Assembly (NCBI GenBank): GCA_036488585.1
Contig: DASXHH010000021.1
Location: 1,478-65,477, forward strand
Length of the DNA stretch: 64,000 nucleotides
Source: Candidatus Saccharimonadia bacterium
Lineage (GTDB): Bacteria > Patescibacteriota > Saccharimonadia > UBA4664
Direction of reading: 5' to 3'
The notes under the pieces are model-generated. The model searched no databases. It was given only the letters and a program-made list of their open reading frames with translations, and had not been told where the DNA came from. Each line of letters starts with the position of its first letter. Positions within the stretch are counted from its first letter, which is position 1. The translations under genes and the position numbers were made by a program. This document shows, piece after piece, positions 1 through 64,000 of the stretch.

Positions 1-476
1 GCCCCAAGGACACGAGCGTGGTCACCGGCGCCACTCAGTTCTTCCGCACCATCGGCGGCGCCATTGGCTCGAGCGTGCTCGGTACTGTCTTCAATAACCA
101 GCTCACCTCGAGTCTAGGCAATGTGCAGCTCACGCTCCCCCCCATCATCCCAGCGGACAAAGCTGCCCAACTTTCCAGCGCCCTACACAACCCCAACGTC
201 ATCGTCTCCCAAGACGCCCTGAATCAGATCTTCCACAGCATTCCGGCCCAGGCCATGCAGTTCATCAAACCAGCCATCGACCAGTATCTGGTGCTGTCTA
301 AGGATTCCATCACCTATGCTATTTCCATAGTGTTCACTGTCTCCATGGCCCTAGCCGCCATCGCGCTGGTGTTGTTCTACCTAGTTGAAGAGACCGAGCT
401 GCGCACCGGCCACGATCCGGCCCCGGCCAAGCCCGAAGAAGCCCGTCCTGAACACGGTTCGGCAGTCCACACTTAA
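1..476 (+). CDS. MFS-type transporter, C-terminal fragment (gene continues upstream of window)
   Basis: Open frame runs to the window edge. The hydrophobic TM-like segments and tail resemble the last helices of a DHA-type MFS efflux pump. Confidence 0.5.
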   Translation, partial: PKDTSVVTGATQFFRTIGGAIGSSVLGTVFNNQLTSSLGNVQLTLPPIIPADKAAQLSSALHNPNVIVSQDALNQIFHSIPAQAMQFIKPAIDQYLVLSKDSITYAISIVFTVSMALAAIALVLFYLVEETELRTGHDPAPAKPEEARPEHGSAVHT

Positions 477-486
477 ACGCGCGAGT

Positions 487-885
487 CTAGCCTAGCCAAT
501 CACTCGCGATCTTGAGGTCGTGCAGGATCAAATCAGCCTCTTGCTCATCAATCGGCGTCAGCACCTTGCGCTGAGCCAACACTACATCGTGCTCCCGGAC
601 CAGGTAGTGCTTAAAGTAATCGGCCTCGCCGCCCACATCCGAAGTAATCTCTAGCAGCCATTCAAACGGAGGCCGAGCACTGGGCTCAGTCACCGCTACC
701 CGCAACCGCTCGCTCTCATGCTTAATATCTACTTCATGCGCCACCACCCGCTCCTGGTCACCATCCATCGCAAAATCTTTGGCCTTAACGGCCCGCTTAG
801 CCTCGACTCTATCGTACAAATCCCGCGCCATCTTCAAAATCTCAGTGCGCATACTTCCTCCTACTGGCGGCCCAAACTCCCTCAT
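487..885 (-). CDS. hypothetical protein, possibly SRPBCC/Bet v1-like; its 4-nt start overlap with the tetR stop suggests co-transcription
   Basis: 132-aa ORF whose start overlaps the TetR stop (ATGA). The fold call rests on weak resemblance only. Confidence 0.4.
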   Translation of the reverse strand: MREFGPPVGGSMRTEILKMARDLYDRVEAKRAVKAKDFAMDGDQERVVAHEVDIKHESERLRVAVTEPSARPPFEWLLEITSDVGGEADYFKHYLVREHDVVLAQRKVLTPIDEQEADLILHDLKIASDWLG

Positions 886-1517
886 ACCGCAGATTCATTT
901 TTAACCATGGGCGTAAGATAGCATACTACCGCCAGATGTATCTCGTTTACTATAGCGTCCCGCTCCCTCCCACGAGCCTGCAAGGCTAGCGGCACGAGCC
1001 CAGTAATTATCCTCACACATACCCGTGCCCGCAGCTTCATCACGGCCGGCTTCTCATCTACATGGCGCCGGCGCCACCGATTAACCAACTGCTGAGCGTA
1101 CTCCTCCATCATTTGGTCCACCCTTACAGACAATGCTTTAGACGGCCTGGAAGTCGCCAAACTTTGCAAGAAAAACGGTCGTTGCTCCTGTTGCTTGATT
1201 ACATGGTCGATCATAAGGCGCATAAATGGCTCCATGTCCATGTCATCTCTTTCAGCCATATTCTTATCCAGGGTCTTTGTGACTTGCTCGATGTAGCGAT
1301 CGGCAATGGCCTCAAGAATCGTATCCTTGCCCGAAAAGAATTGGTACAGCGAGCCAATCGAAATTCCGGCCCGCGCCGCCACCGCATTGGTTGTTACGTT
1401 TTCAAAACCAGCCTCGGCAAACAACCCCTCGGCTACTCGCAAAATATGATCAACTTTACGCTGGCCCCGCGCCTGTTTCGGTTTGTGCCTTAGCGGCGAG
1501 TTGGATTCTTGGCTCAT
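882..1517 (-). CDS. TetR/AcrR family transcriptional regulator
   Basis: N-terminal HTH signature ...RVAEGLFAEAGFENVTTNAVAARAGISIGSLYQFF... is typical of TetR_N. Confidence 0.85.
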   Translation of the reverse strand: MSQESNSPLRHKPKQARGQRKVDHILRVAEGLFAEAGFENVTTNAVAARAGISIGSLYQFFSGKDTILEAIADRYIEQVTKTLDKNMAERDDMDMEPFMRLMIDHVIKQQEQRPFFLQSLATSRPSKALSVRVDQMMEEYAQQLVNRWRRRHVDEKPAVMKLRARVCVRIITGLVPLALQARGRERDAIVNEIHLAVVCYLTPMVKNESAV

Positions 1518-1578
1518 TTCTCTCCTGACAATATGATTGCTCGCTCACATTCAAACCCAGTGTACCATTCAAAGCCGC

Positions 1579-2013
1579 TCATTTGTGTTTTTTCAAAGCG
1601 TCGCGGATCTCTTCGAGCAACACGATCTGCGGTTCTTTCTTCTCTTCTTCCTTTTTTTGGTTACGATTCGCTAGTTTAATCAAATGATTCACCGGCTGCA
1701 CTACGAAGAAAAACACTACCGCCGCCATAATCAGGAAGGAAATCAGAGCGTTCAAGAAATCCCCGTACATAAACCGGCTTCTGTGAATGGTAAACACCAG
1801 ATTCGAAAAATCCGGTTTGCCACCGATGGCCGCAATCAAGGGCGTAATAATATCCTTCACCAGTGCGTTTACCACCGCGGTAAAGGCCGCGCCGATCACC
1901 ACCGCCACCGCCAGATCCACCACATTTCCGCGCAGCAGAAATTTCTTAAACTCGCCAATCGTATTTTGCAACAACGCCATAACTTTAGACGGTACCTCGT
2001 ATTTTGAGGGCAT
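1579..2013 (-). CDS. mscL: large-conductance mechanosensitive channel MscL
   Basis: GNVVDLAVAVVIGAAFTAVVNALVKDIITPLI motif, two TM helices and a charged C-terminal tail, about 144 aa. Confidence 0.9.
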   Translation of the reverse strand: MPSKYEVPSKVMALLQNTIGEFKKFLLRGNVVDLAVAVVIGAAFTAVVNALVKDIITPLIAAIGGKPDFSNLVFTIHRSRFMYGDFLNALISFLIMAAVVFFFVVQPVNHLIKLANRNQKKEEEKKEPQIVLLEEIRDALKKHK

Positions 2014-2029
2014 GGTAGCATGTCTTCGT

Positions 2030-2626
2030 ATGAACCGGCCAGCACCACGAGATCCCCAGACTTATGAATGGCTCACCGCGGACTGCCTCGAAGTAGCCCC
2101 CAAACTGCTCGGCTGGGAGTTAGTGTCACGAGTAGACGGCCTCGAAACCGGCGGCCGCATCGTTGAATGCGAGGCCTACCACGGCCTGGAAGACCCAGCC
2201 AGCCACGCCTTCCGCGGCCCCACCAAACGCACCGCCCCTATGTTTGAAGCCGGCGGCCAGGTGTACGTCTACCTCAGCTACGGCATCCACACTTGTATGA
2301 ACATTGTCACCGGCAGGGCAGGGGAGGGACAGGCGATTTTGCTCCGAGCACTCGAACCCACCATAGGCCTCGATGTAATGATCCGCCGCCGGGGAACCTC
2401 CGAACCACGCAATCTCTGTAGTGGTCCGGGCAAACTCACCCAGGCGCTCGGGATTGGGCTGACACTTAGTGGCGCCCGACTGGGCGAAACTCTGTTCCTG
2501 CGGCCTCCAGCCGTCCCTCACGACCCCGCCCTCGTAATCACCGGGCCACGAATCGGCATCACCAAGGCCCTGCACCATCCTTGGCGGTTCTACCTGCACG
2601 GCAATCCTCATATTTCCCGGCGCTAA
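2030..2626 (+). CDS. 3-methyladenine DNA glycosylase (Mpg/AAG family)
   Basis: YEWLTADCLEVAPKLLGWELV...GRIVECEAYHG...DPASHAFRG is the AAG-family signature. The start was set at the ATG at 2030, divergent from mscL. Confidence 0.8.
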   Translation: MNRPAPRDPQTYEWLTADCLEVAPKLLGWELVSRVDGLETGGRIVECEAYHGLEDPASHAFRGPTKRTAPMFEAGGQVYVYLSYGIHTCMNIVTGRAGEGQAILLRALEPTIGLDVMIRRRGTSEPRNLCSGPGKLTQALGIGLTLSGARLGETLFLRPPAVPHDPALVITGPRIGITKALHHPWRFYLHGNPHISRR

Positions 2627-2696
2627 CCAGTTTGACACAAAATTCGGATGGGGTCTGGCTCACACCGGACCCCATCCATTTCGGGGCAGCCGCAGA

Positions 2697-3128
2697 CTAG
2701 TCGCGCGACCGTTGTGACCTGGTCGTGGGATTGGCCCGCGCCGCACCCGTAGCCGCACCAGCCGTCCGTCGACCGGCACCCCTGGCCTGCCTAGCAGCAC
2801 TAGCTCCAGTCCCGCCAATCTTCTTGGCGGCCGTAGTGCTTGCCTCGGCCGTCTTCTTGGCGGCTGTCTCGCCGGCGCCGGCGGTCCGCCCGGCGGCTTC
2901 CTTGGCCGCCGCCGTACCCGCATTGACCTTTTCGGTCAAGCTGTGGGTAGCGTCGGCCAGCTTACCTACAACCGCATTGGACAAGTGCCGCATCATTATC
3001 TGTGGCAGTCTCTTAAGGACGTTGCGGGCCGCATAAGCTCCCGCCGCCCCGGCCGCGGACACTACCGCTGTGGCTACCGCCACCTTGGCTTTCCCGCGAC
3101 CATCGCCAGACTTCTTCTTTGCCATCAT
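2697..3128 (-). CDS. Ala/Lys-rich low-complexity hypothetical protein
   Basis: 143-aa ORF that is more than 40% Ala with a basic N-terminus (MMAKKKSGDGRGKAK). Both strands are open here, which is a high-GC artefact, so the strand choice is tentative. Confidence 0.4.
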   Translation of the reverse strand: MMAKKKSGDGRGKAKVAVATAVVSAAGAAGAYAARNVLKRLPQIMMRHLSNAVVGKLADATHSLTEKVNAGTAAAKEAAGRTAGAGETAAKKTAEASTTAAKKIGGTGASAARQARGAGRRTAGAATGAARANPTTRSQRSRD

Positions 3129-3417
3129 CGTCTCCTTTGCTCGCCGATGGCACTACGCACTCACGTTCCCACATGGGCCGTTAAGCGCTCCCTAGTTATC
3201 CATTTCCGGCCCATCCATGTCATGTATTTTTGCTACAAAAAACCAATTGCCATCCAGCCGGCAATCTGCCAACATAACTTACGTATGAATAACCGTACAT
3301 TTACCGAACATACCCACCACCGGCCACACCCTTGATGCGGCGGGCGCGCTAGTTCAAAGCCAACCAGGTCTCTGGCATGTCACCCGTGATATCGACGGTG
3401 ACACCATTGACGTCCAG

Positions 3418-3813
3418 ATGGGCACGCAGAAAGAACGGGTGCGATTTCTGGGCGTGGATACCCCCGAAACCCATGATCCGCGCAAACCCGTCCAATGCTT
3501 CGGCCTCATCGCCGCCACCCACACCCAGCAGCTCGTGGAGGGCAAGGACGTCCGTCTCGAACCTGACCCCGAAGACTCCGATCGTGATAAATACGGCCGC
3601 CTTCTGCGCTACGTCTACCTACCCGACGGCACCCTCGTGAACGCCGAGCTCATTAAGGACGGCTACGGCTTCGCCTACACTATATTCCCGATCACTAAGC
3701 TGTCGGACTTCCGCGCTCTCGAAGCCGACGCCCGCAGCCACAACCGCGGCCTCTGGGCCGACTGTAATGTCGATTCATCCCAGCAAGTCAAGCAAACCTC
3801 AGGTGCTAAGTAA
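3418..3813 (+). pseudogene. thermonuclease (SNase-like), N-terminally truncated or using a non-canonical start
   Basis: FLGVDTPE...GRLLRYVYLPDGTLVNAELIKDGYG is the SNase signature. An in-frame upstream segment (from 3289) encodes the conserved IDGDTIDV strand but has no ATG/GTG/TTG start and no signal peptide. Confidence 0.6.
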
Positions 3814-3883
3814 CGCTCTGCGTGGGCTTTTGCTAAAGTATATTAGTCCAACGCAATTGCTCGACAACTGCCCTGGAGGCACC

Positions 3884-4345
3884 ATGTTCGCGCGCCTACC
3901 CACGCTCCCCACAAGTTTCGCGGCCCTATACTCCGATCTAGGGTTCGCTATATCCGCCCTCGTCGCCCTACCGTATGAGGAACTCTGGGAACAAAACCCA
4001 CAGCAGAACCGCGAGAGCCTGGTCAATTTGACCGAGCGGCTACTGTTCATGCTTATAGACGTTCGATACGTCGGTGAGCCAGCGCCGGGCATCCTCCACC
4101 AGTTCGCAGCCGAACTAGCCAAGCGCACTCCCAAGCCGTCCGCTACGTCCATGCGCAATGGCGAGCACCAAACGTACGCTGTGCGCCATCTCCATAGCCA
4201 GCTGGACTACCTCCTGGGTCTTGAGCGCCAGTGGACGCTACGCCAGCCGCATGTCCAGGACATGATCAACGAACTCGTCCTCGGTGAAGGCGCCCGCAAG
4301 GGGCGCCTGGTAGCGGTGCGTCGGGCTATCCACCGGTACGCTTAA
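3884..4345 (+). CDS. hypothetical protein
   Basis: ORF 3767..4345. An internal Met at 3884 was chosen to avoid overlapping the nuclease. Confidence 0.4.
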   Translation: MFARLPTLPTSFAALYSDLGFAISALVALPYEELWEQNPQQNRESLVNLTERLLFMLIDVRYVGEPAPGILHQFAAELAKRTPKPSATSMRNGEHQTYAVRHLHSQLDYLLGLERQWTLRQPHVQDMINELVLGEGARKGRLVAVRRAIHRYA

Positions 4346-4401
4346 CTTGTGGTCACATCAGCCTCTGTCTCGCCATCGGCGGGACAGAGGCTGCATCCGT
4401 T

Positions 4402-4788
4402 TTATCCGGATACCTCTTTCCCTAACTTTGCGCTCACCACCACCTGCAGTGTCTCACCATCCGGCGTGGTCAACTGTGTTTCGCCCGACTCGCGGAAAAA
4501 GGTCACTAAATGGTGGCTCATAATTTCCTGCAAGTCCGTCAGTTTAAACTTCAATTCCTCGAGCTCCGAGTTCACCACCTGATAATCCTTGTCAGCTTCC
4601 AGCAGCTTTTTAGCTGTAGCCCGCTTCTCGCCAGCCTCCTTCAGCTCTTCCTGGATCGCCCGGTACTCTTCGTTCTGGTCGGCAATATCCTTTAGGTCGT
4701 CCTTGATCTTCTTCATCTTGCCCCGCGTTTCAGCCAGCTCCAACATTAACCGGTGAATTGCATCAAGGGTGGTCTTATCCTCTTCCAT
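4402..4788 (-). CDS. coiled-coil hypothetical protein
   Basis: 128 aa that are highly charged, with K/E/L heptad-like periodicity. Confidence 0.5.
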   Translation of the reverse strand: MEEDKTTLDAIHRLMLELAETRGKMKKIKDDLKDIADQNEEYRAIQEELKEAGEKRATAKKLLEADKDYQVVNSELEELKFKLTDLQEIMSHHLVTFFRESGETQLTTPDGETLQVVVSAKLGKEVSG

Positions 4789-4830
4789 GGGCTCCCGTCA
4801 GATTAAAATCGTTAGCGATATAATAGCATT

Positions 4831-5238
4831 ATGCATCCTGAACGCGATATCCGTAGCGTCCGCTTCGTCGGCAGCCTGTCCCTAATGCTAGGCATGGTAC
4901 TCATGATCCTAACATTGGTAGCCGCTTTGTTTGCCTTGCTTTCCGGTATTGGCAGCGACCAAGGCAGTATCGTGCATTGGGCCATCCTGTTTATCGTGGC
5001 GCTCGTAATGGCCGCTACCATGATGGGCTGCGGCGCCCAGCTGCAACGTGCGCGCAACGTTGGCTACGCCGACATCGAGAACATCCGCATGATCTGGACT
5101 TCCGAGGTGATAGTAATGGCACTCGGCATCGTCCTCTCCATCAGCAATGTCCCACCCCTCGGCTGGGTAGGCATCCTCATGCTAGTTCTGCTCTTTACCA
5201 TCCGCGGCGCCATCATCAGGCTCAGCGGCCGGTTCTAA
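4831..5238 (+). CDS. small integral membrane protein (3-4 TM)
   Basis: Hydrophobic helices LMLGMVLMILTLVAALFALL, AILFIVALVMAATMMG and VIVMALGIVLSISNV. Confidence 0.5.
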   Translation: MHPERDIRSVRFVGSLSLMLGMVLMILTLVAALFALLSGIGSDQGSIVHWAILFIVALVMAATMMGCGAQLQRARNVGYADIENIRMIWTSEVIVMALGIVLSISNVPPLGWVGILMLVLLFTIRGAIIRLSGRF

Positions 5239-5259
5239 ACTACAAAAAAGCGTAGCCGA

Positions 5260-6462
5260 CTATTTCGGCCCCACCAGGGTCAGCTCGATCTCGGCTCGTG
5301 TCACGGCTGTGTATAGCCACCGCCGCCAATCCTCGTCACTCGAACGCGCGAACCGCTCCTCAAACACCAACACTCGCTCCGCTTGCGAACCCTGAGCCTT
5401 GTGCACCGTCAGCGCGTATCCAAAATCCCACAGGTCGCCGCGCTCGCCGTCCGGTCCCAGTGGCACGTCCTTCACCGTTTCCTTAGCGCCAAATTGCGCC
5501 CGCCATACATATCCCGTGTAGGTATAATCCTCGCCTTCAAGCTCAATTTCAGCCTCATACCACAGGATGCCGTCCTCGCCCAGAGCCGGCACCATCCGCA
5601 CCACCCGGCCGATCATGCCGTTAAAGATGTGCTTGGACCGGTTATTGCGCAAACACACCACTTGGTCGCCCGACTGCGGCTCCGGCGATTCCACGTCGCG
5701 CATCTGGCGCATGGCCGCGTTTAGCTTCACGCGCGTAGCGTTGTACCCGCACAACACCAACAAATCCGGCCGCCAACTCTCCAATAATTCCTGCACCATC
5801 ACACCCGTCTCAGGCAGCGCCCGGTCGAGCTTACGCACCCCCGATCCAAACTCCTGTACCGGTACCACGCCAGTTTCGCGCGCCAACGTCGCCACCTCGA
5901 TGATCGGCGAGCCGGCCGCCTGCCGCCAAATCCGGTCCAGCCGCACTTGAGGCTCGCCCATGAGGTTAAAATTCGAGCCCACCGGCGGCAACTGGCCATG
6001 ATCGCCCACCGCCAAAATCGGTATGCCAAAGCTCAACAAATCCTCCCAGATCGCCTTGTCCACCATACTGGCCTCATCCACGATAATCAGATCACGCTCC
6101 AGTTTGTCTTTGCGCACCCACCGCGGTGGTCCGCCGCCCGGGTTATCCTCAGTCGTATAAATCAGCGAGTGAATGGTCGACACCGAATCGCCTCGGCGCA
6201 TCACCCGCGTACTCCGCAGCTTCTCCTGCAACACTCGCGTGGCCTTACCGGTGTAGGCGCAAAACGCCACGCTGGCATCCTCATCATGCTCCTTGAGAGC
6301 CTTCCGCAAATAGGCGATCAGCGTGGTTTTGCCCGTGCCGGCATACCCTCCCAACGTCAAATAGGGCGCCGATTTGGTCCTGTACCAAGCCCCAATCTGG
6401 CGCAGAGCATTAGCTTGATCTGTCGACAGGGTATAGCTCATTGCCAAAACATTATGCCACAA
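5260..6462 (-). CDS. RecD/Dda-like ATP-dependent DNA helicase (AAA_30 plus UvrD_C_2-like)
   Basis: Walker A GGYAGTGKTT, Walker B LIIVDEASMV, GDHGQLPPV and a C-terminal LTVHKAQGSQAERVLV...TAVTRAEIEL motif. Confidence 0.8.
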   Translation of the reverse strand: MWHNVLAMSYTLSTDQANALRQIGAWYRTKSAPYLTLGGYAGTGKTTLIAYLRKALKEHDEDASVAFCAYTGKATRVLQEKLRSTRVMRRGDSVSTIHSLIYTTEDNPGGGPPRWVRKDKLERDLIIVDEASMVDKAIWEDLLSFGIPILAVGDHGQLPPVGSNFNLMGEPQVRLDRIWRQAAGSPIIEVATLARETGVVPVQEFGSGVRKLDRALPETGVMVQELLESWRPDLLVLCGYNATRVKLNAAMRQMRDVESPEPQSGDQVVCLRNNRSKHIFNGMIGRVVRMVPALGEDGILWYEAEIELEGEDYTYTGYVWRAQFGAKETVKDVPLGPDGERGDLWDFGYALTVHKAQGSQAERVLVFEERFARSSDEDWRRWLYTAVTRAEIELTLVGPK

Positions 6463-6543
6463 TCACCATCCCGCTTGGATAAACCACCAGTGCTTGGACC
6501 CACCGCCTGCCGGTATGCTCGGAACACTTAATGGTGGAGGGCC

Positions 6544-6786
6544 ATGATGAGCGAGAAGGATGTGGTGTGGCAGGAGCGCCGGCTGGAGGAGATTTTATTC
6601 TCCAACACGGATCCCGTCAGCAAAGTCCAACAAATAATTAGACTGGGCTTCGACCCCGAAGTGGCCGACGAAATCGTGGAGCGGCACCAAATTGGCGCCC
6701 ACGCCCCGCTCTACTACGAGCGGCTAGACTTCGCCGACCTCGACGATGAGGTACCAGGGGACGAAAACCAGGCCCCGAGGCAGTAA
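6544..6786 (+). CDS. small acidic hypothetical protein
   Basis: 80-aa ORF divergent from the helicase, followed by an intrinsic terminator. Confidence 0.4.
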   Translation: MMSEKDVVWQERRLEEILFSNTDPVSKVQQIIRLGFDPEVADEIVERHQIGAHAPLYYERLDFADLDDEVPGDENQAPRQ

Positions 6787-6838
6787 CCATGACCCGGCTA
6801 CGTGGGGTCGCCGGACATGACTGAACTGCCAGATCAAT

Positions 6839-6872
6839 AAACGCCTCCAGGCTCGCGGAGGCGTTTATTTTT
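6839..6872 (+). terminator. rho-independent terminator (AAACGCCTCC / GGAGGCGTTT stem plus T-run)
   Basis: 10-bp perfect stem with an 8-nt loop, followed by TATTTTT. Confidence 0.8.
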
Positions 6873-6893
6873 GCCTTCAGGTATAATTAAGCC

Positions 6894-7754
6894 ATGAAAC
6901 TAGGTATGCACATCGCCACCGCCGGCAACATCATTGGCGCTCCCGCCCGCGCCGCCGCCATGGGCGCCGAAACCATCCAGGTCTTTGCCTCAAACCCACG
7001 CGGTTGGCGACCCACCAATTACACCTCAGAGCAAGCATCCGCATTTAAATCCGCGGCCACCGAGTCCAACATTAATCCTATTTGGATGCACATGATTTAT
7101 CTGGTGTCGTATGGCACCCCCGATGACGAGTTACGCGGCAAATCGGTAACGGCCATGCGCGCTGCTCTCGCCAACGCCGATCTGTTGGGAGTGCACGGCG
7201 TAGTCACGCACATGGGCTCGCACAAAGGCCTCGGCTTCCACCAGGCGGTCGACCGCACCGTAGACTCCATCACTCAGGCACTCGACGCCTCCGAGCGCAG
7301 CCTATTTATCCTCGAAAACTCAGCTGGTCAAGGTGGCACCATGGGCAATTCGCTCGAAGAACTAGCTGCCATTATCGATGGCATGAAAGGCCACCCGCGC
7401 CTGGCCGTCTGCATCGACACCTGCCACGCCCTGGCCGCCGGCTACGAAATCCGCACCGCCGAGGGCCTCGACGGGTTCCTGGCCGATTTCGACCGCCTCA
7501 TCGGCCTAAATCGCCTCGTTTGTATGCACCTAAACGACTCCAAAGCCGACCTCGGCTCCCACCTCGACCGTCACGAAAACATTGGCTACGGCCACATCGG
7601 CGACGAGGGTTTCCGCCGCATCATTAACCACCCCAAGCTCGCACACGCCTCGGGCCTACTCGAAGTACCCGGCATGGACGGCAAATCCGGACCCGATGAG
7701 GCCAACATGCACCGCCTTCTCAACCTCCGCGCTATTTCGCAACACTTGACATAG
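6894..7754 (+). CDS. nfo: endonuclease IV (AP endonuclease family 2)
   Basis: Xylose-isomerase-like TIM barrel. It carries Nfo metal-ligand motifs (VTHMGSH..., CIDTCHALAAGY, HLNDSK). Confidence 0.85.
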   Translation: MKLGMHIATAGNIIGAPARAAAMGAETIQVFASNPRGWRPTNYTSEQASAFKSAATESNINPIWMHMIYLVSYGTPDDELRGKSVTAMRAALANADLLGVHGVVTHMGSHKGLGFHQAVDRTVDSITQALDASERSLFILENSAGQGGTMGNSLEELAAIIDGMKGHPRLAVCIDTCHALAAGYEIRTAEGLDGFLADFDRLIGLNRLVCMHLNDSKADLGSHLDRHENIGYGHIGDEGFRRIINHPKLAHASGLLEVPGMDGKSGPDEANMHRLLNLRAISQHLT

Positions 7755-7807
7755 TTCGAAAAATATTCCAGAATTTCAGTTATGGCACGTCGAAAGGTGG
7801 TTTTACG

Positions 7808-8185
7808 ATGCCTGCCAAAGAACCTCCATCATACGCCATTCTTGTGCTCGAGCGATCGCACGCACTTCTAACCCTCTGCACGGTTCTCCGAGACGCCGGC
7901 ATCACTCCATTCGCCACCCCCGATCCAGACGAGATCCGAGCCTGGCTCCACATAACCGACCCAAGGGCGAAACTTGTAGCCATCGTCATCGGTGACCACG
8001 TTCACCAAGCTACCCAACTGCTAAACGAGCTCGCTCCGACCGGCTGGCTACCCCGGATCGCCGTCTCCAACTCGCATGAGTGGTTGCTCGAAATGGTAAG
8101 GGGCTCATTCAACGAAGGCTGTCCTGCCAACCAGCTAACAGCCGTACTCCTTTACGCCCTCCGGCTTTCGCCGGAATTCGCCTAG
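7808..8185 (+). CDS. hypothetical protein
   Basis: 125-aa ORF with no recognisable motif. Confidence 0.35.
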   Translation: MPAKEPPSYAILVLERSHALLTLCTVLRDAGITPFATPDPDEIRAWLHITDPRAKLVAIVIGDHVHQATQLLNELAPTGWLPRIAVSNSHEWLLEMVRGSFNEGCPANQLTAVLLYALRLSPEFA

Positions 8186-8189
8186 CAGC

Positions 8190-8224
8190 CCCCTGAGACC
8201 CCACGCCACGTGGGGTCTCAGGGG
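8190..8224. terminator. perfect 16-bp palindrome (CCCCTGAGACCCCACG cca CGTGGGGTCTCAGGGG), probably a terminator or operator
   Basis: Seen directly, starting 5 nt after the stop of the 7808..8185 ORF. There is no U-tract. Confidence 0.5.
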
Positions 8225-8260
8225 TGCTCACCACATTTACAGATATAATTTGACGACGCA

Positions 8261-9139
8261 GTGAGTAACCCACCCCAATTCATCAAGCAGGAAGCCGAAC
8301 CGCTCTTCCCCAATATCCTGTATAACCGGCCTATCACCCGCACTGGTGCTGGCCGGCTACTCCTGCCCGGTGGCCATAGCGGCGAGTTTAGCCTACCAGC
8401 GGCCATCCAGCAGCTCGCTCTAGCAGCCGGAGTAGGGGAGTGCCAAGTAGTCTTGCCTGATGTACTGGCCAAATTTCTCGGTGGCGCACCGGGCACCTTC
8501 TTCGCCGCTTCCACTTCGTCGGGTTCGCTCGGACGCGAAGCCCTCGGCCGTATCTTGGAGCTATCCGAGGAGGTCGACGCCGTGGCACTGGGCGCCAGCC
8601 TCTCGAACAATTCGAACACCACCATTCTCCTCGACAGGTTAATAGCCGAAATCGCCCGTCCGCTTATTGTCTTCGACGAAGCTCTCTCCAGCCTCGGTGC
8701 CAGCATCGCCACGGTCACTAACAATCCCGACGCGCTCATCATTATCACCATGGCCGAGGCCTTCAAAATCTGTGGGCATCTCCAGGTACCCATCCACATT
8801 CGCCGCGACGCCGGACTCATGAACAAGCTCGAAATCGTTCAAGACCTCAAAGCCGCCTCGCGCTGCCAATACGTTGTGTACGGCACCGAAATTATCGTGG
8901 CCGCCGACACCGAACTCATCGTTACCCCCATCAATTACCGGTTGTCGCTCGTTCCCGCCCTGTTTTACGCAGTTCTAAGCACCTTCTGGCTGCAAAACCG
9001 CACCAACCACCGCGCCGGCCTGGCCACCGCTGCATATCTGATTAGCCGCCTCGGACCCAGCATTGGCGCCACCGACCGCCCCGCTGTTTCAGATCTGGCT
9101 GCCGCTCTCGATCAAGAGCTTAACAAAGAGCAGTTTTAA
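8261..9139 (+). CDS. YjeF_C / NAD(P)H-hydrate dehydratase-like domain protein, apparently degenerate
   Basis: Collinear with the Nnr2 fold (TGAGRLLLPGG...AAIQQLALAAGVG, DAVALGASL, LIVFDEAL). It lacks the GSGDVL(A/S)G nucleotide-binding motif near the C-terminus. Confidence 0.45.
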   Translation: MSNPPQFIKQEAEPLFPNILYNRPITRTGAGRLLLPGGHSGEFSLPAAIQQLALAAGVGECQVVLPDVLAKFLGGAPGTFFAASTSSGSLGREALGRILELSEEVDAVALGASLSNNSNTTILLDRLIAEIARPLIVFDEALSSLGASIATVTNNPDALIIITMAEAFKICGHLQVPIHIRRDAGLMNKLEIVQDLKAASRCQYVVYGTEIIVAADTELIVTPINYRLSLVPALFYAVLSTFWLQNRTNHRAGLATAAYLISRLGPSIGATDRPAVSDLAAALDQELNKEQF

Positions 9140-9219
9140 CACTCTTGCCCTATTCCGTCAAACCTGTTAAGGTATACCGACTGATCTTCCAGATAGCACC
9201 CAACCTGGCCAAGGAGGTC

Positions 9220-9624
9220 ATGGTGAGTACAACCACAAACGCTGGTCCTGGGCCAATTGGCAGCGCCATGCTGGATTTTATCGAAGCGCTCGCACGCGAT
9301 GACCGCCCGGTAATCGACCAATCTAAGTCCGAAGTTGTGCGACTCATGTCCATCAAGATCGAGCAACTGGTCGATCAGCGCGGCATGTCAATCACGGAAG
9401 CCAGGCGCGACGTCTTTAGAAACGTCCAGCGGCAGGTTATCCAGTTTGCCCCAAACGCTGAAATCGCCGATAAAGCCGCCGCGATGTTCAACGCTCTGCG
9501 GCCGCGTGACGAAACGGCCCGAGAGCAAGCCCGGCGGCTTCGCATCAGCCAAGTCAAATACCCAAGCGGCTATCGGACTGCCAAGCGGATGAGAGCTCTA
9601 GCTCAGACCGGTGACCGGCCATGA
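9220..9624 (+). CDS. hypothetical protein
   Basis: SD AAGGAGG at 9211-9217. Start is ATG 9220 or GTG 9223. Confidence 0.4.
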   Translation: MVSTTTNAGPGPIGSAMLDFIEALARDDRPVIDQSKSEVVRLMSIKIEQLVDQRGMSITEARRDVFRNVQRQVIQFAPNAEIADKAAAMFNALRPRDETAREQARRLRISQVKYPSGYRTAKRMRALAQTGDRP

Positions 9625-9953
9625 CAGCCGCCCCGAACATTAGGACCGGGGCAATCAACAAGCTCACCCGGATTCATATCCGACGGCTCCAGGTCCTCCG
9701 ATCCCAGCACCCGGATCACGAGCTGCTGATCACACTCAACCAAGAGGCCTCCCGGCTGCTCGAAAACGCTGTGTTCGCACGGCTGAGGGAGTTGCGCAAA
9801 AGCGGCCAAAACGCCTCCGACCTTCAAGACTATGCGCGCGCCATGCGTCGAAACGCGCTTCAGGCGGTCGCGGACACCATCGCCGCGGAGCAGCCGGATC
9901 TAATCCCGATGCTCCACCTGGTCTCCGGAAGTTCCACTTCACATCGCGCCTGA
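9621..9953 (+). CDS. hypothetical protein
   Basis: 110-aa ORF whose ATG overlaps the preceding stop. Confidence 0.35.
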   Translation: MTAAPNIRTGAINKLTRIHIRRLQVLRSQHPDHELLITLNQEASRLLENAVFARLRELRKSGQNASDLQDYARAMRRNALQAVADTIAAEQPDLIPMLHLVSGSSTSHRA

Positions 9954-10011
9954 CTAGTCCCTCACCCGGACCGGTCAGGCGCCTTAGCGTTTTATGCGTT
10001 AAGATAGACCC

Positions 10012-10947
10012 ATGTCGATATTTACTCTCGAAAACTCTACTTCCTATTTACGCGGGCAGTTCGTACCCTTCGCCGAGGCCAATCTCTCCATCGCCAGCTC
10101 GCCCATGCTCTACGGCCTCACCATTTACACCGTATTTAGCGCCAACTGGAACGCCGAGCATCACCAGCTTTATGCTTACCGCTTGCGCGAACATTACGAC
10201 CGTCTCTGCAATTCTGCGCGCATTCTCGATCTAGAAGATTTCCGCGCCCGTTACCCGTACGAAAAATTCGAAGAACTAATGCTCGACCTGTTACGCCGCA
10301 ACGGCGCCAAAGAAGACGTACTGGTAAGGGCCATGGTATTCGTGGATGAATTGGCCGCTGGCACCCGCATCCACGGCCTGAAGAATGAACTAGCCGTATT
10401 CGTATACCCGATCGGCGAAATCCTCGCCCTCACCGGTATTCATGCCTGCGTCTCGAGCTGGGTCCGCACCGCCGACAACATGATTCCGTCCCGCGCTAAA
10501 ATCAATGGCTCCTACGTAAACGCCAGCCTCATGAAGAACGAGGCGCTGGTAAACGGCTACGACGAAGCCATCGCGCTCGACGCCTATGGGCACGTCGCCG
10601 AAGGCACCGTCGCCAACCTGTTTTTGGTCCGACAAGGCAAACTCATCACCCCCGATACATCCACCGATATCCTCGAAGGCATCACGCGAGATTCCATCCT
10701 AAAAATCGCCACTGAGCTCGACATCCCCACCGCGGAGCGCAGCGTCGACCGTAGTGAGCTCTATGCCGCTGACGAAGCCATAATGGTGGGCAGCTCCGCC
10801 CGCATCACTCCAATTCTATCCATCGACCGGCGGCCCGTGGGCGACGGCCAGCCTGGCCCCGTCACCAAGAAACTAATGAAGCACTATCACGATCTCCAGC
10901 ACGGTATGCTGGAGCGCCACTGGCTGACCCCGGTTTACGAGCAATGA
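10012..10947 (+). CDS. class IV PLP aminotransferase (branched-chain amino-acid / D-amino-acid aminotransferase family)
   Basis: Fold-type IV layout with the conserved EGTVANLFLV...TP and ILEGITRDSIL blocks. Confidence 0.8.
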   Translation: MSIFTLENSTSYLRGQFVPFAEANLSIASSPMLYGLTIYTVFSANWNAEHHQLYAYRLREHYDRLCNSARILDLEDFRARYPYEKFEELMLDLLRRNGAKEDVLVRAMVFVDELAAGTRIHGLKNELAVFVYPIGEILALTGIHACVSSWVRTADNMIPSRAKINGSYVNASLMKNEALVNGYDEAIALDAYGHVAEGTVANLFLVRQGKLITPDTSTDILEGITRDSILKIATELDIPTAERSVDRSELYAADEAIMVGSSARITPILSIDRRPVGDGQPGPVTKKLMKHYHDLQHGMLERHWLTPVYEQ

Positions 10948-11858
10948 CACTCAAGGTTGGCACACGGGGGAGTAAGCTCGCGCTCATCCAGACCCAACTG
11001 GTGACCGAGGCACTGCAACAACTCGAACCAGGCCTTGAAATCAAAGTTGTAATTATCAAGACTGAGGGCGACAAGAACTTTGCGCCGATTCCCCTCGACA
11101 CCATCGGCAAAGCCTGGTTCACCGCCGAAATCGACCGAGCTCTTACTGAGCGCGATATCGACCTGGCCGTGCATAGCCTCAAGGATCTACCACTCACACT
11201 CGACGCTGGCCTCACCATGATTACTGTCTTGGAGCGCGCCGACCCGCGTGATGTGCTGGTGTCACGCTCCGGCCAAACCCTGGACCAACTGCCTCCCGGG
11301 GCCATCATCGGCACCGACAGTACCCGCCGTCGCGCGCTGCTGCTTCACCACCGGCCCGATCTCCAAGTAACCAGCCTGCGCGGCAACGTTCAAACCCGAC
11401 TGCGCAAGCTACAAGACCGCGAGTACGACGGCATTATTCTAGCCGCTGCCGGCCTGGACCGTCTCGGCGAACTCAGCAGAGTCAGCGAGTTTCTTGATCC
11501 CACTCGCTTCCCACCGTCCTCTGGCCAAGGCGCCTTGGCCGTAGAAATTCGCCGAGACGACACCCTGCTACTCAATCTGCTCCAACGTCTTGAGCACTCG
11601 GGCACTCTCGCCACCACCGCAGCCGAACGCGCCTTCTCGGCTACCATTGGCGGCGGTTGTAAGCTACCCGTGGCCTGCTATGCCCAAGCCGGCCATCGCC
11701 AACTACACCTTTACGGCATGATCGCCGAGCTAGGTGGTGACGGCATTCTGTTCGATCAGATCAGTGGCCCCATCAATCAGGCCACGGGGCTCGGCGAATC
11801 TCTCGCCCGCCGCCTGCTCGAAAAATGTTCCTTCAACTTTCAACCGGAGTACCAGTGA
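10944..11858 (+). CDS. hemC: porphobilinogen deaminase (hydroxymethylbilane synthase)
   Basis: LKVGTRGSKLALIQT... N-terminus, with the dipyrromethane-cofactor Cys in GGGCKLP. ATGA overlap with the upstream gene. Confidence 0.9.
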   Translation: MTLKVGTRGSKLALIQTQLVTEALQQLEPGLEIKVVIIKTEGDKNFAPIPLDTIGKAWFTAEIDRALTERDIDLAVHSLKDLPLTLDAGLTMITVLERADPRDVLVSRSGQTLDQLPPGAIIGTDSTRRRALLLHHRPDLQVTSLRGNVQTRLRKLQDREYDGIILAAAGLDRLGELSRVSEFLDPTRFPPSSGQGALAVEIRRDDTLLLNLLQRLEHSGTLATTAAERAFSATIGGGCKLPVACYAQAGHRQLHLYGMIAELGGDGILFDQISGPINQATGLGESLARRLLEKCSFNFQPEYQ

Positions 11859-12601
11859 ACAGCCGATTGGTGGTGCTCACCCGGGACGAAGCCGGTAACG
11901 CCGTTTGGCGCCGCCAGCTCGAAGCTCACGGTCTGGCCATCTACGGACTACCCTGTATCGAGACGGCCGCCGCTGAGCTCACTCCCGATATCGAACGCAC
12001 GTTTGAACACATCCGCGATTACCATTGGCTAGTCTTTTCTAGTGCTGCCGGCGTGCGCTATTTCCTAGAGCTAATGAGTAAGCTCGGCCTGCCACTCCGC
12101 GCTCTCACCGGCGCCTGGATTGCAGCCGTCGGCACGCAAACCGCCGATGCCATCCGCTCACTGGGCCTGCCGGTCACGTTCACGCCCTCCCGCCAGACCG
12201 CGTCCACCCTGGCCCAGGAGCTCAAACGCGTGAAGAGCCGTCGCATCCTGTTCTTGCGCACCGGCATCGCCGCCGATGAACCGATCGCCATTCTACGCGG
12301 CCGCTCCGCCGACGTTACCGACCTGCCCATCTACCAAACCCTGCCGCGTGAAGATCCCGATCCGGGCTTCAACCAGCTAGTCCGCGATCACGAAATCAGC
12401 CACATCGTATTCGCCAGCCCCTCAGCCGTCCACGGCTTCGGCCTTCGCCTCGCCGATCCCATAGTGCTCGAGCTGGCCCACGACTTGCCCACAGTCGCCA
12501 TCGGTCCCACCACCGCCCAAGCCGCCGAACAGGCCGGATTCCGCCAGTTACACGTTGCCGCTCGGCCCTCAGTTTCCGCCATCTTAAAGCTGCTATCATA
12601 A
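11825..12601 (+). CDS. hemD: uroporphyrinogen-III synthase
   Basis: HEM4-like two-lobe pattern (LVVLTRDEAGN..., ISHIVFASPSAV). An alternative start is the GTG at 11855 overlapping the hemC stop (GTGA). Confidence 0.75.
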   Translation: MFLQLSTGVPVNSRLVVLTRDEAGNAVWRRQLEAHGLAIYGLPCIETAAAELTPDIERTFEHIRDYHWLVFSSAAGVRYFLELMSKLGLPLRALTGAWIAAVGTQTADAIRSLGLPVTFTPSRQTASTLAQELKRVKSRRILFLRTGIAADEPIAILRGRSADVTDLPIYQTLPREDPDPGFNQLVRDHEISHIVFASPSAVHGFGLRLADPIVLELAHDLPTVAIGPTTAQAAEQAGFRQLHVAARPSVSAILKLLS

Positions 12602-12606
12602 TATCG

Positions 12607-13284
12607 ATGACAATGAACGATTGGCCCTACCACCAGTACCTGTTTTTCGAACTGGACGACAAATTCTACCGCCTGCCCAGCACCCGCCAACGTGAGCTCA
12701 AACGCGGCTTGCATGATCTGTTGCACCAGCTAAAAGACGACGTGCCCTTTATTCCGTATACCACGCTCGGCTTTAAACCCGGCACAACCTTTATGCTATG
12801 GCTACGTGCTGGCCAGCCCGAAGCCATTCAAGATGCGGCGCACGATCTCTTACGTAGCCGCTTAGGCCAATACCTCACCCTCACCCAGAGCCTATTCGGT
12901 ATCAGCCGCCAGTCCCAATACACTCGCAGTCCTCAAAAAACCGACCAAACCATCTTGCCCGACCTGCACCTGCCGTATTTGGTAATCTATCCTTTCACCA
13001 AAACCCCGGAATGGCACCTCATGCCCTATGATCAGCGCCACTCCTTAATGCGTGAACACATCTCACTTGGCACCAAATTCCCGGACATCCGCCAGTGCTT
13101 GCTCTATGCCTATGGCGTCGACGATCACGAGTTTATCGTGTCCTACGAGACGCCTACTCTCGAAGACTTCCAACAATTGGTCATGGACATGCGCGGCATT
13201 GAAGCACGCCGGTATACCTTAAACGATCTGCCGATTTACACTTGCATTTACAAAACCCCCGAGGAGTTCATCGAATGGCTGTAG
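12607..13284 (+). CDS. hemQ: coproheme decarboxylase / chlorite-dismutase-like HemQ
   Basis: Chlorite-dismutase-family C-terminal motifs (HSLMREHISLG, YGVDDHEFIVSYETPTLEDF) in a heme-operon context. Confidence 0.8.
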   Translation: MTMNDWPYHQYLFFELDDKFYRLPSTRQRELKRGLHDLLHQLKDDVPFIPYTTLGFKPGTTFMLWLRAGQPEAIQDAAHDLLRSRLGQYLTLTQSLFGISRQSQYTRSPQKTDQTILPDLHLPYLVIYPFTKTPEWHLMPYDQRHSLMREHISLGTKFPDIRQCLLYAYGVDDHEFIVSYETPTLEDFQQLVMDMRGIEARRYTLNDLPIYTCIYKTPEEFIEWL

Positions 13285-14297
13285 CGGATTTTAACGACAC
13301 CTTCCTGCGCGCCTGCCGCTTTGAGCCCACCGATTACACGCCGGTATGGTTTATGCGCCAAGCTGGCCGCTACATGCCAGAGTACCGCGCGCTCCGGCGC
13401 AAGCACGACGTGCTCACGCTTACCCGCACCCCTGAGCTAGCGGCCGAAATTAGCCTGCAACCGGTGCGCACACTCGGCGTAGACGCAGCCATCCTGTTCG
13501 CCGACATTATGCTGGTGCCAATCGCCATGGGCGCGGACGTCAAAATTGTGGACACGGTTGGCCCCGTCCTCGACGATCCAATCGACAGCCGCCCGTCCAT
13601 CGACCGGCTGCACCAATTTGCCCGCGCCGACATCGAATACCTTCGCCGCACCATTCAGATCCTGCGTGGCGAGCTCAAGATTCCGCTCATCGGCTTCTCC
13701 GGCGCGCCATTCACACTCGCCAGCTATCTCATCGAGGGCGCCCCCAGCCGCACCTGGCTCAAAACTAAACGCTTCATGTACGAGCAGCCCAAACTTTGGC
13801 ACGAGCTCATGGACAAGCTCGCCGAGGCCATTATTTTCTTTCTTCATGAACAAGTCGACGCCGGCGCTCAAGCCCTCCAAGTCTTCGATTCTTGGGTGGG
13901 TGCACTCAGCCCGGTCGACTTTCGCGAATTCGTCCTGCCCTACAACCGCCGCATCTTCACCGCCCTAGCAAGCACCAACGTGCCCCGCATCGCATTCGGC
14001 ACCGACACCGCCGGCATCCTTACTGATTTTGCCGACGTCGACTGCGAGGTGGTGGGCCTAGACTGGCGCCAGGACTTAGCCCAAGTCCGCCGCCTACTGC
14101 CCGACAAGGCCGTTCAAGGCAACCTCGACCCCGCCGTGCTGGCCTCCGGCTGGAAGGCCACCGAGCACCAAGCTGCCCAAATACTGGCATCAATGCCCAA
14201 CCGCCGCGGCTTCATCTTTAACCTCGGACACGGCGTCTGGAAAGAGGCCGACCCCGAAACTCTAAGGAGACTCGTCGATTATGTCCACACCCACTAA
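13275..14297 (+). CDS. hemE: uroporphyrinogen decarboxylase
   Basis: N-terminus FLRACRFEPTDYTPVWFMRQAGRYMPEYR is the URO-D signature. Its start overlaps the hemQ stop. Confidence 0.9.
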   Translation: MAVADFNDTFLRACRFEPTDYTPVWFMRQAGRYMPEYRALRRKHDVLTLTRTPELAAEISLQPVRTLGVDAAILFADIMLVPIAMGADVKIVDTVGPVLDDPIDSRPSIDRLHQFARADIEYLRRTIQILRGELKIPLIGFSGAPFTLASYLIEGAPSRTWLKTKRFMYEQPKLWHELMDKLAEAIIFFLHEQVDAGAQALQVFDSWVGALSPVDFREFVLPYNRRIFTALASTNVPRIAFGTDTAGILTDFADVDCEVVGLDWRQDLAQVRRLLPDKAVQGNLDPAVLASGWKATEHQAAQILASMPNRRGFIFNLGHGVWKEADPETLRRLVDYVHTH

Positions 14298-15216
14298 ACC
14301 CACCGGCATTCTGCTCATGACCTACGGCTCGGCCACCACTAGCCGCGATGCCGAGCCGTTCCTGAGTCATGTCTACCCGCACCCGTCTCAAGAGCTCATC
14401 GATGAATTCAAGCGCCGTTTCGACATCGTCGGTTCATCGCCACTCGTCCAGATCACCATCAACCAGGCCGCCGCACTCGAGCAACTGCTAGCTAGTCGAG
14501 TAGGAGAGGGCCATTACGCAGTAGAAGCCGGCATGCTCCATTCGACCCCCTTCATCAACGATGCCGTGGCCAAACTCAAAGCCCGCGGCGCCCATCGCAT
14601 CCTTGGCCTTCTGTTGTCGCCCCAATATTCACCGCACATCATGCGCGGCTACGATCAAGCCCTGGTCACAGCAGGGGAGAAGAGTGGTTTTAAGCCGAGC
14701 CAGGTTACCATGCTCGGCGAATGGTCCACCGAGCCCAAGTTCATCCAGCTGCTGTCAGACGGCCTCCTGCAACTGCGCACCGAACTCCAGGCCAAATACG
14801 GCCAGCCGATCCCAGTCGTTTTCACTACCCACAGCCTGCCCGAAAAGGTGGTAAAACGCGACCCGTCCTACCTGGATCAGTTGGAAGCTACCATGCAAGC
14901 CGTTGCGGGAGCTGCCCAGCTTCAGCCAGCCGAATATCAAGCCGCCTACCAAAGCGCCGGCCACACCCCCGAAGAATGGCTCAAACCCGATCTCAACGAT
15001 GTTATTGCCGGCCTCAAGGCCAAAAAGGTCCCGGCCGTAATCGTGGTGCCAATCCAATTTTTGGCCGACCATCTCGAAATTCTCTATGACCTTGATACCG
15101 CTGCACGTGAAGAAACTGAAGCCGGTGGCGTACATTACCACCGGTTGCCAGTCGCCAATCTCAACCCGCTCTTTATCGAGGCTCTGGCCGACCTCACTCA
15201 ACGCTCAGCAACCTAA
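14281..15216 (+). CDS. hemH: ferrochelatase (probably coproporphyrin ferrochelatase of the HemQ-type pathway)
   Basis: GILLMTYGS... N-terminus and a conserved His/Glu core, about 311 aa. Overlaps hemE by 17 nt. Confidence 0.85.
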   Translation: MSTPTKPTGILLMTYGSATTSRDAEPFLSHVYPHPSQELIDEFKRRFDIVGSSPLVQITINQAAALEQLLASRVGEGHYAVEAGMLHSTPFINDAVAKLKARGAHRILGLLLSPQYSPHIMRGYDQALVTAGEKSGFKPSQVTMLGEWSTEPKFIQLLSDGLLQLRTELQAKYGQPIPVVFTTHSLPEKVVKRDPSYLDQLEATMQAVAGAAQLQPAEYQAAYQSAGHTPEEWLKPDLNDVIAGLKAKKVPAVIVVPIQFLADHLEILYDLDTAAREETEAGGVHYHRLPVANLNPLFIEALADLTQRSAT

Positions 15217-15218
15217 AC

Positions 15219-16316
15219 CTAATACCGATACACCGCCGCCACCCGCGACGCCACTGGCATTTGGCTTTGGGGTAAGGCATAAGCCCGCCCGCCATGCTTC
15301 AGGGTCTCGCGAATTACGGCCTCCACAATCCCGTCGTAGCCATAACCAACCTCATTCTCGAGGTCGCCACCCATATAGAGCTGCTCCCGAAACACCTCAC
15401 TATCACGCACACCAGTCCCGTAGGCAAACATCAGCTCGCGCACCCGTCCTGCCTGGGCCGCCTGAAACACCTCCACCGCCACCCCCGATGCCCGTTCGGC
15501 GTGGGCGGCCAAGCTGCTATACTCCTCCTTCAGGTTTTCGAGTCGCCGGTCACGCAATCTACACACAATTTCCAAGGCCTGCTCATGCAACTGCTGAAGC
15601 CGGCCATCGCCAGGCCGAGGATGAATCGTTTCCTCTGCCACATTGAGCCCACACAATTCCTCACGCAACGTCTCCACCAGAGCGTCAGCGCCAGCAGCAA
15701 TTACTACCGCACCGGCCGGTTTCACCAAATCCGCGGCCTCCCGAGCCACTTGTTTCATAAACTTACCGATCTGGGCCGGCGGAAACCGGTCCGCATATTC
15801 GTCCATCGGCCGCTCACGGTTAAGTTCGGCCGGCCGAGCCACCCGCGTCGTCTGGATGCGCGGCATTTCGAGCTCCGTAAACTCCTGACGCCCTGCCCGG
15901 TACAGCCGCGGCTGGCCCAGCCTCAACTCCAGCACATAAAACGGCTCTGGCAGGTCAAATAAAGTTAAAAGCGGCCCAACTTTATACTGCTGGCCCACCG
16001 CCACCTCCTCAAGTAATACTAGCGGCACGAAGTAGTACTCCAACTTTCCCTTGCGTGTAAACAGGCATAATGTCTGTCTGCCAGTTGCCCAATTAATCTG
16101 GTCTGGTAGCTCTTCCAGTCGTTTTTGCCATTTAACCACTTCAGCCGACGCTCGCCGTTCCTCGCGCCCCATCTGCCGCGTGGCCTGCCCAATCAAAAAC
16201 TTTAGCCTGGTAGCATTTTCCCGAATATTCGGCACCACTGGCATATAAATTGTGAGACTCAGCTCACCGTTTGCTTCAAGTAATTCTAGAAACTTTTCCC
16301 TCGTCATTATCCGCAT
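15219..16316 (-). CDS. bacterial eRF1-like (baeRF family) protein
   Basis: N-terminus MTREKFLELLEANGELSLTIYMPVVP...RLKFLIGQA matches the conserved opening of bacterial eRF1/Pelota-like families. About 365 aa, which is typical. Confidence 0.5.
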   Translation of the reverse strand: MRIMTREKFLELLEANGELSLTIYMPVVPNIRENATRLKFLIGQATRQMGREERRASAEVVKWQKRLEELPDQINWATGRQTLCLFTRKGKLEYYFVPLVLLEEVAVGQQYKVGPLLTLFDLPEPFYVLELRLGQPRLYRAGRQEFTELEMPRIQTTRVARPAELNRERPMDEYADRFPPAQIGKFMKQVAREAADLVKPAGAVVIAAGADALVETLREELCGLNVAEETIHPRPGDGRLQQLHEQALEIVCRLRDRRLENLKEEYSSLAAHAERASGVAVEVFQAAQAGRVRELMFAYGTGVRDSEVFREQLYMGGDLENEVGYGYDGIVEAVIRETLKHGGRAYALPQSQMPVASRVAAVYRY

Positions 16317-16487
16317 GCTAAGTCAGGTTCCAGAGGAGATCTTTGTGCTTTTATCTAGAGGCTCATCTAGCTTCACAATTTAACTCATTACGAAAACGTC
16401 AAAGAACGGGCAGGTCATGACATAAATGCCCATACTATCCTAGAATCTTCGCCACCACGTATACTACGGATAGGTAACAGGTACATC

Positions 16488-17192
16488 ATGGCTACCAGCG
16501 ATCCAATCGCCACCCGCATCATCCGCCGCCGTCGCATCGCTGAAGACACCCAGGAACTGGCGCTGGCGCTGGCCCAGCCGCTCGAATTCCAGCCCGGCCA
16601 ATACATCGCCATTACCCTGCCCAATCTACCCGTCGCCCCGCCTTACCGGGTACGCGAATTCTCGATGGTATCTGCCCCAGGCGACCCCGAGCTCACCATC
16701 GCTTTTCGCGAATCGGACACCGCGTATAAACAAGCCATCCTCGACCCGGCCTACACCGGCCCCATTATCACCCGCGGCCCCACCGGCCTGTTTACGCTAC
16801 CCAGCCAGATCACCCAACCCCTCATCTTTATCGCTGGCGGCATCGGCGTCGCGCCGTTCATTAGCATGCTCAAACAATTAGTCCGCCAGCCCACCACCAT
16901 GCCCATAACACTGCTTCGCATCGAGTCCAGTCTCAGCCGGACCGCTTACCGCCCGGAGCTCCAGGGGCTCGAGCGCGCGCTGCCAAACCTGAACATAGTC
17001 GAGCATTTCGGCCGCATCGCCACTTCCTCTCAACTATCCGGTCTCATCCCGACCCTCACCCCCGAGTCGCAAGTTTTTATCGCTGGTCCGCTCGGCATGA
17101 CCGGCCACACCCGCACCCTCGTCCGCGAGTTCGGGGTCATGCCCTTAAGCATTCATATGGAAGAATTCACCGGCTACCCTGACCTCGATTAA
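16488..17192 (+). CDS. FAD/NAD(P)-binding oxidoreductase (ferredoxin-NADP reductase-like)
   Basis: An RxYS-like FAD motif (PYRVREFSMVS) and NAD-binding motif GGIGVAPFISML. Confidence 0.65.
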   Translation: MATSDPIATRIIRRRRIAEDTQELALALAQPLEFQPGQYIAITLPNLPVAPPYRVREFSMVSAPGDPELTIAFRESDTAYKQAILDPAYTGPIITRGPTGLFTLPSQITQPLIFIAGGIGVAPFISMLKQLVRQPTTMPITLLRIESSLSRTAYRPELQGLERALPNLNIVEHFGRIATSSQLSGLIPTLTPESQVFIAGPLGMTGHTRTLVREFGVMPLSIHMEEFTGYPDLD

Positions 17193-17197
17193 TAAGC

Positions 17198-17725
17198 CTA
17201 GCGCCGCTCGATTAACCCACGCACATAGGCCGCTTGACCTACATGCTGCAAATCATCGGCCAGCACGCTCACCAGTCTTACCCCCAGCATTACCGGCGGG
17301 TCCCAATTTTTGTCCACTACCCGCCCGTAATCCACCGGCTTCAAATCTCTAATATAATCTAGCGTTACCCTATGAACCGCCTCGTAGTAGCCACCCAACA
17401 GCCGGCCGCTGACCTTCACTGCCGCTACCTCGTCCGGGCCGTGCCCCCAGCCGGTCGCCGACTCGTCAAACGGCAGCCCAAACCTGTCCGACCAACCCTG
17501 AGGCCAAACCTGTGGCTGATCAGCCACCCCAGCCAGGTGATCATCCTGAATGCGCGCCAGGTGCCACACCAACCATGCGATTGAATTGGCAGCGGGGGAG
17601 GGCCGGAAACTCAAATCCTCCTCGCTCAGGCCGCCTAGCACCTTTCGCACCGCCTCATCAACCCGGCTAAATCCATCAATTAATATCTCGTTAGTATCCA
17701 AAAACCCTTCTCCTCCAAAAAACAT
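17198..17725 (-). CDS. DinB/YfiT-like (DUF664 / mycothiol-dependent isomerase N-terminal-like) protein
   Basis: IAWLVWHLARIQDDHLAGV and a C-terminal HVGQAAYVRG His-triad pattern. Confidence 0.6.
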   Translation of the reverse strand: MFFGGEGFLDTNEILIDGFSRVDEAVRKVLGGLSEEDLSFRPSPAANSIAWLVWHLARIQDDHLAGVADQPQVWPQGWSDRFGLPFDESATGWGHGPDEVAAVKVSGRLLGGYYEAVHRVTLDYIRDLKPVDYGRVVDKNWDPPVMLGVRLVSVLADDLQHVGQAAYVRGLIERR

Positions 17726-18315
17726 GGTAAACCCCGGACGACTCGTGAGCCGTCCGGGGCTGGTTGTTAGCTAAGTATGCCACCCATTTTTGCCTCCCGG
17801 CTCTAATTGCGGGTAGCGCACCAGGCGCCCGCGCTATGGACAGTTGCAGTCAGGCCTCACGAGAAGGGATAGTCGGGCAATCCCGCGTCTCCTCGCCAGG
17901 TAGCGGAGTCATTAAATGATCCACCCCGTGTACTCCGCATCCTGAACTGGATCGGCCTTTTCTAACCGACCATTGTTTCCATGAACCTCAGCTTAGCCGA
18001 GGACCACAGAAGCTTAAAGACACCCTTCATCTGCAGAGCCGCAGATGATCTAGTGAGCGTAAATTGGCCCCGCTCGTGTACTAATCTCGACGAGGCAGAC
18101 ACCCACGTTATTTCTAATACACGATGTCGCACCCCATTGCTATGGGAACTTCAACCGATCTTCGGCGTTCTACAATTACCCCCGACGGCAAGCCCTATTA
18201 TCAGATGACTGAACCAAATTAGAAGCGGAAGTGTCCATATTGTGGATCACCACATTAACTTGGCTTTTTAGTAAATTTCTGCTATAATAAAGTTAGTTGA
18301 CAATCTTCCTGGCAA

Positions 18316-18690
18316 TTGGGGACTTTCATGAAAAGATTCCTGCTGGTGGTAATCCCCGCAATCGGGTACACCACAATAATCCTCCTGTGGCCAAATACCG
18401 ACACATTGCCGGCACAGATCATGCTTGCCGTGGCTGCGTTCACCCTGTTGCTTCCGGTGGCTTTTCATCTGCCGGAAGCCGCCAAAGGGTCATCAGAGGC
18501 TATCCGCGATGCCCTTAGCGCACAAGTAGGGGGCTTCCTCCTGGCGATCATCGCCGGTGGAATAATGATTGCCGTCACTAGGCCCTCGTATGCCGCATGG
18601 GGTGGAGTAGCGAGCTCACTCGCCTTCGCCAATTTCTCTACCTACGCGGTGAGAAATCTCAACGCCTACCGCAACAGGGGAAACGCATAA
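18316..18690 (+). CDS. small membrane protein
   Basis: 4 predicted TM helices. There is a TATAAT / TTGACA-like AT-rich promoter just upstream. Confidence 0.45.
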   Translation: MGTFMKRFLLVVIPAIGYTTIILLWPNTDTLPAQIMLAVAAFTLLLPVAFHLPEAAKGSSEAIRDALSAQVGGFLLAIIAGGIMIAVTRPSYAAWGGVASSLAFANFSTYAVRNLNAYRNRGNA

Positions 18691-18826
18691 CAATCAACTC
18701 GGGGTGGCTCCGGCATTGGCTCGAGTCACCTTACCCAGCGGCCTAACGCGTAAGCTTAGGCCGCTTCACTTTACAGCACATCACCATGTCAGATGTTTGA
18801 ACTACGATTCGAGAACTCGCGAACCG

Positions 18827-19465
18827 CTAACTTGGTTCAACTGCATTCATTGCGCCCTTAACTAAGACTGCTAAATCAGATGCACTTTGCAATGAATAGC
18901 TAAAAGGCTTATCAACGTGATCATAGATTTCACGAACCCAATTCTTCCACCCCGCCTTGTTCAACGGCTCCAGGCCCCACGCCTTAAGCTCGTGATCTAC
19001 CTTCCTCATAACCTTGTCCTCGCTACCCGCAGGGACTTTAAGCGCCTCAAGATCGAACAAGGTTGATATTCGTGAATAGTCAGAGAGCGACAGCACATCA
19101 CGTAGTGAATACTCGAACTCATCCGACTGCACAACATACATTCGACGCAACGATATCATCGCATCGGTATACCCCATTAGGGCAAAATAATGCAGGCTAG
19201 CCTCAAGCGAAGACTCTGGCACTAGATGCAGGAGAACTTCCTGCCGAGCATTATCTGCAAGACCACCACTTTTAGCCACCAACTCCTGAAGTCCGTCATT
19301 GATACGAAGAGTTACGGTACGATGACGATCCTCACCAGAGAAATCGATCATTACGCGAGTGATTTTTTGTACCGATCCAAGGGCCTGCATACGATCAAGC
19401 GTTGCATTTCTCTGGGCTGCAGACAGGATCGCCCGAGCTTCAATTTCAATTTTTGACATGCTCAA
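18827..19465 (-). CDS. hypothetical protein, weak CYTH-like (EIEAR... N-terminus); noticeably lower GC than the backbone
   Basis: 212-aa ORF with N-terminus KIEIEARAIL and later R-x-R and acidic motifs, weakly reminiscent of CYTH triphosphate-tunnel enzymes. Confidence 0.35.
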   Translation of the reverse strand: MSMSKIEIEARAILSAAQRNATLDRMQALGSVQKITRVMIDFSGEDRHRTVTLRINDGLQELVAKSGGLADNARQEVLLHLVPESSLEASLHYFALMGYTDAMISLRRMYVVQSDEFEYSLRDVLSLSDYSRISTLFDLEALKVPAGSEDKVMRKVDHELKAWGLEPLNKAGWKNWVREIYDHVDKPFSYSLQSASDLAVLVKGAMNAVEPS

Positions 19466-19568
19466 ATATTACTATCACTTCAAACAACGGCCAACCTGAT
19501 ACCCATAAAAATAAGGCTCCTTCAAGCCCCATCCTTAGTCAGAACCTAATCGGTACACCACAGCGCAC

Positions 19569-19587
19569 GATATTCGAACCAAAATCC
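19569..19587. repeat. repeat M2 copy 1 (GATATTCGAACCAAAATCC)
   Basis: 19-nt motif with a GTTCGAAC-type palindromic core. Shared with 21338..21356 and 21908..21926. Confidence 0.7.
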
Positions 19588-19609
19588 AGCAGAGTGCTAA
19601 ACTGCCAGT

Positions 19610-19876
19610 ATGATAAACAAGACCTTCACCGGAACCATCGGAGTCGAAATCAAAGGCAGCATATGGCCATGTGTTTTATGGTCGGAATCGAAAGAAGTAC
19701 TAGGAACTGGCAAGGCGACAAAGGTAAGGGCATCGGTTGACGGAAATCCGGTCATCACCGCCCTAATGCCATCAGGCTCGGGACCGCATATGCTGCCTAT
19801 AAGTAAGCCGCTTTTGAAAAAGCTGCACAAACAGATCGGTGATAGTGTAACCGTTGTTATTGTAGAGTTAGCTTAA
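19610..19876 (+). CDS. DUF1905-family protein
   Basis: FTGTIGVEIKGSIWPCV...VRASVDGNPVITALMPSGSGPHMLPISKPLLKKL matches the DUF1905 pattern. Confidence 0.55.
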   Translation: MINKTFTGTIGVEIKGSIWPCVLWSESKEVLGTGKATKVRASVDGNPVITALMPSGSGPHMLPISKPLLKKLHKQIGDSVTVVIVELA

Positions 19877-20164
19877 CAGCTTCTCAATCGCCCCATTACT
19901 CAGCCATAAAAAAGAGGCACCTTAAGTGCCTCTTTTTACTCAGGAAGACTTTGCGCCTATGTGGCTAACTAACTAACAAACTATTGTACAAACATCGGAC
20001 TAACAAACTTTCTTAACTCGACAGGCCACATTAAGAGCAACGGACTAAACTATTGGTCTTCCGCATATAAAACTATCAATACGATCGTTCAGAGTCAAGA
20101 GATATTTTTGATCATTTGCCCGGGAAGGGTAGGCAACAAAATAATTGCTTACACAAGCTTTAAT

Positions 20165-20189
20165 ATAAGCATAAGCTCTATGGTGCCCC
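20165..20189. repeat. repeat M1 copy 1 (ATAAGCATAAGCTCTATGGTGCCCC)
   Basis: 25-nt motif shared with 21874..21898 and 22415..22439. Its 3' part mimics the tRNA-Leu 3' end (TGGTACCGC). Confidence 0.8.
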
Positions 20190-20396
20190 TTAGCGGATGC
20201 TTAGCGAACCAGAGATTAAAAAGCGGATCGACAAGAAGACGCCCCTCCTAGGCGCCTTCGAGAAGTATCGAAGATGCCCCGAGGGGCGGAAGTCAGGCCC
20301 TAGCCCTAAAGCCAAGACCGTAGAGAAGCCCTCCATCGGTGACGATCATACTGCCAACCTTCATGGAGATTCCGAAGATGGCTAGAAGCGACTTAG

Positions 20397-20696
20397 TTAC
20401 CTGAACATGTCAGGAGCATAGGTCGACGCCACTGTGCCGTGCGGCACAGACCATAGCTCGAGTCTTGTCCAGACTCGCATTTCCGGGCTAGCCTCCCGTA
20501 GAACCTGCGCGAGATCGGCCGGCTCCGTAACATCAAATGCATACTCGATGCCTTCGTTGGCAACGATTGCTACCAGTGCACGTCGGTACTCCGCTCGAGG
20601 CTGTTCGCCGTCAGACTGGTAATCAATCCGCCGCGCCGATCGGTCCTCGATCGCCTCTCGCACACTCTCAATTGAAACGTACTTCCATCCAGGCAT
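20397..20696 (-). CDS. hypothetical protein (island cargo)
   Basis: 99-aa ORF with SD GGGGA 8 nt upstream. Confidence 0.4.
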   Translation of the reverse strand: MPGWKYVSIESVREAIEDRSARRIDYQSDGEQPRAEYRRALVAIVANEGIEYAFDVTEPADLAQVLREASPEMRVWTRLELWSVPHGTVASTYAPDMFR

Positions 20697-20842
20697 GGCA
20701 TATTCCCCTCGATGCCCTCTGACGATTGGTACATTATAACATAAATATGTAAACCGTCAAACCACACAAGACCTCACTAGATACAGCGTATTGTAAAAGC
20801 AATAATGCAATGTTATAATAACTATCGCCCTACCGCCGGAAA

Positions 20843-21205
20843 ATGGAGCAACAGATGCATCCTGGCAGAACAATGTTGCGGCTAAGCGGACTCATGTTCT
20901 TCGCCGCACTAATTGCATTGATCAGCGGCCTGGTCGCCGATCACGCTCGCAACGGCTTCATCGCAGCCCTCCCACTCACGCTCGCGGGCTGCGGCCTGTT
21001 CCTTATAAGCAGCCACCAACGCTCCTTCCAGAGCTCCGTACTATCACTCATAGGCTCTTTCTTGGTGTGCTCAGCCGTACTGCTAGGCGTTCTTCTCGGC
21101 CTAGTCGTGACAGCAGCTCCTGCTGCGCTAATCGGTCTAGGGCTCTTCATGGTAGGCCTCGTCCTCTGGGTAACCGGAGGCCTACTGCTTCGTCGAAGCC
21201 AATAG
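20843..21205 (+). CDS. small polytopic membrane protein (island cargo)
   Basis: 4 TM helices. An alternative start is at 20855. Confidence 0.45.
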   Translation: MEQQMHPGRTMLRLSGLMFFAALIALISGLVADHARNGFIAALPLTLAGCGLFLISSHQRSFQSSVLSLIGSFLVCSAVLLGVLLGLVVTAAPAALIGLGLFMVGLVLWVTGGLLLRRSQ

Positions 21206-21337
21206 CCTGACTGGCAGCAACCATCCGCGGCGCGAAGGGGCAGGGTGGGCGAACGGCCCCACCACCCCCACGGCTCAAGTATATGCTTGGGTCGTTTTTC
21301 GTTTAGAAACTAGGCTTCATCACTTTCGCGCTCGAGA

Positions 21338-21356
21338 GATGTTCGAACCAGAATCC
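21338..21356. repeat. repeat M2 copy 2 (GATGTTCGAACCAGAATCC)
   Basis: Seen directly. Confidence 0.7.
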
Positions 21357-21474
21357 GCGCAGCAGCAGTAACAGCGACTCCAACAATTCTTTAAATCGGA
21401 TATAGACAGTGCAGCGCCACCCCGCAAAACGGAGTGGCGCTTTAGGCACAAGAAGTAATGAGCCGACGCTTGGG

Positions 21475-21774
21475 TCACATCACGCGAGACAAGACAGTGA
21501 GCGCCTCTCCCGCCGAGGGGTGCGTGGCATATGGCGTACCACCCGAGCCGGTGCCCGTGATGATGCTCTCAAACCAGGGACGCGAATCACCCGCGTGGTA
21601 CATGAGACAGATCTCGCGGCCGCCCAGGAGACGACGCCTGGCTTCGAATCCTCCGTTCATCGTCTCTCCGACATATCGCCAGCCATCGCGCGATCTTGCT
21701 TCGACTGCGGACTGGAAGTCCGCGACCGTAATCGCTGAGGACTGGCTTACCTTCGGATCGTCATCAGACATAGC
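21475..21774 (-). CDS. hypothetical protein (island cargo)
   Basis: 99 aa from MSDDD with SD GAGG 9 nt upstream. The 269-aa extension in the ORF track is probably an over-call. Confidence 0.4.
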   Translation of the reverse strand, partial: AMSDDDPKVSQSSAITVADFQSAVEARSRDGWRYVGETMNGGFEARRRLLGGREICLMYHAGDSRPWFESIITGTGSGGTPYATHPSAGEALTVLSRVM

Positions 21775-21873
21775 TGATAACCTCATTTCGATCTTGTGAG
21801 AAGTTCTACAGACTAAAATATTATAACACGCGAACGACGAGAACACAAGTTTCCAAAGCCATGGATCGGTATA

Positions 21874-21898
21874 ATAAGCATAAGCTCGATGGTACACC
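21874..21898. repeat. repeat M1 copy 2 (ATAAGCATAAGCTCGATGGTACACC)
   Basis: Seen directly. Immediately followed by M2 copy 3. Confidence 0.8.
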
Positions 21899-21907
21899 AC
21901 AGTCATC

Positions 21908-21926
21908 GATGTTCGAACTAAAATTC
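21908..21926. repeat. repeat M2 copy 3 (GATGTTCGAACTAAAATTC)
   Basis: Seen directly. Confidence 0.7.
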
Positions 21927-22038
21927 GTTTTGCGAATAGTCGATAGTATGCCCATCCGACCGGCACAAGCATTGTGTTTTTGACACAACCATGATATAAT
22001 ATTAATGTCAATTCAGACGAAGCCGGAAGGGACGTGCC

Positions 22039-22224
22039 ATGGCTAGGCACAAGCACAAGTGGGACAAATGGATCGATTTCCCCGGAACCGCCCGGAACAT
22101 TAGAGGCCTGCGTGGCCTCGGCGTGCGGCGCGAGATGCAGCAGGTCCGGAACTGCACAAACGAAAAAGGCACCTGCGACAAGGGCTGGAAAGAGACCCGC
22201 TGGCATCCAACCAAACGCTGGTAG
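22039..22224 (+). CDS. small basic hypothetical protein (61 aa)
   Basis: ORF inside the tRNA-proximal module. Its 3' end and the downstream GC hairpin are tandemly duplicated. Confidence 0.3.
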   Translation: MARHKHKWDKWIDFPGTARNIRGLRGLGVRREMQQVRNCTNEKGTCDKGWKETRWHPTKRW

Positions 22225-22294
22225 TTGCAAAGCGGCCGCCCACCCTCCAACTAGACGCTGGTAGTCGCAAAGCGGCCGCCCCACCCTCCATGGG
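22213..22294. repeat. tandem duplication, 2 x about 40 bp (ACGCTGGTAGT(T/C)GCAAAGCGGCCGCC(C)CACCCTCCA)
   Basis: Seen directly. It duplicates the ORF stop region plus a GC-rich hairpin. Confidence 0.75.
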
Positions 22295-22414
22295 TAGGGC
22301 GGCCGTCATACTTCTATAAGCACAAAAATGCCCGAAAGCTCACGCCTGGCGAAAATATTCGACTACAGCTTTATTGAACGGCCCCAAATAAATAAAAGAC
22401 CCACGAGGTCTTTT

Positions 22415-22439
22415 ATAAGCATAAGCTTTATGGTACCGC
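22415..22439. repeat. repeat M1 copy 3 (ATAAGCATAAGCTTTATGGTACCGC), overlapping the tRNA-Leu 3' end
   Basis: Seen directly. Its last 9 nt are the complement of the tRNA acceptor end plus CCA. Confidence 0.8.
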
Positions 22440-22516
22440 TGGTCGGACTCGAACCGACACGGAGTTGCCCCCACTTGATTTTGAGTCAAGCGTGTCTACC
22501 ATTCCACCACAGCGGC
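22431..22516 (-). tRNA. tRNA-Leu (anticodon CAA), class II with long variable arm and encoded CCA
   Basis: Reverse complement reads GCCGCTG-TG-GTGG...anticodon loop CTCAAAA...variable arm...GGTTCGAGTCC...CAGCGGT-A-CCA, 86 nt. Confidence 0.85.
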
Positions 22517-22629
22517 ATATGTTAAGTTGTTAAAGGTATTATATCATTGTATAATATCAAATTGCTAGTTGTGCTTGGTGGAAGCACGTAAACCAGACTA
22601 TCATAGTTACAGTAGGGTAAACAAACGTT

Positions 22630-23727
22630 ATGGCCTCTGAATTCGATACTTTGAACTTAGGATCGCTTCGGCGCGGGCAGACGCACCAGGTTCACCATCC
22701 CCAAACCCCCGAAGCGCCACTCCGCCCCACCGAGCCGGCGATTCACCCGGAAGCGGCAGCGGCTGCGCGCGAGCGCATCGCCCGGCTACATCAGTCTAGC
22801 GTCTTGCCGCATCCCGAAGCTATACCCGCCACCCCCACCGCCGACCTCATCACCGACCGCGCCACTCTAGCCAAGCAAGCTACCCGGGCTCATATAGCGA
22901 GTCGCCCACGCATTCCTTCAGTCTTGCAGCCAATTATTACGGCCGTGGGCGTGTTTTTGCTCGTGTTGCTCTTGTTTAAAGCCCCGATTCTGCTCAGTCA
23001 ACTCGGCTACTCGTTCGGGCACAAAAACAATACATCCACCCAGAACACTCCGGTCACCGACGCCGCCATACCGGCCACCAACACCATTACCATCTCCAAG
23101 ATCAACGTCCACGCTCCCGTAGTGTATGAGCCAAGCGTGCAGGAAGCCGCCGTTCAGCAAGCACTCGAAAATGGTGTAGTGCATTACGGCAACACTCCAG
23201 CGCCGGGCCAAAACGGCAACGTCGCGATCTTCGGCCACTCCTCGAACGACTGGTGGGAGCCCGGTAACTACAAATTCGTGTTCGTACTACTCGACAAACT
23301 CGCGCCCGGCGACCTCGTTACTATCGATTACAATCAGGTGCGTTACACCTACCAAGTCACCGGCAGCCAGATCGTTGACCCCACCGACGTGGCAGTTCTT
23401 AACCCCACGCCCACGCCCACGCTCACCCTCATTACCTGCTCGCCGCCCGGCACCTCGCTGCGACGGCTGGTGGTGACCGCCAAGCAGATCAGCCCCGACC
23501 CCAGCAAGGCTACTAGAACCACCCCAGCCGCAGCCAGTGCCACGAGCTCGGGCGGCAACTTGCCTAGCTCCGCGCCCAGCTTCCTCACTCAAATTCAGCA
23601 GGCCTGGAACGGCGTGGTACAAGGCTTTGAATCGGTCTTCGGTGGCGGCAGCTCAAACGGCACCGGCACCTCACCCAGCCCATCGTCGTCCGGTTCCACT
23701 CCTAGCCAGCTTCCAGCCATCAAGTAG
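22630..23727 (+). CDS. sortase-family transpeptidase (N-terminal TM, C-terminal Ser/Pro-rich tail)
   Basis: Catalytic-region motifs GNVAIFGHSS (His), TLTLITCSPP (Cys) and RRLVVTA (Arg). Confidence 0.8.
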   Translation: MASEFDTLNLGSLRRGQTHQVHHPQTPEAPLRPTEPAIHPEAAAAARERIARLHQSSVLPHPEAIPATPTADLITDRATLAKQATRAHIASRPRIPSVLQPIITAVGVFLLVLLLFKAPILLSQLGYSFGHKNNTSTQNTPVTDAAIPATNTITISKINVHAPVVYEPSVQEAAVQQALENGVVHYGNTPAPGQNGNVAIFGHSSNDWWEPGNYKFVFVLLDKLAPGDLVTIDYNQVRYTYQVTGSQIVDPTDVAVLNPTPTPTLTLITCSPPGTSLRRLVVTAKQISPDPSKATRTTPAAASATSSGGNLPSSAPSFLTQIQQAWNGVVQGFESVFGGGSSNGTGTSPSPSSSGSTPSQLPAIK

Positions 23728-23751
23728 TAATTTTCCGCCAATGCTGGGGAG

Positions 23752-25164
23752 CTACGGCCGGACGATCGCCTGCTCGATGCGCACATTGTCCCCATCGGGA
23801 CTAAACAAGGTCAAGCTCTTGGTGTCCGAGGAACCGTAGCTCGGCAAACCTGCGATTCCAGTGCCCAAATCAACGCGGTTGGCGCCGTCAAACTCGCTCC
23901 AATATAGTCGGCCCGAGCGGGTGAGCAGCAGATGGTAGTTATCAAACCAGTTCAAGGCCTCTAAATTACCCGGCTGGTCAGTCACTGTGTACGACACTAG
24001 CTGGGCCCGAACGAGTGACTGCTCCAAATCGTAGGTGGTAATCGAAGTAGGTGACGTAAATGCCAACAAGTGACCGTCCGGCGAAAAGCTAGCTCGCGTT
24101 ACGCCGTGCGCCACAATCTTGGCCACCGGATTGTTCCCGAAGATATCACTGTAAAGAGTGCCAACCTCGGTCTTGGCCGGCACTACCGCCAGCTCGTCCT
24201 CGCCGCGGTAGGTCGCAAACGACACATCATAGCTGTCACTCTGCGCTAGCGCCTCAATCAACTCCTGGTGCTTATCGCCGCTAGCCAAGCTCCACAGCGA
24301 CCTGCCGGTATCGGTTTCCTGTACATACAACACCCGGTCGGTCGTAATCCAAAACTGCGTCACCTTGTCGGCCAGCACTGCCGAGATCGCCTGCGAACCC
24401 ACATCCAGCCGACGCAAACCCTCCGGCGAAATCCAATACATTTGCCGCCAGTTGGAACCCGAAAACTTCAGTCCCGAAAAATCCTCTTTATACTGGTCGG
24501 TTAAGTCGGTCGGCTCACCACCCGAGGCTGCCGCCAGCCGATACACTGTTTGCGTGCCCACCTGCGACATAATCAACAAATGCGAGGCATCATCCGACCA
24601 GGCCACGTCCCGCAACACCTCGGCCGAACTGCCAGCTGTGGTCGGTGTAGCAACGACGGCCACCTTGGGCGTATACAGCTTAACTGGCTTGCCACTAGGC
24701 AAATCCAGCGTGTAGAGGGCACTATTATCGCCCCCGGTCACATACGCCAAGTGCCGGTGGTCTTTCGAAATACTTTGGGCCACGATTTGTTTCCGCGTGT
24801 CCATCACATTTATCTTCATGCTCTTCGGCAGCAAAATAACGTACCGCGCCAGCGTTACCTGCCCAGCCCACACCTGAAGGGTTTTCTGCCAAGACCAATA
24901 GCCGTCTTTGCTTAGTGCGAAAGTGTGCGTCCCCACCTTAAACGCGGCCTGGAACGGTGTCTTCTTGGATAACTCTTTGCCGTCCACCGTAACTTTGAGA
25001 TTACCGGGCAGGGAATCCAAAATTACATGACCCTTTTGAATAATCTTATGGGTCGAAAAATCGTAAGCGTAATCGTTCCCATACGCCACCAGCGCGAACG
25101 TTACCCCGACCAATAAAATGGTCAGGGCCGAATATCCGAAAGCAATAAGTACGCGCCGCAGCAT
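23752..25164 (-). CDS. membrane-anchored PEGA-domain / beta-propeller-like protein
   Basis: N-terminal TM and a PEGA-like segment (GNLKVTVDGKELSKKTPFQAAFKVGTHTFALSKDGY), then a long repeat-rich beta region. Confidence 0.5.
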   Translation of the reverse strand: MLRRVLIAFGYSALTILLVGVTFALVAYGNDYAYDFSTHKIIQKGHVILDSLPGNLKVTVDGKELSKKTPFQAAFKVGTHTFALSKDGYWSWQKTLQVWAGQVTLARYVILLPKSMKINVMDTRKQIVAQSISKDHRHLAYVTGGDNSALYTLDLPSGKPVKLYTPKVAVVATPTTAGSSAEVLRDVAWSDDASHLLIMSQVGTQTVYRLAAASGGEPTDLTDQYKEDFSGLKFSGSNWRQMYWISPEGLRRLDVGSQAISAVLADKVTQFWITTDRVLYVQETDTGRSLWSLASGDKHQELIEALAQSDSYDVSFATYRGEDELAVVPAKTEVGTLYSDIFGNNPVAKIVAHGVTRASFSPDGHLLAFTSPTSITTYDLEQSLVRAQLVSYTVTDQPGNLEALNWFDNYHLLLTRSGRLYWSEFDGANRVDLGTGIAGLPSYGSSDTKSLTLFSPDGDNVRIEQAIVRP

Positions 25165-25182
25165 TGTTGCTATACTTATACC

Positions 25183-26187
25183 ATGTTCTCGAAACGGATT
25201 GCGATAGACCTCGGCACTGCCAATGTGCTCGTGTATCTGCCCAAGCGCGGCATTGTAGTAAACGAGCCGAGCGTGGTAGCGATAGATGACACCAACAAAA
25301 TCGTGGCCATCGGCGCCGAAGCCAAAGAAATGCTCGGCCGCACGCCAGATAACATCCAGGCTTCACGGCCACTGCGCGACGGCGTAATCGCAGATTACCG
25401 CATTACCCAGGCCATGATCCGCCACTACATCGCCCGGGTCTCGGGCGGTTTCAGGCTTAGCCGTCCAGACGTAATGGTGTGCGTGCCGGCCGGCGCCACC
25501 TCCACCGAGCGCCGCGCCGTGATCGACGCCACGCTGGCCGCCGGTGCCCGCGCCGCCTATATTATCCGCGAACCTGTAGCCGCGGCCATCGGCGCCGGCA
25601 TCCCCATCGCCTCAGCAGCTGGCAATATGGTAGTGGACATCGGCGGTGGCACCACCGAGATCGCCATCCTGTCGCTCGGTGGCGTGGTAGCCCAACACTC
25701 GATCCGCGTGGGTGGCAACCGCCTCGACAGCGCCATCTCCGACTACATCCGCCGCACCTACGGCCTGGCCATTGGCGACCGCACCGCCGAAATCATCAAG
25801 CAGCAGCTCGGCACCGCCCTCATGCTCACCCGTGACAAGACCATGGAAATTCGCGGCCGCGACATTATCGCCGGCCTGCCCAAAACCATCACCATTCGCG
25901 CCAACGAAATCACCGGCGCCCTCACCGATGAGCTTGAAAAAATCATCCAGGCCATCCGGGTAGTACTCGAGCAAACCCCACCCGAGCTCAGCTCCGACAT
26001 CATCGACCGCGGCATGGTCCTCACCGGTGGGGGAGCGCTCCTGCAAAACCTCGACAAAATGCTCACGCAAGTCACGGGCGTACCATGCGTGGTCGCCGAA
26101 GAACCCCTGCTGTGTGTCGCCCGCGGCACCGGCATCGCCCTCGACAACCTCGAAGAATACAAACGCTCACTCGTCGCCGTTAAGTAA
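25183..26187 (+). CDS. mreB: rod-shape-determining protein MreB
   Basis: Actin-fold motifs IAIDLGTANVLVY, VDIGGGTTEIAI and LTGGGALL, 334 aa. Confidence 0.9.
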   Translation: MFSKRIAIDLGTANVLVYLPKRGIVVNEPSVVAIDDTNKIVAIGAEAKEMLGRTPDNIQASRPLRDGVIADYRITQAMIRHYIARVSGGFRLSRPDVMVCVPAGATSTERRAVIDATLAAGARAAYIIREPVAAAIGAGIPIASAAGNMVVDIGGGTTEIAILSLGGVVAQHSIRVGGNRLDSAISDYIRRTYGLAIGDRTAEIIKQQLGTALMLTRDKTMEIRGRDIIAGLPKTITIRANEITGALTDELEKIIQAIRVVLEQTPPELSSDIIDRGMVLTGGGALLQNLDKMLTQVTGVPCVVAEEPLLCVARGTGIALDNLEEYKRSLVAVK

Positions 26188-26225
26188 CAATCAAACCATT
26201 GCCTAAAAGTTATATACTTTAAGCC

Positions 26226-27470
26226 ATGACCCTTAAGCGCGGAATTCAGGCCGGACTGTTAGCGCTCGTAGCAATAATGCCGTTCCACGCGTTTCTGAGC
26301 GTGTGGATTGGTACCGTTACCCATCACCAGGCCATAATCCAAGCCTGGAAAGAGGCCTTGCTACTGTTACTCGCCGTCCTCGGGCTAATACTGACACTGC
26401 GCGATCCCGAAACCCGCGACCGACTGCGCTCCTGGCCGGTGTACATGACCGGCCTGTTCGCAGTCGTCGCCGTACTCGTTACCGCGTTCACCCGGCCGTC
26501 GCTTACCGCTATAGCCTTTGGCGCCAAGACCGACCTCGAATTCCTAGTGGCCTTCGTGCTCGCCATCCTGGTAGCTAGCCCGCAGTTCGTACGGCGAATG
26601 ATTTGGGCCATACTCGTTCCCTCAATCATCGTGATCGGCTTCGGCTTATTGCAAATATTTGTCCTGCCCCCCAACTTCCTCACTCACTTCGGCTATGGCG
26701 TACACACCATCCTCCCTTACGAAACCCTTGATTCCATCGACCAGAACTTGCGTTTTGAGTCTACCCTCGGCGGCCCGAACCAGCTTGGCACCTATTTAAT
26801 ATTGCCGATGGCTCTGGCAGCCTTAGTAGCGCTCCGACGCCAATGGTTATGGTTATTGCCTGCACTCGGAGGGGTAGTCGTACTAATTCACACCTACTCC
26901 CGGGCTGCCTGGCTCGGCACCATTGTAGCGGGCATAATATTGGTACTCGGCTTAATTCCCAAACATCTAAAGTTGTGGGCCTCTGGAGTCATTGCCACGC
27001 TCTGCCTGGCAATCGCCGGCGTGGCCGCCTACCTAGTAAAACAGGGTAGCCACCTGCAATATTACCTACTTCACACCAGCACGCACTCCGACGAGCAGCA
27101 CCTCGAATCCCTCAACCTCGGCCTCACCGGCAGTCTGTCACGGCCCCTTGGGCATGGATTGGGCACCGCCGGCCCAGCCTTCTTTCATACGGGCCAAGGC
27201 ATCATCATAGAAAACTATTACCTCCAAATCGCCTATGAAACCAGCTGGGCGGGCATCATTATATTCGTGCTACTGCTTGCAGCCACCGCCCGCGAGCTAG
27301 CTCACCGCGCAACCCACGACGACCTGGCCGCTGCCACCCTGTCCGCACTCGTTGGGGTATCCGTCACCTCACTGTTCTTGCCCGCCTGGACCGACTCCAG
27401 CACCGCCCTCATCGTCTGGACAGCTGCCGGTGCCGCCATTGGCTCTCCGCGAAGACACAACCGTGTCTAA
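26226..27470 (+). CDS. O-antigen ligase / polymerase family membrane protein (Wzy_C-like)
   Basis: About 10-12 TM helices with a periplasmic-loop motif HTYSRAAWLG typical of the Wzy_C/WaaL family. Confidence 0.6.
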   Translation: MTLKRGIQAGLLALVAIMPFHAFLSVWIGTVTHHQAIIQAWKEALLLLLAVLGLILTLRDPETRDRLRSWPVYMTGLFAVVAVLVTAFTRPSLTAIAFGAKTDLEFLVAFVLAILVASPQFVRRMIWAILVPSIIVIGFGLLQIFVLPPNFLTHFGYGVHTILPYETLDSIDQNLRFESTLGGPNQLGTYLILPMALAALVALRRQWLWLLPALGGVVVLIHTYSRAAWLGTIVAGIILVLGLIPKHLKLWASGVIATLCLAIAGVAAYLVKQGSHLQYYLLHTSTHSDEQHLESLNLGLTGSLSRPLGHGLGTAGPAFFHTGQGIIIENYYLQIAYETSWAGIIIFVLLLAATARELAHRATHDDLAAATLSALVGVSVTSLFLPAWTDSSTALIVWTAAGAAIGSPRRHNRV

Positions 27471-28308
27471 GCAAACTGCGTTCGACAAGCTCGACCTGCT
27501 TGGCGTAGAGATCGACGCCATCTCCAATGCCGATGCCATCACGTATATTTGCACTCATGCTGCCCCCGGCCAGCCGCCGATTTACGTCACCAAGCCCTAC
27601 GTTGAGTTCCTTGACCGAGCCTACCACCGTCCTGAACTACAAGAATTAATCAACGAGGCAGAGCTCACCCTCCCAGACGGCGTAGCGCTCACCTGGGCCG
27701 CCGCTTATCTCTACGCCGGCAAACGCTCAGCCTGGCGCTTCTGGAAGACGCTGTTCCAAATTGTGCTAGCGCCGGACGAACTACGCTGGCCGCTGCCAGA
27801 CAGAGCCGCCGGCACCAACTTTACCTGGCCGCTACTCCAAGAAGCCGCCCGCCAGCACCTCCGCGTATTCCTCGTTGGTAGCCCGAAAAATAGTTCCATC
27901 GATCACACCGCCACCACCCTCATTGCCGCCATTCCCAACCTCAAAATCGCCGGCACCCACACGGGCCGCGACACTGCCAGTCCAGTCGGCGAGATCAGTG
28001 ACCAGTGGCTGGCGAGCCTCGCCGCCAGCACTTCTGCCGCCAAACCCGACCTCATCCTGGTGGGCATGGGCTTCCCGCTCCAGGAGCAAGCTTGCGCCTA
28101 CCTAAAAACCCACTGTCAACACGGCGTGTTCATCGGCGAAGGCGGCACCTTCGACTACGAACAATTCGGCGGCCAGCGCGCCAAAGCCCCTGCCTGGGTT
28201 CAACGTATCGGCCTCGAGTGGCTCTGGCGCCTCCTTCTGGAGCCGAGGCGCATCATCCGTCAGCTCGCTATTCCGCGGTTCATATACCGCATCTGGCGCT
28301 ATCGCTAG
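27463..28308 (+). CDS. WecB/TagA/CpsF-family glycosyltransferase
   Basis: FDKLDLLGVEIDAIS...YICTH...FLVGSP...GMGFPLQE...IGLEWLWRLLLEPRR is the family signature. Start is the GTG at 27463, just before the upstream stop. Confidence 0.7.
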   Translation: MSKQTAFDKLDLLGVEIDAISNADAITYICTHAAPGQPPIYVTKPYVEFLDRAYHRPELQELINEAELTLPDGVALTWAAAYLYAGKRSAWRFWKTLFQIVLAPDELRWPLPDRAAGTNFTWPLLQEAARQHLRVFLVGSPKNSSIDHTATTLIAAIPNLKIAGTHTGRDTASPVGEISDQWLASLAASTSAAKPDLILVGMGFPLQEQACAYLKTHCQHGVFIGEGGTFDYEQFGGQRAKAPAWVQRIGLEWLWRLLLEPRRIIRQLAIPRFIYRIWRYR

Positions 28309-28371
28309 CATAAGAACTATTCCCATACCATCCTAGTTGTTGTACCATAAGCTCAATAACTCGAGTGTACG

Positions 28372-29427
28372 GTGAGCTCTAGTCCACGTTTTTTGGATTT
28401 GACCGCCAGGCGCGGTGCCCCGCAGCCTGCGTCTCACGCTGTACCCAAACCAGCCGCCGCCCTACACGATCGCCGCGTCCAGTCGGCCCACGTCATCGAT
28501 CTACGCGAGGGCGGCGCCATTCAGCTGGGCGCCACCATTTCCACCCACCCCATGCCGCCCGCCACCCATCCACCCACCCACAGCCACGCCGCCATGCCCA
28601 ATACCGCCGCCCACGAGCGGCACCTGCAACGCTTCAGCGACCGGTTCGAGCGTGCCCGCGTGCACAGCCGCAGCGAGGCCATCAGCAAATTTGGCACCGA
28701 CCGCTTTGGCAACATCCAAGACCCCGAAAAGATGTACGACAAGTTTGGCAACCCCACGCTCGCCACCCTCACCTCGCAAAATAGCACTGCTGCTGCTACT
28801 ACCGCGCATCACGACTCGCCCCACCACTCACCACTCGCCCCCGGCTCCGACCTGCCGGAGATGCCCCACCTTGCCGCCACTCAACACGAGGCCATGACCA
28901 ACCTGCCCAAACCCCTGCCGCCCGCTACGCCAGCCATTTCTGGGATCCAAAACACCTGGCGTCCAAACCTCAAGCTCTCACCCCATCGCAACACCATGGC
29001 TACCGTCGCTGCCATTGCCATTATGGCCAGCTACATCTGGCTCCAAAACTACCCCAAGCTCGCTATCCAATCCGCCGGTGACAAGGCCGGTATCGCCGCC
29101 ACGCTACCCGGCTATCTGCCGTCGAGTTACATCCTCGACCACACTGACAGTACACCCGGCCTCGTTACCCTCAACTTCACCAGCCCGAGCATTTCCGACA
29201 CCCTCAAGATCGAGCAACACCGCACCACCTGGGACAACGGTTCGCTGCTCGACAATTTTGTAGCCAAAAATGCCGACGACTACGGTACGGTCCAGGGCCA
29301 AGGCCTCACCATCTACTTGTTCAATAACAATCAAGCCACCTGGGTCAACCATGGTATTTGGTACTCCATCGAAGGCGCCTCGCGCCTATCTCGGGAGCAA
29401 ATCCTCAAGATCGCGTACTCGCTCTAA
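28372..29427 (+). CDS. hypothetical membrane-anchored protein (Pro/His-rich N-region, conserved C-terminal domain)
   Basis: GTG start and a single internal TM (VAAIAIMASYIWL). Confidence 0.4.
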   Translation: MSSSPRFLDLTARRGAPQPASHAVPKPAAALHDRRVQSAHVIDLREGGAIQLGATISTHPMPPATHPPTHSHAAMPNTAAHERHLQRFSDRFERARVHSRSEAISKFGTDRFGNIQDPEKMYDKFGNPTLATLTSQNSTAAATTAHHDSPHHSPLAPGSDLPEMPHLAATQHEAMTNLPKPLPPATPAISGIQNTWRPNLKLSPHRNTMATVAAIAIMASYIWLQNYPKLAIQSAGDKAGIAATLPGYLPSSYILDHTDSTPGLVTLNFTSPSISDTLKIEQHRTTWDNGSLLDNFVAKNADDYGTVQGQGLTIYLFNNNQATWVNHGIWYSIEGASRLSREQILKIAYSL

Positions 29428-29468
29428 TTTTCTAATATGCTACCCTTAAGCAAACGAAGGGGAGTGCC

Positions 29469-29807
29469 ATGCAGGAAGATAAGGGTTGGGACCGCATTGT
29501 CGACGCCGTCGACGCCAAGTTTGGCATTAAAGACCACGGCCGTTCGAAACGCCCAGTTCAAGACGCTCATCATCTAACGGAGCAGGTCGCGTTCGTGGTA
29601 TTTGAGCGGGGAGGGGAGCGGTACAAGCTTGAGCGGGTACAAGGCCCAGCCATCATCGACCGCAAAACTGTCGGCGCCCGCCGCGCCGGTGCCGACGTGC
29701 ATTACGAAAACGTCTACGATCCGTCCGAAACCAGTTTTCGCACCAACCTCTTTAAAGATGAGTCAGGAGAGTGGGCACCCATCGATCCGAGCGAACTCGG
29801 CCTCTAA
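29469..29807 (+). CDS. hypothetical protein
   Basis: SD AAGGGGAG upstream, 112 aa. Confidence 0.4.
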   Translation: MQEDKGWDRIVDAVDAKFGIKDHGRSKRPVQDAHHLTEQVAFVVFERGGERYKLERVQGPAIIDRKTVGARRAGADVHYENVYDPSETSFRTNLFKDESGEWAPIDPSELGL

Positions 29808-29852
29808 TTCCGGGTCATAGACATAAAACCGTAGTTTTAGAGCTTTGATCCG

Positions 29853-29895
29853 GAGTGCCGGACGAACCCACGCTATTGGGGTTCGTCCGGCACTC
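29853..29895. terminator. 17-bp perfect hairpin (GAGTGCCGGACGAACCC / GGGTTCGTCCGGCACTC) between convergent genes
   Basis: Seen directly. Probably a bidirectional terminator. Confidence 0.65.
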
Positions 29896-29918
29896 TATGT
29901 AGGCAATGGACGCGGCGG

Positions 29919-30470
29919 TCAGGCATCACCGGGGGCTGGCTGGCTCACCGCCGCGCGGCGCCCTTCTGCCACCAGTTCCTGAAGCGCGCTCACCAGCGAA
30001 CGACCGTCGTCGTTAACACCCTTCAGTAGGCGGTCGAGCGCGGCCGGGTCCTTGATATCGAACGCGGCCTCAACCTCGACGAGCAGAGCGATCCGACTGG
30101 CGGCCACCGCATCGAGACCGGGGACCTTACCGGTCAGGAGATTGTGTGCGTGGCAAGCCAGGGCCAGCGCCGCCGTCGCCACCGCCCGTTCCCGGCCAGA
30201 GCCGAACTTATTGACCAGTTGGTCGATGCCGGCCTGGTTCAGGGAGTAACCCGGGACGTCTTTCTCGTCGTGGCCCTTGCCGAGCTCAACCAATTCGCCG
30301 CGTACCGCGGGGGATAGCCCGCTCACGGACGCCATAAAGGCCTCCAGCAGTTCGCGGTCATTCCCGTTGAACATGCGCTCGAGCCGGGCTACGCCGATCC
30401 TATGACCCGCGATCATGGCGTTCGCCAGAATCGTGGCCAAATCGGGGCCTCCGGACGCTCTTGCTATCAT
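29919..30470 (-). CDS. hypothetical protein
   Basis: 183-aa ORF divergent from the T4SS-like block across a 540-nt AT-richer leader. Confidence 0.4.
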   Translation of the reverse strand: MIARASGGPDLATILANAMIAGHRIGVARLERMFNGNDRELLEAFMASVSGLSPAVRGELVELGKGHDEKDVPGYSLNQAGIDQLVNKFGSGRERAVATAALALACHAHNLLTGKVPGLDAVAASRIALLVEVEAAFDIKDPAALDRLLKGVNDDGRSLVSALQELVAEGRRAAVSQPAPGDA

Positions 30471-30479
30471 CGTTCCTCA

Positions 30480-31011
30480 CTTTCGTGTCAGCTTCCTGAC
30501 AGTCCCCTGGCTACGGATTCGCAGGCCAGGGTTCTATCAGGGAACCCGAGGAACAACCACATAATGAAAGTCATTACCGGATTAGTCAAGTTCGGTAACC
30601 GCTTCCCAAGGGGGTTTGATGTCAAAGCTTTACAACATAAAACACGCCATGATATAAGGAACCTAGCGTTAAGTGCTACAGCATGACAGCGTCAGAGGTG
30701 AAGTACATCTCACAATGTGGACACGGCCGTCATGTACGCCTTTATTTTTAGGCCACCAACGGATGGCGTGTTAGCTTCTCTCAATTCACGTGGACATTTC
30801 CACAAACCAAGGCATAGCATGTAGCTCGGCCTGGCCCTTTGCCAAAGCTCAAAGGTCCTGGCCGGGTTGCTGAAGAGTCGTCTGAATAGACGCTTGGAGG
30901 TTTCTCGGTGCCAGGTCAACCATAAAACTGTTGACTTGCAGCTTGATATCCGACGTTTGTTCAGTTCGAGTTGTCAGTAAACACGCCCCTCTACCAGAGA
31001 GAAGGTGCCCT
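30480..31011 (+). promoter_or_regulatory. long AT-richer divergent leader with inverted repeats upstream of the ParA-like gene
   Basis: TGTCAG-N4-CTGACA at about 30497 and GTCAAC-N9-GTTGAC at about 30916, with a GC drop. Regulatory by inference. Confidence 0.4.
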
Positions 31012-32145
31012 ATGGGGAAGTTCACCAATTTCTTCGGTGGCTCCGACCATCGCTCCGAACAGGCCGCTGCCGAGCAGGTACTCGAGCTCAGCGAAGCCAT
31101 CCCAACCGGCGTTTACGCCTGTGTGCAGGTGAAGGGCGGCGGGTCCAAGACCACCACCGCCGTCAACATGGCCTCGCTCTTGGCCCACCTCACCCACGCC
31201 ACGGTCGTCCTCATCGACGCCAACCCGGCGTCGGGCAATAGCGGCCGTAAGGTCGGGCGAGACTACCACCGCACGGTTACGGTCCAGGGCCTGCTCCAGG
31301 CCATCCAAAAGAACCCAAAGGTGGACGCCAAGGATCTGCTCCGGCTGATGCGGCCTACCCGTTACGGCGTCCGCGTGGTGGCAGCCGACCCGATCATCGA
31401 CCCGCAGACCCGGTTCTACGACACGCAGTGGGACACCATCCTCGACGTACTCACCACCAAGTTCGAGTACATCATCGTGGACATGGGCAACGACATCACC
31501 GACAAGGCCGCACTTACCATCCTCAACCGGTGGACCAGCGTCCTGGTCGTAACAGCCACGGTGGGCAACTACGAGTCCCTACTCCAGATGGCCACCACCG
31601 AGGAGACCATGCGGCGGTTCGGCATCGACGCCACCAAGGTTAACGCCAGCGTCGCCGCCTTCAGCAACGGCGACCCAGGTCAGCTCTCCCAGTACCTGGA
31701 AGCCGCCCAACTCCACGACCGGCTCGGCAACGTTGTCGCCAGGCACATCGGACCCGCGGTAGTCGTGCGCCACGACCGGTACCTAGCCTCACCACAGTTC
31801 GACACGATGGGGGTGGACTTCAGCGCCATCTCGTCGCGCACACTCCTGGATTACTACGAGCTGCTCATAATTCTGCTCGAGCAGGCCTACTTGCTGGCCA
31901 ACGGCCAGCCCTACCACAGCCAGGACGACGACTTCAACGACGAAGCCACCCCCGAAACCGCCCAACTCGACCAGAAAGCGTCAACCCAGGCACCCGCCGC
32001 TTCGGCACCTCGTGTCACCGAGCCGCTGCCTCCGCGCCGTCCGGTTGCACCGGAGCTGTCGCACCCGCCGGACGAACCCAGGGTTCCGTTGTCACCCAAC
32101 GGCGGTGGCCACAATCTTGGAGACCAGGCCGCGCCCTGGAAATAG
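31012..32145 (+). CDS. ParA/MinD-family ATPase with long Pro-rich C-terminal tail
   Basis: Deviant Walker A VQVKGGGSKTTTAVNMA and Walker B IIVDMGND. SD AGAGAGAAGG upstream. Confidence 0.7.
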   Translation: MGKFTNFFGGSDHRSEQAAAEQVLELSEAIPTGVYACVQVKGGGSKTTTAVNMASLLAHLTHATVVLIDANPASGNSGRKVGRDYHRTVTVQGLLQAIQKNPKVDAKDLLRLMRPTRYGVRVVAADPIIDPQTRFYDTQWDTILDVLTTKFEYIIVDMGNDITDKAALTILNRWTSVLVVTATVGNYESLLQMATTEETMRRFGIDATKVNASVAAFSNGDPGQLSQYLEAAQLHDRLGNVVARHIGPAVVVRHDRYLASPQFDTMGVDFSAISSRTLLDYYELLIILLEQAYLLANGQPYHSQDDDFNDEATPETAQLDQKASTQAPAASAPRVTEPLPPRRPVAPELSHPPDEPRVPLSPNGGGHNLGDQAAPWK

Positions 32146-32332
32146 GTTCAACCCGTGAACGCGCGTCCGCCTCGCCCGGCGGATGCGCGTTCACCCACGC
32201 TATCCCGTGCCAGCCCACCACCCTCAGCGGGCTGACACGGGACAGGGTTCGGAAACGCTCCTTTGTTCCGGTTCGAAGTACCTTACAGTTAAATACATAT
32301 CTACCCCCTACACACAGGATGGGAGTATAGCC

Positions 32333-33262
32333 ATGCCGACCTTGCGCGGGCTTCTTGGCTGGGAGACCAGAGTCTCCAAGAACATGCTAGGCGATCACCA
32401 GATCGCCTTCGAACGGTACTTGCGCAACAGCAAGCGCTACCGATGGACTGTCATCGGGCTGCTGGTGACGCTCGTGCTCATGAACATAGGCTCGGCCGCA
32501 GCCTACCTGGCCCAACCGAAGTCGATCGCAAAGCTCCAGGCGGACAACAACCGGCTGAAGCAGCAAGTGGCAGCACTCACCGCCCCCAAGTACCCGGTCG
32601 ACACTGTGCGTTTCGCCGCCTACGCCGCCGCCCTAAACTGCGTCACCTACACCGACCAGGCTCCTCAAAGCCAGGTCAGCGCAGACGAAGCGGCGTGCGG
32701 CTGGTCCGGCTCGGGCGTAGCCAACAACGACCAGCTGGTCTACGACCAGGACCCCGGTCTCACGGCTCCGCTCACTGCCAGCGGCTTGTCGGCCCTGCCG
32801 TTCAACGCGCAGTTCCAGGGTTCGTCCGATTGGCTCAGGTACTGGGTGCCCGTGCAGCAGCACGGCTCCCGGGCCCAGGTTGCCGGCACGCCGGTACCCC
32901 TGAACAGCCAGCCGACGTTCATCCAGAACGGTTGTGCCACCGACACCACTCAAACCGCGTCCGCCACTGCCAGCATACAGGCAGTGGATCAGGTCGTGAG
33001 TGGAGCCCAGCGATTCACCGTGCCGGGACTAACGCTCGCGTTCAACGGCAACGGCCTCACTGGCGCAACCGCCGACAACGAAACCATCTGCCATGAGCAA
33101 ACCGGCCAGTACCTCACACTAGTGGCCAAGGTCACGTACAAAGGACCAACCGCCGGCGCCGGACTGTCCGTGTGGTACGCCTTCCGTACCCAGGTCATAT
33201 CCACAGGCGAAACTCGTGTTAGCGACCTCGGCCTCTACGCCGGCGGCACCCCTGGCAGTTAG
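32333..33262 (+). CDS. membrane-anchored protein with coiled coil and extracytoplasmic domain
   Basis: One TM (WTVIGLLVTLVLMNIGSAAAYLA), a heptad stretch KLQADNNRLKQQVAALT, then a Cys-containing domain. Confidence 0.45.
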   Translation: MPTLRGLLGWETRVSKNMLGDHQIAFERYLRNSKRYRWTVIGLLVTLVLMNIGSAAAYLAQPKSIAKLQADNNRLKQQVAALTAPKYPVDTVRFAAYAAALNCVTYTDQAPQSQVSADEAACGWSGSGVANNDQLVYDQDPGLTAPLTASGLSALPFNAQFQGSSDWLRYWVPVQQHGSRAQVAGTPVPLNSQPTFIQNGCATDTTQTASATASIQAVDQVVSGAQRFTVPGLTLAFNGNGLTGATADNETICHEQTGQYLTLVAKVTYKGPTAGAGLSVWYAFRTQVISTGETRVSDLGLYAGGTPGS

Positions 33263-33271
33263 GAGGACCCA

Positions 33272-33715
33272 ATGTCAGTGTTCACTAAGGGTCTCAGTTT
33301 TCCTCGGAAAATCCTCACTCGGTTCCGGGGCGGCTACACGTACCTCGAAGTGGTCATAGCCATCGGGATCTGGGCTGGGTGCATGCGCTTTATCGGCATA
33401 CATCACGATTTCCTGCTCCCGCTGATCTACCTGGCCATCGCCGTCGGGGTCACCCAACTCACCCGACTAATTCCAACGGACAACACCCGCCTGGGCAAAT
33501 GGCTGGGCATCCAGATCCGCTACTTCGTCCGGCCGCATCCTCTGCGACCGCGACGCCTGGTAGCGGGCCGGCGCCCGCCGCCGCCCAGCCAGGAACGGCA
33601 CGGAGGAGTAATCCGAGTAGAAGGAAGGAGGCCGGACGATGACCGGAGATCAAGGGGCATCAAGCCGAAGTCTGTTCCACAGCTTCGCGGACCTGCTGCG
33701 CGACGGAAGCGCTAA
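33272..33715 (+). CDS. VirB3-like small two-TM protein (by position and topology)
   Basis: SD AGGAGG, two TM helices in the first about 70 aa, directly upstream of and overlapping the VirB4-like gene. Confidence 0.45.
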   Translation: MSVFTKGLSFPRKILTRFRGGYTYLEVVIAIGIWAGCMRFIGIHHDFLLPLIYLAIAVGVTQLTRLIPTDNTRLGKWLGIQIRYFVRPHPLRPRRLVAGRRPPPPSQERHGGVIRVEGRRPDDDRRSRGIKPKSVPQLRGPAARRKR

Positions 33716-36188
33716 TACCAGGCGCCGGCTCAACGTCGCCGGCCCGCCCATCGAAGCCGTCGATGGCTGTATTATTACAGGCCAAGACGGCCACAAGTGG
33801 GCATGGTTCTACATTCCGGCCGCTGCGCTCTGGGATCTCAAACCGGTAGCGGAAAAGGAAGAGGTCTGGCGCGGACTCTGCTCCGTGCTGAATAAACTCG
33901 TAGGCTACGAGATCCACTTCCTCACTATCCCGGGCGATCTGGATGCGGATTACCTCGGCCGCCGTTGGTTGGATCCCAAGTGGTCCGACCTCAACCCGGC
34001 CCCCGAAATGCTGTTCGATGATGACGACGTAGAGGGGATTCGTGCCTACGAGGAACGAATCATCCAAAACGTGGCCGCGCTCAAGCACAAGGGGTACAAG
34101 GTCCGAGCAGTCCATCTGGGAATCCGCCTCCGCGAATCAACCGCTGCTAGAGCGGTATCGCCAGACCAATCGGAACTGGATATCTTCGGGATCAAGGCGC
34201 GGAAAAACTACCGGCTCTTGCCGGAGCTCCGGAACCTGCTCCAGATGATCCGCTGGAACGGCTTTGCCGCCCGCCCAGTGCCCCAAGACCGGCTGCTCGA
34301 CCTCGTCACCCGCATGATCTGGCCCGGCCATCCTAACCGCCCGCAAGTAGTGCTGTCGAACCATCAACCCGGCAGCGCCGCCCAAGGTGAGGGATTGGCC
34401 TACCTCCAGGAAGGCGATGTGCTCGAGCGTTACCGTAGCCTAATCGTCGATCCAGACGAAATCCGGGGCCGGACCTACGCCGCTTACTGGAGCCTGCACA
34501 GCTTGCCCCAGGACCCGGTGTTCCCCGGCAACGAATTCCTCCGACTCGTCGTCTTCGGCCAACCAGTCATGACGTCCGTGCGCGCACGCATCGTTTCCGC
34601 GTCGCGCATGGACTCGAAGGTACGGCGGGTCAAAGACGACCTGGTGGGTCACTCCGAATGGCTGGCAATCAACAATAAGGGCGACGGCCAAAACGAGCTA
34701 GTACCCTACGCTCAGGCCCTCGAGGCCTTCGCCCGGCACACCGAAGCCAGACAGCCAACGGTCGTGTTCTCGGCTACGGCCATCCTAACCAACCCCGACG
34801 AGGACATCCTCCACGACATGGGACTCCAACTCGAGCTCAATGCTGCGGGTCCCGAGAAAGGTGGCTACGACGACCAGTCCGTAGGATGGGTCGCTCCCGG
34901 CGGCAGCCAGCTCGCACTGTACCGTGAAGCCATGCCCGGCTCCACGACCCGTTGCGACCGGTACGCACACTACGCCTCGGTGGAATCGTTCGCAGTCGGC
35001 ATGCCGGTCGCAACGAGCCAACTTCCGTTCCTCGGCACCCTCATCGGCGAGCTCACGGCGCCCGGCTGCGAGGCCGGACCGCTGTTCATGCGCACCGATG
35101 TGTCGCTCCTACCCGATGTCGACAAACGAGCAGCCATCCTGCTAGTCGGGCCGTCCGGCGGCGGTAAAACGCTCGCCGGCTCCCTCCTCGGGGTTTCGCT
35201 GGCCATGCGAGGCGGGGTGGCGATCATTCGCGACCCTAAAGGTGACACCCGTTACCTCGACGTCCCTCGCGGTCTGCGGTTCCAGCAGATCGATCTGGGC
35301 GAATTCGAGGGCGCCATGAACCCAGGGCTGCTCCAGGCCGACCCGGTCGAAAGCGCCAACCTCATGGCGAGGATGCTCCAAACCTTCGCCAGCGCCTACG
35401 ACGCCGACTCCTACGGCGCACTGTTCTCGGCCTGCCAGGCCGAGATACTGCGCGACCCGGAGCGACCCGACTTCAGAATGGTCATCCAGGCCTTGGCCCG
35501 TGGCCAATCCGAAGTCGAGCGTCGGATCGGCTCGCGGCTCAGTCCCTACGCCGACATGCGCTGGGCCAAGACATTCACGGGTTCGCGGACCGATGTCCGC
35601 AAGCTCCTCGATGCTCTCGGCCCGGGACTCACCACCTGGGGAGCCGAAGGTTGGGAACCCCCGCCGCCTTCCATTCCCGAGGGTCAATGGACTGTGGGCC
35701 AGCACGCCACCATGGCATTGCTAGAACTGCAGTTTGGTATCGGCCGGCTCGTCTCGTTCGACCGTAGGCGTGTAACCTACACGTTCGACGACGAGTTCCA
35801 CATGTATCCCAACGCCCTGGCCCGGTCGTTGTACCTGGTAGCGCGGTTTGCCCGGTCCGTAAATGCCATCACGGCAGTCGGCACCCAATCATGGGACGAC
35901 GTGCCGGAGAACATCATGGACCTGGTGGGACTACTCGTCGTCTTCAAGCAGGAGAGCCGCAAGGAGGCCGCACGATCGGCCGCAGCACTCGGGCTAGACC
36001 CAGACGACGAATCTGTTATCCGCATGCTGATGTCGCTTGGCAGCGGTAACACTCCGGGTGAAGCGGTCTTCCGCCACCCCCTGGGCCGGGCCATTCAAGG
36101 CCGGTTCGACCCAACCCTCTGGACCGGCGCCTCCGGCCAGTTCCTCACCAACCAAAACGCCCGCCGCCTGGCGGAAGAGACATCCTGA
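33639..36188 (+). CDS. VirB4/TrbE/CagE-family type IV secretion ATPase
   Basis: 849 aa with no N-terminal TM. Walker A LLVGPSGGGKTL, nearby DPKGD motif, Walker B TYTFDDEFHMY and a TQSWDD motif. Confidence 0.7.
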   Translation: MTGDQGASSRSLFHSFADLLRDGSANTRRRLNVAGPPIEAVDGCIITGQDGHKWAWFYIPAAALWDLKPVAEKEEVWRGLCSVLNKLVGYEIHFLTIPGDLDADYLGRRWLDPKWSDLNPAPEMLFDDDDVEGIRAYEERIIQNVAALKHKGYKVRAVHLGIRLRESTAARAVSPDQSELDIFGIKARKNYRLLPELRNLLQMIRWNGFAARPVPQDRLLDLVTRMIWPGHPNRPQVVLSNHQPGSAAQGEGLAYLQEGDVLERYRSLIVDPDEIRGRTYAAYWSLHSLPQDPVFPGNEFLRLVVFGQPVMTSVRARIVSASRMDSKVRRVKDDLVGHSEWLAINNKGDGQNELVPYAQALEAFARHTEARQPTVVFSATAILTNPDEDILHDMGLQLELNAAGPEKGGYDDQSVGWVAPGGSQLALYREAMPGSTTRCDRYAHYASVESFAVGMPVATSQLPFLGTLIGELTAPGCEAGPLFMRTDVSLLPDVDKRAAILLVGPSGGGKTLAGSLLGVSLAMRGGVAIIRDPKGDTRYLDVPRGLRFQQIDLGEFEGAMNPGLLQADPVESANLMARMLQTFASAYDADSYGALFSACQAEILRDPERPDFRMVIQALARGQSEVERRIGSRLSPYADMRWAKTFTGSRTDVRKLLDALGPGLTTWGAEGWEPPPPSIPEGQWTVGQHATMALLELQFGIGRLVSFDRRRVTYTFDDEFHMYPNALARSLYLVARFARSVNAITAVGTQSWDDVPENIMDLVGLLVVFKQESRKEAARSAAALGLDPDDESVIRMLMSLGSGNTPGEAVFRHPLGRAIQGRFDPTLWTGASGQFLTNQNARRLAEETS

Positions 36189-36201
36189 GAAGGAGATAGA
36201 T

Positions 36202-36447
36202 ATGAACCCCACCGGATACGTGCTGGCAGTCGACCCGCTGCAGCACATAATCGGACAGTCCTCGAACCTTGTGTTCTGGCTCGTCGTTATCGCGGGGGCG
36301 CTGGCGATCGTGTTCGCGATCTTCGCGCACGGCAACCGCAGCAGGGCGTTCGCCATCTTCGGCGCCGCCATGCTCGCCCTGGTGCTCGTCACCGACCCCC
36401 ACAAGGTCGTAAACACTTTCGCGAGCATCCTCTTCGCGATCTTCTAG
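36202..36447 (+). CDS. small two-TM pilin-like / VirB2-TrbC-like membrane protein
   Basis: 81 aa with SD GAGAAGGAGA. It has two hydrophobic helices and is followed by strong hairpins. Confidence 0.45.
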   Translation: MNPTGYVLAVDPLQHIIGQSSNLVFWLVVIAGALAIVFAIFAHGNRSRAFAIFGAAMLALVLVTDPHKVVNTFASILFAIF

Positions 36448-36467
36448 TACTGTCCACCGGTACAACT

Positions 36468-36496
36468 TCCGTGCGGGGCGCCCAGCGCCCCGCACG
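36468..36496 (+). terminator. 13-bp perfect GC hairpin (CCGTGCGGGGCGC cca GCGCCCCGCACGG), followed by a second hairpin at 36499..36542
   Basis: Seen directly, immediately after the pilin-like gene. Confidence 0.6.
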
Positions 36497-36634
36497 GATC
36501 CCGTCCAAAACGCTGGAATTAATTTTCGAACGTTCTGGACGGGCGCCATGCCCGTCGTTGCCGTCATGCGGCCACGTAAGTTTAGGGCCGGGGAGTCATC
36601 TCCGGTTGCTCATTCCCATAGGAAGGATGATGGC

Positions 36635-38719
36635 ATGAAAATGCCACGCCTCTTGCTCAGGGGCGCCATTATGCTGTTCGTCCTCTTTGCAGGATGGAGC
36701 ATCGGCAGCCCGGCATTCGCCGCCACCGCCAATCCACCACCAACACTCCAGGCACTCACCGCACCCACGGGAGTCAAGGCGGTGCTCGAATCCAACGGCA
36801 CCGTAGTAATCACCTGGAAGCCTCCCGCCGGCAATCCACGGCTTGGTGGCTATATTGTGGAGCGTAACCACTCCCAGCTCACCAAGCTAACCGCCGATGG
36901 CCACGGTGGCCCCACCACCTACACCGACCCACGGCCGCTCACCGGTACCGATATCTACGATATCGAGGCCTACTCGCCCGCAGGTACGGCCGGCCCGGCG
37001 TCGGACGGCGCGTCGCTCTCTGTTACCGGCCAGGCACTCGGCGGCACCAACGCTACTCCCAACCAGGGACCCAGCGGCGCCGACACCGTTGGCCCCAACC
37101 TCCAGGGCAACAACTCACCGACCGCCTTCGAGGTCTACGGCAAAAGCGCCGGGCAGGTCAACGAAACCTACGGCTTCGCGGAGAACCCGTTCAACCGCGG
37201 TTTCATGTCCATGCTTAACATCGTGTGGTATTTCATCACGATGCATGCTTACCTGGCGCTATCGTTCCTCGCCTGGGGCCTCACCCGCAAGTTCTACGCC
37301 CCGCTGGTAACAGTGGTGACCCAGTTCATTACGGCCTACTTTAAGATGCCGCTATTTGGGTCGCTTACCATACTGGCGATGATATTGGGCGTCGGGGCGC
37401 TCTCGCTCCGGTTGCTCAAAGGCCATGTCACCTGGGTCGTACGAGGGCTGGGTATCATCGTGCTGGTAGTTGGAGGCATGACCCTATATGCCAACTTCGC
37501 CCCGCGCGTCGTCCAGACCACCATGAACTACCCGGTGGAATTCGGCGACTACGTGCTCGGCGCCGTGAACGGCGCCTTGCCCGCCAATCCCGGCCACGAC
37601 CAGTTCAACCTGCAAGTCCGCCCCACCTTCAACGGCAACCCCTTCGATCAGCAGGTACGCCGCTACCAGGATGCGGAATGGACCACTACGGTGTACCCCA
37701 CCGTCTGCCAGCTGAATTTCGGCGACGAGCAATGGGCCATCACTCACTTCGTTCCCGACGATTCGGGAGCACCCAGCGGATTCCACCACCTCACCTACTG
37801 TGAGTTCTACCTCGCCACGGTCTCGCACAACGGAGCCGAGCGCGACTACCTCGGTAGCCAGGTTCAGCAAAACTCCCCGCCCGAGGTGTGGGATATGTAC
37901 CAGGGCAACAACCTGCCCCGGCACTACTGGATCGCCACGCTCGGCGGCCTCGTCATAACCATCCGGTCGCTCTACATCGATCTCCTGGCCTTCTCGTTTG
38001 TGCTGGGTGAAGTGTTGATCGCGATCTGGCTGGTTAAGATGGCCCTGATCGGACTGGGAGCCGCCATCGAACAGGTCCGACCGCTCACCAACGACATGGT
38101 AAAACGCATGGTGATCACGGGTCACATCCCGATCGGGGGTGCGATCATCGCGGTCATCGGCCTCGCCCTGTCCAACGAGCTGGCCGCCCGGGCGCCGCAA
38201 TACGGCTGGACAGCCTCCATGGCCTACCAGCTCGCGGTCGCCATCGGCATGCTGGTGGCACTAATCATGATGTGGGTGCGCCGCCGCCACGCCCGGGCCG
38301 AACGGATCCGGATCGACGGCTCGCGCGGTGGCGGAGGCGGAGGCGGCGGCACTGGTGCCACCGTATCCGGGGCTGCCACCGTAGCCGCGGGTGCGGCCAC
38401 TGGCGGAGCTGCGGCCGCGGCCACTTGGACCGCCATCACAGTGAAAGCCTCATCCGCTGGTGGCGGCCAGCCGCGAGCCCGGCAATCACTACCGCCGCCG
38501 CGCAGCGGCCCGCGGTCTGTAGCCGGCGGATCCGCTGGCCCACCCCCAGCCCTACCCGGGCCAGACAGTGGGGGACGGCGGCGGCCGCAGTCCGTTCAGG
38601 GCCGAGTAGTTGAGAGCCGGATCGAACCGCCCGGTATGCCCATGCTACCGCCCAAACCGGCCTCCAGCGGCCGCCCGCCGCGCGCGCTTCCTCCGGGAGG
38701 CTCCGGTTCATCATCCTAA
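36635..38719 (+). CDS. secreted/polytopic protein: signal peptide plus fibronectin-III-like domain plus multi-TM (VirB6-like by position) plus poly-Gly/Pro-Arg tail
   Basis: SD GGAAGGA. Signal peptide AMLFVLFAGWSIGSPAFAATA, then Fn3-like TAPTGVKAVLESNGTVVITWKPPAGNPRLGGYIVE, at least 6 TM helices, and a GGGGGGG/PPRSGPR-rich C-terminus. Confidence 0.55.
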   Translation: MKMPRLLLRGAIMLFVLFAGWSIGSPAFAATANPPPTLQALTAPTGVKAVLESNGTVVITWKPPAGNPRLGGYIVERNHSQLTKLTADGHGGPTTYTDPRPLTGTDIYDIEAYSPAGTAGPASDGASLSVTGQALGGTNATPNQGPSGADTVGPNLQGNNSPTAFEVYGKSAGQVNETYGFAENPFNRGFMSMLNIVWYFITMHAYLALSFLAWGLTRKFYAPLVTVVTQFITAYFKMPLFGSLTILAMILGVGALSLRLLKGHVTWVVRGLGIIVLVVGGMTLYANFAPRVVQTTMNYPVEFGDYVLGAVNGALPANPGHDQFNLQVRPTFNGNPFDQQVRRYQDAEWTTTVYPTVCQLNFGDEQWAITHFVPDDSGAPSGFHHLTYCEFYLATVSHNGAERDYLGSQVQQNSPPEVWDMYQGNNLPRHYWIATLGGLVITIRSLYIDLLAFSFVLGEVLIAIWLVKMALIGLGAAIEQVRPLTNDMVKRMVITGHIPIGGAIIAVIGLALSNELAARAPQYGWTASMAYQLAVAIGMLVALIMMWVRRRHARAERIRIDGSRGGGGGGGGTGATVSGAATVAAGAATGGAAAAATWTAITVKASSAGGGQPRARQSLPPPRSGPRSVAGGSAGPPPALPGPDSGGRRRPQSVQGRVVESRIEPPGMPMLPPKPASSGRPPRALPPGGSGSSS

Positions 38720-38897
38720 CCACCCCATGTACCCCGGCGTGCCCACACCAGCGCGCCGGGGTACACCCAACCCCTTCACGATCTGGCGCGACGGCTATAG
38801 CCAGGAGCTGCCACGCTAGGCCTTGAAGGTCTAGTACCCCTACATCCCCAATATTCCAACCAAAACCAATTCCCGCGATACCGATTGGCGGTAGACC

Positions 38898-39542
38898 ATG
38901 TCACCGTTCCGTAACCCCCGTGTCCGCCACCTGATGATCGGCGCGTTTGTAGCCCTGTTGGTCGTCATAACACTGGTCGCGCACGCCACCTCCAGTGGCC
39001 ATAACACCGCCCGCCCGCCGGCCAGCGCGTCAGCCACTCCTGACCGCGTCTCCGGCCCCGGCACCAACTCAGCCACCGCACCAACCACCGTTCCTGGACC
39101 AACCGCGAGCGGCCAGCCGTCCACCATGACCAAGCTGCCCACTTCCGACCGCCAGGCGGTTACAGCCGTTGTGCGCACCTTCATCGAGAAGGCCTACTCG
39201 TTTAGTTACACCGACCGCCCCGGCGACGTAGACCATCGGGTAAAAGCCTACCTCGCGCCGACGTTCGCTGGCACACTGCCGGAACCCCCCAGTCCCACCT
39301 CCAACGCGGGCCTGGACTTCCAGCGCAGCCGAACCGTGTCGCGGGCCTACGTGGCACACGACACCGACATCAAGTTCAACTGGACCGAAGCTGGTTCCGC
39401 CGGGGTCACCGTTACGGTCACCCGGTCTACCTCCAGCAACACCTCCGATTCGTCCCAGATCAACCAGTTTAACTGCCGTCTCACATTCGTCCGGGGCAAC
39501 GGCACCTGGTTGGTCAGCGACCTGCAAGAGGGGACGTATTGA
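38898..39542 (+). CDS. membrane-anchored protein with Thr/Pro linker and small globular domain (possibly NTF2/VirB8-like)
   Basis: N-terminal TM, a low-complexity linker, then a 110-aa domain. The fold call is an inference from T4SS context. Confidence 0.4.
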   Translation: MSPFRNPRVRHLMIGAFVALLVVITLVAHATSSGHNTARPPASASATPDRVSGPGTNSATAPTTVPGPTASGQPSTMTKLPTSDRQAVTAVVRTFIEKAYSFSYTDRPGDVDHRVKAYLAPTFAGTLPEPPSPTSNAGLDFQRSRTVSRAYVAHDTDIKFNWTEAGSAGVTVTVTRSTSSNTSDSSQINQFNCRLTFVRGNGTWLVSDLQEGTY

Positions 39543-39544
39543 CC

Positions 39545-41293
39545 ATGAAGCTCTTGATGTGGCTAGCCGTCGGACTCATAGCACTAGGAACAATAGTGGG
39601 GGGCTTCTTTCTTCTCACCCTGTTCGTGGTGGCCGGAGCCGGTACGCCAGTCGAAAACTCCACAGTCGTCCCAGGTTGTTCCGGGTCCGCTCGCAACCTA
39701 GCCGCGCCCGCCGCGGTCACAGTTAGGAGCACCCAGCTCAACTCTGCCCAGGTCCACAACGCCGAAACCATCATCGGTGTGGCGAAAAGCCGGGGGCTGA
39801 GTGCGCGTGACGCCGCCATCGGTGTGGCCACGGCCATGCAGGAATCGACGCTCATCAACCTCACCACCCCGGACGCCGTCAATGCCGACAGTATCGGCCT
39901 GTTCCAGCAGCGCCCCAGTATGGGTTGGGGCACTCCCCAACAGCTAGCCAACCCGGTTTACGCCGCCAACAGGTTTTACGACGCCCTGGTAACGATCAAA
40001 AACCGAGACAGCCTGCCCCTTACTGTCGCCGCGCAGGAAGTGCAGCATTCTGCCTACCCGAACGCCTACGCGCAATGGGAACCAATGTCCACTGCGCTGG
40101 CCAACCAGGCCTACCAAGGCGGTGGCTCAGCGGGCGTTGGTACGACTAACCCGGCCGGACCCTTCAGCCTGGCGGCGTCCGCCACTGGCTGCAACGCCCC
40201 GTCCGCCGTCACCACCACCGCGGTTGTGAACAAGGCTGTCCGCGCGGCGCTGTCACAACTGGGCGTTCCGTACGTCTGGGGCGGCACCACGCCCAAGGGC
40301 CGGCCCGGCGCTGGGCTCGATTGCTCGGGCCTCACCCAGTACGCCTACTCCCAGGCCGGTGTAGCCATCCCGCGCGTCGCCAACGACCAGTACAACGCTG
40401 CCCACAAAATACCGCTCACACCATCGGCCCTACTGCCCGGCGACCTGCTGTTCGAAAATTGGAACGAGTCCGGACCCGGCACCGGCTGGGGACACGTGGG
40501 GATGTACATTGGCAATGGCCAGGTTATACAGGAACCCCACACTGGGCTCACCGCGGAAGTTGTCAGCTTCTCGCAATTCGGCGCCCAAGCCGCGGCCCGC
40601 CCCGTACTTCCCAAGGTATCAAATCCCGCCTCGTCAACGCCAAGTGCTCGACGCGCTGGTACAAACTGCACGCCGGCACGACCCTGCACGGTCTTTGGCA
40701 TTGGCGACTCGATCCTCAACCTGCTCGATCTAGACAGTATTCTCACCAAACGGTCCTTTGGACCCGGGTGGACCTACGTCCACAATGCCTCGGGCGGTCG
40801 AGGCGTCACCCAATATGGCGGCATAACCGTCGGGGGAACCGGGTACGATGCGCCCATTACTGGCGACGCCGCCGTCTTCCAGGATGCCTCGGTGGTACGT
40901 ACCGCGAGCGCCATCGTGATCGAGTTGGGTACCAACCCCAATGAGTCCGGCCAGAATTGCCCTGGACCGGATAACTTCGCTGCCTCCGTCCAACAAATGG
41001 TCCACGATATCCGCTCGATCGCTGGCCATCCGGTTCGGCTCTATTGGGTCAATATCGGTAACCAGCGAAGCGACTCGTGCGCCTGGACAATCAACCCGCG
41101 CAACCATGTTCTGAGCTCGCTAGCCAGCCCGCTCGGGTTCCAAGTTATCGACTGGCATGGGGTAGCTGCGCATCACCCTGAGTGGTTCAACGCCGACCCA
41201 ATCCACCCCAATACCGCAGGACAGATGCAGTTGGCCCAGCTCATTACATCGGCTGTTGCCGGCGGCAACTTACGGTTCCGTCAGGGCATCTAG
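39545..41293 (+). CDS. three-domain cell-wall hydrolase: N-terminal putative glycosidase-like domain plus NlpC/P60 peptidase plus SGNH/GDSL hydrolase
   Basis: N-terminal TM. NlpC/P60 residues GLDCSGLTQYAY...GHVGMYIGNGQVI. SGNH blocks GIGDSI, GTNP, DPIHPN. The upstream domain has ESTLINL...DSIGLFQQR. Confidence 0.65.
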   Translation: MKLLMWLAVGLIALGTIVGGFFLLTLFVVAGAGTPVENSTVVPGCSGSARNLAAPAAVTVRSTQLNSAQVHNAETIIGVAKSRGLSARDAAIGVATAMQESTLINLTTPDAVNADSIGLFQQRPSMGWGTPQQLANPVYAANRFYDALVTIKNRDSLPLTVAAQEVQHSAYPNAYAQWEPMSTALANQAYQGGGSAGVGTTNPAGPFSLAASATGCNAPSAVTTTAVVNKAVRAALSQLGVPYVWGGTTPKGRPGAGLDCSGLTQYAYSQAGVAIPRVANDQYNAAHKIPLTPSALLPGDLLFENWNESGPGTGWGHVGMYIGNGQVIQEPHTGLTAEVVSFSQFGAQAAARPVLPKVSNPASSTPSARRAGTNCTPARPCTVFGIGDSILNLLDLDSILTKRSFGPGWTYVHNASGGRGVTQYGGITVGGTGYDAPITGDAAVFQDASVVRTASAIVIELGTNPNESGQNCPGPDNFAASVQQMVHDIRSIAGHPVRLYWVNIGNQRSDSCAWTINPRNHVLSSLASPLGFQVIDWHGVAAHHPEWFNADPIHPNTAGQMQLAQLITSAVAGGNLRFRQGI

Positions 41294-41491
41294 ACCCTGC
41301 AGCGGCCCGGCCTCATTCGCCACCAAGGCGAGCGAGGCCGGGCCTTCATCTACCCCAACGTGCCCTTGACCCGTATAAATACTTATGTTACAATATATTC
41401 ACATTGCAGATAAACTCCGCTATTCTCATGGCGTTGAGATAACTCTGTCCTGTAACTTGTCAGTTTGCTCGCTTTCTTCAGGGAGGATCAG

Positions 41492-41890
41492 ATGCGCAGA
41501 TACCCACTGCCATTCGAATTTCCGGACCGCAAATCGATTTCTGTCCGCGAGGTCTACGACACCTTTCGGGCGAAGCAGGCCATCCCCATCAGGATTCTCG
41601 GCTTTAGCTACACGATCGTTGGTCAGCAAGACAATGGCACCAAGATTTTTCAACTGGTACCATCAACGGCAGGCGAACGTGTCGAAGCGGAACTCTTCTC
41701 GCTTGACCCAAGCACCACGCGCCAGAAGCTCCGGCGTGGTGTCGCAGTCGGCATAACACAAGCCGGCTTGCACAACCCAGACCACGACACAAGCGGGTGC
41801 GCCAAGGACTTCTGGTTCCGTCAGCTCCCTGACGATACCTGGCGGGTAGAGTACCTCGCAGCGTGCCCCACCTGTGCAACCGCCGCCTGA
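41492..41890 (+). CDS. hypothetical protein with C-terminal CPTC
   Basis: SD GGGAGGA and an AT-rich promoter region at 41370-41490. Confidence 0.4.
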   Translation: MRRYPLPFEFPDRKSISVREVYDTFRAKQAIPIRILGFSYTIVGQQDNGTKIFQLVPSTAGERVEAELFSLDPSTTRQKLRRGVAVGITQAGLHNPDHDTSGCAKDFWFRQLPDDTWRVEYLAACPTCATAA

Positions 41891-41923
41891 CCACCACCCG
41901 AAGGAACCCTCGCAGCTGCCGCT

Positions 41924-41953
41924 AAGGCCCACCGACACACGTCGGTGGGCCTT
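41924..41953 (+). terminator. 13-bp perfect hairpin AAGGCCCACCGAC acac GTCGGTGGGCCTT
   Basis: Seen directly, downstream of the 41492 gene and upstream of gltX. Confidence 0.65.
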
Positions 41954-42003
41954 CGTCACGTCTGCGCTTGTTCGAGGGCAAATGTCACGTTAAAATAAGG
42001 TCT

Positions 42004-43440
42004 ATGTCAAGCACTAATTCTCCCGCGCGCGTCCGCTTCGCCCCTAGCCCCACCGGTTATCTGCATATCGGGGGCATGCGATCGGCGCTTTTTAATTGGC
42101 TCTGGGCCCGCCATACCGGCGGCACGTTTGTGTTGCGTCTCGAAGACACTGACCGCAACCGGCTCGTCGAAGGTGCGGCTGAGCAAATCTACGCCTCGCA
42201 CCGCGACCTCGGCATTACGCCCGACGAGGGCCCCGAACAGGGCGGTCAGTTTGGCCCCTATGTGCAGTCCGAACGTCTCGATATTTACCGCGAACATGCT
42301 GAAAAACTCCTGGAATCCGGCGCCATGTACCGCTGTTGGTGCTCACCCGAGCGCCTGACTAAATTGCGCGAGGATGCCCAGAAGCGGGGAGTGGCCTTCA
42401 AGTACGACCGTCACTGCCTCGTACCAGCCAACCGCCGCCCCGAATCCGAGCCGCACGTGCTACGCTTTCACATTCCAGACCGGCCCGAAACCGTCGCCTG
42501 GAGCGACGCCGTGCGCGCCCGCCTTGAGTTTCGCACTGAAGACCTTGACGACTTCGTGGCCATGAAAGCTGACGGCTACCCGACTTACCAGTTCGCCAAC
42601 GTCGTCGACGACCACCTCATGCAAATTAGCCACGTACTGCGCGCCGACGAATGGATCCCTTCCACACCCAAGCACATCCTGCTCTATCAAGCGTTTGGCT
42701 GGGAGCCGCCGATTTTCGGTCATCTACCCGCCGTGCAAGGTCCCACCGGCGGCAAAAAGCTCAGTAAGCGCGACGGCGCCCAATCGGTCCATGAATACTT
42801 GGACGAGGGCTATCTACCCGAGGCTCTACGCAGCTTCCTGGCCAGCCTCGGCTGGAACGACGGCACCACCCAAGAGGTGTACACTACCGACCAACTCGTC
42901 GACCGTTTCACCCTGGACCGCATTCAAAAAAGCCCCGCCCGCTTCGACAAAGACCGCCTCACCTGGGTCAATGGGGTAATGCTTCGCCAGATGCCACTCC
43001 AGAGCCTCCTAGAGGCCGCTGAAAGCTTCTGGCCACCCGTTGCCGCCGAGTACCCAACAGAGTACAAGACTGCCGTCCTGGGGCTCGTACACGAGCGTAT
43101 CAAGTTCCTGGCCGAGATCCCCGAGCTCACCGAGTTCTTCTTCGCCGACCCCAAGCCAGACCCGGCCCCGCTCACCAAGCAACTCGACGTCACCGTCGCC
43201 CAATCAGCGCTCGAGCGCGTCATCCAGGCTCTCCCATCCGACTGGACCGAGCCGGCGCTCGAACATGCCATCCGGCCGCTCGCCGAGAAACTCGATCTCA
43301 AAACCGGCCAGCTCTTCGGCCTCCTTCGCATTGCCCTCACCGGCCGCACTGCCGCCCCTGGGTTGTTCGAAACTATGGCAGTTCTCGGTCACGACGTCAC
43401 CCTTCGCCGCCTCAACACCGCCCTACAAACATTGCGCTAA
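42004..43440 (+). CDS. gltX: glutamyl-tRNA synthetase
   Basis: HIGH-type motif PSPTGYLHIGG and KMSKS-type KLSKR. Confidence 0.9.
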   Translation: MSSTNSPARVRFAPSPTGYLHIGGMRSALFNWLWARHTGGTFVLRLEDTDRNRLVEGAAEQIYASHRDLGITPDEGPEQGGQFGPYVQSERLDIYREHAEKLLESGAMYRCWCSPERLTKLREDAQKRGVAFKYDRHCLVPANRRPESEPHVLRFHIPDRPETVAWSDAVRARLEFRTEDLDDFVAMKADGYPTYQFANVVDDHLMQISHVLRADEWIPSTPKHILLYQAFGWEPPIFGHLPAVQGPTGGKKLSKRDGAQSVHEYLDEGYLPEALRSFLASLGWNDGTTQEVYTTDQLVDRFTLDRIQKSPARFDKDRLTWVNGVMLRQMPLQSLLEAAESFWPPVAAEYPTEYKTAVLGLVHERIKFLAEIPELTEFFFADPKPDPAPLTKQLDVTVAQSALERVIQALPSDWTEPALEHAIRPLAEKLDLKTGQLFGLLRIALTGRTAAPGLFETMAVLGHDVTLRRLNTALQTLR

Positions 43441-43561
43441 AACTCCCTCACAACAGATGGCTGCCACGTGAGAGCCGCTCACATTACCCCAACAGGTTTG
43501 ACAAGCCACGCGAGCGTGCCCTATAGTGACCTCACTTAAGCAAAGTGAGGTTAAACCACTC

Positions 43562-43765
43562 ATGAGTGTTTCTTTCTACGACGTAAAGACCCGTCAGTCC
43601 GTGGAGGTTCCGGAAAGCGATGTCTCCAAGACCAAGTACGAGCGCACCACCAAGGACGGCAAGACCCAGGTTCGCTACGCCCTCCGCGGCAAGTACGACG
43701 GCCGCAACCTCACCAAGTTCGTCGGTCAGGCCGACTGGGATGCTTTCAGCGGTCCAGTAGTCTAA
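43562..43765 (+). CDS. small hypothetical protein
   Basis: 67 aa, preceded by an 8-bp hairpin CCTCACTT aagc AAGTGAGG. Confidence 0.35.
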   Translation: MSVSFYDVKTRQSVEVPESDVSKTKYERTTKDGKTQVRYALRGKYDGRNLTKFVGQADWDAFSGPVV

Positions 43766-43832
43766 ATTCCTGTCCGTAAACCATAAGCAAAAACGTAGCC
43801 CTCACGGGCTCGTTTTTGTGTAGAATGAATAT

Positions 43833-45011
43833 ATGGCGCAATCATCCCAGCCCCTAGCCGAGCCACCGGCTCGCCCGGAAGACCTCATTCCCGAACCTCC
43901 CGGTACTACAGATCCCCAACCCCAAAAGCAGGTACAACCGGACAAGCCCTGGTTTAAGCGCCACTGGAAATCAGTGGTAATTGGTTTCGTTGTGGTCGTG
44001 CTCGTGGGGGCCGGGGCCGCCGCAGCCTGGCAATTCACGCACCAGTCCAAGCCAGCGGCGGCCGTTAAGCCCAGCTCCACCCCAACCACACCGACTCCCG
44101 CACCGTCACCGGTCACCAAAGCCTCGCCGCTCACCGGTTTGCAGGTCGCGCCCGATGTCGCGGGTCAGCCGATTGTGGGCGTAATCATCGAAAACCATAC
44201 CGACGCCCGTCCCCAATCGGGCCTAGGCGATGCCGGCGTAGTCTATGAGGCCAACGCCGAGGGCGGCATCACCCGTTTCGAAGCGTTTTATCTCGATAAA
44301 ATCCCGGCCACCCTCGGCCCGGTCCGCTCCGTCCGCACCTATTTCGTGGACTGGGCTCTCGAATTTAACGCGCCCCTTGCCCACGCCGGCGGCAACGCCG
44401 ACGCCCTGGACGAAATCGGTCCCTTGCACATGAAGGACATGAACGCCCTCAGTTTCGCCGCTGACGGCTTCTACCGCACCACCGACCGTTACGCCCCCCA
44501 CAACCTCTACACCAACCAGGACAAGCTCACCGCGCTCACGAAGCGCCTCGGCTTCTGGGTGCCCTCTAGCTTCACCCCCAGCCCCCGCAAAGCCGACACA
44601 CCTACGCAAAACGCACCCCACCCAGCCATTCACATCGATTATTCCTACTCGGGTTACCAGGTTGACTACAAATACGACCCCAGTACCAACGATTACGCCC
44701 GATTCTTGGCCGGCGCACCGCACATCGACCGCAATACTGGCGCTCAAATTCACGTTAAAAACATCGTGGTGGAAATGATGCCGACTAGCTATGGCACCAC
44801 CCGCATCGGTGAGCAAACTGTCATCATGCAGACCGTCGGCAGCGGCCAAGGCTGGGTGTTCCGCGACGGCCAGGCCATCCCCATCACCTGGTCAAAGTCC
44901 TCGCGCACCGACCGTACCCGTCTCATCGGTGCCGACGGCAAGGATGTTCCGCTCGACGCCGGCAACACCTGGTACTCGATCGTTCCACAGGGCAAAAACG
45001 TTAGCTTTTAG
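43833..45011 (+). CDS. DUF3048 (YerB-like) lipoprotein-type protein
   Basis: N-terminal TM plus Pro/Thr linker, then IIENHTDARPQSGL...VVYEANAEGGITRFEAFY, the DUF3048 pattern. Confidence 0.6.
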   Translation: MAQSSQPLAEPPARPEDLIPEPPGTTDPQPQKQVQPDKPWFKRHWKSVVIGFVVVVLVGAGAAAAWQFTHQSKPAAAVKPSSTPTTPTPAPSPVTKASPLTGLQVAPDVAGQPIVGVIIENHTDARPQSGLGDAGVVYEANAEGGITRFEAFYLDKIPATLGPVRSVRTYFVDWALEFNAPLAHAGGNADALDEIGPLHMKDMNALSFAADGFYRTTDRYAPHNLYTNQDKLTALTKRLGFWVPSSFTPSPRKADTPTQNAPHPAIHIDYSYSGYQVDYKYDPSTNDYARFLAGAPHIDRNTGAQIHVKNIVVEMMPTSYGTTRIGEQTVIMQTVGSGQGWVFRDGQAIPITWSKSSRTDRTRLIGADGKDVPLDAGNTWYSIVPQGKNVSF

Positions 45012-45053
45012 AGTTATGCTAAAATAGCAGCATAAGCTTCATCCGAAACCAAT

Positions 45054-45677
45054 ATGAAGGCAAAAACCAAAAGACGCCTGATCCACATTCTTACTAAGAA
45101 GAAACTCGTCAAGAAGAAGCACTCCAAGCTTATCTTGCGCAACTTTTTGATTGGGTTGGCCACCATTTCGATGGGCTCGCTAGCCTACGCCATTGCCTTA
45201 AACAAGCCCACTGTAGGTGTAGCCGTACACTCGTCGGGTGCAGCCGGCGTTGAGCTTCAGGCCTCACCCGCACCAACCCCCCGCACCGCCGGCGGCGGTG
45301 CCGCCCAAGCCGGCCGCGCCTCGTGGTACGCCTTTGGCCTACCCGCCCCTGACGCGCTTACCTGCGCCTCCCGCACCTTCCCGCGCGGTACCTTCCTGCA
45401 AGTTAAAGACCTCGACAACGACCGCACCATGGTTTGTCTAGTGAACGATTACGGCCCAGCCGCTTGGACCGGCCGTGCCATCGACCTATCACGAGGCTCA
45501 TTCTCGCAGATCGACAACCTTGGACGCGGCACCATCCCTGTCGAGATCCGAGTGGCTTCCGGCCCGTCCGGCTTCAACCTGCCAGTCGAGAGTGACGTCT
45601 TCTCTGCCGTAGTCGGCTACAACCTCTGCCAAAACTCCCACACCGCCCAGTATTGCGACGACCACCGCCAGGACTAG
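45054..45677 (+). CDS. RlpA-like double-psi beta-barrel protein
   Basis: ASWYAFG...TCASRTF...MVCLVNDYGP...IDLSRGSF is the DPBB_1/RlpA signature. Confidence 0.7.
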   Translation: MKAKTKRRLIHILTKKKLVKKKHSKLILRNFLIGLATISMGSLAYAIALNKPTVGVAVHSSGAAGVELQASPAPTPRTAGGGAAQAGRASWYAFGLPAPDALTCASRTFPRGTFLQVKDLDNDRTMVCLVNDYGPAAWTGRAIDLSRGSFSQIDNLGRGTIPVEIRVASGPSGFNLPVESDVFSAVVGYNLCQNSHTAQYCDDHRQD

Positions 45678-45736
45678 CTGTAACTAAAAAGGCTCCGTCA
45701 GGTATACCCGGACGGAGCCTTTCGCTCTACTCTATA

Positions 45737-46219
45737 CTATTTAACATCGAGCAGCTCGACCTCGAACACCAAGGTCGCATTCGGCGGAATTGAGCTACCA
45801 GCCCCTTGCGCACCGTAACCCAGGTCGGGCGGAATCACCAGTTTGCGCTTGCCTCCCACCTTCATGCCAGCCACACCCTGATCCCAGCCTTTAATCACTT
45901 GGCCCTGGCCCAGCGTAAACGAAAACGGCTGGTTGCGATCGTACGACGAGTCAAACTTGGTACCGTTAGTAAGCGTACCCACGTAGTTCACGGTCACGGT
46001 CTTACCGGCCACCGCCTCAGTCCCGGTACCCACCTTTTCGTCGGTCACCACGAGCTTATCGGTCGGACTGGCCGTAGCCGAGGCCGACGGTCCGGGCGAT
46101 CCCGCCGCTGCCTTGTCAGAGTTTGAATTGTTAGATCCGTGAAATAACATAACGGCTCCTACGATTAATACGATTACGGCGGCGGATGCTACGCCCACCA
46201 ATATTTTGGTTCCCAACAT
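45737..46219 (-). CDS. FKBP-type peptidyl-prolyl cis-trans isomerase, membrane-anchored
   Basis: [21 protein letters not shown]...[10 protein letters not shown]...[10 protein letters not shown]. Confidence 0.9.
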
Positions 46220-46291
46220 TCCACTCCATTACTGCAAGACGATTGTAGCATGATGCTGGTCAGCTCAATGGTTAAGCATTAGAATTAAGAC

Positions 46292-47836
46292 ATGAGATAC
46301 GACCGCTTCAAAAGCCAGGTATTGGCTCTGTTTTTTGTCGTATCAATCGTGCCCGCCCTGGTCGTCGGCGCGGTCTGGTATTTTTACATCCAAACCTCGT
46401 CCACCAACTTCTTATTCCTTGACTTTAAAACCTTCGTACTACCGGTAATCTTGATTGGACTTATTCCGGCACTGTTCCTGAGCTTTCTCTTCGCCGAACT
46501 CCTAGTAAAACCAGTCAGACGTATCCGCGAAGCCGCCCTGGAACTAGCCCGCGGCAACTTTAAAGCCCAGTTTAAACGCGGCGGCGCCTGGGAGTTCGAG
46601 GACATCGGCACAGCTCTCGACAATGTTGCCGCCCGACTCGCCCAAACCGTCTCACAGGCCGCCAGCGAGCAGGCACTCATCGCAGCTGAGCGCAACAAAC
46701 TCCGTAGTGTACTCGACGCCATGACCGACGGCGTCTTTGCACTCGACCGTTCCGGCCGCATCATTTTGTTCAACAAGGCCGCCTCGGAGCTCACCGGCCG
46801 CGACATCTCGGAAGTAGCCGGCCAGTTGTCCGAAAAGGTCCTACCATTCCGCGCCGCCGGCCAGCTGGTAATGACTCGCTGGCTCGCCACCCACGCCGGC
46901 ACCGAGCACAAGATAGGGGAGTGGAAAGGCCTGGAGCTCTATACCGCGGGAGGCGGTAGCCTCTATGTAGACGTACAGGCCAAGGTTCTCAATGACGATC
47001 CCAATGGCATCGCCGCCCTCGTCACCTTCCACGATCTCACCAAGAGCCGCCAGCTTGAAGAAATGAAGATCGACTTCGTAGCCTTGGCCGCCCACGAGCT
47101 GCGCACCCCACTCACCGAAATCCGCGGCTATCTCGACATTCTGCAGCACGAAGCTAAAGGCCTCTCCAAAACCAACCGCGACTTCATTACCCGCGCTATG
47201 ATTTCCTCCAATCAGCTCGGCGGCCTCATGCATAACTTGCTAAACGTTTCACGCATCGAGCATGGCGAGCTCGGTTTCAAGCCAGTTGAAACCGACTACA
47301 TCCAGTTCACCAAGGACATCCTAAAAGAACTCTCAGACCGTGCCAAATCCCAAAACCGCCAACTCCACTTCAAGGCCCCACTACGTCTCCCTCTTGTCAT
47401 GGTTGATCCCACCTCTCTGCGCGAAGTCATTGTGAACCTGGTCGACAACGCCATTAACCACACTGAGCCCGGCGTTGGCGAGATCACCCTCACTATCGAG
47501 CACCGCAACCACGAGATCGAAACCACCGTCACCGACAACGGCTTCGGCATTCCGGCCGCCGCCATTCCGCACCTCTTCACCAAATTCTTCCGCGTGGGTG
47601 AGATGAAATCCGCCACCCGCGGCACCGGCCTCGGCCTCTATATCTGCAAGGCCATCGTAGAAGCTCATGGCGGCCACATTTGGGTCGAGTCCGAAGAGGG
47701 TCAAGGCAGCACTTTCGCGTTTCGTCTCCCCACCCGTACCATTGCGCACGGCCGCCACGCGGACGATAATGACCATATAAGCAGCATTACTCGAGGAGCC
47801 CATGGCTGGATCAAAAAAGACCATCCTGTTCATTGA
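46292..47836 (+). CDS. sensor histidine kinase (2 TM, HAMP, PAS-like, HisKA, HATPase_c)
   Basis: H-box LAAHELRTPLTEIRG, N-box VDNAINHT, G-boxes DNGFGIP and GTGLGL. Confidence 0.9.
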   Translation: MRYDRFKSQVLALFFVVSIVPALVVGAVWYFYIQTSSTNFLFLDFKTFVLPVILIGLIPALFLSFLFAELLVKPVRRIREAALELARGNFKAQFKRGGAWEFEDIGTALDNVAARLAQTVSQAASEQALIAAERNKLRSVLDAMTDGVFALDRSGRIILFNKAASELTGRDISEVAGQLSEKVLPFRAAGQLVMTRWLATHAGTEHKIGEWKGLELYTAGGGSLYVDVQAKVLNDDPNGIAALVTFHDLTKSRQLEEMKIDFVALAAHELRTPLTEIRGYLDILQHEAKGLSKTNRDFITRAMISSNQLGGLMHNLLNVSRIEHGELGFKPVETDYIQFTKDILKELSDRAKSQNRQLHFKAPLRLPLVMVDPTSLREVIVNLVDNAINHTEPGVGEITLTIEHRNHEIETTVTDNGFGIPAAAIPHLFTKFFRVGEMKSATRGTGLGLYICKAIVEAHGGHIWVESEEGQGSTFAFRLPTRTIAHGRHADDNDHISSITRGAHGWIKKDHPVH

Positions 47837-48182
47837 AGACGATAAGCCCATCGCCGAAATGTATTCCCGCATTCTCGAGCGAGAGGGCTACCACATTGAG
47901 TTTGCCTACAACGGCCGCGACGGGCTCGAGAAAGCCCAGGCCAAGCATTACGACCTCATCCTCCTCGACATCATGATGCCAGAGAAAACTGGTATCGAAG
48001 TGCTCCACGAGCTGCGCGGCGAGGATGGCCAGGGTCACCCCGACACCAAGATCGTCATTCTCACCAATTTGGCCCAGGACAAAACCAGCCAAGAAGCCCT
48101 CAAAGCTCAGGCTGACGGCTACATCATCAAGGCCGACATTGTCCCCAGCCAGCTTGCCGGCATCGTCGGCAAGCTTATCTAG
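47802..48182 (+). CDS. single-domain response regulator (receiver only)
   Basis: ILFIEDD...DLILLDIMMP...K with no output domain. Overlaps the kinase stop. Confidence 0.85.
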   Translation: MAGSKKTILFIEDDKPIAEMYSRILEREGYHIEFAYNGRDGLEKAQAKHYDLILLDIMMPEKTGIEVLHELRGEDGQGHPDTKIVILTNLAQDKTSQEALKAQADGYIIKADIVPSQLAGIVGKLI

Positions 48183-48453
48183 CCACGCTCATCGTCGTGC
48201 AAAATAACCATAAACTCGAACCCAAACATGAGCTTTATTAGAAATATTACCTAAGATCTTTCCTCGGGTTTCGGGCAAAATCTACTTATGCTCCAACTAT
48301 GAGCATTACCCGCCATTAGCTTCGCCTTTGCTAAGTGAAGACAAACTGATGCGGCACTGCGCACTACTGGTATCGATCGGCCCCAAAAAGGCGGATCGAT
48401 ACTTGTATTTAGGCCCATCCCGAAATCGGTCCCGCTTATCTTGTATAATAGTT

Positions 48454-48915
48454 ATGATGATATTTTTCGATGCTACCGGTAAACGGTGGAGGAAGATCAA
48501 GCTGTCGGCCGCCGGAATTACGGTCCTGGCCGTCACGCCAATGGCGTTGCTGGGCGTTGGCGCGGTGGTTTACCAACCCAAATGGAGCCAACTACCCGTC
48601 GCCCGCCAGGCCCAAAACCTCATCGACCAAGCTGCCACTATCGCGACGCAACAGGTAGCAGCCGCTACCCACCCCTCGCCAGCACCGTCGCCGGCCACCG
48701 CGACCCATACCAAGCAGCCCATAACCAAACTCAGTAGCGCGCCTGTGGCCAAAATCACCGCCCCATCCACTCCAGTACCCACGCCGGCAGTGCTATCGGC
48801 CCACACTAGCTCCACTCCACATGCTACGAGCACACCAGCACCCACCACCGCCCCATCTACGGCGCCGGGCAACAGCGGCAGCCACTCCAAGGGCACAGCC
48901 TCGCCCAAGCACTAG
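48454..48915 (+). CDS. membrane-anchored Pro/Thr/Ala-rich hypothetical protein
   Basis: One TM followed by a low-complexity region. Confidence 0.4.
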   Translation: MMIFFDATGKRWRKIKLSAAGITVLAVTPMALLGVGAVVYQPKWSQLPVARQAQNLIDQAATIATQQVAAATHPSPAPSPATATHTKQPITKLSSAPVAKITAPSTPVPTPAVLSAHTSSTPHATSTPAPTTAPSTAPGNSGSHSKGTASPKH

Positions 48916-50918
48916 CTAGCCTGTGCCTCTCCAGCTCTAGCCAAATGCTGGCCCTCGCGCTTCATCGCGCCCCAGCCTACCAGGTTGCCCTTAAGTACGT
49001 TAAACAACGATCGCACGATTACGTAGTACATCAACTGCCGATAGATAAGCCGCTGTGGTATCAATAACCATAGACTACTCAGGCGCTCGCCTGGCTCCAG
49101 TTTAAGCGCCACGCTCGCCACCACCACATCCGCCACCGAGTACGCTATAAAACTGCCGAGCACCAGCTGCGTGCGACCGCTCATCAGTCCCGCTATCACG
49201 CCCAAGTCAAACAGTGGCCCCATTAGCGGAAATATTATCTGGAACACCAGTAGATAGGGGAGGCCAATCAACCCCAATGTACCCTGGCGCGGATTAAAGA
49301 GCGACCGATGATGTTTCCAAACCGCCTGCATCGTCCCAAACGTCCATCTAAACCGTTGCTTCAGTAGCTCTCGCACCGTCGCCGGTGTTTCGGTGAAGGC
49401 CACGGCCGCAGCATCGTACACAATCGTGCAACCCTGCTCCTTAATCGCCAGCGTCAGATCGGTATCCTCGGCCAGCGTGTCCGACCAGAATCCTTGCACC
49501 TGGTACAGCACCGACTTGCGAAACGCCCCCACCGCTCCCGGAACCACCGTGATGCAATCAAACAGGTCGCACATGCGGCGGTCCAAGTTGAAACCCACCA
49601 CATACTCCAATGCCTGCAGCTTAGTAATCAACCGGTGGCGATTGGCCACCCGTGTGTTACCCGACACGGCCCCAACCTCCGGACGCTGAAAGTGCCGCAT
49701 TAGATTGCTAAGTGTATCGGGAGTAAACACGGTGTCGGCGTCGATCGCGACGATGTAATTGGTGAGCGACCGTTCGATGCCATAGTTGAGCGCCGAGGCC
49801 TTACCGCCGTTCGGCTTAGTCAGCACCTCCAGCCGTCGGTCGTTCAAGCTACGGGCGCGCGCCGAGGTGCGATCGGTAGAGCCGTCGTCCACCACTAACA
49901 CCTCAAACTTCGGGTAGTCGCTCGCTAGCACTGACTTTAGACAGGTCAATATCACCCGCTCTTCATTATGAGCGGGCACAATCACGGAACAAGCTGGCCA
50001 GCGTTGGGGCTCATGCCGTTCCCGCCGTCGCGCCTGCAACACGGCCGCCACCACTACTACCGCCATCCGCCCAAATCCAGCCACTACCAGCGCCAACATG
50101 CACCACCAGAGCCAATCCCAGGCCCTCGTCCAGGCGCCAAATAATAGCCCTGTCGCCGCCGCCAGCACACTATCCGTCCCAGCCACGGGCGGCATCAGCG
50201 CATCACGACTCACCCCCAGCACCTGGCTCATGGTCGCAAACCGGTACCCCTTCCGTTGGTAATAATCAATAATGGCCGGCAGCGCCGCCACCGTCTGCGA
50301 CCGATCGCCGCCACCGTCGTGCATCAAAATGATGCCGCCGGGCTGGCCCTCCGTCGCAGCACTCACGATGTACGCTACTCCCGGTCGCTGCCAATCGTCC
50401 GTATCAATATCCTCGTCGAGCGTCAGGTACCCATAACCATCCACAATCCGAATCAGGTCCTCCGACTGCTGCGTGAGGTTGTCCGACCCCAAGTACGGCG
50501 GCCTAAACAGCCTTGTTCCGTGCCCAATCTGCGACTCGATAATCAGACGGTTAACATTTAGCTCGGCCCGGATTCGCAGCTCCGACATTGTGGTCAAATC
50601 TGCGTGGCTGTAAGTATGGTTACCAATATCATTGCCATCATCATAGATTCGTTTGAGCATCGGCCGGCCAAGCGCTTGTTGGCCAATCACAAAAAACACC
50701 GCGTGCACCTGCTTTTGCCTAAGAATTGCCAATATTTTATCGGTATAAGCCGATGGGCCATCATCAAAAGTTAGCACTACCGTCTTCGGCGGAACATTCG
50801 CTACGTTCCATTGCCCGGAGTTGTCCACACTAAAAATACTGCCCGTCCCAGCCGCCCAAGCCAGTCCTGGCACCAGCAGCACCAGCCCGGCCCACAGCCA
50901 TTTCAGGCGTCTTGCCAT
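48912..50918 (-). CDS. bifunctional polysaccharide deacetylase (NodB) / family-2 glycosyltransferase (PNAG-synthase-like)
   Basis: NodB motifs TFDDGP and HTYSHADL. GT2 motifs VIVPAHNEE...VLVVDDGSTD, QxxRW (QRFRW). C-terminal TMs. Confidence 0.8.
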   Translation of the reverse strand: MARRLKWLWAGLVLLVPGLAWAAGTGSIFSVDNSGQWNVANVPPKTVVLTFDDGPSAYTDKILAILRQKQVHAVFFVIGQQALGRPMLKRIYDDGNDIGNHTYSHADLTTMSELRIRAELNVNRLIIESQIGHGTRLFRPPYLGSDNLTQQSEDLIRIVDGYGYLTLDEDIDTDDWQRPGVAYIVSAATEGQPGGIILMHDGGGDRSQTVAALPAIIDYYQRKGYRFATMSQVLGVSRDALMPPVAGTDSVLAAATGLLFGAWTRAWDWLWWCMLALVVAGFGRMAVVVVAAVLQARRRERHEPQRWPACSVIVPAHNEERVILTCLKSVLASDYPKFEVLVVDDGSTDRTSARARSLNDRRLEVLTKPNGGKASALNYGIERSLTNYIVAIDADTVFTPDTLSNLMRHFQRPEVGAVSGNTRVANRHRLITKLQALEYVVGFNLDRRMCDLFDCITVVPGAVGAFRKSVLYQVQGFWSDTLAEDTDLTLAIKEQGCTIVYDAAAVAFTETPATVRELLKQRFRWTFGTMQAVWKHHRSLFNPRQGTLGLIGLPYLLVFQIIFPLMGPLFDLGVIAGLMSGRTQLVLGSFIAYSVADVVVASVALKLEPGERLSSLWLLIPQRLIYRQLMYYVIVRSLFNVLKGNLVGWGAMKREGQHLARAGEAQAS

Positions 50919-52336
50919 ACCAGTTGTCCTTCCCGCACCGGTTTCACTAGCCGGCGATTCCGGGGATTCTCCAGAAATTGCCGAATAATCTTATAGCGAT
51001 CCAAATCAAACCTCTGCACCTCAGGCGTACTCTCCACGGTGCCGTCCTCAAGCTCCCGCAGCCGGGCCAGCAAACACCACTTGTCCACGACGAACCCCGC
51101 CGACCCTGGGATTCCCGGATGCTGCTCACGAATCAGAACTGGCCCGGCGTACGGCCAAGCCACCACCCTTTGGCGCTCAAACGCCGCCGCGAACCGCTCG
51201 TTGTACTCCCGCACCGGCTCCCGTCCCTCGCAGGCCCCCGCACACTTGCCAAGCTGCGTGGCGAAACACGCCCGGTTGGTGCGCTCCAGCCCCATCAGCT
51301 TCGGGCACAGCCGAAACCGCGAGCTCAGAGCGTGCAGCGACAGCCTAGCCCGGCCCAACGTCGTGTACACCGCCAACAGCCGCACCCCGTCCTCCGGGCT
51401 AATCTCGCGCGTGTCCTCGAGCTGCACGCTCGCATAGCCATTAGCATTGATCACCCGTGTCACCAGCGCCACCCGCTCCTTTTGCCTGAGCACCCGGTTA
51501 TACAGCGGCTGCAGCTCTTTCACTAGGTCGCTCTCAAGGAGCAGCGCACTCAGCTCGCCGTGGGTAGCAATCCCACGCAGCCGCTTCACCGTTTGCGCCA
51601 GCTTCAGCTCTGCACCCCGTTCGTAATCCGCTGAAAAGTGACTCATTACCCGTCGCCGAACCGTCACGCTCTTGCCTACATACAACGGCGCCCCATCCTT
51701 GTCCTCGAAAATGTACACACCCGGCCCCTCCGGCAGCGCCTCCACCTGGGCCCGGTCAAGCTGACTCGGAATCGATTGCGCCTTCAGCTGCAGCTTCACC
51801 GCTTCATCAATGGTATCGAGATCAAATTCCCGCAAGCACAACTGATAAAACTGCCACAGACAATGAGCATCATCGTACGCCCGGTGCCGGCTCGGCGCCT
51901 CAAGCCCGTGCCGCGCGATTAAGTCCGCCAACTTATGCGTGCGATATTCCGGAAACAACCGCCGGCTTAATTTCACCGTACACAACAGTTGCGGCCGAAA
52001 CGGCACTCCCAACCGTTCAAATTCCATCTTCAAAAATGCGTAATCGAACCGTACGTTGTGTGCCACAAATACCGCCCCATCCAGTACCTCGGCCAGCTGA
52101 TCCGCCACCTGCGCAAACCGCGGCGCCCCAGCCACATCCTCGTCTGTTATGCCGGTCAGCCCAGTAATAAAAGGGGGGATGCCCGATTCCGGATGCAACA
52201 AAGTCTGATATTTCGCCACCACACGCCCACCCTCCACGCGCACCACGCCCACCTCCAGCACCCGGCTGGTAAAGTGGCTCCCACCCGTGGTCTCAATGTC
52301 TACGAAAGCTAAGGGTTGGTCCAACACACCATTCAC
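50903..52336 (-). CDS. DnaQ-like 3'-5' exonuclease fused to a GIY-YIG nuclease domain (Cho/UvrC-N-like)
   Basis: Exo I FVDIETTG, Exo II VFVAHNVRFDYAFL, Exo III HRAYDDA, then GIY-YIG GVYIFEDKDGAPLYVGKS...R...E. Confidence 0.75.
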   Translation of the reverse strand: MNGVLDQPLAFVDIETTGGSHFTSRVLEVGVVRVEGGRVVAKYQTLLHPESGIPPFITGLTGITDEDVAGAPRFAQVADQLAEVLDGAVFVAHNVRFDYAFLKMEFERLGVPFRPQLLCTVKLSRRLFPEYRTHKLADLIARHGLEAPSRHRAYDDAHCLWQFYQLCLREFDLDTIDEAVKLQLKAQSIPSQLDRAQVEALPEGPGVYIFEDKDGAPLYVGKSVTVRRRVMSHFSADYERGAELKLAQTVKRLRGIATHGELSALLLESDLVKELQPLYNRVLRQKERVALVTRVINANGYASVQLEDTREISPEDGVRLLAVYTTLGRARLSLHALSSRFRLCPKLMGLERTNRACFATQLGKCAGACEGREPVREYNERFAAAFERQRVVAWPYAGPVLIREQHPGIPGSAGFVVDKWCLLARLRELEDGTVESTPEVQRFDLDRYKIIRQFLENPRNRRLVKPVREGQLVWQDA

Positions 52337-52406
52337 AACCCTTATGATAACAGATCATAAGCGAACTAAAAGCGAACATCCAGCATAAACCTGGTATAAT
52401 GCCCGC

Positions 52407-52991
52407 ATGGAAGAAATTGAAGTCAAATTTTTGGACATTGACGTGCCCAAAATCGAAGCCAAATTGCGCGAAATTGGCGCCACCAAAATGTTCGACCGCG
52501 TGTACCGGCGTAAAGTCTACGATTACCCCGACATGCGCCTAAACGCCCTGCATGCCTGGGTGCGCGTTAGAGATGAAGGCGACAAAGTGACCTTTGGCTT
52601 CAAACAGCGTACCGGCGTCACTAGCTCCGACGGCTCCAGTAACGACGGCGGCATGGACGAGGTAGAGGTGGTGGTCAGCGATTTCGATAAAACCGCTCTG
52701 CTGCTCGAAAAGATCGGCCTAAAACGCAAGTTTTACGAGGAAAACCGCCGCATTCGCTGGGCCAAAGGCGATCTGGAATTCGACATTGACCACTGGCCGC
52801 TCCTCAACCCCTATCTAGAGATCGAGGCCAAAAGCTGGGATCAGATCGACGCCGCCCTCAAGCTACTCGAGCTAAACCCCGCCGACAAGAAAGTGTTCTC
52901 CACACATCAAATATATAAAATGGCCGGCATCGAAGAGTTCGACTTCGACCAGCTCACTTTCGAGCACCAGCTCAAAAAAACCGAGGTCTAA
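52407..52991 (+). CDS. CYTH-domain protein (CyaB/thiamine-triphosphatase-like)
   Basis: N-terminus EIEVKFLDID with later R/K and E-x-E patterns of the triphosphate tunnel. Confidence 0.65.
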   Translation: MEEIEVKFLDIDVPKIEAKLREIGATKMFDRVYRRKVYDYPDMRLNALHAWVRVRDEGDKVTFGFKQRTGVTSSDGSSNDGGMDEVEVVVSDFDKTALLLEKIGLKRKFYEENRRIRWAKGDLEFDIDHWPLLNPYLEIEAKSWDQIDAALKLLELNPADKKVFSTHQIYKMAGIEEFDFDQLTFEHQLKKTEV

Positions 52992-53785
52992 AGCTCGGGC
53001 AGCTCCGGCCACATCTTGCGCATCAGCCTGTACACGTGGTCACGCACCGATTCCGGCGTGTGCTCATCTGTGGGCAGTACGATCACGTCCTTACCCGGAT
53101 CATCGGGATGCCGCAAGGCCCCGAACTTATGCGCCCGGTCGGCAGCGTCGCGGGCAATAATCTCTTCCCTCGTGTGCTCGCGTGATCGTTGCGCCGCCAC
53201 GTCGGGCGACACCGTAAGTAGCAACTTGAGCGCGGCATCCGGCGCCACGGTATGCGTAATATCCCGCCCATCGATCAGCAAATAGCCGTCAAACTCGTTG
53301 ATCTGGCGGCGCGTCAGTGTGTTTACCAGCTCCCGCACTTCGGGATGCGCCGCCACGCTCGAAATCGCGTTCCCCACACCCGGCGCCTTGAGCTGATCCT
53401 CAACCGAAGCCGGCATACCATCCATCCAAACCACTCCACCATGCATCTCGACCTGCCGCTCTCTTGCGAGTTTCATTAGCTGCTCTGCGCCCATCTGGCG
53501 CACCAGTTCTACCCGGCCTTTGGCCTCTTGCAGACCGGCCCATGTCACCGCCCGATACAAAGAACCGGTGGACAAATGTACCACCGGAACACCTTTGAGC
53601 CGCACCAGCTGCGACAGCTCCTCTATAAGCCGGCCTTTGCCAGTGGCTGTTCCGCCGTCCACCGCTACCACACGGCGGTTAGTTAGCTCTAGCGCTACCT
53701 CCGGCTCTAAGTTCATCGCACCAATCATGCCACGCTTGCCGGTAGTCGTCAACAATGTCATAATTAGGGTTAAGTTATGAAACAA
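52988..53785 (-). CDS. cmk: cytidylate kinase
   Basis: P-loop VAVDGGTATGKG and LIDGRDITHTVAPDAALKLLLTVSPDVAAQRS. Confidence 0.75.
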   Translation of the reverse strand: MFHNLTLIMTLLTTTGKRGMIGAMNLEPEVALELTNRRVVAVDGGTATGKGRLIEELSQLVRLKGVPVVHLSTGSLYRAVTWAGLQEAKGRVELVRQMGAEQLMKLARERQVEMHGGVVWMDGMPASVEDQLKAPGVGNAISSVAAHPEVRELVNTLTRRQINEFDGYLLIDGRDITHTVAPDAALKLLLTVSPDVAAQRSREHTREEIIARDAADRAHKFGALRHPDDPGKDVIVLPTDEHTPESVRDHVYRLMRKMWPELPEL

Positions 53786-55114
53786 TACCAGCGCTTCATC
53801 TTCGAATCCTATGAATTCAATCCCGATATCCGCGTAATTTCGCTACACTACAGCCTCGACGACGAACTTCATTTCACCGAAACCTTCACCCTTCCGGGGG
53901 AGCTCGATATCAACCCCCACCATCCCGACCTCGATCGTGCCCTATTTGCGCTACATTTGTCGGGCGGCGCCAGCTACTACAAAACCTACTGCCCACGAGC
54001 CATCGAAATCCGTAGCGGACAGCTAAGCGCCAGCCAGGCCAAGTTTTGGAACGAACTCTATACCCATGGTCTCGGGGAATTTTTCTACCGCAATCAACTC
54101 GACTTTCGGGGGCTTATTAAATTCCCGTCGCACCGCGATATCCACGAACCCAACCCCCAGACGCCCAGCCCCCGTACCCCCAAACGTGCCCTAGTACCGT
54201 TTGGCGGTGGCAAGGACTCTATCGTAAGCACCGAAATCCTGCGCCAGGGCGAACTCGACCTGTCGTTGCTGCGGGTTAAGCCGCATGCGCTCATCACGAC
54301 CCTCGCCGCTACGGCCAGTCTGCCGCTCATCGAAGTAGAGCGCACCATCGACCAGAAGCTCCTGGACAGTAGCCTCCCTGACGCCTACCTTGGCCACGTG
54401 CCCATCACGGCCCACCTCTCGTTCCTCGCCATCGTTGTTAGTCTGCTAGCCGGTTACGACAGTGTTTTCTTCTCCAACGAGCGTAGCTCGAGCTACGGCA
54501 ACGTCGATTACCTCGGCATGGAAGTAAACCACCAATGGAGCAAGTCACTGGAAAGCGAACAAGCACTACGCGCGTACATCTCGGCCCATGTTACGCCCGA
54601 TGTCCAATACCTCAATGTTGTTCGTCCCTTGAGTGAGCTTCATATTGCCAAGATCTTCACCCGCTATCCCGAGTACTTTAACCTTGCCACCAGTTGCAAC
54701 TTGAATTGGCGCCTTGTGGAACACGACCCCGGCCAGCCGCGCTGGTGTGGTCATTGCCCCAAATGCGCCTTCACCTTTGCGCTCATGGCTGCCTTTCTGC
54801 CATCGGACACCGTGATCGAAATGTTTGGTCGCAACCTGTTCGACAACGCCGCTCTGCTGCCGCTTTATAGGCAGCTATGGGGTACTGAGGGCTTCAAACC
54901 GTTTGAATGCGTGGGCACCCCTGAAGAAGCCCAAGCCGCTTGCTATCTGGCCCAAAACCAGCCCGGTTTCGCCGGCACACCGGTCATAAAAGCCTTCCAG
55001 CAGGAAGTAAAACTCGCAAGTCCCGACCAACTGGTGCACGAACTTATGACGCCTAACTTCAAACTTTCGCCGCCCATAACTAAAGAACTGCTGGCCAAAG
55101 GGGGAGTAGCGTGA
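53777..55114 (+). CDS. PP-loop ATP-pyrophosphatase-like protein of unknown function (candidate MurL-like epimerase)
   Basis: SGGxDS-type motif VPFGGGKDSIV and a Cys cluster CGHCPKC. Translationally coupled (GTGA) to murD. Confidence 0.45.
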   Translation: MKQYQRFIFESYEFNPDIRVISLHYSLDDELHFTETFTLPGELDINPHHPDLDRALFALHLSGGASYYKTYCPRAIEIRSGQLSASQAKFWNELYTHGLGEFFYRNQLDFRGLIKFPSHRDIHEPNPQTPSPRTPKRALVPFGGGKDSIVSTEILRQGELDLSLLRVKPHALITTLAATASLPLIEVERTIDQKLLDSSLPDAYLGHVPITAHLSFLAIVVSLLAGYDSVFFSNERSSSYGNVDYLGMEVNHQWSKSLESEQALRAYISAHVTPDVQYLNVVRPLSELHIAKIFTRYPEYFNLATSCNLNWRLVEHDPGQPRWCGHCPKCAFTFALMAAFLPSDTVIEMFGRNLFDNAALLPLYRQLWGTEGFKPFECVGTPEEAQAACYLAQNQPGFAGTPVIKAFQQEVKLASPDQLVHELMTPNFKLSPPITKELLAKGGVA

Positions 55115-56385
55115 ACATCCGCGAGCTAAACGGTCGTAACGTGTGCATTTTGGGTTACGGCCGTGAGGGCCAAGCCAGCCACCGTGCACTGCTCCGGTAC
55201 GCACCCGACGCCACTGTAACGGTAGCCGACGCCAACCCGGCCACCCATCCCGAGCCCGCTACCGAGCTCATTACTGGCCCGGATTATCTCGACAAACTCG
55301 GGGCGTTCGATGCCATCATAAAAACCCCCGGCCTCAAATGGCATCCCAGTGGTCCGGTGGCAGCCAAACTCACCAGCGGCACCCAGCTCTTCCTTGATTC
55401 GCTGCCTGCCGGCACCACCGTGATCGGCGTCACCGGCACCAAAGGCAAGAGCACCACCTCGCATTTGATTTACCGCGCTCTCGAAGCGGCTGGCAAAGAC
55501 GTACATCTGGCTGGCAACATCGGCGAGCCCATGCTCAACACCCTATCCCTCGCAAGGCCAGGTAGCTACTTTGTGCTGGAGCTATCGAGCTACCAGCTCG
55601 AAACCCTCCGCACCAGCCCGCATATCGCAGTGGTCACATCATTCTTTCCCGACCATACCGACTACCACGGCTCGCTGGCGGCCTACCTGGAGGCCAAGTC
55701 ACACATCGCTAAATTTCAGCAACCGGCCGATATCGTGTTCTACAATGCGCAGTACCCGGAGTGCCAGCAAATCGCCGCCGCCAGCGCCGGCCGACAGGTA
55801 GCCTTCACGGCTACAGACGCTCCGTCTGCCTTGCGCCACCTGCCCAACCCATCAAACGTTGCCGCTGCCTTTTTAGTAGCCCGCGAATGCGGCGTACCCG
55901 CCGCCACCGCCACTTTGGCCCTTGAGCAAGCTGGCACACTGCCGCACCGCCAACAATCGCTCGGCCTCATCGCGGGCATCGAATGGATCGACGATTCAGC
56001 CGCCACCACCCCGCAATCTGCCGTCGCGGCCGTACACACCTTCGGCGATCGCATCGACACCATCATCGTCGGCGGGCTCGACCGGGGCTACGATTTCGCC
56101 GAGCTCGGCCAGACCATCGCTGGCTCATCGGTCCGTCATGTCATCCTGTTTCCCGATACTGGCGCCAAAATCCGGCAGGCCATCGAGCACGCTTCCGGCC
56201 ATCCCGCTGCCCAGTTTTTTGAAACCTCATCTCTCCCCGAAGCCGTCACCTACGCCGCCAAGCACACCGCCCCCGGCCGCATCTGCCTGCTAGCTAGCGG
56301 ATCACCGAGCTACAACCAATTCAAAAATTACTACGACCGGGGCGACGCTTTCCAGCAAGCCATCAAAAACCTCTCCCAAAATTAG
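55111..56385 (+). CDS. murD: UDP-N-acetylmuramoyl-L-alanine--glutamate ligase (MurD family)
   Basis: N-terminal Rossmann VCILGYGREGQA and ATP site GVTGTKGKSTTSHL. Confidence 0.85.
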   Translation: MNIRELNGRNVCILGYGREGQASHRALLRYAPDATVTVADANPATHPEPATELITGPDYLDKLGAFDAIIKTPGLKWHPSGPVAAKLTSGTQLFLDSLPAGTTVIGVTGTKGKSTTSHLIYRALEAAGKDVHLAGNIGEPMLNTLSLARPGSYFVLELSSYQLETLRTSPHIAVVTSFFPDHTDYHGSLAAYLEAKSHIAKFQQPADIVFYNAQYPECQQIAAASAGRQVAFTATDAPSALRHLPNPSNVAAAFLVARECGVPAATATLALEQAGTLPHRQQSLGLIAGIEWIDDSAATTPQSAVAAVHTFGDRIDTIIVGGLDRGYDFAELGQTIAGSSVRHVILFPDTGAKIRQAIEHASGHPAAQFFETSSLPEAVTYAAKHTAPGRICLLASGSPSYNQFKNYYDRGDAFQQAIKNLSQN

Positions 56386-56452
56386 TTTCCACCCTAAATA
56401 GAAAGAGCCCATCGCTTAGGGCTCCTTCCCTCATTTTTAACTAGCTAATACG

Positions 56453-57079
56453 CTAATAACATGTGTTCGGCCATGGACTGCACCCGCGCTCGTTCAATAG
56501 CATTTGGGCGCGCATGTCTTGCTCGGCAGGCGAAGCGTTCGACGGCAGTCCGCTGCCCCCCACACCCTGCCAGGTATCCAACGTAAACTGGTATGCACCA
56601 TAGAAGCCGTTACCGGTGTTGGCAGCGTAATTACCGCCCGATTCTCTCATTCGGATGCGTTCAAGTAAGCCAGAAGCCCCACCCGCATAGTTCGCCGGCG
56701 CGGACGACACGGTGTTGTGCGCTGGCTCGATCTGTCCGCCCTGCGGCGCATAGGTCCGCGGCGGCAGAGCCGTCATATCTGCCGGCAACGGCCGGTCCGC
56801 GGTAGTGCCGCTCGGCACTGCCAACTTCTGGTTAGCATAGATCAGATCCGGATTCTGTATATCCGGATTAGCATTCCACAACGGCCGCCAGCTTTCTAGT
56901 TGCTGGCCCTGTGCGATCGTGGACAAACTATCACCTTGCTGCACCACGTACGTCTTGGGCGACGGCGGCGTCGGGTTGGCCTTTGGAGCCGTCCCGCTGC
57001 CATCACTAGCCAGCGCGTTCCCGCCCATAATAGCCGCCGCCCCCAGGCCAGCAGCCAACGTTAGTAACCATTTGTGCAT
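56453..57079 (-). CDS. secreted LysM plus Rpf-like transglycosylase-like domain protein
   Basis: Signal peptide, LysM YVVQQGDSLSTIA, and C-terminal ESGGNYAANTGNGFYGAYQFTLDTW. SD AAGGAG. Confidence 0.75.
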   Translation of the reverse strand: MHKWLLTLAAGLGAAAIMGGNALASDGSGTAPKANPTPPSPKTYVVQQGDSLSTIAQGQQLESWRPLWNANPDIQNPDLIYANQKLAVPSGTTADRPLPADMTALPPRTYAPQGGQIEPAHNTVSSAPANYAGGASGLLERIRMRESGGNYAANTGNGFYGAYQFTLDTWQGVGGSGLPSNASPAEQDMRAQMLLNERGCSPWPNTCY

Positions 57080-57497
57080 TGCACTCCTTTCATACGCGAA
57101 CGGATAAGTGAACGCCAGATCGCAACTCCACCCACCGGAACGCGAACTTGTTAACACAAGGCAAAACCCTACAGTAAATAAAAAATGTGTTCAATTGGTG
57201 CTTGTTCCAAAAAACGCTCATACTTTACGGCAGACCGCTTGTAAACATGACCAAAAATGTGTCTATATCGCTTATGCTTAAACCTCTTAACCATGTCAGA
57301 CAAAAGTGGCGTAATACTATAGATATTTTTCGGCAAATATGTAAGAGCTAGCATTCGTGGGTAAATACCAACCTATTATGCTTATGTAGGTAACATTTCA
57401 TATCAAGCGGTCCGACGCACCGTTTATACCGCTTTCGCTTATTGACATTGAAGCTCACATTTTGCATGCTTAACGTACAAAAAACGAGCCAAAATAT

Positions 57498-59114
57498 ATG
57501 AGCCTCAAAGCCCATCATGGAGCAGTTTTCTTATTTATAGGATCGATTGCTCTAGTCTCACTGGCATGGCTCGGATTGCCATCGGGAGCCGTTGCCACCT
57601 GTTCCAGCGGCGCCAACGTCGCCATCATCGCCCCTATCGCCAACGCTACCATGTCCGGCTCGCAAACCCTCAAAGCCACCACCAGCGGCGCTACAATGCC
57701 GGCCGACGTCACCTTTATGATTACGGCGCCCAACCAAATCGTGCTGGGCGACACCGGTCCTAGCGGCAGTACCAACTCTGATTGGTCGCTCAGCTGGGAC
57801 AGCCGGAGCGTACCCGATGGAGGCTACCAGATCTCAGCCGTTGCCCACTACGGCTCTAACTCTACTTACGACTGCCTCAGCGCGCCGGTGCCGGTGAACG
57901 TGATTAACTCGCAAGCCCCAGGCACGCAAGCCCCAACACTCAGTGCCACCATCTCGCCCGGCTCATGGGAAGGCGTGCCCGGCCAAACCCGGCAATTTAG
58001 CGTTACCGGAGTTTACACCGACCAGCTGGGTGTCCAGCATCCTATCTCGGCCTCGAGCGGAGCCACCTTCAAATGGAGCACCAACGGCGGGGTGCTCGCG
58101 GGCAACGGCACACCCGTTGTTACACTCACCGACGCGCCCACCGTCGGCAGCTATAACTTAGGCGTAATTATTACCATGAATGGTCTCACGGTCGAAAAGT
58201 CAGTACCAGTGGGAATTGTGGCGACTAGCTCGGGCAGCAGCCCCGGCGGTCCGACACCTTCATCGGCGCCGTCCACCACCACTACCACCGTGTCGGGTAA
58301 CAATACACCCATCACTACCAGTCTCACGCCCCAGCAAGCAGCGACCCTGGCCACCATGCCCACCATCTTCCGCCCGCAAAACCCCACCAACTCCGATCCG
58401 GTCGTGCCGGTCCAAACTCTGGGTTGTCTGGCCGAAAAATTAGGCGCCAACTTTAACAAGATCGCCAGCGGCCAGCAGCCAGCCTCCACCGACGATCGCC
58501 TCAAGGGCTCAGGTTGCTTTAGCGGTTCAGCCAAAATCCCCGCCAGCTTGGCGCCAGTAACACCCACCATCGTCTCCGACCTACCCGCCTCCACCGATAT
58601 CGTTAGCGTTACAGGGCTCAAAAACGAAACCATCACCAACAAATCAGGCCAAAAGATTACCGCCATTTTACTAAACGGCACCGGCGTGCCCAACACCAAC
58701 ATTTTCCTCTACATCTTCTCCGACCCTATGGTGCTTCGAGCGCAAACCGATAGCGCCGGCAAATGGTCCTATGTGCTCGAAAATCCGCTCAAGCCCGGGC
58801 ATCACGAGATTTACGCAGTATCCCAAAAAGACGCGAGCACGTTCGTGCGCACCCCCGCCGTACCGGTCGCCATCGCTGCCGCCTCGTCTGGCAGCCAAGA
58901 CGGCAGCCTCATAATCGAACACTCGCTGCAGCCGGCTCAAGTTACCTTCGTCGCCGCTGCCGTCGTAATGGTGGCCCTGGGGCTACTCTTGCTAATCCAA
59001 CTGCGCCGCCGCCCACGCCCAGGCGCTATCGTTCCGGCTGCGGACCAACCGTTGCTAGCCTCGACACCGCCGACCACACCGACCCCAAACGAGCACCATG
59101 ACCCTCAAACTTAA
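57498..59114 (+). CDS. large surface protein: signal peptide, Ig-like/Big-type beta domains, Thr/Pro-rich linkers, C-terminal TM anchor
   Basis: Composition and topology only. An AT-rich 330-nt promoter region lies upstream. Confidence 0.5.
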   Translation: MSLKAHHGAVFLFIGSIALVSLAWLGLPSGAVATCSSGANVAIIAPIANATMSGSQTLKATTSGATMPADVTFMITAPNQIVLGDTGPSGSTNSDWSLSWDSRSVPDGGYQISAVAHYGSNSTYDCLSAPVPVNVINSQAPGTQAPTLSATISPGSWEGVPGQTRQFSVTGVYTDQLGVQHPISASSGATFKWSTNGGVLAGNGTPVVTLTDAPTVGSYNLGVIITMNGLTVEKSVPVGIVATSSGSSPGGPTPSSAPSTTTTTVSGNNTPITTSLTPQQAATLATMPTIFRPQNPTNSDPVVPVQTLGCLAEKLGANFNKIASGQQPASTDDRLKGSGCFSGSAKIPASLAPVTPTIVSDLPASTDIVSVTGLKNETITNKSGQKITAILLNGTGVPNTNIFLYIFSDPMVLRAQTDSAGKWSYVLENPLKPGHHEIYAVSQKDASTFVRTPAVPVAIAAASSGSQDGSLIIEHSLQPAQVTFVAAAVVMVALGLLLLIQLRRRPRPGAIVPAADQPLLASTPPTTPTPNEHHDPQT

Positions 59115-60477
59115 CCGACAACAGCGCGAGCTCATCTACTCGACCGCGCTCATCATCCTCATTCCCGCCTGCATGATCGGCAGCACGCTCTGGCTAACCA
59201 GCCAAGTCAAGCAGGACTTCGACCAAGAACTTCGGCGCAAAGCCAACCTCGCCAACGAGGTTTTTAACGTCTCGGTCCAAAACGCCCTCACAACCGGGAC
59301 TGCCGCCCACGCGGCACCCGTTATCCAAGGGCTTATCAACCAGACCGTAACGCAAGCTCCCGACATTGACCTGCTGGGCGTCTCAGTACCCTCCGGCTCG
59401 GGTTTCACCGTCCTGGCTGACTCCGATCCAACCCGCACTGGCCAAGCCGACACTACCATCCAAACCCAAGTCGCCAAGTCCGAAGCCCAGCCCGTTGCCA
59501 GCCTGATCGCTATGGGAGAAGCCGGCAGCCGTGAATGGCTAGTAGCCACTCCGGTCACCACTGAAACCGGCCGGCTCCTCGCTGTCACCACCATACGGGT
59601 CTCACTGCACTCAGCTGACGGCGCCATGAACACCACCCTCCGTAACGCCCTCATCATGCTATCGGTGATGATTTCGGTAATCGTATTGCTACTCCTACAC
59701 CATTTCCGCTTCGTCGAGTACGCCGAATTATTCCGCAAACAAAAAGAACTCGACCAGCTAAAAGACGATTTTATTAGCATTGCCACCCACGAACTCAAGG
59801 CGCCCATAACGCTAATAAAGGGCTACATCTCGATGGTGCTCGAAATGAAGCTCACCAAAGATGCCCGCGATCAGCTTCAAATTGCCTTCGACCAAACCGA
59901 CCGGCTAGGCCGCCTCGTCACCGACTTGCTCGACGTGTCACGCATCGAGCAAGGCCGCACCAAGTACAACATAACCACCGTCAACCTGCCCGCCACCATC
60001 AACCCTATGATGGCCAACTTTGAGATCAAGGCCAACGATAAGAACCTTCACCTCAGCTACAAGCCTCCCGCTGATCTACCGCCAGTAGCCGCTGATCCCG
60101 ACCGCGTCATGGAGGTCTTCACCAACCTCATCGACAACGCCATTAAATATTCGCGGACCGGCACGGTTACCGTCTCTCACGCCTCCGCCCCCACCACCGT
60201 CACCACCACCGTCTCCGACACTGGCATCGGCATGACCCCCGATGAGCAATCACGGCTGTTTCAGCGCTTCTACCGTGCCCGCAACGACGACACCAAAGAC
60301 ATCGCTGGCACCGGCCTCGGCCTCTGGATTATCAAGCAATACATCGAACACATGGGTGGCAGTATCCAAGTACAAAGCCAGAAGGGGAAAGGAACGAGCT
60401 TCATTGTCACGCTCAACCGCGCCAACCCAGCACCGCCACCACCTGACGGGCTGAGCCCAGTGCACGATCCCGCCTGA
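59098..60477 (+). CDS. sensor histidine kinase (2 TM, extracytoplasmic loop, HisKA, HATPase_c), with no adjacent response regulator
   Basis: H-box IATHELKAPITLIKG, N-box IDNAIKYS, G-boxes DTGIGM and GTGLGL. Confidence 0.85.
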   Translation: MTLKLNRQQRELIYSTALIILIPACMIGSTLWLTSQVKQDFDQELRRKANLANEVFNVSVQNALTTGTAAHAAPVIQGLINQTVTQAPDIDLLGVSVPSGSGFTVLADSDPTRTGQADTTIQTQVAKSEAQPVASLIAMGEAGSREWLVATPVTTETGRLLAVTTIRVSLHSADGAMNTTLRNALIMLSVMISVIVLLLLHHFRFVEYAELFRKQKELDQLKDDFISIATHELKAPITLIKGYISMVLEMKLTKDARDQLQIAFDQTDRLGRLVTDLLDVSRIEQGRTKYNITTVNLPATINPMMANFEIKANDKNLHLSYKPPADLPPVAADPDRVMEVFTNLIDNAIKYSRTGTVTVSHASAPTTVTTTVSDTGIGMTPDEQSRLFQRFYRARNDDTKDIAGTGLGLWIIKQYIEHMGGSIQVQSQKGKGTSFIVTLNRANPAPPPPDGLSPVHDPA

Positions 60478-60484
60478 CACCGGG

Positions 60485-60568
60485 CCGAGTGATCTGAGCC
60501 TGCTGATCGGCCTACCCGCTCTAGCAGCCGCCGGCCGCAGCTACATCCGCGCCAGACTGCAGAAATAA
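60485..60568 (+). repeat. degenerate copy of the C-terminal cell-wall sorting-signal coding segment of the downstream LPXTG gene
   Basis: About 75% nucleotide similarity to 61112..61198. Translates ...SDLSLLIGLPALAAAGRSYIRARLQK* with no LPXTG. Confidence 0.6.
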
Positions 60569-60690
60569 CCTTCCAGTCTCACCACCAAAAAGACGGTTCC
60601 TTTTCGGGAGCCGCCTTTTGGTATTGACAAAAATATAGTTCTCATGTATAATAATCGCCATTCGATAAAATATCGAGGAGTTTACATCTA

Positions 60691-61197
60691 ATGATTATCA
60701 ACAAACTGGCCATTACCGGCCTGGCTAGCGTCGCGATTGCTGCCGCCGCTGCTTCTCCCGCTCTGGCTTGTGACCACAAGCCCGCTCAGAAGCCCGCTGT
60801 GCACCAGACCGTCGTTACCCATAAGACCGACTGCGATCACAAGATTGTGGTTCAGCCTAAGCCCCAGGCCAACAAGGATTGCGATCACACAGTCGTGACC
60901 CCTAAGCCGGTTGAAAAGCCCAAGACCGATTGTGACCACAAGACCGTGGAGCAGCCGAAGCCGGCCCCCAAACCAACCCAGCCCAAGACCGATTGTGACC
61001 ACAAGGTCACTCCGGGCAAGGGTAGCACTACTACTCCGGCCCCCAAGCCTCAGCCCGAGCAGCCGGCCGTCTTGAGTGCCACCACTCAGCCGACCACTCT
61101 ACCCCAAACTGGTGCAAATGACCTGAGCCTGCTAATTGGCCTGCCTTCCATGGCAGTAGCCGCCGGTGGTTACATCCGAGCCAAGCGCCAGAAGTAA
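60691..61197 (+). CDS. LPXTG-anchored surface protein with five (T)DCDH(K/T) repeats
   Basis: Signal peptide, 5 CDH repeats separated by K/P-rich spacers, then LPQTG plus hydrophobic stretch plus RAKRQK. Confidence 0.75.
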   Translation: MIINKLAITGLASVAIAAAAASPALACDHKPAQKPAVHQTVVTHKTDCDHKIVVQPKPQANKDCDHTVVTPKPVEKPKTDCDHKTVEQPKPAPKPTQPKTDCDHKVTPGKGSTTTPAPKPQPEQPAVLSATTQPTTLPQTGANDLSLLIGLPSMAVAAGGYIRAKRQK

Positions 61198-61280
61198 CAC
61201 TCAACCACACCAATTGCAGTTTGCCGGCGCCCCACAGATGGGGCGCCGGTTTGCTGTTGTCACGGTGAATAAGGAGAAGG

Positions 61281-61694
61281 CTACGGCTCGGTTGGCACCC
61301 GTTCAAACTGAAACAACATGCCATCATCGGGCGTCTCCATGGGTAGTAGCAGGTACGCCACCACACTGCCTAGCTCGCACACCGGCCGGATTGGATCGAT
61401 CCAGAATCCTTCATCGGTAATTCGGCAGCACCTGCCAGCGATGCCGTCCGGCCATAGAATGTCGCGATCGAGCTCTACGAGGTAGTGCTTTTCAGCGCTT
61501 CGTCGAGCGCCCCGCATCGGCGCCACTGCTAGCACCATCACATCGCACTCCTCCCACTCAATTGCATCATCAACGCGATGCTTCAGCCGCAACCGGTAGG
61601 GCATGCGAGGCCCCAGCCAGTAACCCTGAATAGCGTACTGTGTGTCGGCATCGAAATCGAGTTCACTGACACTCCGAAAATCTGAGGGCATCAC
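61281..61694 (-). CDS. hypothetical protein
   Basis: 137-aa ORF. Confidence 0.35.
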   Translation of the reverse strand: MMPSDFRSVSELDFDADTQYAIQGYWLGPRMPYRLRLKHRVDDAIEWEECDVMVLAVAPMRGARRSAEKHYLVELDRDILWPDGIAGRCCRITDEGFWIDPIRPVCELGSVVAYLLLPMETPDDGMLFQFERVPTEP

Positions 61695-61825
61695 GCCTCA
61701 CCTCCTGGTCTAACCGTGTTGTCAACAGCGTCCACAATATGCCAGCAGTTATTACTGCCAGTCATGTTAAAACTTCCAAACTACTACCCCAACTAGCTGC
61801 CGGCCGGAGCGAGAATTAGGCTCTA

Positions 61826-62338
61826 TTAGACCTTAAAAGCCCACAACTTGTAGAGTGTGAAGTTCCATATCGCACTGCCCACCACGCCCATGCCAAACGC
61901 CACGGTCTTGATCATCCAGTTGTAAGTAATAGTATTGGGCAGCAATCCGGCCACACCGATTACCTGAAAACAATGGAACCAGAAGGCACCAAACGCCACC
62001 CCCGGCCCCGTACCCGAGAACAAAAACACCATTCCCGGCTGAATCGCCCATACGCTCACCAGCGTCGCCGCCAAGAATTTCACACCCGATTGTGCTAGCC
62101 CGGCATTGCTCTTAAATGTCCAGCGCCGATTCCAGTAGAAGCTGTTGATCATCGCTACCGAACCCGAAAAGAACTTCACCATATACGATTGGGCCGGCGG
62201 AACCCCCAAAAGGGTAGTAACGACTTGAAAAATAGTGAAGTCAATCAGGGTATTCGAAACCCCCACCACGGCAAATTTGCCGCCTTGCTTAGCTAATGCA
62301 GCCTCATCTTTTTTGGCAGATTTTTTGCGAGCAGGCAT
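61826..62338 (-). CDS. GtrA-family membrane protein
   Basis: KFAVVGVSNTLIDFTIFQVV... with 4 TM helices. The start is uncertain and could be as far up as 62392. Confidence 0.6.
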   Translation of the reverse strand: MPARKKSAKKDEAALAKQGGKFAVVGVSNTLIDFTIFQVVTTLLGVPPAQSYMVKFFSGSVAMINSFYWNRRWTFKSNAGLAQSGVKFLAATLVSVWAIQPGMVFLFSGTGPGVAFGAFWFHCFQVIGVAGLLPNTITYNWMIKTVAFGMGVVGSAIWNFTLYKLWAFKV

Positions 62339-62433
62339 GGTTTTTCTCTTATTTCTCACGGCAAGCATAACCATTTTGAGCGAATTTTTCAATCAAAAAA
62401 GCTCCGAGAGGAGTCTGTTTTGAGGGACAACTA

Positions 62434-62865
62434 CTAGTCCTGAAAGCAGATCTTCCCAGTTTTATGAGACTCAATATAGTTAGCCATCGGTGTAAACAGA
62501 GGAGAGGGGAGTTCATCCAACGAAAACCACTGCCACCCACCCTGCTTCTCTGGTTCGAGAAGCCGCGGTTCGCCGGACACCAGCTTAGCCGAATAACCAA
62601 TTCCGACCCAATGCGCATCGCGTTTGCCCCGATAGTTGATTACGCACAAGGCTCTCAAGTCACCAATTACCACATCCTTTCCACACTCTTCGGCGACTTC
62701 TCTTTTTATAGCGTATTCAAAGTCCTCCAGATACCCGAGTTCACCACCGGGACCGCCCCATTCACCGCGACCATTTTGGCTCTTGCGCTGATGAAGCAAT
62801 ATCTTGCCCTGAGAGTTAAGAAGCACCAAACCCAGGCCAACTCGAATAGAATTCTGCATCGCCAC
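62434..62865 (-). CDS. NUDIX hydrolase
   Basis: Nudix box GGPGGELGYLEDFEYAIKREVAEECG. Confidence 0.85.
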   Translation of the reverse strand: MAMQNSIRVGLGLVLLNSQGKILLHQRKSQNGRGEWGGPGGELGYLEDFEYAIKREVAEECGKDVVIGDLRALCVINYRGKRDAHWVGIGYSAKLVSGEPRLLEPEKQGGWQWFSLDELPSPLFTPMANYIESHKTGKICFQD

Positions 62866-63202
62866 AATTGACCTCCGTTTGCTCTGTCGCTAAGTATAAC
62901 CCTCGCTTCATCGACCAACAAAAAGCTCCAGTCAGCGAACTACATCACGATTAACTGGATTGCCCAGACAAGTCAAACGCAAAAGAGGCCCGCTTGAACC
63001 TCTTTCCATATACCTTTTGGTAGGCTACCGCATCGCCAATTGAACCTAATCAGAGGTGAGTTGCTAGCCGGGCACAAGTCTTAGCTCAATTACTCCTCGC
63101 TCAATTACTCCTCAGCCACACTACTAGCAGTTAGTGTACCATCCCCAGACATGAAGGAGGGCCCGAAGGCCGCGGATCCGTAGATCCTCTCCTTCGAGCC
63201 CG

Positions 63203-63958
63203 TCAGTCGACCACCAGTTGCGCGTCTTCACGCCAGAAAAGCACGAGGCCCTCCCACCAATCGGCTGACAGAGGCGGGTACTCCTGCCAGGTGTCCAACC
63301 GCCGCTTAGGAGTGCTGCGAGTCAGATGCTCGGCAACGACCTGCATCGACCGCCACTCAGCTGCGAGGCTACGGTGAACGCCACAGCAGTTGTCCGTAGC
63401 GCGCTCCTCGAACGGCGTCCGGCGATGTGACGCCACCAGCGCGTGCTGGTAGTACAGGAAGCGTCGGTAGAGCGCCGCGAAACCGTGGCGTTCATCGTCG
63501 TCGCTGATGTGGCCGAAGAAGTCGAGGGCGGACTTGGTGTGGATGACCGTCTTAGCGTAATGGCTGAAGCCTTCGGACGTCGTAACGACCTCATTCAGCC
63601 AGCCCCGGCAATCGATGCCGAGACTGCGCCAATGCATCTCCGAGCCGCTCTGGTACTGATGAACCTCGTCCAGGTCGGGCACCGGGAACGCAGCCGCCAG
63701 ACGCTGCCTGAGCGTCTCCACCTTGGCCTTAAGCTGGCGGTGAGGCTCGCAGCAGACCCAGGTCGGGAAGCCGTTTGAGCGGAGACAGCCAGGCTGCAAG
63801 CGCTGTGCTTCCAGATCTAGGCGCACCCGCTCCAGGTAGAGCTGGGCTGCATCCGCCAGCAGACCGGGATCGAGAGATGCCACCCACTGCTCAAGAAGCG
63901 GTAGTGACACGGAATTGTCCTCGGGGCGGCGGTAGTCGTTTCGTGACTTGGTAGGCAT
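63203..63958 (-). CDS. hypothetical protein
   Basis: 251-aa ORF with no recognisable motif. Confidence 0.4.
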   Translation of the reverse strand: MPTKSRNDYRRPEDNSVSLPLLEQWVASLDPGLLADAAQLYLERVRLDLEAQRLQPGCLRSNGFPTWVCCEPHRQLKAKVETLRQRLAAAFPVPDLDEVHQYQSGSEMHWRSLGIDCRGWLNEVVTTSEGFSHYAKTVIHTKSALDFFGHISDDDERHGFAALYRRFLYYQHALVASHRRTPFEERATDNCCGVHRSLAAEWRSMQVVAEHLTRSTPKRRLDTWQEYPPLSADWWEGLVLFWREDAQLVVD

Positions 63959-64000
63959 AAGAATGCCTTTCTTGCTAGTAGGTACGGTGAACTACTCACT

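What the first reader, a model, noticed from the sequence alone, without database searches (positions are those of the whole stretch)
17770..22620. Low-GC, gene-poor island next to tRNA-Leu(CAA), built from repeat-delimited mini-modules with no integrase
Immediately 3' of the tRNA-Leu gene (22431-22516, minus strand) lies about 4.8 kb of AT-richer sequence with only small ORFs. These include a weak CYTH-like ORF, a DUF1905 protein, two 99-aa ORFs, small membrane proteins and a 61-aa basic ORF. Two motif families recur three times each. M1 is 25 nt (ATAAGCATAAGCT-YK-ATGGT-RC-MCC, at 20165, 21874 and 22415), and its right part copies the tRNA acceptor end plus CCA (TGGTACCGC). M2 is 19 nt (GATRTTCGAACYARAATYC, at 19569, 21338 and 21908) with a palindromic GTTCGAAC core. 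Each M2 is followed about 510-600 bp later by an M1. That defines three modules (19569-20189, 21338-21898 and 21908-22439) that each carry one small ORF. The pattern looks like serial site-specific integrations, or satellite-like mini-elements, at the tRNA 3' end. M1 would act as the att core and M2 as an arm or recombinase-binding site. The recombinase must be supplied in trans or has been lost.
Basis: seen in the sequence. Interest (0 to 1): 0.65.

Follow-up and report, generated by a model that had tools for sequence, protein, structure and literature searches.

The report
Gene-cassette stack at a tRNA end
Next to the tRNA-Leu gene of this uncultured soil Saccharibacterium (a tiny, host-dependent bacterium) sits a stack of small one-gene DNA cassettes, each bounded by the same recombination-site-like junction and none carrying its own insertion enzyme. 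Related species have the same junctions with different genes, so this is a conserved gene-capture hotspot.

Summary
The repeats are real. M1 and M2 each occur three times, against about 0.02-0.05 expected by chance. The window is from a Saccharimonadia (CPR) genome.

M1 and M2 are two parts of one junction: an element-borne tRNA trailer, the centre TGGTAC (the tRNA CCA end), and a conserved arm. There are three trailer types and two arm types, and they combine freely around the centre in at least 12 related genomes. They always lie 3' of tRNA-Leu(CAA), in one orientation, and flank different cargo, including toxin-antitoxin pairs, enzymes and orphan ORFs.

A conserved 292-aa gene lies 34 bp from the tRNA in some relatives and 13.3 kb away here. 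Empty sites therefore exist, and the true insert is 9140-22430.

No recombinase lies in the window, and only one was found among about 60 related loci: L016 has a large serine recombinase abutting the same tRNA. Both arm types carry CGAAC 5 bp further from the centre than the tRNA does, which matches serine-integrase attP versus attB geometry.

Best reading: serial site-specific accretion of integrase-less cassettes, similar to SCC or CIME elements. The recombinase class is inferred and current mobility is not shown.

The parts
22431..22516 (-). tRNA-Leu(CAA). Its 3' end (TGGTAC on the + strand, 22431-22436) is the anchor and crossover point of the array. Reading inward it acts as the attB-type half-site, GGTAC-N13-CGAAC.
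   Evidence: ARAGORN; Rfam tRNA 60 bits; spacing regex
22413..22436 (+). Junction J5: type-1 trailer (ATAAGCATAAGCT, M1 copy 3) plus TGGTAC, joined to the tRNA body. The hairpin at 22395-22414 is the tRNA terminator and is supplied by the last cassette.
   Evidence: The same trailer sits next to the tRNA in L002, L013, L020 and L095.
21872..21927 (+). Junction J4: type-1 trailer (M1 copy 2), TGGTAC, then arm a (ACCACAGTCATCGATGTTCGAACTAAAATTC, which contains M2 copy 3). This is an intact attP-like cassette-cassette junction.
   Evidence: nhmmer 41.7 bits, E 8e-11; N18 spacing
21928..22412 (+). Cassette e: 61-aa basic ORF (22039-22224) with its own extended -10 promoter and Shine-Dalgarno sequence, plus hairpin 22273-22305.
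   Evidence: no Pfam match
21337..21357 (+). Junction J3 (remnant): only the outer half of arm a is left (M2 copy 2, GATGTTCGAACCAGAATCC). Trailer and centre are lost.
   Evidence: nhmmer E 5e-3
21358..21871 (-). Cassette d: 98-aa ORF (21475-21771, minus strand). It is an orphan, with no homologue other than itself among 5.8 billion proteins.
20163..20210 (+). Junction J2: type-1 trailer (M1 copy 1), TGGTGC, then arm b (CCCTTAGCGGATGCTTAGCGAAC). It is a second arm family with the same N18 spacing.
   Evidence: Arm b recurs in L078, L074 (twice), L020 and L089.
20211..21336 (.). Cassette c: 99-aa ORF (20397-20696, minus), 120-aa membrane ORF (20843-21205, plus) and terminator 21270-21295. The 62-aa ORF at 20197-20385 is doubtful.
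19533..19589 (+). Junction J1: type-3 trailer (CCTTAGTCAGAACCTAATC, preceded by a hairpin), GGTAC, then arm a (contains M2 copy 1).
   Evidence: nhmmer E 5e-8; type-3 trailers in L010, L098 and L092
19590..20162 (+). Cassette b: DUF1905 gene (19610-19876) and hairpin 19909-19937.
   Evidence: Pfam 4.9e-13. A 76%-identical homologue sits in another junction-bounded array, L089.
18777..18814 (+). Junction J0 (decayed): a degenerate arm a, including the fourth M2-like copy at 18792.
   Evidence: 3 mismatches; nhmmer E 2e-4
18815..19532 (-). Cassette a: 212-aa ORF (18827-19465, minus strand), family unknown.
17770..18776 (.). Older part of the low-GC stretch: about 550 bp with no ORF or Rfam match, then a 124-aa membrane ORF (18316-18690).
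9140..17769 (.). Distal, older part of the insert with no recognisable junctions. It holds two unknown ORFs, an aminotransferase IV, HemC, HemD, ChdC-like, HemE, HemH, baeRF, an NAD-binding protein and DinB/MST.
   Evidence: Pfam. None of these genes lies 3' of tRNA-Leu in 58 relatives.
8261..9139 (+). Conserved 292-aa gene, the ancestral neighbour of the tRNA 3' end and the far boundary of the hotspot.
   Evidence: tblastn distances from 34 bp to 13.3 kb in 16 loci

Best explanation
The stretch is the tRNA-proximal, youngest part of a stack of small cassettes (0.5-1.7 kb, one or two genes each, each with its own promoter). They were inserted one after another by site-specific recombination at the 3' end of tRNA-Leu(CAA).

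Each cassette has the form [arm - cargo - terminator hairpin - trailer - TGGTAC]. Insertion at the tRNA's TGGTAC gives the tRNA a new trailer and terminator from the cassette's right end. It pushes the previous trailer outward, where it now abuts the new cassette's arm. This makes the internal junctions trailer+TGGTAC+arm (M1+M2). Older junctions further from the tRNA decay.

The cassettes encode no recombinase, so the enzyme must act in trans. The most likely class is a large serine recombinase like the one that abuts the same tRNA in relative L016. The arms would then be attP-type half-sites that imitate the tRNA T-arm, with the recognition motif CGAAC moved 5 bp outward.

Shown: the anatomy, its conservation, the empty sites, and the free combination of junction halves.
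Inferred: serial insertion, the position of the crossover, and action in trans.
Speculative: the serine class of the enzyme.
For: 1. The repeats are far above chance.
2. The same junctions occur in at least 12 related genomes or contigs: L002, L005, L008, L015, L020, L074, L075, L076, L078, L089, L092 and L098. They always lie in tRNA orientation and, where the tRNA is on the contig, 3' of it.
3. The cargo between junctions differs everywhere:
   - YefM-YoeB (L075) and VapBC (L074) toxin-antitoxin pairs
   - a short-chain dehydrogenase (L008) and a methyltransferase (L005)
   - DUF2127 (L002), and a cupin with an IS200 inserted beside it (L020)
   - an APH-like kinase (L092)
   - orphan ORFs in this window
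4. Insert size between the conserved 292-aa gene and the tRNA runs from 34 bp to 13.3 kb.
5. Three trailer types combine freely with tRNA, arm a or arm b around an invariant GGTAC. That places the exchange point there; 6 bp is too short for homologous recombination.
6. Relatives without the arms show plain att-type duplications of trailer plus tRNA end, 18-35 nt long. 'Empty' mini-cassettes also exist (L058, and L092 8756-8860).
7. All 14 arm copies read GGTAC-N18-CGAAC and every tRNA-Leu reads GGTAC-N13-CGAAC. A 5-bp outward shift of the zinc-ribbon-domain motif in attP relative to attB half-sites is the published rule for serine integrases (PMC3783163).
8. L016 has a 539-aa Resolvase+Recombinase+Zn_ribbon protein, with a Toprim primase beside it, directly abutting tRNA-Leu(CAA). 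L090 has a related gene abutting tRNA-Lys and ending in the same hairpin.
9. The junction has no conserved fold on either strand, so it is a sequence-specific DNA site.
Against: - No recombinase lies in the 64-kb window or in about 60 related loci except L016. L016's own trailer and far end do not show the M1 or arm motifs, so the enzyme-site link is indirect.
- The junction lacks the left-right dyad symmetry usual for serine-integrase sites (my reading).
- Canonical serine integrases do not insert into attR, so serial stacking needs a Ccr-like relaxed enzyme.
- No excised circle, empty allele or cassette reordering was seen within a species. 24 contigs of one species and 3 assemblies of this strain are identical.
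- The one strain difference found (L092 versus L095) also replaced the tRNA gene and 64 nt upstream of it, so it is a homologous replacement.
- The DUF1905 gene sits on different sides of its junction in the window and in L089, so cassette limits are not fixed.
- Neither arm type was found in viral contigs.
Confidence: 0.68

Rival explanations
1. The same accretion array, but built by a tyrosine integrase encoded elsewhere (the classic tRNA-island or CIME route). M1 would be the identity core and the arm a core-type or arm-type Int binding site.
For: Tandem accretion with integrase-less att-flanked remnants is well documented for tyrosine integrases at tRNA 3' ends (PMC5704250; tycheposon islands). 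The identity blocks of 18-35 nt fit a tyrosine-type core. Insertion into attL or attR is normal for these enzymes.
Against: No tyrosine recombinase was found in about 1.3 Mb of loci by tblastn or phmmer with XerD, or by a motif search, nor in the Pfam lists. That test is of limited sensitivity because the query sequence was recalled from memory. The only recombinases seen at tRNA ends in this lineage are serine enzymes. The exact +5 bp motif shift has no role in tyrosine systems.
Confidence: 0.17
2. No site-specific enzyme is involved. The locus is a replacement-type flexible island, exchanged by homologous recombination after natural transformation, and the conserved ~55-nt junctions merely serve as homology patches for shuffling cassettes.
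For: The one within-species difference (L092 versus L095) is a homologous replacement. All 19 mismatches lie within 150 nt covering the tRNA and its upstream region, followed by 7.48 kb of identity. Saccharibacteria are naturally competent (my own knowledge).
Against: This does not explain why junction halves recombine at a 6-bp centre. It does not explain why two unrelated arm families keep CGAAC at exactly N18. It does not explain why every junction begins with the tRNA's CCA end, or the att-type duplications and empty mini-cassettes.
Confidence: 0.08
3. M1 and M2 are regulatory or processing signals (promoter, operator, terminator, or a small RNA) repeated in front of small genes.
For: M1 contains TATAAG-like hexamers. 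The motifs are intergenic, and each module has its own small ORF.
Against: The cargo genes lie in both orientations and have their own promoters. There is no conserved fold or covariation on either strand and no Rfam match. The motifs occur only at this hotspot, always in tRNA orientation, with unrelated cargo.
Confidence: 0.04
4. The arms are decayed 3' halves of duplicated tRNA-Leu genes (pseudo-tRNA debris), or the array is an integron-like attC array.
For: The arms start with TGGTAC and contain a T-loop-like TTCGAAC. The overall layout, with one-gene cassettes and toxin-antitoxin cassettes, resembles integron arrays.
Against: Arm a is about 85-100% identical across species whose neighbouring proteins are about 55-63% identical, yet it differs from every tRNA allele and carries a constant 5-nt insertion. 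There is no attC-type hairpin or R''/R' core sites and no IntI.
Confidence: 0.03

Closest known systems
SCC/ECC 'cassette chromosome' islands of staphylococci and enterococci (Ccr large serine recombinases, inserted at the 3' end of rlmH)
   Same: Insertion occurs at the 3' end of a conserved single-copy gene that is restored by the element. Direct att repeats of tens of nt flank each element. Cargo is very variable. Remnants without the recombinase persist, and elements stack in tandem (PMC6222049; stacking and ccr-less pseudo-SCC elements are from my own knowledge). A large serine recombinase sits at this very site in relative L016.
   Different: The target is a tRNA end, not rlmH. The cassettes are 0.5-2 kb, against 20-60 kb. 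No ccr homologue is present. The junction sequences are unrelated. The link between recombinase and site is unproven here.
CIMEs and tandem accretion at tRNA genes (ICE/IME biology)
   Same: These are att-flanked elements that lack integration genes. They sit in tandem at the 3' end of a tRNA gene, and newer elements insert at the att site that contains the gene end (PMC5704250).
   Different: CIMEs are thought to be decayed ICEs or IMEs of many kb and use tyrosine integrases. Here intact junctions bound single genes, in many species, with no trace of decayed integration or transfer genes.
Tycheposon-built tRNA islands of Prochlorococcus
   Same: A streamlined genome has flexible islands next to tRNA genes. 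Successive integrations push older elements inward, and partial-tRNA scars are scattered through the island (bioRxiv 10.1101/2020.12.28.424599).
   Different: Tycheposons carry their own tyrosine (or serine) recombinase and replication genes, and their repeats are partial tRNAs. Here the repeat shares only 6 nt with the tRNA, and the rest is trailer plus a dedicated arm.
Integron cassette arrays and CALINs
   Same: They form ordered arrays of one-gene cassettes, each ending in a recombination site. Toxin-antitoxin cassettes are present, and arrays can lack a nearby integrase.
   Different: The junctions are conserved in primary sequence and have no attC hairpin. The cassettes carry their own promoters and lie in both orientations. 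The array is anchored at a tRNA end. No IntI is present.
Serine-integrase attP/attB pairs (A118/LI, Bxb1, phiC31)
   Same: The same distal motif lies 5 bp further from the centre in the element-type half-site than in the host-type half-site (PMC3783163).
   Different: Only the right half-sites can be compared. The left halves show no matching motif or dyad symmetry. No cognate enzyme has been identified.

Membership tests
tRNA-anchored island built by site-specific integration (accretion array) | Direct repeats that include the 3' end of the target tRNA bound the inserted segments | tested here: met
   M1 occurs three times with TGGTAC or TGGTGC. Repeats of 18-35 nt, made of trailer plus tRNA end, occur in L058, L018 and L078.
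tRNA-anchored island built by site-specific integration (accretion array) | Empty and occupied alleles of the same site among relatives | tested here: met
   The conserved 292-aa gene lies 34-70 bp from the tRNA in L027, L025 and L023, and up to 13.3 kb away in others. Within a species, only a homologous replacement was seen.
tRNA-anchored island built by site-specific integration (accretion array) | A cognate integrase, encoded in the element or elsewhere in the genome | tested here: inconclusive
   None in the window or in about 60 loci, except the large serine recombinase in L016.
tRNA-anchored island built by site-specific integration (accretion array) | Excision or circular intermediates | not testable with these tools
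   This needs reads or PCR. The three assemblies of this strain are identical.
CIME (cis-mobilizable element) | att sites kept on both sides, integration and transfer genes absent | tested here: met
   Junctions J1, J2, J4 and J5 bound cassettes that have no recombinase.
CIME (cis-mobilizable element) | Derived by decay of an ICE or IME and mobilised in cis by an adjacent one | tested here: not met
   The cassettes hold no remnants of integration or transfer genes, and no ICE or IME is adjacent.
Large-serine-recombinase att sites | Distal (ZD) motif 5 bp further out in attP-type than in attB-type half-sites | tested here: met
   N18 in 14 arm copies against N13 in all tRNA-Leu genes. The rule is from PMC3783163. 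The match was noticed after the fact.
Large-serine-recombinase att sites | Quasi-symmetric left and right half-sites around a central dinucleotide | tested here: not met
   The left half (trailer) shares no motif with the right half by inspection of alignment A1.
Large-serine-recombinase att sites | A cognate large serine recombinase acting on the site | tested here: inconclusive
   A large serine recombinase abuts tRNA-Leu in L016, but with a different trailer and no arm a or b.
Integron cassette array / CALIN | attC sites: imperfect palindromes that fold as single strands, with R''/L''-L'/R' boxes | tested here: not met
   The consensus fold is -0.5 to -2.6 kcal/mol with no covariation on either strand.
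Integron cassette array / CALIN | IntI integrase with attI and Pc next to the array | tested here: not met
   No tyrosine recombinase lies near the array. The neighbours are a sortase, a PEGA protein and MreB.
Structured RNA / Rfam family | Match to a covariance model, or conserved base pairs | tested here: not met
   Only the tRNA matched in 17000-23500 at E<=1. No covariation was seen.

The most novel reading that the evidence does not exclude
Soil Saccharibacteria have a dedicated gene-capture platform that works like an integron but is built differently. Single-gene cassettes are captured serially at the CCA end of tRNA-Leu(CAA) by a trans-encoded, Ccr-like large serine recombinase. Its element-side half-sites (two families, arms a and b) imitate the tRNA T-arm, with the recognition motif displaced by 5 bp. 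Each cassette brings the tRNA a fresh trailer and terminator.
Probability: 0.3. Interest if true: 0.8.

Novelty: new variant of a known kind. Interest (0 to 1): 0.6.

Why it matters
CPR/Patescibacteria have tiny genomes, and how they gain genes is poorly known. Two full-text literature searches found nothing on tRNA islands or cassette arrays in them.

Here a single site accounts for 0 to more than 13 kb of lineage-specific DNA. In this genome that DNA includes a partial heme pathway. The junction anatomy is defined well enough to test.

If the recombinase is found, it would come with natural attB (tRNA-Leu end) and attP-type (trailer-TGGTAC-arm) sites. That would give a site-specific integration tool for a group that has almost no genetic tools. 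It would also add a serine-integrase system whose attP half-site visibly mimics a tRNA gene.

Tried and rejected
- Structured RNA or attC-like hairpin: RNAalifold on 13 junctions, both strands, gave no structure and no covariation. Rfam matched only the tRNA.
- Pseudo-tRNA: I tried by hand to fold the arm as a T-arm plus acceptor. It is 5 nt too long and has no T-stem pairing.
- dif/Xer site: the inner CATAA resembles a XerC arm, but there is no TTATG XerD arm.
- IS200/IS605 ends: the TnpA in L020 is an independent IS with its own hairpins, sitting inside a cupin cassette.
- Phage or satellite origin: M1, arm a and arm b are all absent from viral contigs. The one viral hit to the tRNA 3' end is a phage tRNA array. 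The L016 recombinase has no close relative in viral contigs.
- Similarity to Bxb1 attP (GTGGTGTAC): the attP string is confirmed in the literature, but the match lies in the opposite orientation relative to the centre, so I dropped it.
- Cargo homologues as mobility markers: the 98-aa ORF is an orphan. DUF1905 has 2 homologues. One is in another junction-bounded array (L089). The other (contigs L090/L091) lies in a junction-free variable region.
- Strain polymorphism: the window strain is identical in 3 assemblies, and 24 contigs of one species are identical. The L092/L095 pair turned out to be a homologous replacement.
- Far end of the L016 element: only an 8-nt TGGTACCG match at 2556, which is not significant.
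- Caveat on the tyrosine-recombinase search: it used an E. coli XerD sequence recalled from memory, so a negative result is only moderately strong.

Full report
**1. What is there**

The window carries one tRNA, tRNA-Leu(CAA), at 22431-22516 on the minus strand. GC drops from about 0.58 to 0.47-0.54 between 18 and 22 kb.

M1 (ATAAGCATAAGCTNNATGGT) occurs at 20165, 21874 and 22415 and nowhere else in 64 kb, even with 3 mismatches. The chance expectation is 0.02. M2 occurs at 19569, 21338 and 21908, with a 3-mismatch copy at 18792. The chance expectation is 0.05.

A 34-nt repeat (19552 and 21891) shows that the right end of M1 and M2 belong to one unit, GGTACACCACAG-N5-GATRTTCGAACYAAAAT. Only DUF1905 has a Pfam match among the small ORFs. 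The 'CYTH-like' call is not supported, and the two 99-aa ORFs are unrelated.

The same sequence was assembled three times independently: an NCBI MAG, a JGI contig (L077, 99.99% identical over 20.8 kb) and a Logan contig (L001). The repeat order is therefore not an assembly artefact.

**2. Organism and locus**

Using the adjacent sortase as an anchor retrieved 58 Saccharimonadia (CPR/Patescibacteria) loci. Almost all have tRNA-Leu(CAA) directly upstream of the sortase.

None of the window's genes between 9140 and 22430 occurs 3' of the tRNA in any relative. A conserved 292-aa gene (window 8261-9139) is the ancestral neighbour of the tRNA 3' end. Its distance to the tRNA varies widely:
- 34, 38 and about 70 bp in L027, L025 and L023
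- 246-443 bp in four loci
- 1.3-1.8 kb in five loci
- 4.3, 5.7 and 6.7 kb in L080, L084 and L013
- 13.3 kb in this window

Empty sites therefore exist. The tRNA 3' end is an insertion hotspot, and the real insert here is 9140-22430.

**3. The junctions in relatives**

Arm a (GGTAC-ACCACAG-N5-GATGTTCGAAC...) is found in L002, L005, L008, L015, L020, L074, L075, L076, L089, L092 and L098. It is always in the orientation of the tRNA and, where the tRNA is on the contig, 0.5-4 kb 3' of it. It is often present in two or more copies.

The sequence after M1 at 20165 is a second arm type. Arm b (GGTRC-CCCTTAGCGG-N5-TTGCGAAC) recurs in L078, L074 (twice), L020 and L089.

To the left of GGTAC there are three trailer families, each usually preceded by a terminator-like hairpin:
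- type 1: AAGCATAAGYT, which is M1-left
- type 2: AATAATTnC
- type 3: hairpin plus CTTAGTyyGA (window 19533-19551)

Each trailer type is found joined to the tRNA and to arm a. Types 1 and 2 are also found joined to arm b. The three empty-site genomes lack these trailers.

In one species, strain L095 has ATAAGCATAAGCTGTA|TGGTACC, while strains L092 and L097 have an unrelated trailer. So M1-left is not host sequence. It is the right end of inserted DNA.

Free combination of left and right halves around an invariant 5-6 bp centre is what a site-specific crossover at TGGTAC would produce. Homologous recombination cannot act on 6 bp.

**4. Cargo**

Segments between junctions carry one or two genes, and the genes differ in every genome:
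- YefM-YoeB (L075) and VapBC (L074) toxin-antitoxin pairs
- HIT, HAD and peptidase S51 genes (L074)
- a short-chain dehydrogenase (L008) and a methyltransferase (L005)
- DUF2127 (L002)
- a cupin, with an unrelated IS200 inserted beside it (L020)
- an APH-like kinase (L092)
- small membrane proteins and orphan ORFs

The window's 98-aa ORF has no homologue among 5.8 billion proteins. Its DUF1905 gene has a 76%-identical homologue in another junction-bounded array, L089. There, however, the gene lies on the other side of its junction.

'Empty' mini-cassettes exist: a 35-nt repeat around about 140 bp in L058, and half an arm plus hairpin plus trailer in L092. Relatives without arms show ordinary att-type duplications of trailer plus 7-19 nt of the tRNA end (L018, L078, L058).

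**5. What the junction is not**

It has no conserved secondary structure or covariation on either strand. It has no Rfam match and no attC-like hairpin. Cargo genes lie in both orientations and have their own promoters, so a promoter or operator reading does not fit.

Arm a is 85-100% identical among species whose flanking proteins are about 55-63% identical. It differs from every tRNA allele, so it is not decaying tRNA debris. In one species the junction is visibly degenerate and fixed in 24 contigs. In the window the junctions furthest from the tRNA are the most decayed (nhmmer 41.7, 32.8 and 21.4 bits at 21890, 19550 and 18777). This agrees with insertion at the tRNA end and ageing outward.

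**6. The enzyme**

No recombinase is present in the window (Pfam on all large ORFs). Crude tyrosine and serine searches across about 1.3 Mb of loci found nothing, with one exception.

L016 has a 539-aa large serine recombinase (Resolvase, Recombinase and Zn_ribbon_recom domains), with a Toprim primase beside it. It lies directly 3' of tRNA-Leu(CAA), and its reading frame runs into the tRNA. L090 has a related gene abutting tRNA-Lys, ending in the same hairpin. Serine-recombinase elements therefore do use tRNA 3' ends in this lineage.

There is also independent support from geometry. All 14 arm copies of both types read GGTAC-N18-CGAAC, while every tRNA-Leu reads GGTAC-N13-CGAAC. In serine integrases the zinc-ribbon-domain motif occupies half-site positions 16-24 in attP and 11-19 in attB, which is exactly a 5-bp shift (PMC3783163). 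Counting back from CGAAC with that rule puts the crossover at the AC of TGGTAC. That is the point where tRNA and arm sequences diverge.

Several points count against the serine model:
- The left halves show no matching motif or dyad symmetry.
- L016's own ends lack M1 and the arms.
- Canonical serine integrases do not insert into attR, so a relaxed, Ccr-like enzyme would be needed.

I therefore rate the accretion model at about 0.7, and the serine class at about 0.4 within it.

**7. Mobility today**

Mobility today is not shown. The only within-species difference is between L092 and L095. To the right of the tRNA, 7.48 kb are identical. All 19 mismatches lie in the first 150 nt, which cover the tRNA gene and 64 nt upstream of it. 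To the left there is no homology. That is a homologous replacement which imported another tRNA allele together with an M1-ended cassette. So homologous exchange, plausibly after natural transformation, also shapes this locus.

**8. Comparison with known systems**

In function, the closest systems are these:
- SCC/ECC cassette chromosomes: a large serine recombinase, the 3' end of a conserved gene as target, direct att repeats, variable cargo and recombinase-less remnants (PMC6222049).
- CIME and tandem accretion at tRNA genes (PMC5704250).
- Tycheposon-built tRNA islands.

This array differs in three ways. The cassettes are of integron size, with one gene each. The junction has a two-part, mix-and-match structure that shares only 6 nt with the tRNA. 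The arrays lack a recombinase in many species. It fails the defining tests for integrons. I file it as a new variant of a known kind.

Noticed in passing
window 10012-15216: There is a run of heme-pathway genes: aminotransferase IV, HemC, HemD, ChdC/chlorite-dismutase-like, HemE (URO-D) and HemH (ferrochelatase). It lies inside the variable insert 3' of tRNA-Leu, and no relative has it at this site. Rhizosphere Saccharibacteria were reported to have only the last heme-modifying step and to scavenge heme (PMC6031116), so this looks like an acquired partial coproporphyrin-type pathway.
   Followed up: partly
L016 7497-9116 and L090 18268-19902: Large serine recombinase genes whose 3' ends run into a tRNA gene on the opposite strand (tRNA-Leu(CAA) in L016, tRNA-Lys(TTT) in L090). 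Both end in the same hairpin, AAAAGCCTCCGnAGAGGCTG. In L016 the gene is accompanied by a Toprim primase, a DUF5659 protein and a WapI-like protein. This may be a family of small integrative elements in Saccharimonadia.
   Followed up: partly
L010, L011, L012 (also L038, L043, L044, L046, L048, L049, L051, L055): The tRNA-Leu-sortase segment is inverted relative to MreB/PEGA on one side and the 292-aa gene on the other. One inversion end sits at the tRNA 3' end, the same point as the insertion hotspot.
   Followed up: no
L092 9805-9954 versus L095 440-589: Two strains that are 100% identical over the next 7.48 kb carry different tRNA-Leu(CAA) alleles. The alleles differ by compensatory changes in the anticodon stem and variable arm, plus 9 SNPs in the 64 nt upstream of the tRNA. 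This marks a sharp recombination-tract end just upstream of the tRNA.
   Followed up: yes
window 17770-18315: About 550 bp with no ORF of 80 aa or more, no Rfam match and no junction motif, lying between DinB and the first small membrane ORF. It could be a decayed cassette or an unknown non-coding feature.
   Followed up: no
window 30931-41293: A GC-rich block (0.62-0.68) with a ParA-like ATPase, an 849-aa AAA_10 (VirB4-like) ATPase, large unknown proteins and an NlpC/P60+GDSL protein. It looks like a type IV secretion-like cluster. It contains no recombinase.
   Followed up: partly
L020 8780-9365: An IS200-family element (160-aa Y1 transposase with terminal hairpins) is inserted inside a junction-bounded cupin cassette.
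   Followed up: partly
window 20197-20385: The start codon of the 62-aa ORF lies inside the conserved arm-b DNA. The homologous DNA in L078 has ACG in place of the ATG. The ORF is probably not a gene.
   Followed up: partly
L090 7400-8586: A ThsB-TIR (Thoeris-like) gene and many small ORFs lie in another variable region, which also holds the 69%-identical DUF1905 homologue. This region has no arm or trailer junctions.
   Followed up: no

Follow-up and report, generated by a model that had tools for sequence, protein, structure and literature searches.

Gene content and hairpins

The window, a 64-kb stretch of DNA, carries a compact block of genes between two conserved backbone genes, g112 (29469-29807) and gltX (start at 42004). 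By sequence identity the contig is a Candidatus Saccharimonadia chromosome: a protein named from a Candidatus Saccharimonadia MAG matches its VirB4 at 100% identity, and GltX and MreB are 62-70% and 90-95% identical, respectively, to their counterparts in Saccharimonadia MAGs. The nine co-oriented ORFs of the original prediction were all found at their predicted positions and its gene-by-gene reading was largely right. Likely starts taken from gene calls corrected the ParA-like gene (31012), the second gene (32333) and the VirB6-like gene (~36635, within an ORF from 36548), and a tenth gene was added (29919-30470). All features are listed in Table 1.

Table 1. Features of the block and its borders (positions in the window)
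Feature	Position	Strand	Remarks
Inserted island, ~12.2 kb	29808..41985	n/a	Between backbone genes g112 and gltX
Hairpin, perfect 17-bp	29853..29895	+	Just after g112, island left edge; -38.3 kcal/mol, z -8.0
183-aa all-helical protein	29919..30470	-	Tenth gene, within inserted DNA
Leader, 541 nt, GC 0.50	30471..31011	+	Upstream of first module gene
EspI-type MinD/ParA ATPase, 377 aa	31012..32145	+	CbiA/AAA_31 matches; likely start 31012
Hairpin	32155..32194	+	After EspI-type ATPase gene; -36.1 kcal/mol, z -8.3
TcpC/Orf13-like (VirB8-like) cell-wall subunit, 309 aa	32333..33262	+	Likely start 32333
TcpE/VirB3-like membrane protein (weak assignment), 147 aa	33272..33715	+	Overlaps virB4 start by 77 nt
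VirB4 ATPase, MPF_FA class, 849 aa	33639..36188	+	AAA_10 1.6e-9, TcpF 7e-11 (Pfam, NCBIfam)
Small two-TM protein, 81 aa	36202..36447	+	Two TM segments (TM scan)
Hairpin, perfect 14-bp	36468..36498	+	Directly after small two-TM gene; -35.4 kcal/mol
TcpH/Orf15-like extended VirB6 protein, 723 aa	36635..38719	+	ORF from 36548; likely start ~36635
Hairpin, 14 pairs	38728..38765	+	After VirB6-like gene
Anchored 214-aa protein	38898..39542	+	One TM segment; C-terminal domain like second NTF2-like domain of TcpC
Three-domain peptidoglycan hydrolase, 584 aa	39539..41293	+	VirB1/CwlT/Orf14 analogue
Hairpin	41304..41344	+	After hydrolase gene; -39.0 kcal/mol, z -7.1; conserved in L096
Small Cys-containing protein, 132-141 aa	41492..41890	+	Separate transcription unit, right end of island
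Hairpin	41922..41955	+	Island right edge, just before gltX promoter motif; -41.5 kcal/mol (extended fold), z -4.6

Profile comparisons agreed with the predicted Gram-positive-style, VirB4-centred type IV secretion system (T4SS) core, which includes genes for VirB3-like and VirB6-like proteins and a multi-domain hydrolase. The VirB4 translation contains the predicted motifs GPSGGGKT, DPKGD and TQSWDD, and its AAA_10 and TcpF matches mark it as VirB4/TcpF-type, not FtsK or VirD4. The 309-aa protein has one N-terminal TM segment, a coiled coil and a beta-rich domain of ~220 aa, with orthologues at three related loci (L003, L004 and L085). Its four-member family aligned with TcpC references by hhalign at 93.8% (E 1.7e-7, 223 columns; negative controls <1%), and by this profile alignment it is homologous to TcpC/VirB8. 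Hydrophobic residues 25-58 of the 147-aa protein were read as two TM helices. The protein is conserved at the same three loci, with virB4 overlaps of 1-77 nt, and aligned with TcpE at 69.5% (E 4e-5, 105 columns), a weak indication that it is TcpE/VirB3-like.

The 723-aa protein combines a signal/anchor segment with ~7 TM segments and a tail rich in Gly, Ala and Pro; the predicted Fn3 domain appears only as a weak Fn3-like match (fn3 E=0.004, below the Pfam cut-off). It aligned with the TcpH family at 97.5% (E 7e-12, 277 columns), the profile evidence on which it is homologous to TcpH/VirB6, and its size fits the 700-900 aa of MPF_FA VirB6 proteins (PMC12857230). The small two-TM protein may be VirB2-, TcpD- or YddF-like. 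It gave a weak TcpD_dom match (E 7e-4) and no significant hhalign match to TcpD; genes in the same position in L003, L004, L085, L100 and L101 encode orthologues of 72-99 aa, and that of L096 aligns over 81 aa. The 214-aa protein may be a second VirB8-like subunit, aligning at 80.9% with the TcpC C-terminus and at 93.8% with a 265-aa Streptomyces plasmid protein likewise encoded between VirB6-like and hydrolase genes. The hydrolase consists of a lysozyme-like lysin, an NlpC/P60 and an SGNH/GDSL esterase domain (NLPC_P60 8e-23, Lipase_GDSL_2 1e-9, Pfam; SLT_3 E 0.005). Its best NCBIfam matches were RipA/B/C/D-type, and residues 64-197 matched phrog_10030, a lysin domain of tape-measure proteins (5e-43).

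Both hairpins predicted to bracket the block are real, and others lie behind individual genes. The hairpin after the ATPase gene has a counterpart, conserved in position, in L003, L004 and L085, and the one after the VirB6-like gene has counterparts in L003 and L004. The hairpin behind the small two-TM gene probably serves for attenuation or mRNA stabilisation; it occupies the same position in L096, L003, L004 and L085 with differing sequences, and shows a compensatory change in L096; compensatory changes in L096 were also seen in the right-edge hairpin. Promoter scans found promoter-like sites downstream of the hydrolase hairpin (41366-41394) and within the leader (30791-30820). The leader had no Rfam match, and low-GC leaders of 0.54-0.80 kb stand at the equivalent place in L003, L004 and L085, their sequence not conserved.

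The two genes at the island ends had no Pfam, NCBIfam or PHROG match. By tblastn the 183-aa protein matched only copies of the same contig, and it is not conserved at other module loci. The small Cys-containing protein is present in L096 (52% identity, dN/dS 0.28) and had no phmmer match (E<0.01) in L003 or L004, although the L004 contig ends inside its hydrolase gene and so does not reach the corresponding position.

Insertion, inheritance and selection

In nine related genomes, all without the module, only 13-61 nt separate the g112 stop from the gltX start. A motif upstream of gltX that is conserved in relatives (TAAAATAAGGxCxATGTCAAGC) picks up again at ~41986 in the window. The module was absent from this site in 16/16 relatives inspected, so it is not the conserved lineage feature that a synteny check might have revealed. 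GC per kb is 0.61-0.68 in the island (mean ~0.63) and ~0.56-0.60 in the flanks (~0.58), about 5 points lower; the claim that the block's GC resembles the host backbone was thus incorrect. Similar offsets accompany the module in L003, L004 and L085. The ~12.2-kb block is a genomic island that the Candidatus Saccharimonadia chromosome acquired horizontally. The g112-gltX spot is a hotspot for other small inserts. A search for flanking direct repeats around the island found none.

At least six other metagenomic loci (L003, L004, L085, L096, L100 and L101) retain the gene order, and the flanks of L003 and L004 are Saccharimonadia by best named homologues. Gene order is conserved in other Saccharimonadia-derived loci, and all eight core genes remain intact and in synteny between loci with VirB4 identities of only 22-44%. 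The window, L003 and L004 carry the module at different genomic sites. L096, by contrast, is a sister genome (83% nucleotide identity) with the island at the same site and an island dS similar to that of flanking genes, indicating vertical inheritance and not recent movement. Relative to L096, dN/dS was 0.106 for VirB4, 0.103 for the VirB6-like protein and 0.144 for the hydrolase, compared with 0.080 for gltX; the small two-TM protein had the module's highest value (0.51). Purifying selection on the module is as strong as on neighbouring housekeeping genes.

As predicted, no relaxase, coupling protein (T4CP) or integrase was recognisable in the block or the 64-kb window, either in Pfam scans of 40 ORFs or by phmmer with TcpA, TcpB, TcpM, Orf21, MobT, PcfC, PcfG, Int and Xis against ORFs of at least 80 aa. 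Integrase, relaxase, FtsK/TcpA and VirD4 were likewise not found in L003, L004, L085, L090 or L096, nor listed in the precomputed Pfam tables of L100 and L101. For this genome the absence covers one contig, and the rest of the genome could hold a T4CP, a relaxase or a canonical Patescibacteria T4SS; VirD4-like genes are frequent in Patescibacteria genomes (PMC12102498). In L003/L090 the 10-15 kb around the module contain IS30 and IS110 transposases as well as toxin-antitoxin genes.

Affinities of the VirB4 and EspI-type ATPases

The VirB4 family profile scored 173 bits against a Nocardiopsis plasmid protein and 134 against that of Streptomyces NZ_CP108590, followed by Tn916 Orf16 (100), TcpF (85) and pGBA1 (53), and gave no match to the MPF_FATA prototype PrgJ. 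The best 150 library matches were FA-like without exception (150/150). By these comparisons VirB4 is of the MPF_FA class, which includes Tn916, pCW3, ICEBs1 and actinomycete plasmids. The family is also rare, with 237 matches at E<=1e-3 among 1.84e9 representative proteins and none found in GTDB species genomes or viral contigs; the ten closest matches looked up fell in 90%-identity clusters of 1-3 members each. The lack of PrgJ similarity, the FA-like neighbours and this rarity, rather than direct comparison with canonical Patescibacteria VirB4, set the protein outside the MPF_FATA-nested clade, to which almost every Patescibacteria VirB4 belongs. Only one of 2,474 Patescibacteria VirB4 is FA-type (PMC12102498). 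It is its class, in place of the usual clade, together with its rarity that makes the system unusual here.

The first gene had been predicted to encode a ParA-like ATPase. Its CbiA/AAA_31 matches bear this out, and its sequence contains IDANPASGN as well as a Walker A motif that is deviant (KGGGSKT). Profile alignment matched it at 99.2% (~281 columns) to the MinD/ParA of a mycobacterial ESX locus and at 98.8% to the MinD of a Nocardiopsis T4SS cluster, compared with 34% for the generic ParA PrgP, and 30 of the 32 plasmid records matched by tblastn were actinobacterial. A partition ATPase was therefore rejected in favour of an EspI-type secretion-locus MinD/ParA, and by these alignments the protein is homologous to EspI-like proteins of actinobacterial secretion loci. 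EspI (Rv3876) belongs to the mycobacterial ESX (type VII) loci and has a regulatory role in response to ATP levels. The ESX plasmid MinD/ParA that aligns with the window ATPase is encoded between espG and eccD and shares its IDANPASGN motif and Pro-rich extensions. The window protein differs in accompanying a type IV system instead of one of type VII and in the C-terminal position of its Pro-rich region; EspI itself is a Pro/Ala-rich ESX-1 component (PMC2763215).

With Tn916, ICEBs1 and pCW3 (Orf13-17; ConB-ConG, CwlT; TcpC-TcpH) the module shares the VirB4 class, a TcpC-like VirB8, a TcpE-like gene that directly precedes and overlaps virB4, a VirB6-like protein that is large and extended, a hydrolase with lysozyme and NlpC/P60 domains, and the gene order (PMC4027160; PMC12857230). 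Unlike them, it lies in a Patescibacteria chromosome, lacks a TcpA/VirD4 coupling protein, MOBT/MOBM relaxase and integrase, and adds the EspI-type ATPase, a second NTF2-like protein, SGNH on the hydrolase and the weak Fn3-like domain on VirB6. It is colinear with the T4SS of actinomycete plasmids (Nocardiopsis changdeensis NZ_CP074136; Streptomyces NZ_CP108590 and pGBA1 NZ_CP106651) in the order TcpC, TcpE, VirB4, VirB6-like, small protein and hydrolase, and in the Nocardiopsis cluster a MinD/ParA gene also lies in the operon. The Nocardiopsis and NZ_CP108590 VirB4 are among the closest annotated relatives, whereas that of pGBA1 ranks below Tn916 Orf16 and TcpF. Identity to these clusters is nevertheless only 22-27%, and the other subunits could be matched only through profiles. 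A MOBP relaxase is encoded on pGBA1, whilst the window module is chromosomal and in a different phylum. The best matches, as opposed to a phylogeny, suggest Actinobacteria as the likely ultimate source.

Function of the module

Judged from gene content only, a domesticated, non-conjugative apparatus is the best reading. With a probability of about 0.6, the island holds only the channel (mating-pair-formation) half of an MPF_FA T4SS plus an EspI-type ATPase and most likely encodes a relaxase-independent contact or translocation machine, since no coupling protein, relaxase or integrase was found at any module locus. In such a machine the translocon would consist of a VirB4 hexamer docked on two membrane proteins, one TcpE/VirB3-like and the other VirB6-like. 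The wall would be spanned by the TcpC-like and second NTF2-like proteins, and the lysozyme/NlpC-P60/SGNH enzyme would open the peptidoglycan. The small two-TM protein may be overproduced with the aid of the hairpin behind its gene, whilst the EspI-like ATPase would regulate or position assembly. The target would be a host cell, probably actinobacterial, and the machine may rely on a coupling protein from another locus or on substrates exported by Sec.

The same genes could instead be the transfer channel of a still-mobile integrative/conjugative element (ICE), with relaxase, coupling protein and recombinase too divergent for recognition or encoded elsewhere and mobilisation in trans. MPF_FA systems are ancestrally conjugative (PMC4027160), the GC-offset insertion occupies a hotspot for small inserts, and the differing sites in the window, L003 and L004 could mean that the module is still moving. 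The transposases and toxin-antitoxin genes near L003/L090 are compatible with this, as are the three island features without assigned function (the 183-aa protein, the 141-aa protein and the 0.5-kb leader). These two genes and the leader sequence are, however, not conserved at other loci, no direct repeats were found around the island and no DNA-processing genes in the window or the related loci searched, and the shared site and flank-like dS in L096 indicate vertical inheritance; we regard continued mobility as unlikely. Decay of an ICE into a remnant without current function, as the original prediction had allowed, would account for the missing DNA-processing genes and the rarity of the family. 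We consider it highly improbable, because intact syntenic genes across divergent loci and dN/dS of 0.10-0.14 for the large proteins, level with the housekeeping neighbours, indicate a functional block, and the hairpins show compensatory changes.

Archaeal Ced and Helicobacter ComB are T4SS-derived importers in which relaxase and coupling protein are not needed. A similar nucleic-acid uptake machine, supplying nucleotides or DNA to an auxotrophic epibiont, would fit a gene set that comprises VirB4, a polytopic VirB6-like protein and small two-TM proteins but neither T4CP nor relaxase. Nucleotide synthesis is missing in Patescibacteria, and one representative is reported to form T4SS-like tubes toward its host and to feed on host RNA (bioRxiv 10.64898/2026.06.21.733656). 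Nevertheless VirB4 is FA class and shows no sign of affinity to Ced or ComB, neither a DNA-binding nor a nuclease component was found, and a rare, recently inserted module cannot be the lineage's general nutrient route. Uptake is thus doubtful, and less probable than continued mobility.

The carrier of the module is an ultrasmall Saccharimonadia bacterium, and members of its group, the Saccharibacteria, have been grown in culture as epibionts on Actinobacteria. Relaxase-less T4SS, contrary to the suggestion that such a function would be undescribed for this lineage, have already been reported: they are chromosomal, occur in ~80% of Patescibacteria genomes, and one Saccharimonadia species cannot grow epibiotically without its system (PMC12102498; PMC12857230). 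Like the window module, the canonical system (Southlakia epibionticum ML1, TM7x; Wang 2023, cited in both papers) is monoderm-type, chromosomal, usually without relaxase, presumably repurposed and carried by Saccharimonadia. It is, however, MPF_FATA-nested and inherited within classes, with TrsD and PrgI homologues and VirB2-like pilin arrays, whereas the module is a rare MPF_FA insertion with one small two-TM gene and an EspI-like ATPase. The module is a rare second type of T4SS in Saccharimonadia, in addition to the one known before.

Position and host backbone of the island

All nine co-oriented ORFs of the original prediction were present as it gave them, on DNA lying between the backbone genes g112 and gltX. 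Scanning GTDB genomes with GltX identified Saccharimonadia MAGs at 62-70% identity, and local tblastn showed that the backbone order MreB, O-antigen-ligase-like, WecG, DUF4367, g112, gltX, g392, g207 is kept in relatives. No module genes were found by local tblastn in the related Saccharimonadia loci compared. None of the 16 relatives inspected had the module between g112 and gltX; in nine of them only 13-61 nt separate the two genes. The other seven (loci L007, L008, L009, L014, L019, L021 and L028) held other, unrelated inserts of 165-1223 nt there, indicating that this spot is an insertion hotspot. Inspected by eye, the seven inserts seem to include a NUDIX gene, a purD-like gene and HTH-type genes.

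The conserved motif upstream of gltX resumes in the window just beyond the module and, taken together with the g112-gltX gap in relatives, this sets the limits of the island (see table). Also within the island are a 183-aa gene on the minus strand and a low-GC leader of 0.54 kb. Its GC had been thought to resemble the host backbone, which proved incorrect: the island has 0.61-0.68 per kb and its surroundings about 0.56-0.60. The same DNA was also found in one JGI and one Logan assembly. The nearest tRNA is 7 kb away and no direct repeats flanking the island were found.

Some other features of the window were recorded. A heme-biosynthesis run encodes HemC, HemD, a chlorite-dismutase-family ChdC/HemQ, HemE and ferrochelatase, constituting the coproporphyrin-dependent route. 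Such a route is characteristic of Actinobacteria and Firmicutes; among Patescibacteria it would not be expected. Beside it lies a gene for a baeRF family-3 (release-factor-like) protein. The window also holds a sortase gene and a gene for a 168-aa LPQTG-type sortase substrate, whose five DCDHK motif repeats are possibly metal-binding.

Coordinates of the island, its hairpins (11-17 bp) and other features
Feature	Sequence	Position	Strand
RecD-like helicase gene	window	5260-6462	-
Heme-biosynthesis run	window	10944-15216	
baeRF family-3 gene	window	15219-16316	-
Sortase gene	window	22630-23727	
Island	window	about 29808-41985	
183-aa gene	window	29919-30470	-
Hairpin after ATPase gene	window	32155-32194	
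Hairpin after 81-aa gene	window	36468-36498	
Hairpin after VirB6-like gene	window	38728-38765	
Hairpin after hydrolase gene	window	41304-41344	
gltX upstream motif resumes	window	about 41986	
Stretch colinear with L096	window	33076-44753	
LPQTG-type substrate gene	window	60691-61197	
Hydrolase gene of a distant member	L100	7827-11123	

Class and subunits of the module

The motifs quoted for VirB4 in the original prediction were found in the 849-aa translation, and family searches of the module ORFs (Pfam, NCBIfam) returned AAA_10 (1.6e-9) and TcpF (7e-11) for this ATPase, TcpF being its sole NCBIfam match. A profile of the VirB4 family scored 184 bits against an unnamed metagenomic TcpC-linked VirB4 (locus L086), 173 bits against a Nocardiopsis plasmid VirB4, 134 bits against a Streptomyces plasmid VirB4, 100 bits against Tn916 Orf16 and 85 bits against pCW3 TcpF, with no hit to pCF10 PrgJ, the MPF_FATA prototype. 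FA-type references were the closest for all 150 of the 150 best library matches, none of which was matched by PrgJ. In plasmids, tblastn with VirB4 found monoderm VirB4s only (22-27% identity), with the best E-values in actinomycetes. On the basis of profile scores, VirB4 is of the MPF_FA class, grouping with the FA clade (Tn916 Orf16, TcpF, ConE).

Most Patescibacteria VirB4 proteins (2,425/2,474) belong to a clade nested in MPF_FATA, and just one of the 2,474 was FA-type (PMC12102498). An exhaustive HMMER search over 1.84 billion representative proteins gave 237 matches to our VirB4 at E<=1e-3 and nine at E<=1e-30, the best relatives being 44%, 40% and 31% identical. The ten closest matches looked up were alone or nearly so in their 90%-identity clusters (1-3 members each). 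Pattern scans built from a 4-sequence alignment found no relatives of the family in 185,579 GTDB species genomes, and a pattern scan of viral contigs also found none. A word-index homologue search returned only the query itself, VirB4 being identical to a protein named for a Candidatus Saccharimonadia MAG, and phmmer against PDB sequences gave no match. VirB4 shows no similarity to the FATA prototype PrgJ, and its 237 library matches contrast with a near-universal canonical clade (PMC12102498); by this indirect comparison it appears to fall outside that clade. With no relative in the GTDB pattern scans and none at the locus in related Saccharimonadia, the module lacks the broad, class-wide vertical presence of the canonical Patescibacteria T4SS.

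Two ATPases (L066, 858 aa; L070, 865 aa) were considered as canonical VirB4 comparators and rejected, since by eye they look like VirD4-type coupling proteins. These ORFs lie near gltX in other Saccharibacteria, share an unusual conserved N-terminal domain and match the VirB4 profile weakly (E 3e-7 and 9e-5).

Pairwise phmmer of the module against the Nocardiopsis cluster detected VirB4 and the ATPase alone, and profile comparison was therefore needed for the remaining subunits. For the g2 and g7 families, searching with profiles yielded no match, and Pfam scans at E<=1 gave noise only. The small module families were compared by hhalign with reference sets from pCW3, Tn916 and actinomycete plasmids, for which negative controls stayed below 1%. 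The 309-aa protein aligned to TcpC at 93.8% (E 1.7e-7, 223 columns), both domains of TcpC being covered, and is predicted to be a VirB8-like subunit of the TcpC/Orf13 type, with a TM segment and two NTF2-like domains. The 723-aa protein, with about 7 TM segments, aligned to the TcpH/VirB6 family at 97.5% (E 7e-12, 277 columns) and is the large (700-900 aa) polytopic VirB6-like protein (TcpH, Orf15, ConG); tblastn found no match to it in plasmids. The 214-aa protein aligned at 93.8% over 129 columns to a Streptomyces protein encoded at the same position, and at 80.9% over 103 columns to the C-terminal domain of TcpC. Single-sequence AF2 models of the C-terminal domains were unusable (pLDDT 35.6 for the 214-aa and 34.1 for the 309-aa protein).

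The assignments of the two remaining small membrane proteins, as TcpE-like and as a small two-TM subunit, are weak. The VirB3-like protein encoded upstream of virB4 gave a weak alignment to TcpE (69.5%, E 4e-5, 105 columns), and its location, overlap with virB4 and two TM segments all fit the TcpE/Orf17 type. It had no Pfam TcpE match, and hhalign of its family to PrgI gave 1.1%. The 81-aa protein, previously described as pilin-like, had a weak TcpD-domain match (7e-4) which did not carry over to hhalign, where alignment to TcpD over 46 columns was not significant. The canonical Patescibacteria T4SS is marked by arrays of VirB2-like pilins, with TrsD and PrgI homologues close to virB4. There is one copy of this small two-TM gene and no array in the module, and no module gene matched Pfam VirB2/TrbC. 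Published MPF_FA hallmarks are a two-domain VirB8-like protein, a 700-900-aa VirB6, TcpE adjoining virB4 and a bifunctional VirB1 (PMC4027160; PMC12857230), and features of the module match them.

In line with the predicted peptidoglycan hydrolase, family searches of the 584-aa protein returned NlpC/P60 (NLPC_P60 8e-23) and GDSL (1e-9). Ahead of the NlpC/P60 and SGNH domains lies an N-terminal lysin domain (phrog_10030, 5e-43). By domain content the protein is a VirB1-like wall hydrolase, of the type combining lysozyme/SLT with NlpC/P60 or CHAP, to which an SGNH domain is added.

The first module gene had been described as ParA-like; family searches gave it weak CbiA/AAA_31 matches. Searched against 72,556 plasmids by tblastn it found 32 records, 30 of them actinobacterial. 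Among these was a MinD/ParA whose gene, in the ESX locus of a mycobacterial plasmid, sits between espG and eccD as that of EspI does (PMC2763215). Alignment of the ATPase family by hhalign to this protein reached 99.2% over 281 columns; values were 99.2% to a pBD2 homologue and 98.8% to the MinD/ParA of a Nocardiopsis T4SS operon. An identity as a plasmid-type partition ParA was rejected, since hhalign to PrgP gave only 34%. By this contrast the protein is a secretion-locus MinD/ParA of the EspI-like kind and not a partition protein. The gene comes first in the module in the window and in the related loci L003, L004 and L085, with GGxGKT P-loops, and no ParB-like gene adjoins it.

Related loci, hairpins and selection

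The synteny check called for by the original prediction revealed a gene order common to the contigs of the closest VirB4 matches: a MinD/ParA-like protein, one of ~305 aa, one of ~122-147 aa overlapping virB4, VirB4, then proteins of ~80-93, ~640-690 and ~200-220 aa and a wall hydrolase. In more distant members, whose VirB4 is 22-26% identical, genes follow the same order between the TcpC-like gene and the hydrolase, and the hydrolase has differing domains, e.g. GH3, lysozyme, amidase and CHAP. One of them, L100, has a 1098-aa hydrolase that combines GH3, phage-lysozyme, amidase_3 and CHAP domains; this slot of the module thus appears modular. Judged by homologues of their flanking genes, L004 and L003 belong to Saccharimonadia or Saccharimonadales, and the genomic context of the module differs between the two. 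In every locus, module GC is 3-6 points above the flanks, tracking the overall GC of the host. Near the module on the contig of L003/L090 (ENA ERZ26871208 contig_248215) are IS30 and IS110 transposases, RelB/YafQ and MazE toxin-antitoxin genes, an F420H2-dependent quinone reductase, a GH5 cellulase and a ricin-type lectin.

The predicted bracketing hairpins were confirmed, at about -38 and -41 kcal/mol, and four further hairpins were found inside the block, one strong and GC-rich in each intergenic gap of the module. Our hairpin scan of the window gave 13, five of them within the island or on its borders, and missed a sixth island hairpin, that after the hydrolase gene. Where gaps were covered, L003, L004, L085 and the sister locus L096 had hairpins at equivalent positions, their sequences not being conserved; compensatory changes separate those of the window and L096. 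We infer that the hairpins are terminators or attenuators controlling subunit stoichiometry, in particular an excess of the transcript ending with the small two-TM gene. No DNA or peptide similarity was shared by the leaders that precede the module in four loci, and Rfam gave no credible match on the leader.

L096, on a JGI contig, is colinear with the window at 83.5% nucleotide identity, right gltX junction included. Thus, the island predates the split between two species-level lineages. Between the window and L096, dN/dS (Nei-Gojobori) was 0.106 for VirB4, 0.103 for the VirB6-like protein and 0.144 for the hydrolase, with 0.080 for gltX and 0.107 for g392 in the backbone. Values were 0.24 for the VirB3-like, 0.28 for the 141-aa, 0.35 for the 214-aa and 0.51 for the 81-aa protein. 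The large proteins of the island are as constrained as housekeeping genes, which excludes a decaying remnant and with it the decayed ICE of the original prediction.

Function and significance of the module

The predicted absence of DNA-processing and mobility genes was upheld. All ORFs of at least 80 aa in the window, L003, L004, L085, L090 and L096 were searched by phmmer with TcpA, TcpB, TcpM, Orf21, MobT, PcfC, PcfG, Tn916 Int and Xis, a resolvase and a Patescibacteria VirD4-like protein, and nothing was found at E<0.01; for the host genome this covers one contig. No coupling protein (TcpA/FtsK-like or VirD4) was thus found in the island, the window or these loci. MobT, TcpM and PcfG gave no match, Pfam scans of ORFs returned no relaxase family, no repeats that would point to an oriT were found, and Pfam and phmmer found no integrase or recombinase. 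A Pfam scan of unassigned window ORFs returned a RecD-like helicase alone, 24 kb from the island. This helicase (AAA_30, AAA_19, UvrD_C_2) is not linked to the island.

An intact ICE would share with this locus its insertion relative to relatives; neither a relaxase or oriT nor an integrase or attachment repeats could be recognised. Only in its gene content is the module compatible with a DNA-import T4SS of the Ced/ComB type. It is plausible that a coupling protein is encoded elsewhere, given how often such genomes contain VirD4-like genes (PMC12102498). The most likely reading, judged from gene content and homology, is that the module is a working Gram-positive-type translocation channel without a substrate-recruitment module of its own. 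In such a channel VirB4, the TcpE-like and the VirB6-like proteins would form the translocon, with the TcpC-like and second NTF2-like proteins as wall subunits. The hydrolase, with three predicted activities, would be part of the channel, the small membrane subunit would be abundant, and the EspI-like ATPase might be a nucleotide-dependent regulator or positioning factor. The task of the channel may be protein export, nucleic-acid movement in either direction or mainly contact.

A more specific scenario is tentative and, in our judgement, well short of an even chance. A small Saccharimonadia clade would have captured an actinobacterial-type MPF_FA channel and an EspI-like ATPase from the phylum that it possibly parasitises, and strong selection would maintain them as a second machine, specialised for the host interface. 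The hydrolase (lysozyme, RipA-like endopeptidase, esterase) and the Fn3-bearing VirB6 would be tuned to breach or dock to a host-type wall, and substrates would move without a relaxase or dedicated coupling protein.

The function had been called undescribed for the lineage, which in general does not hold. Relaxase-less chromosomal T4SS of Patescibacteria, essential in one Saccharimonadia species and possibly forming pili, are published (PMC12102498; PMC12857230). What is new is the MPF_FA class, the module's rarity and its occurrence as an island, its conserved eight-gene layout headed by an EspI-type ATPase, and the actinobacterial affinities of VirB4, ATPase and hydrolase.

Host bacteria are a requirement for Patescibacteria, whose near-universal T4SS is already regarded as central to this dependence. 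This locus indicates that some Saccharimonadia hold an additional T4SS of a different class, which has actinomycete plasmids among its closest annotated relatives, lacks DNA-transfer genes and is paired with an ATPase of a kind met elsewhere in ESX and T4SS loci of Actinobacteria. Were the module simply a mobilisable remnant, it would be an ordinary island. Should the host be its target, a parasite would here be re-using the envelope-crossing machinery of its host's own phylum, and the module would offer a compact eight-gene system for studying how a Gram-positive-type T4SS operates without a coupling protein.
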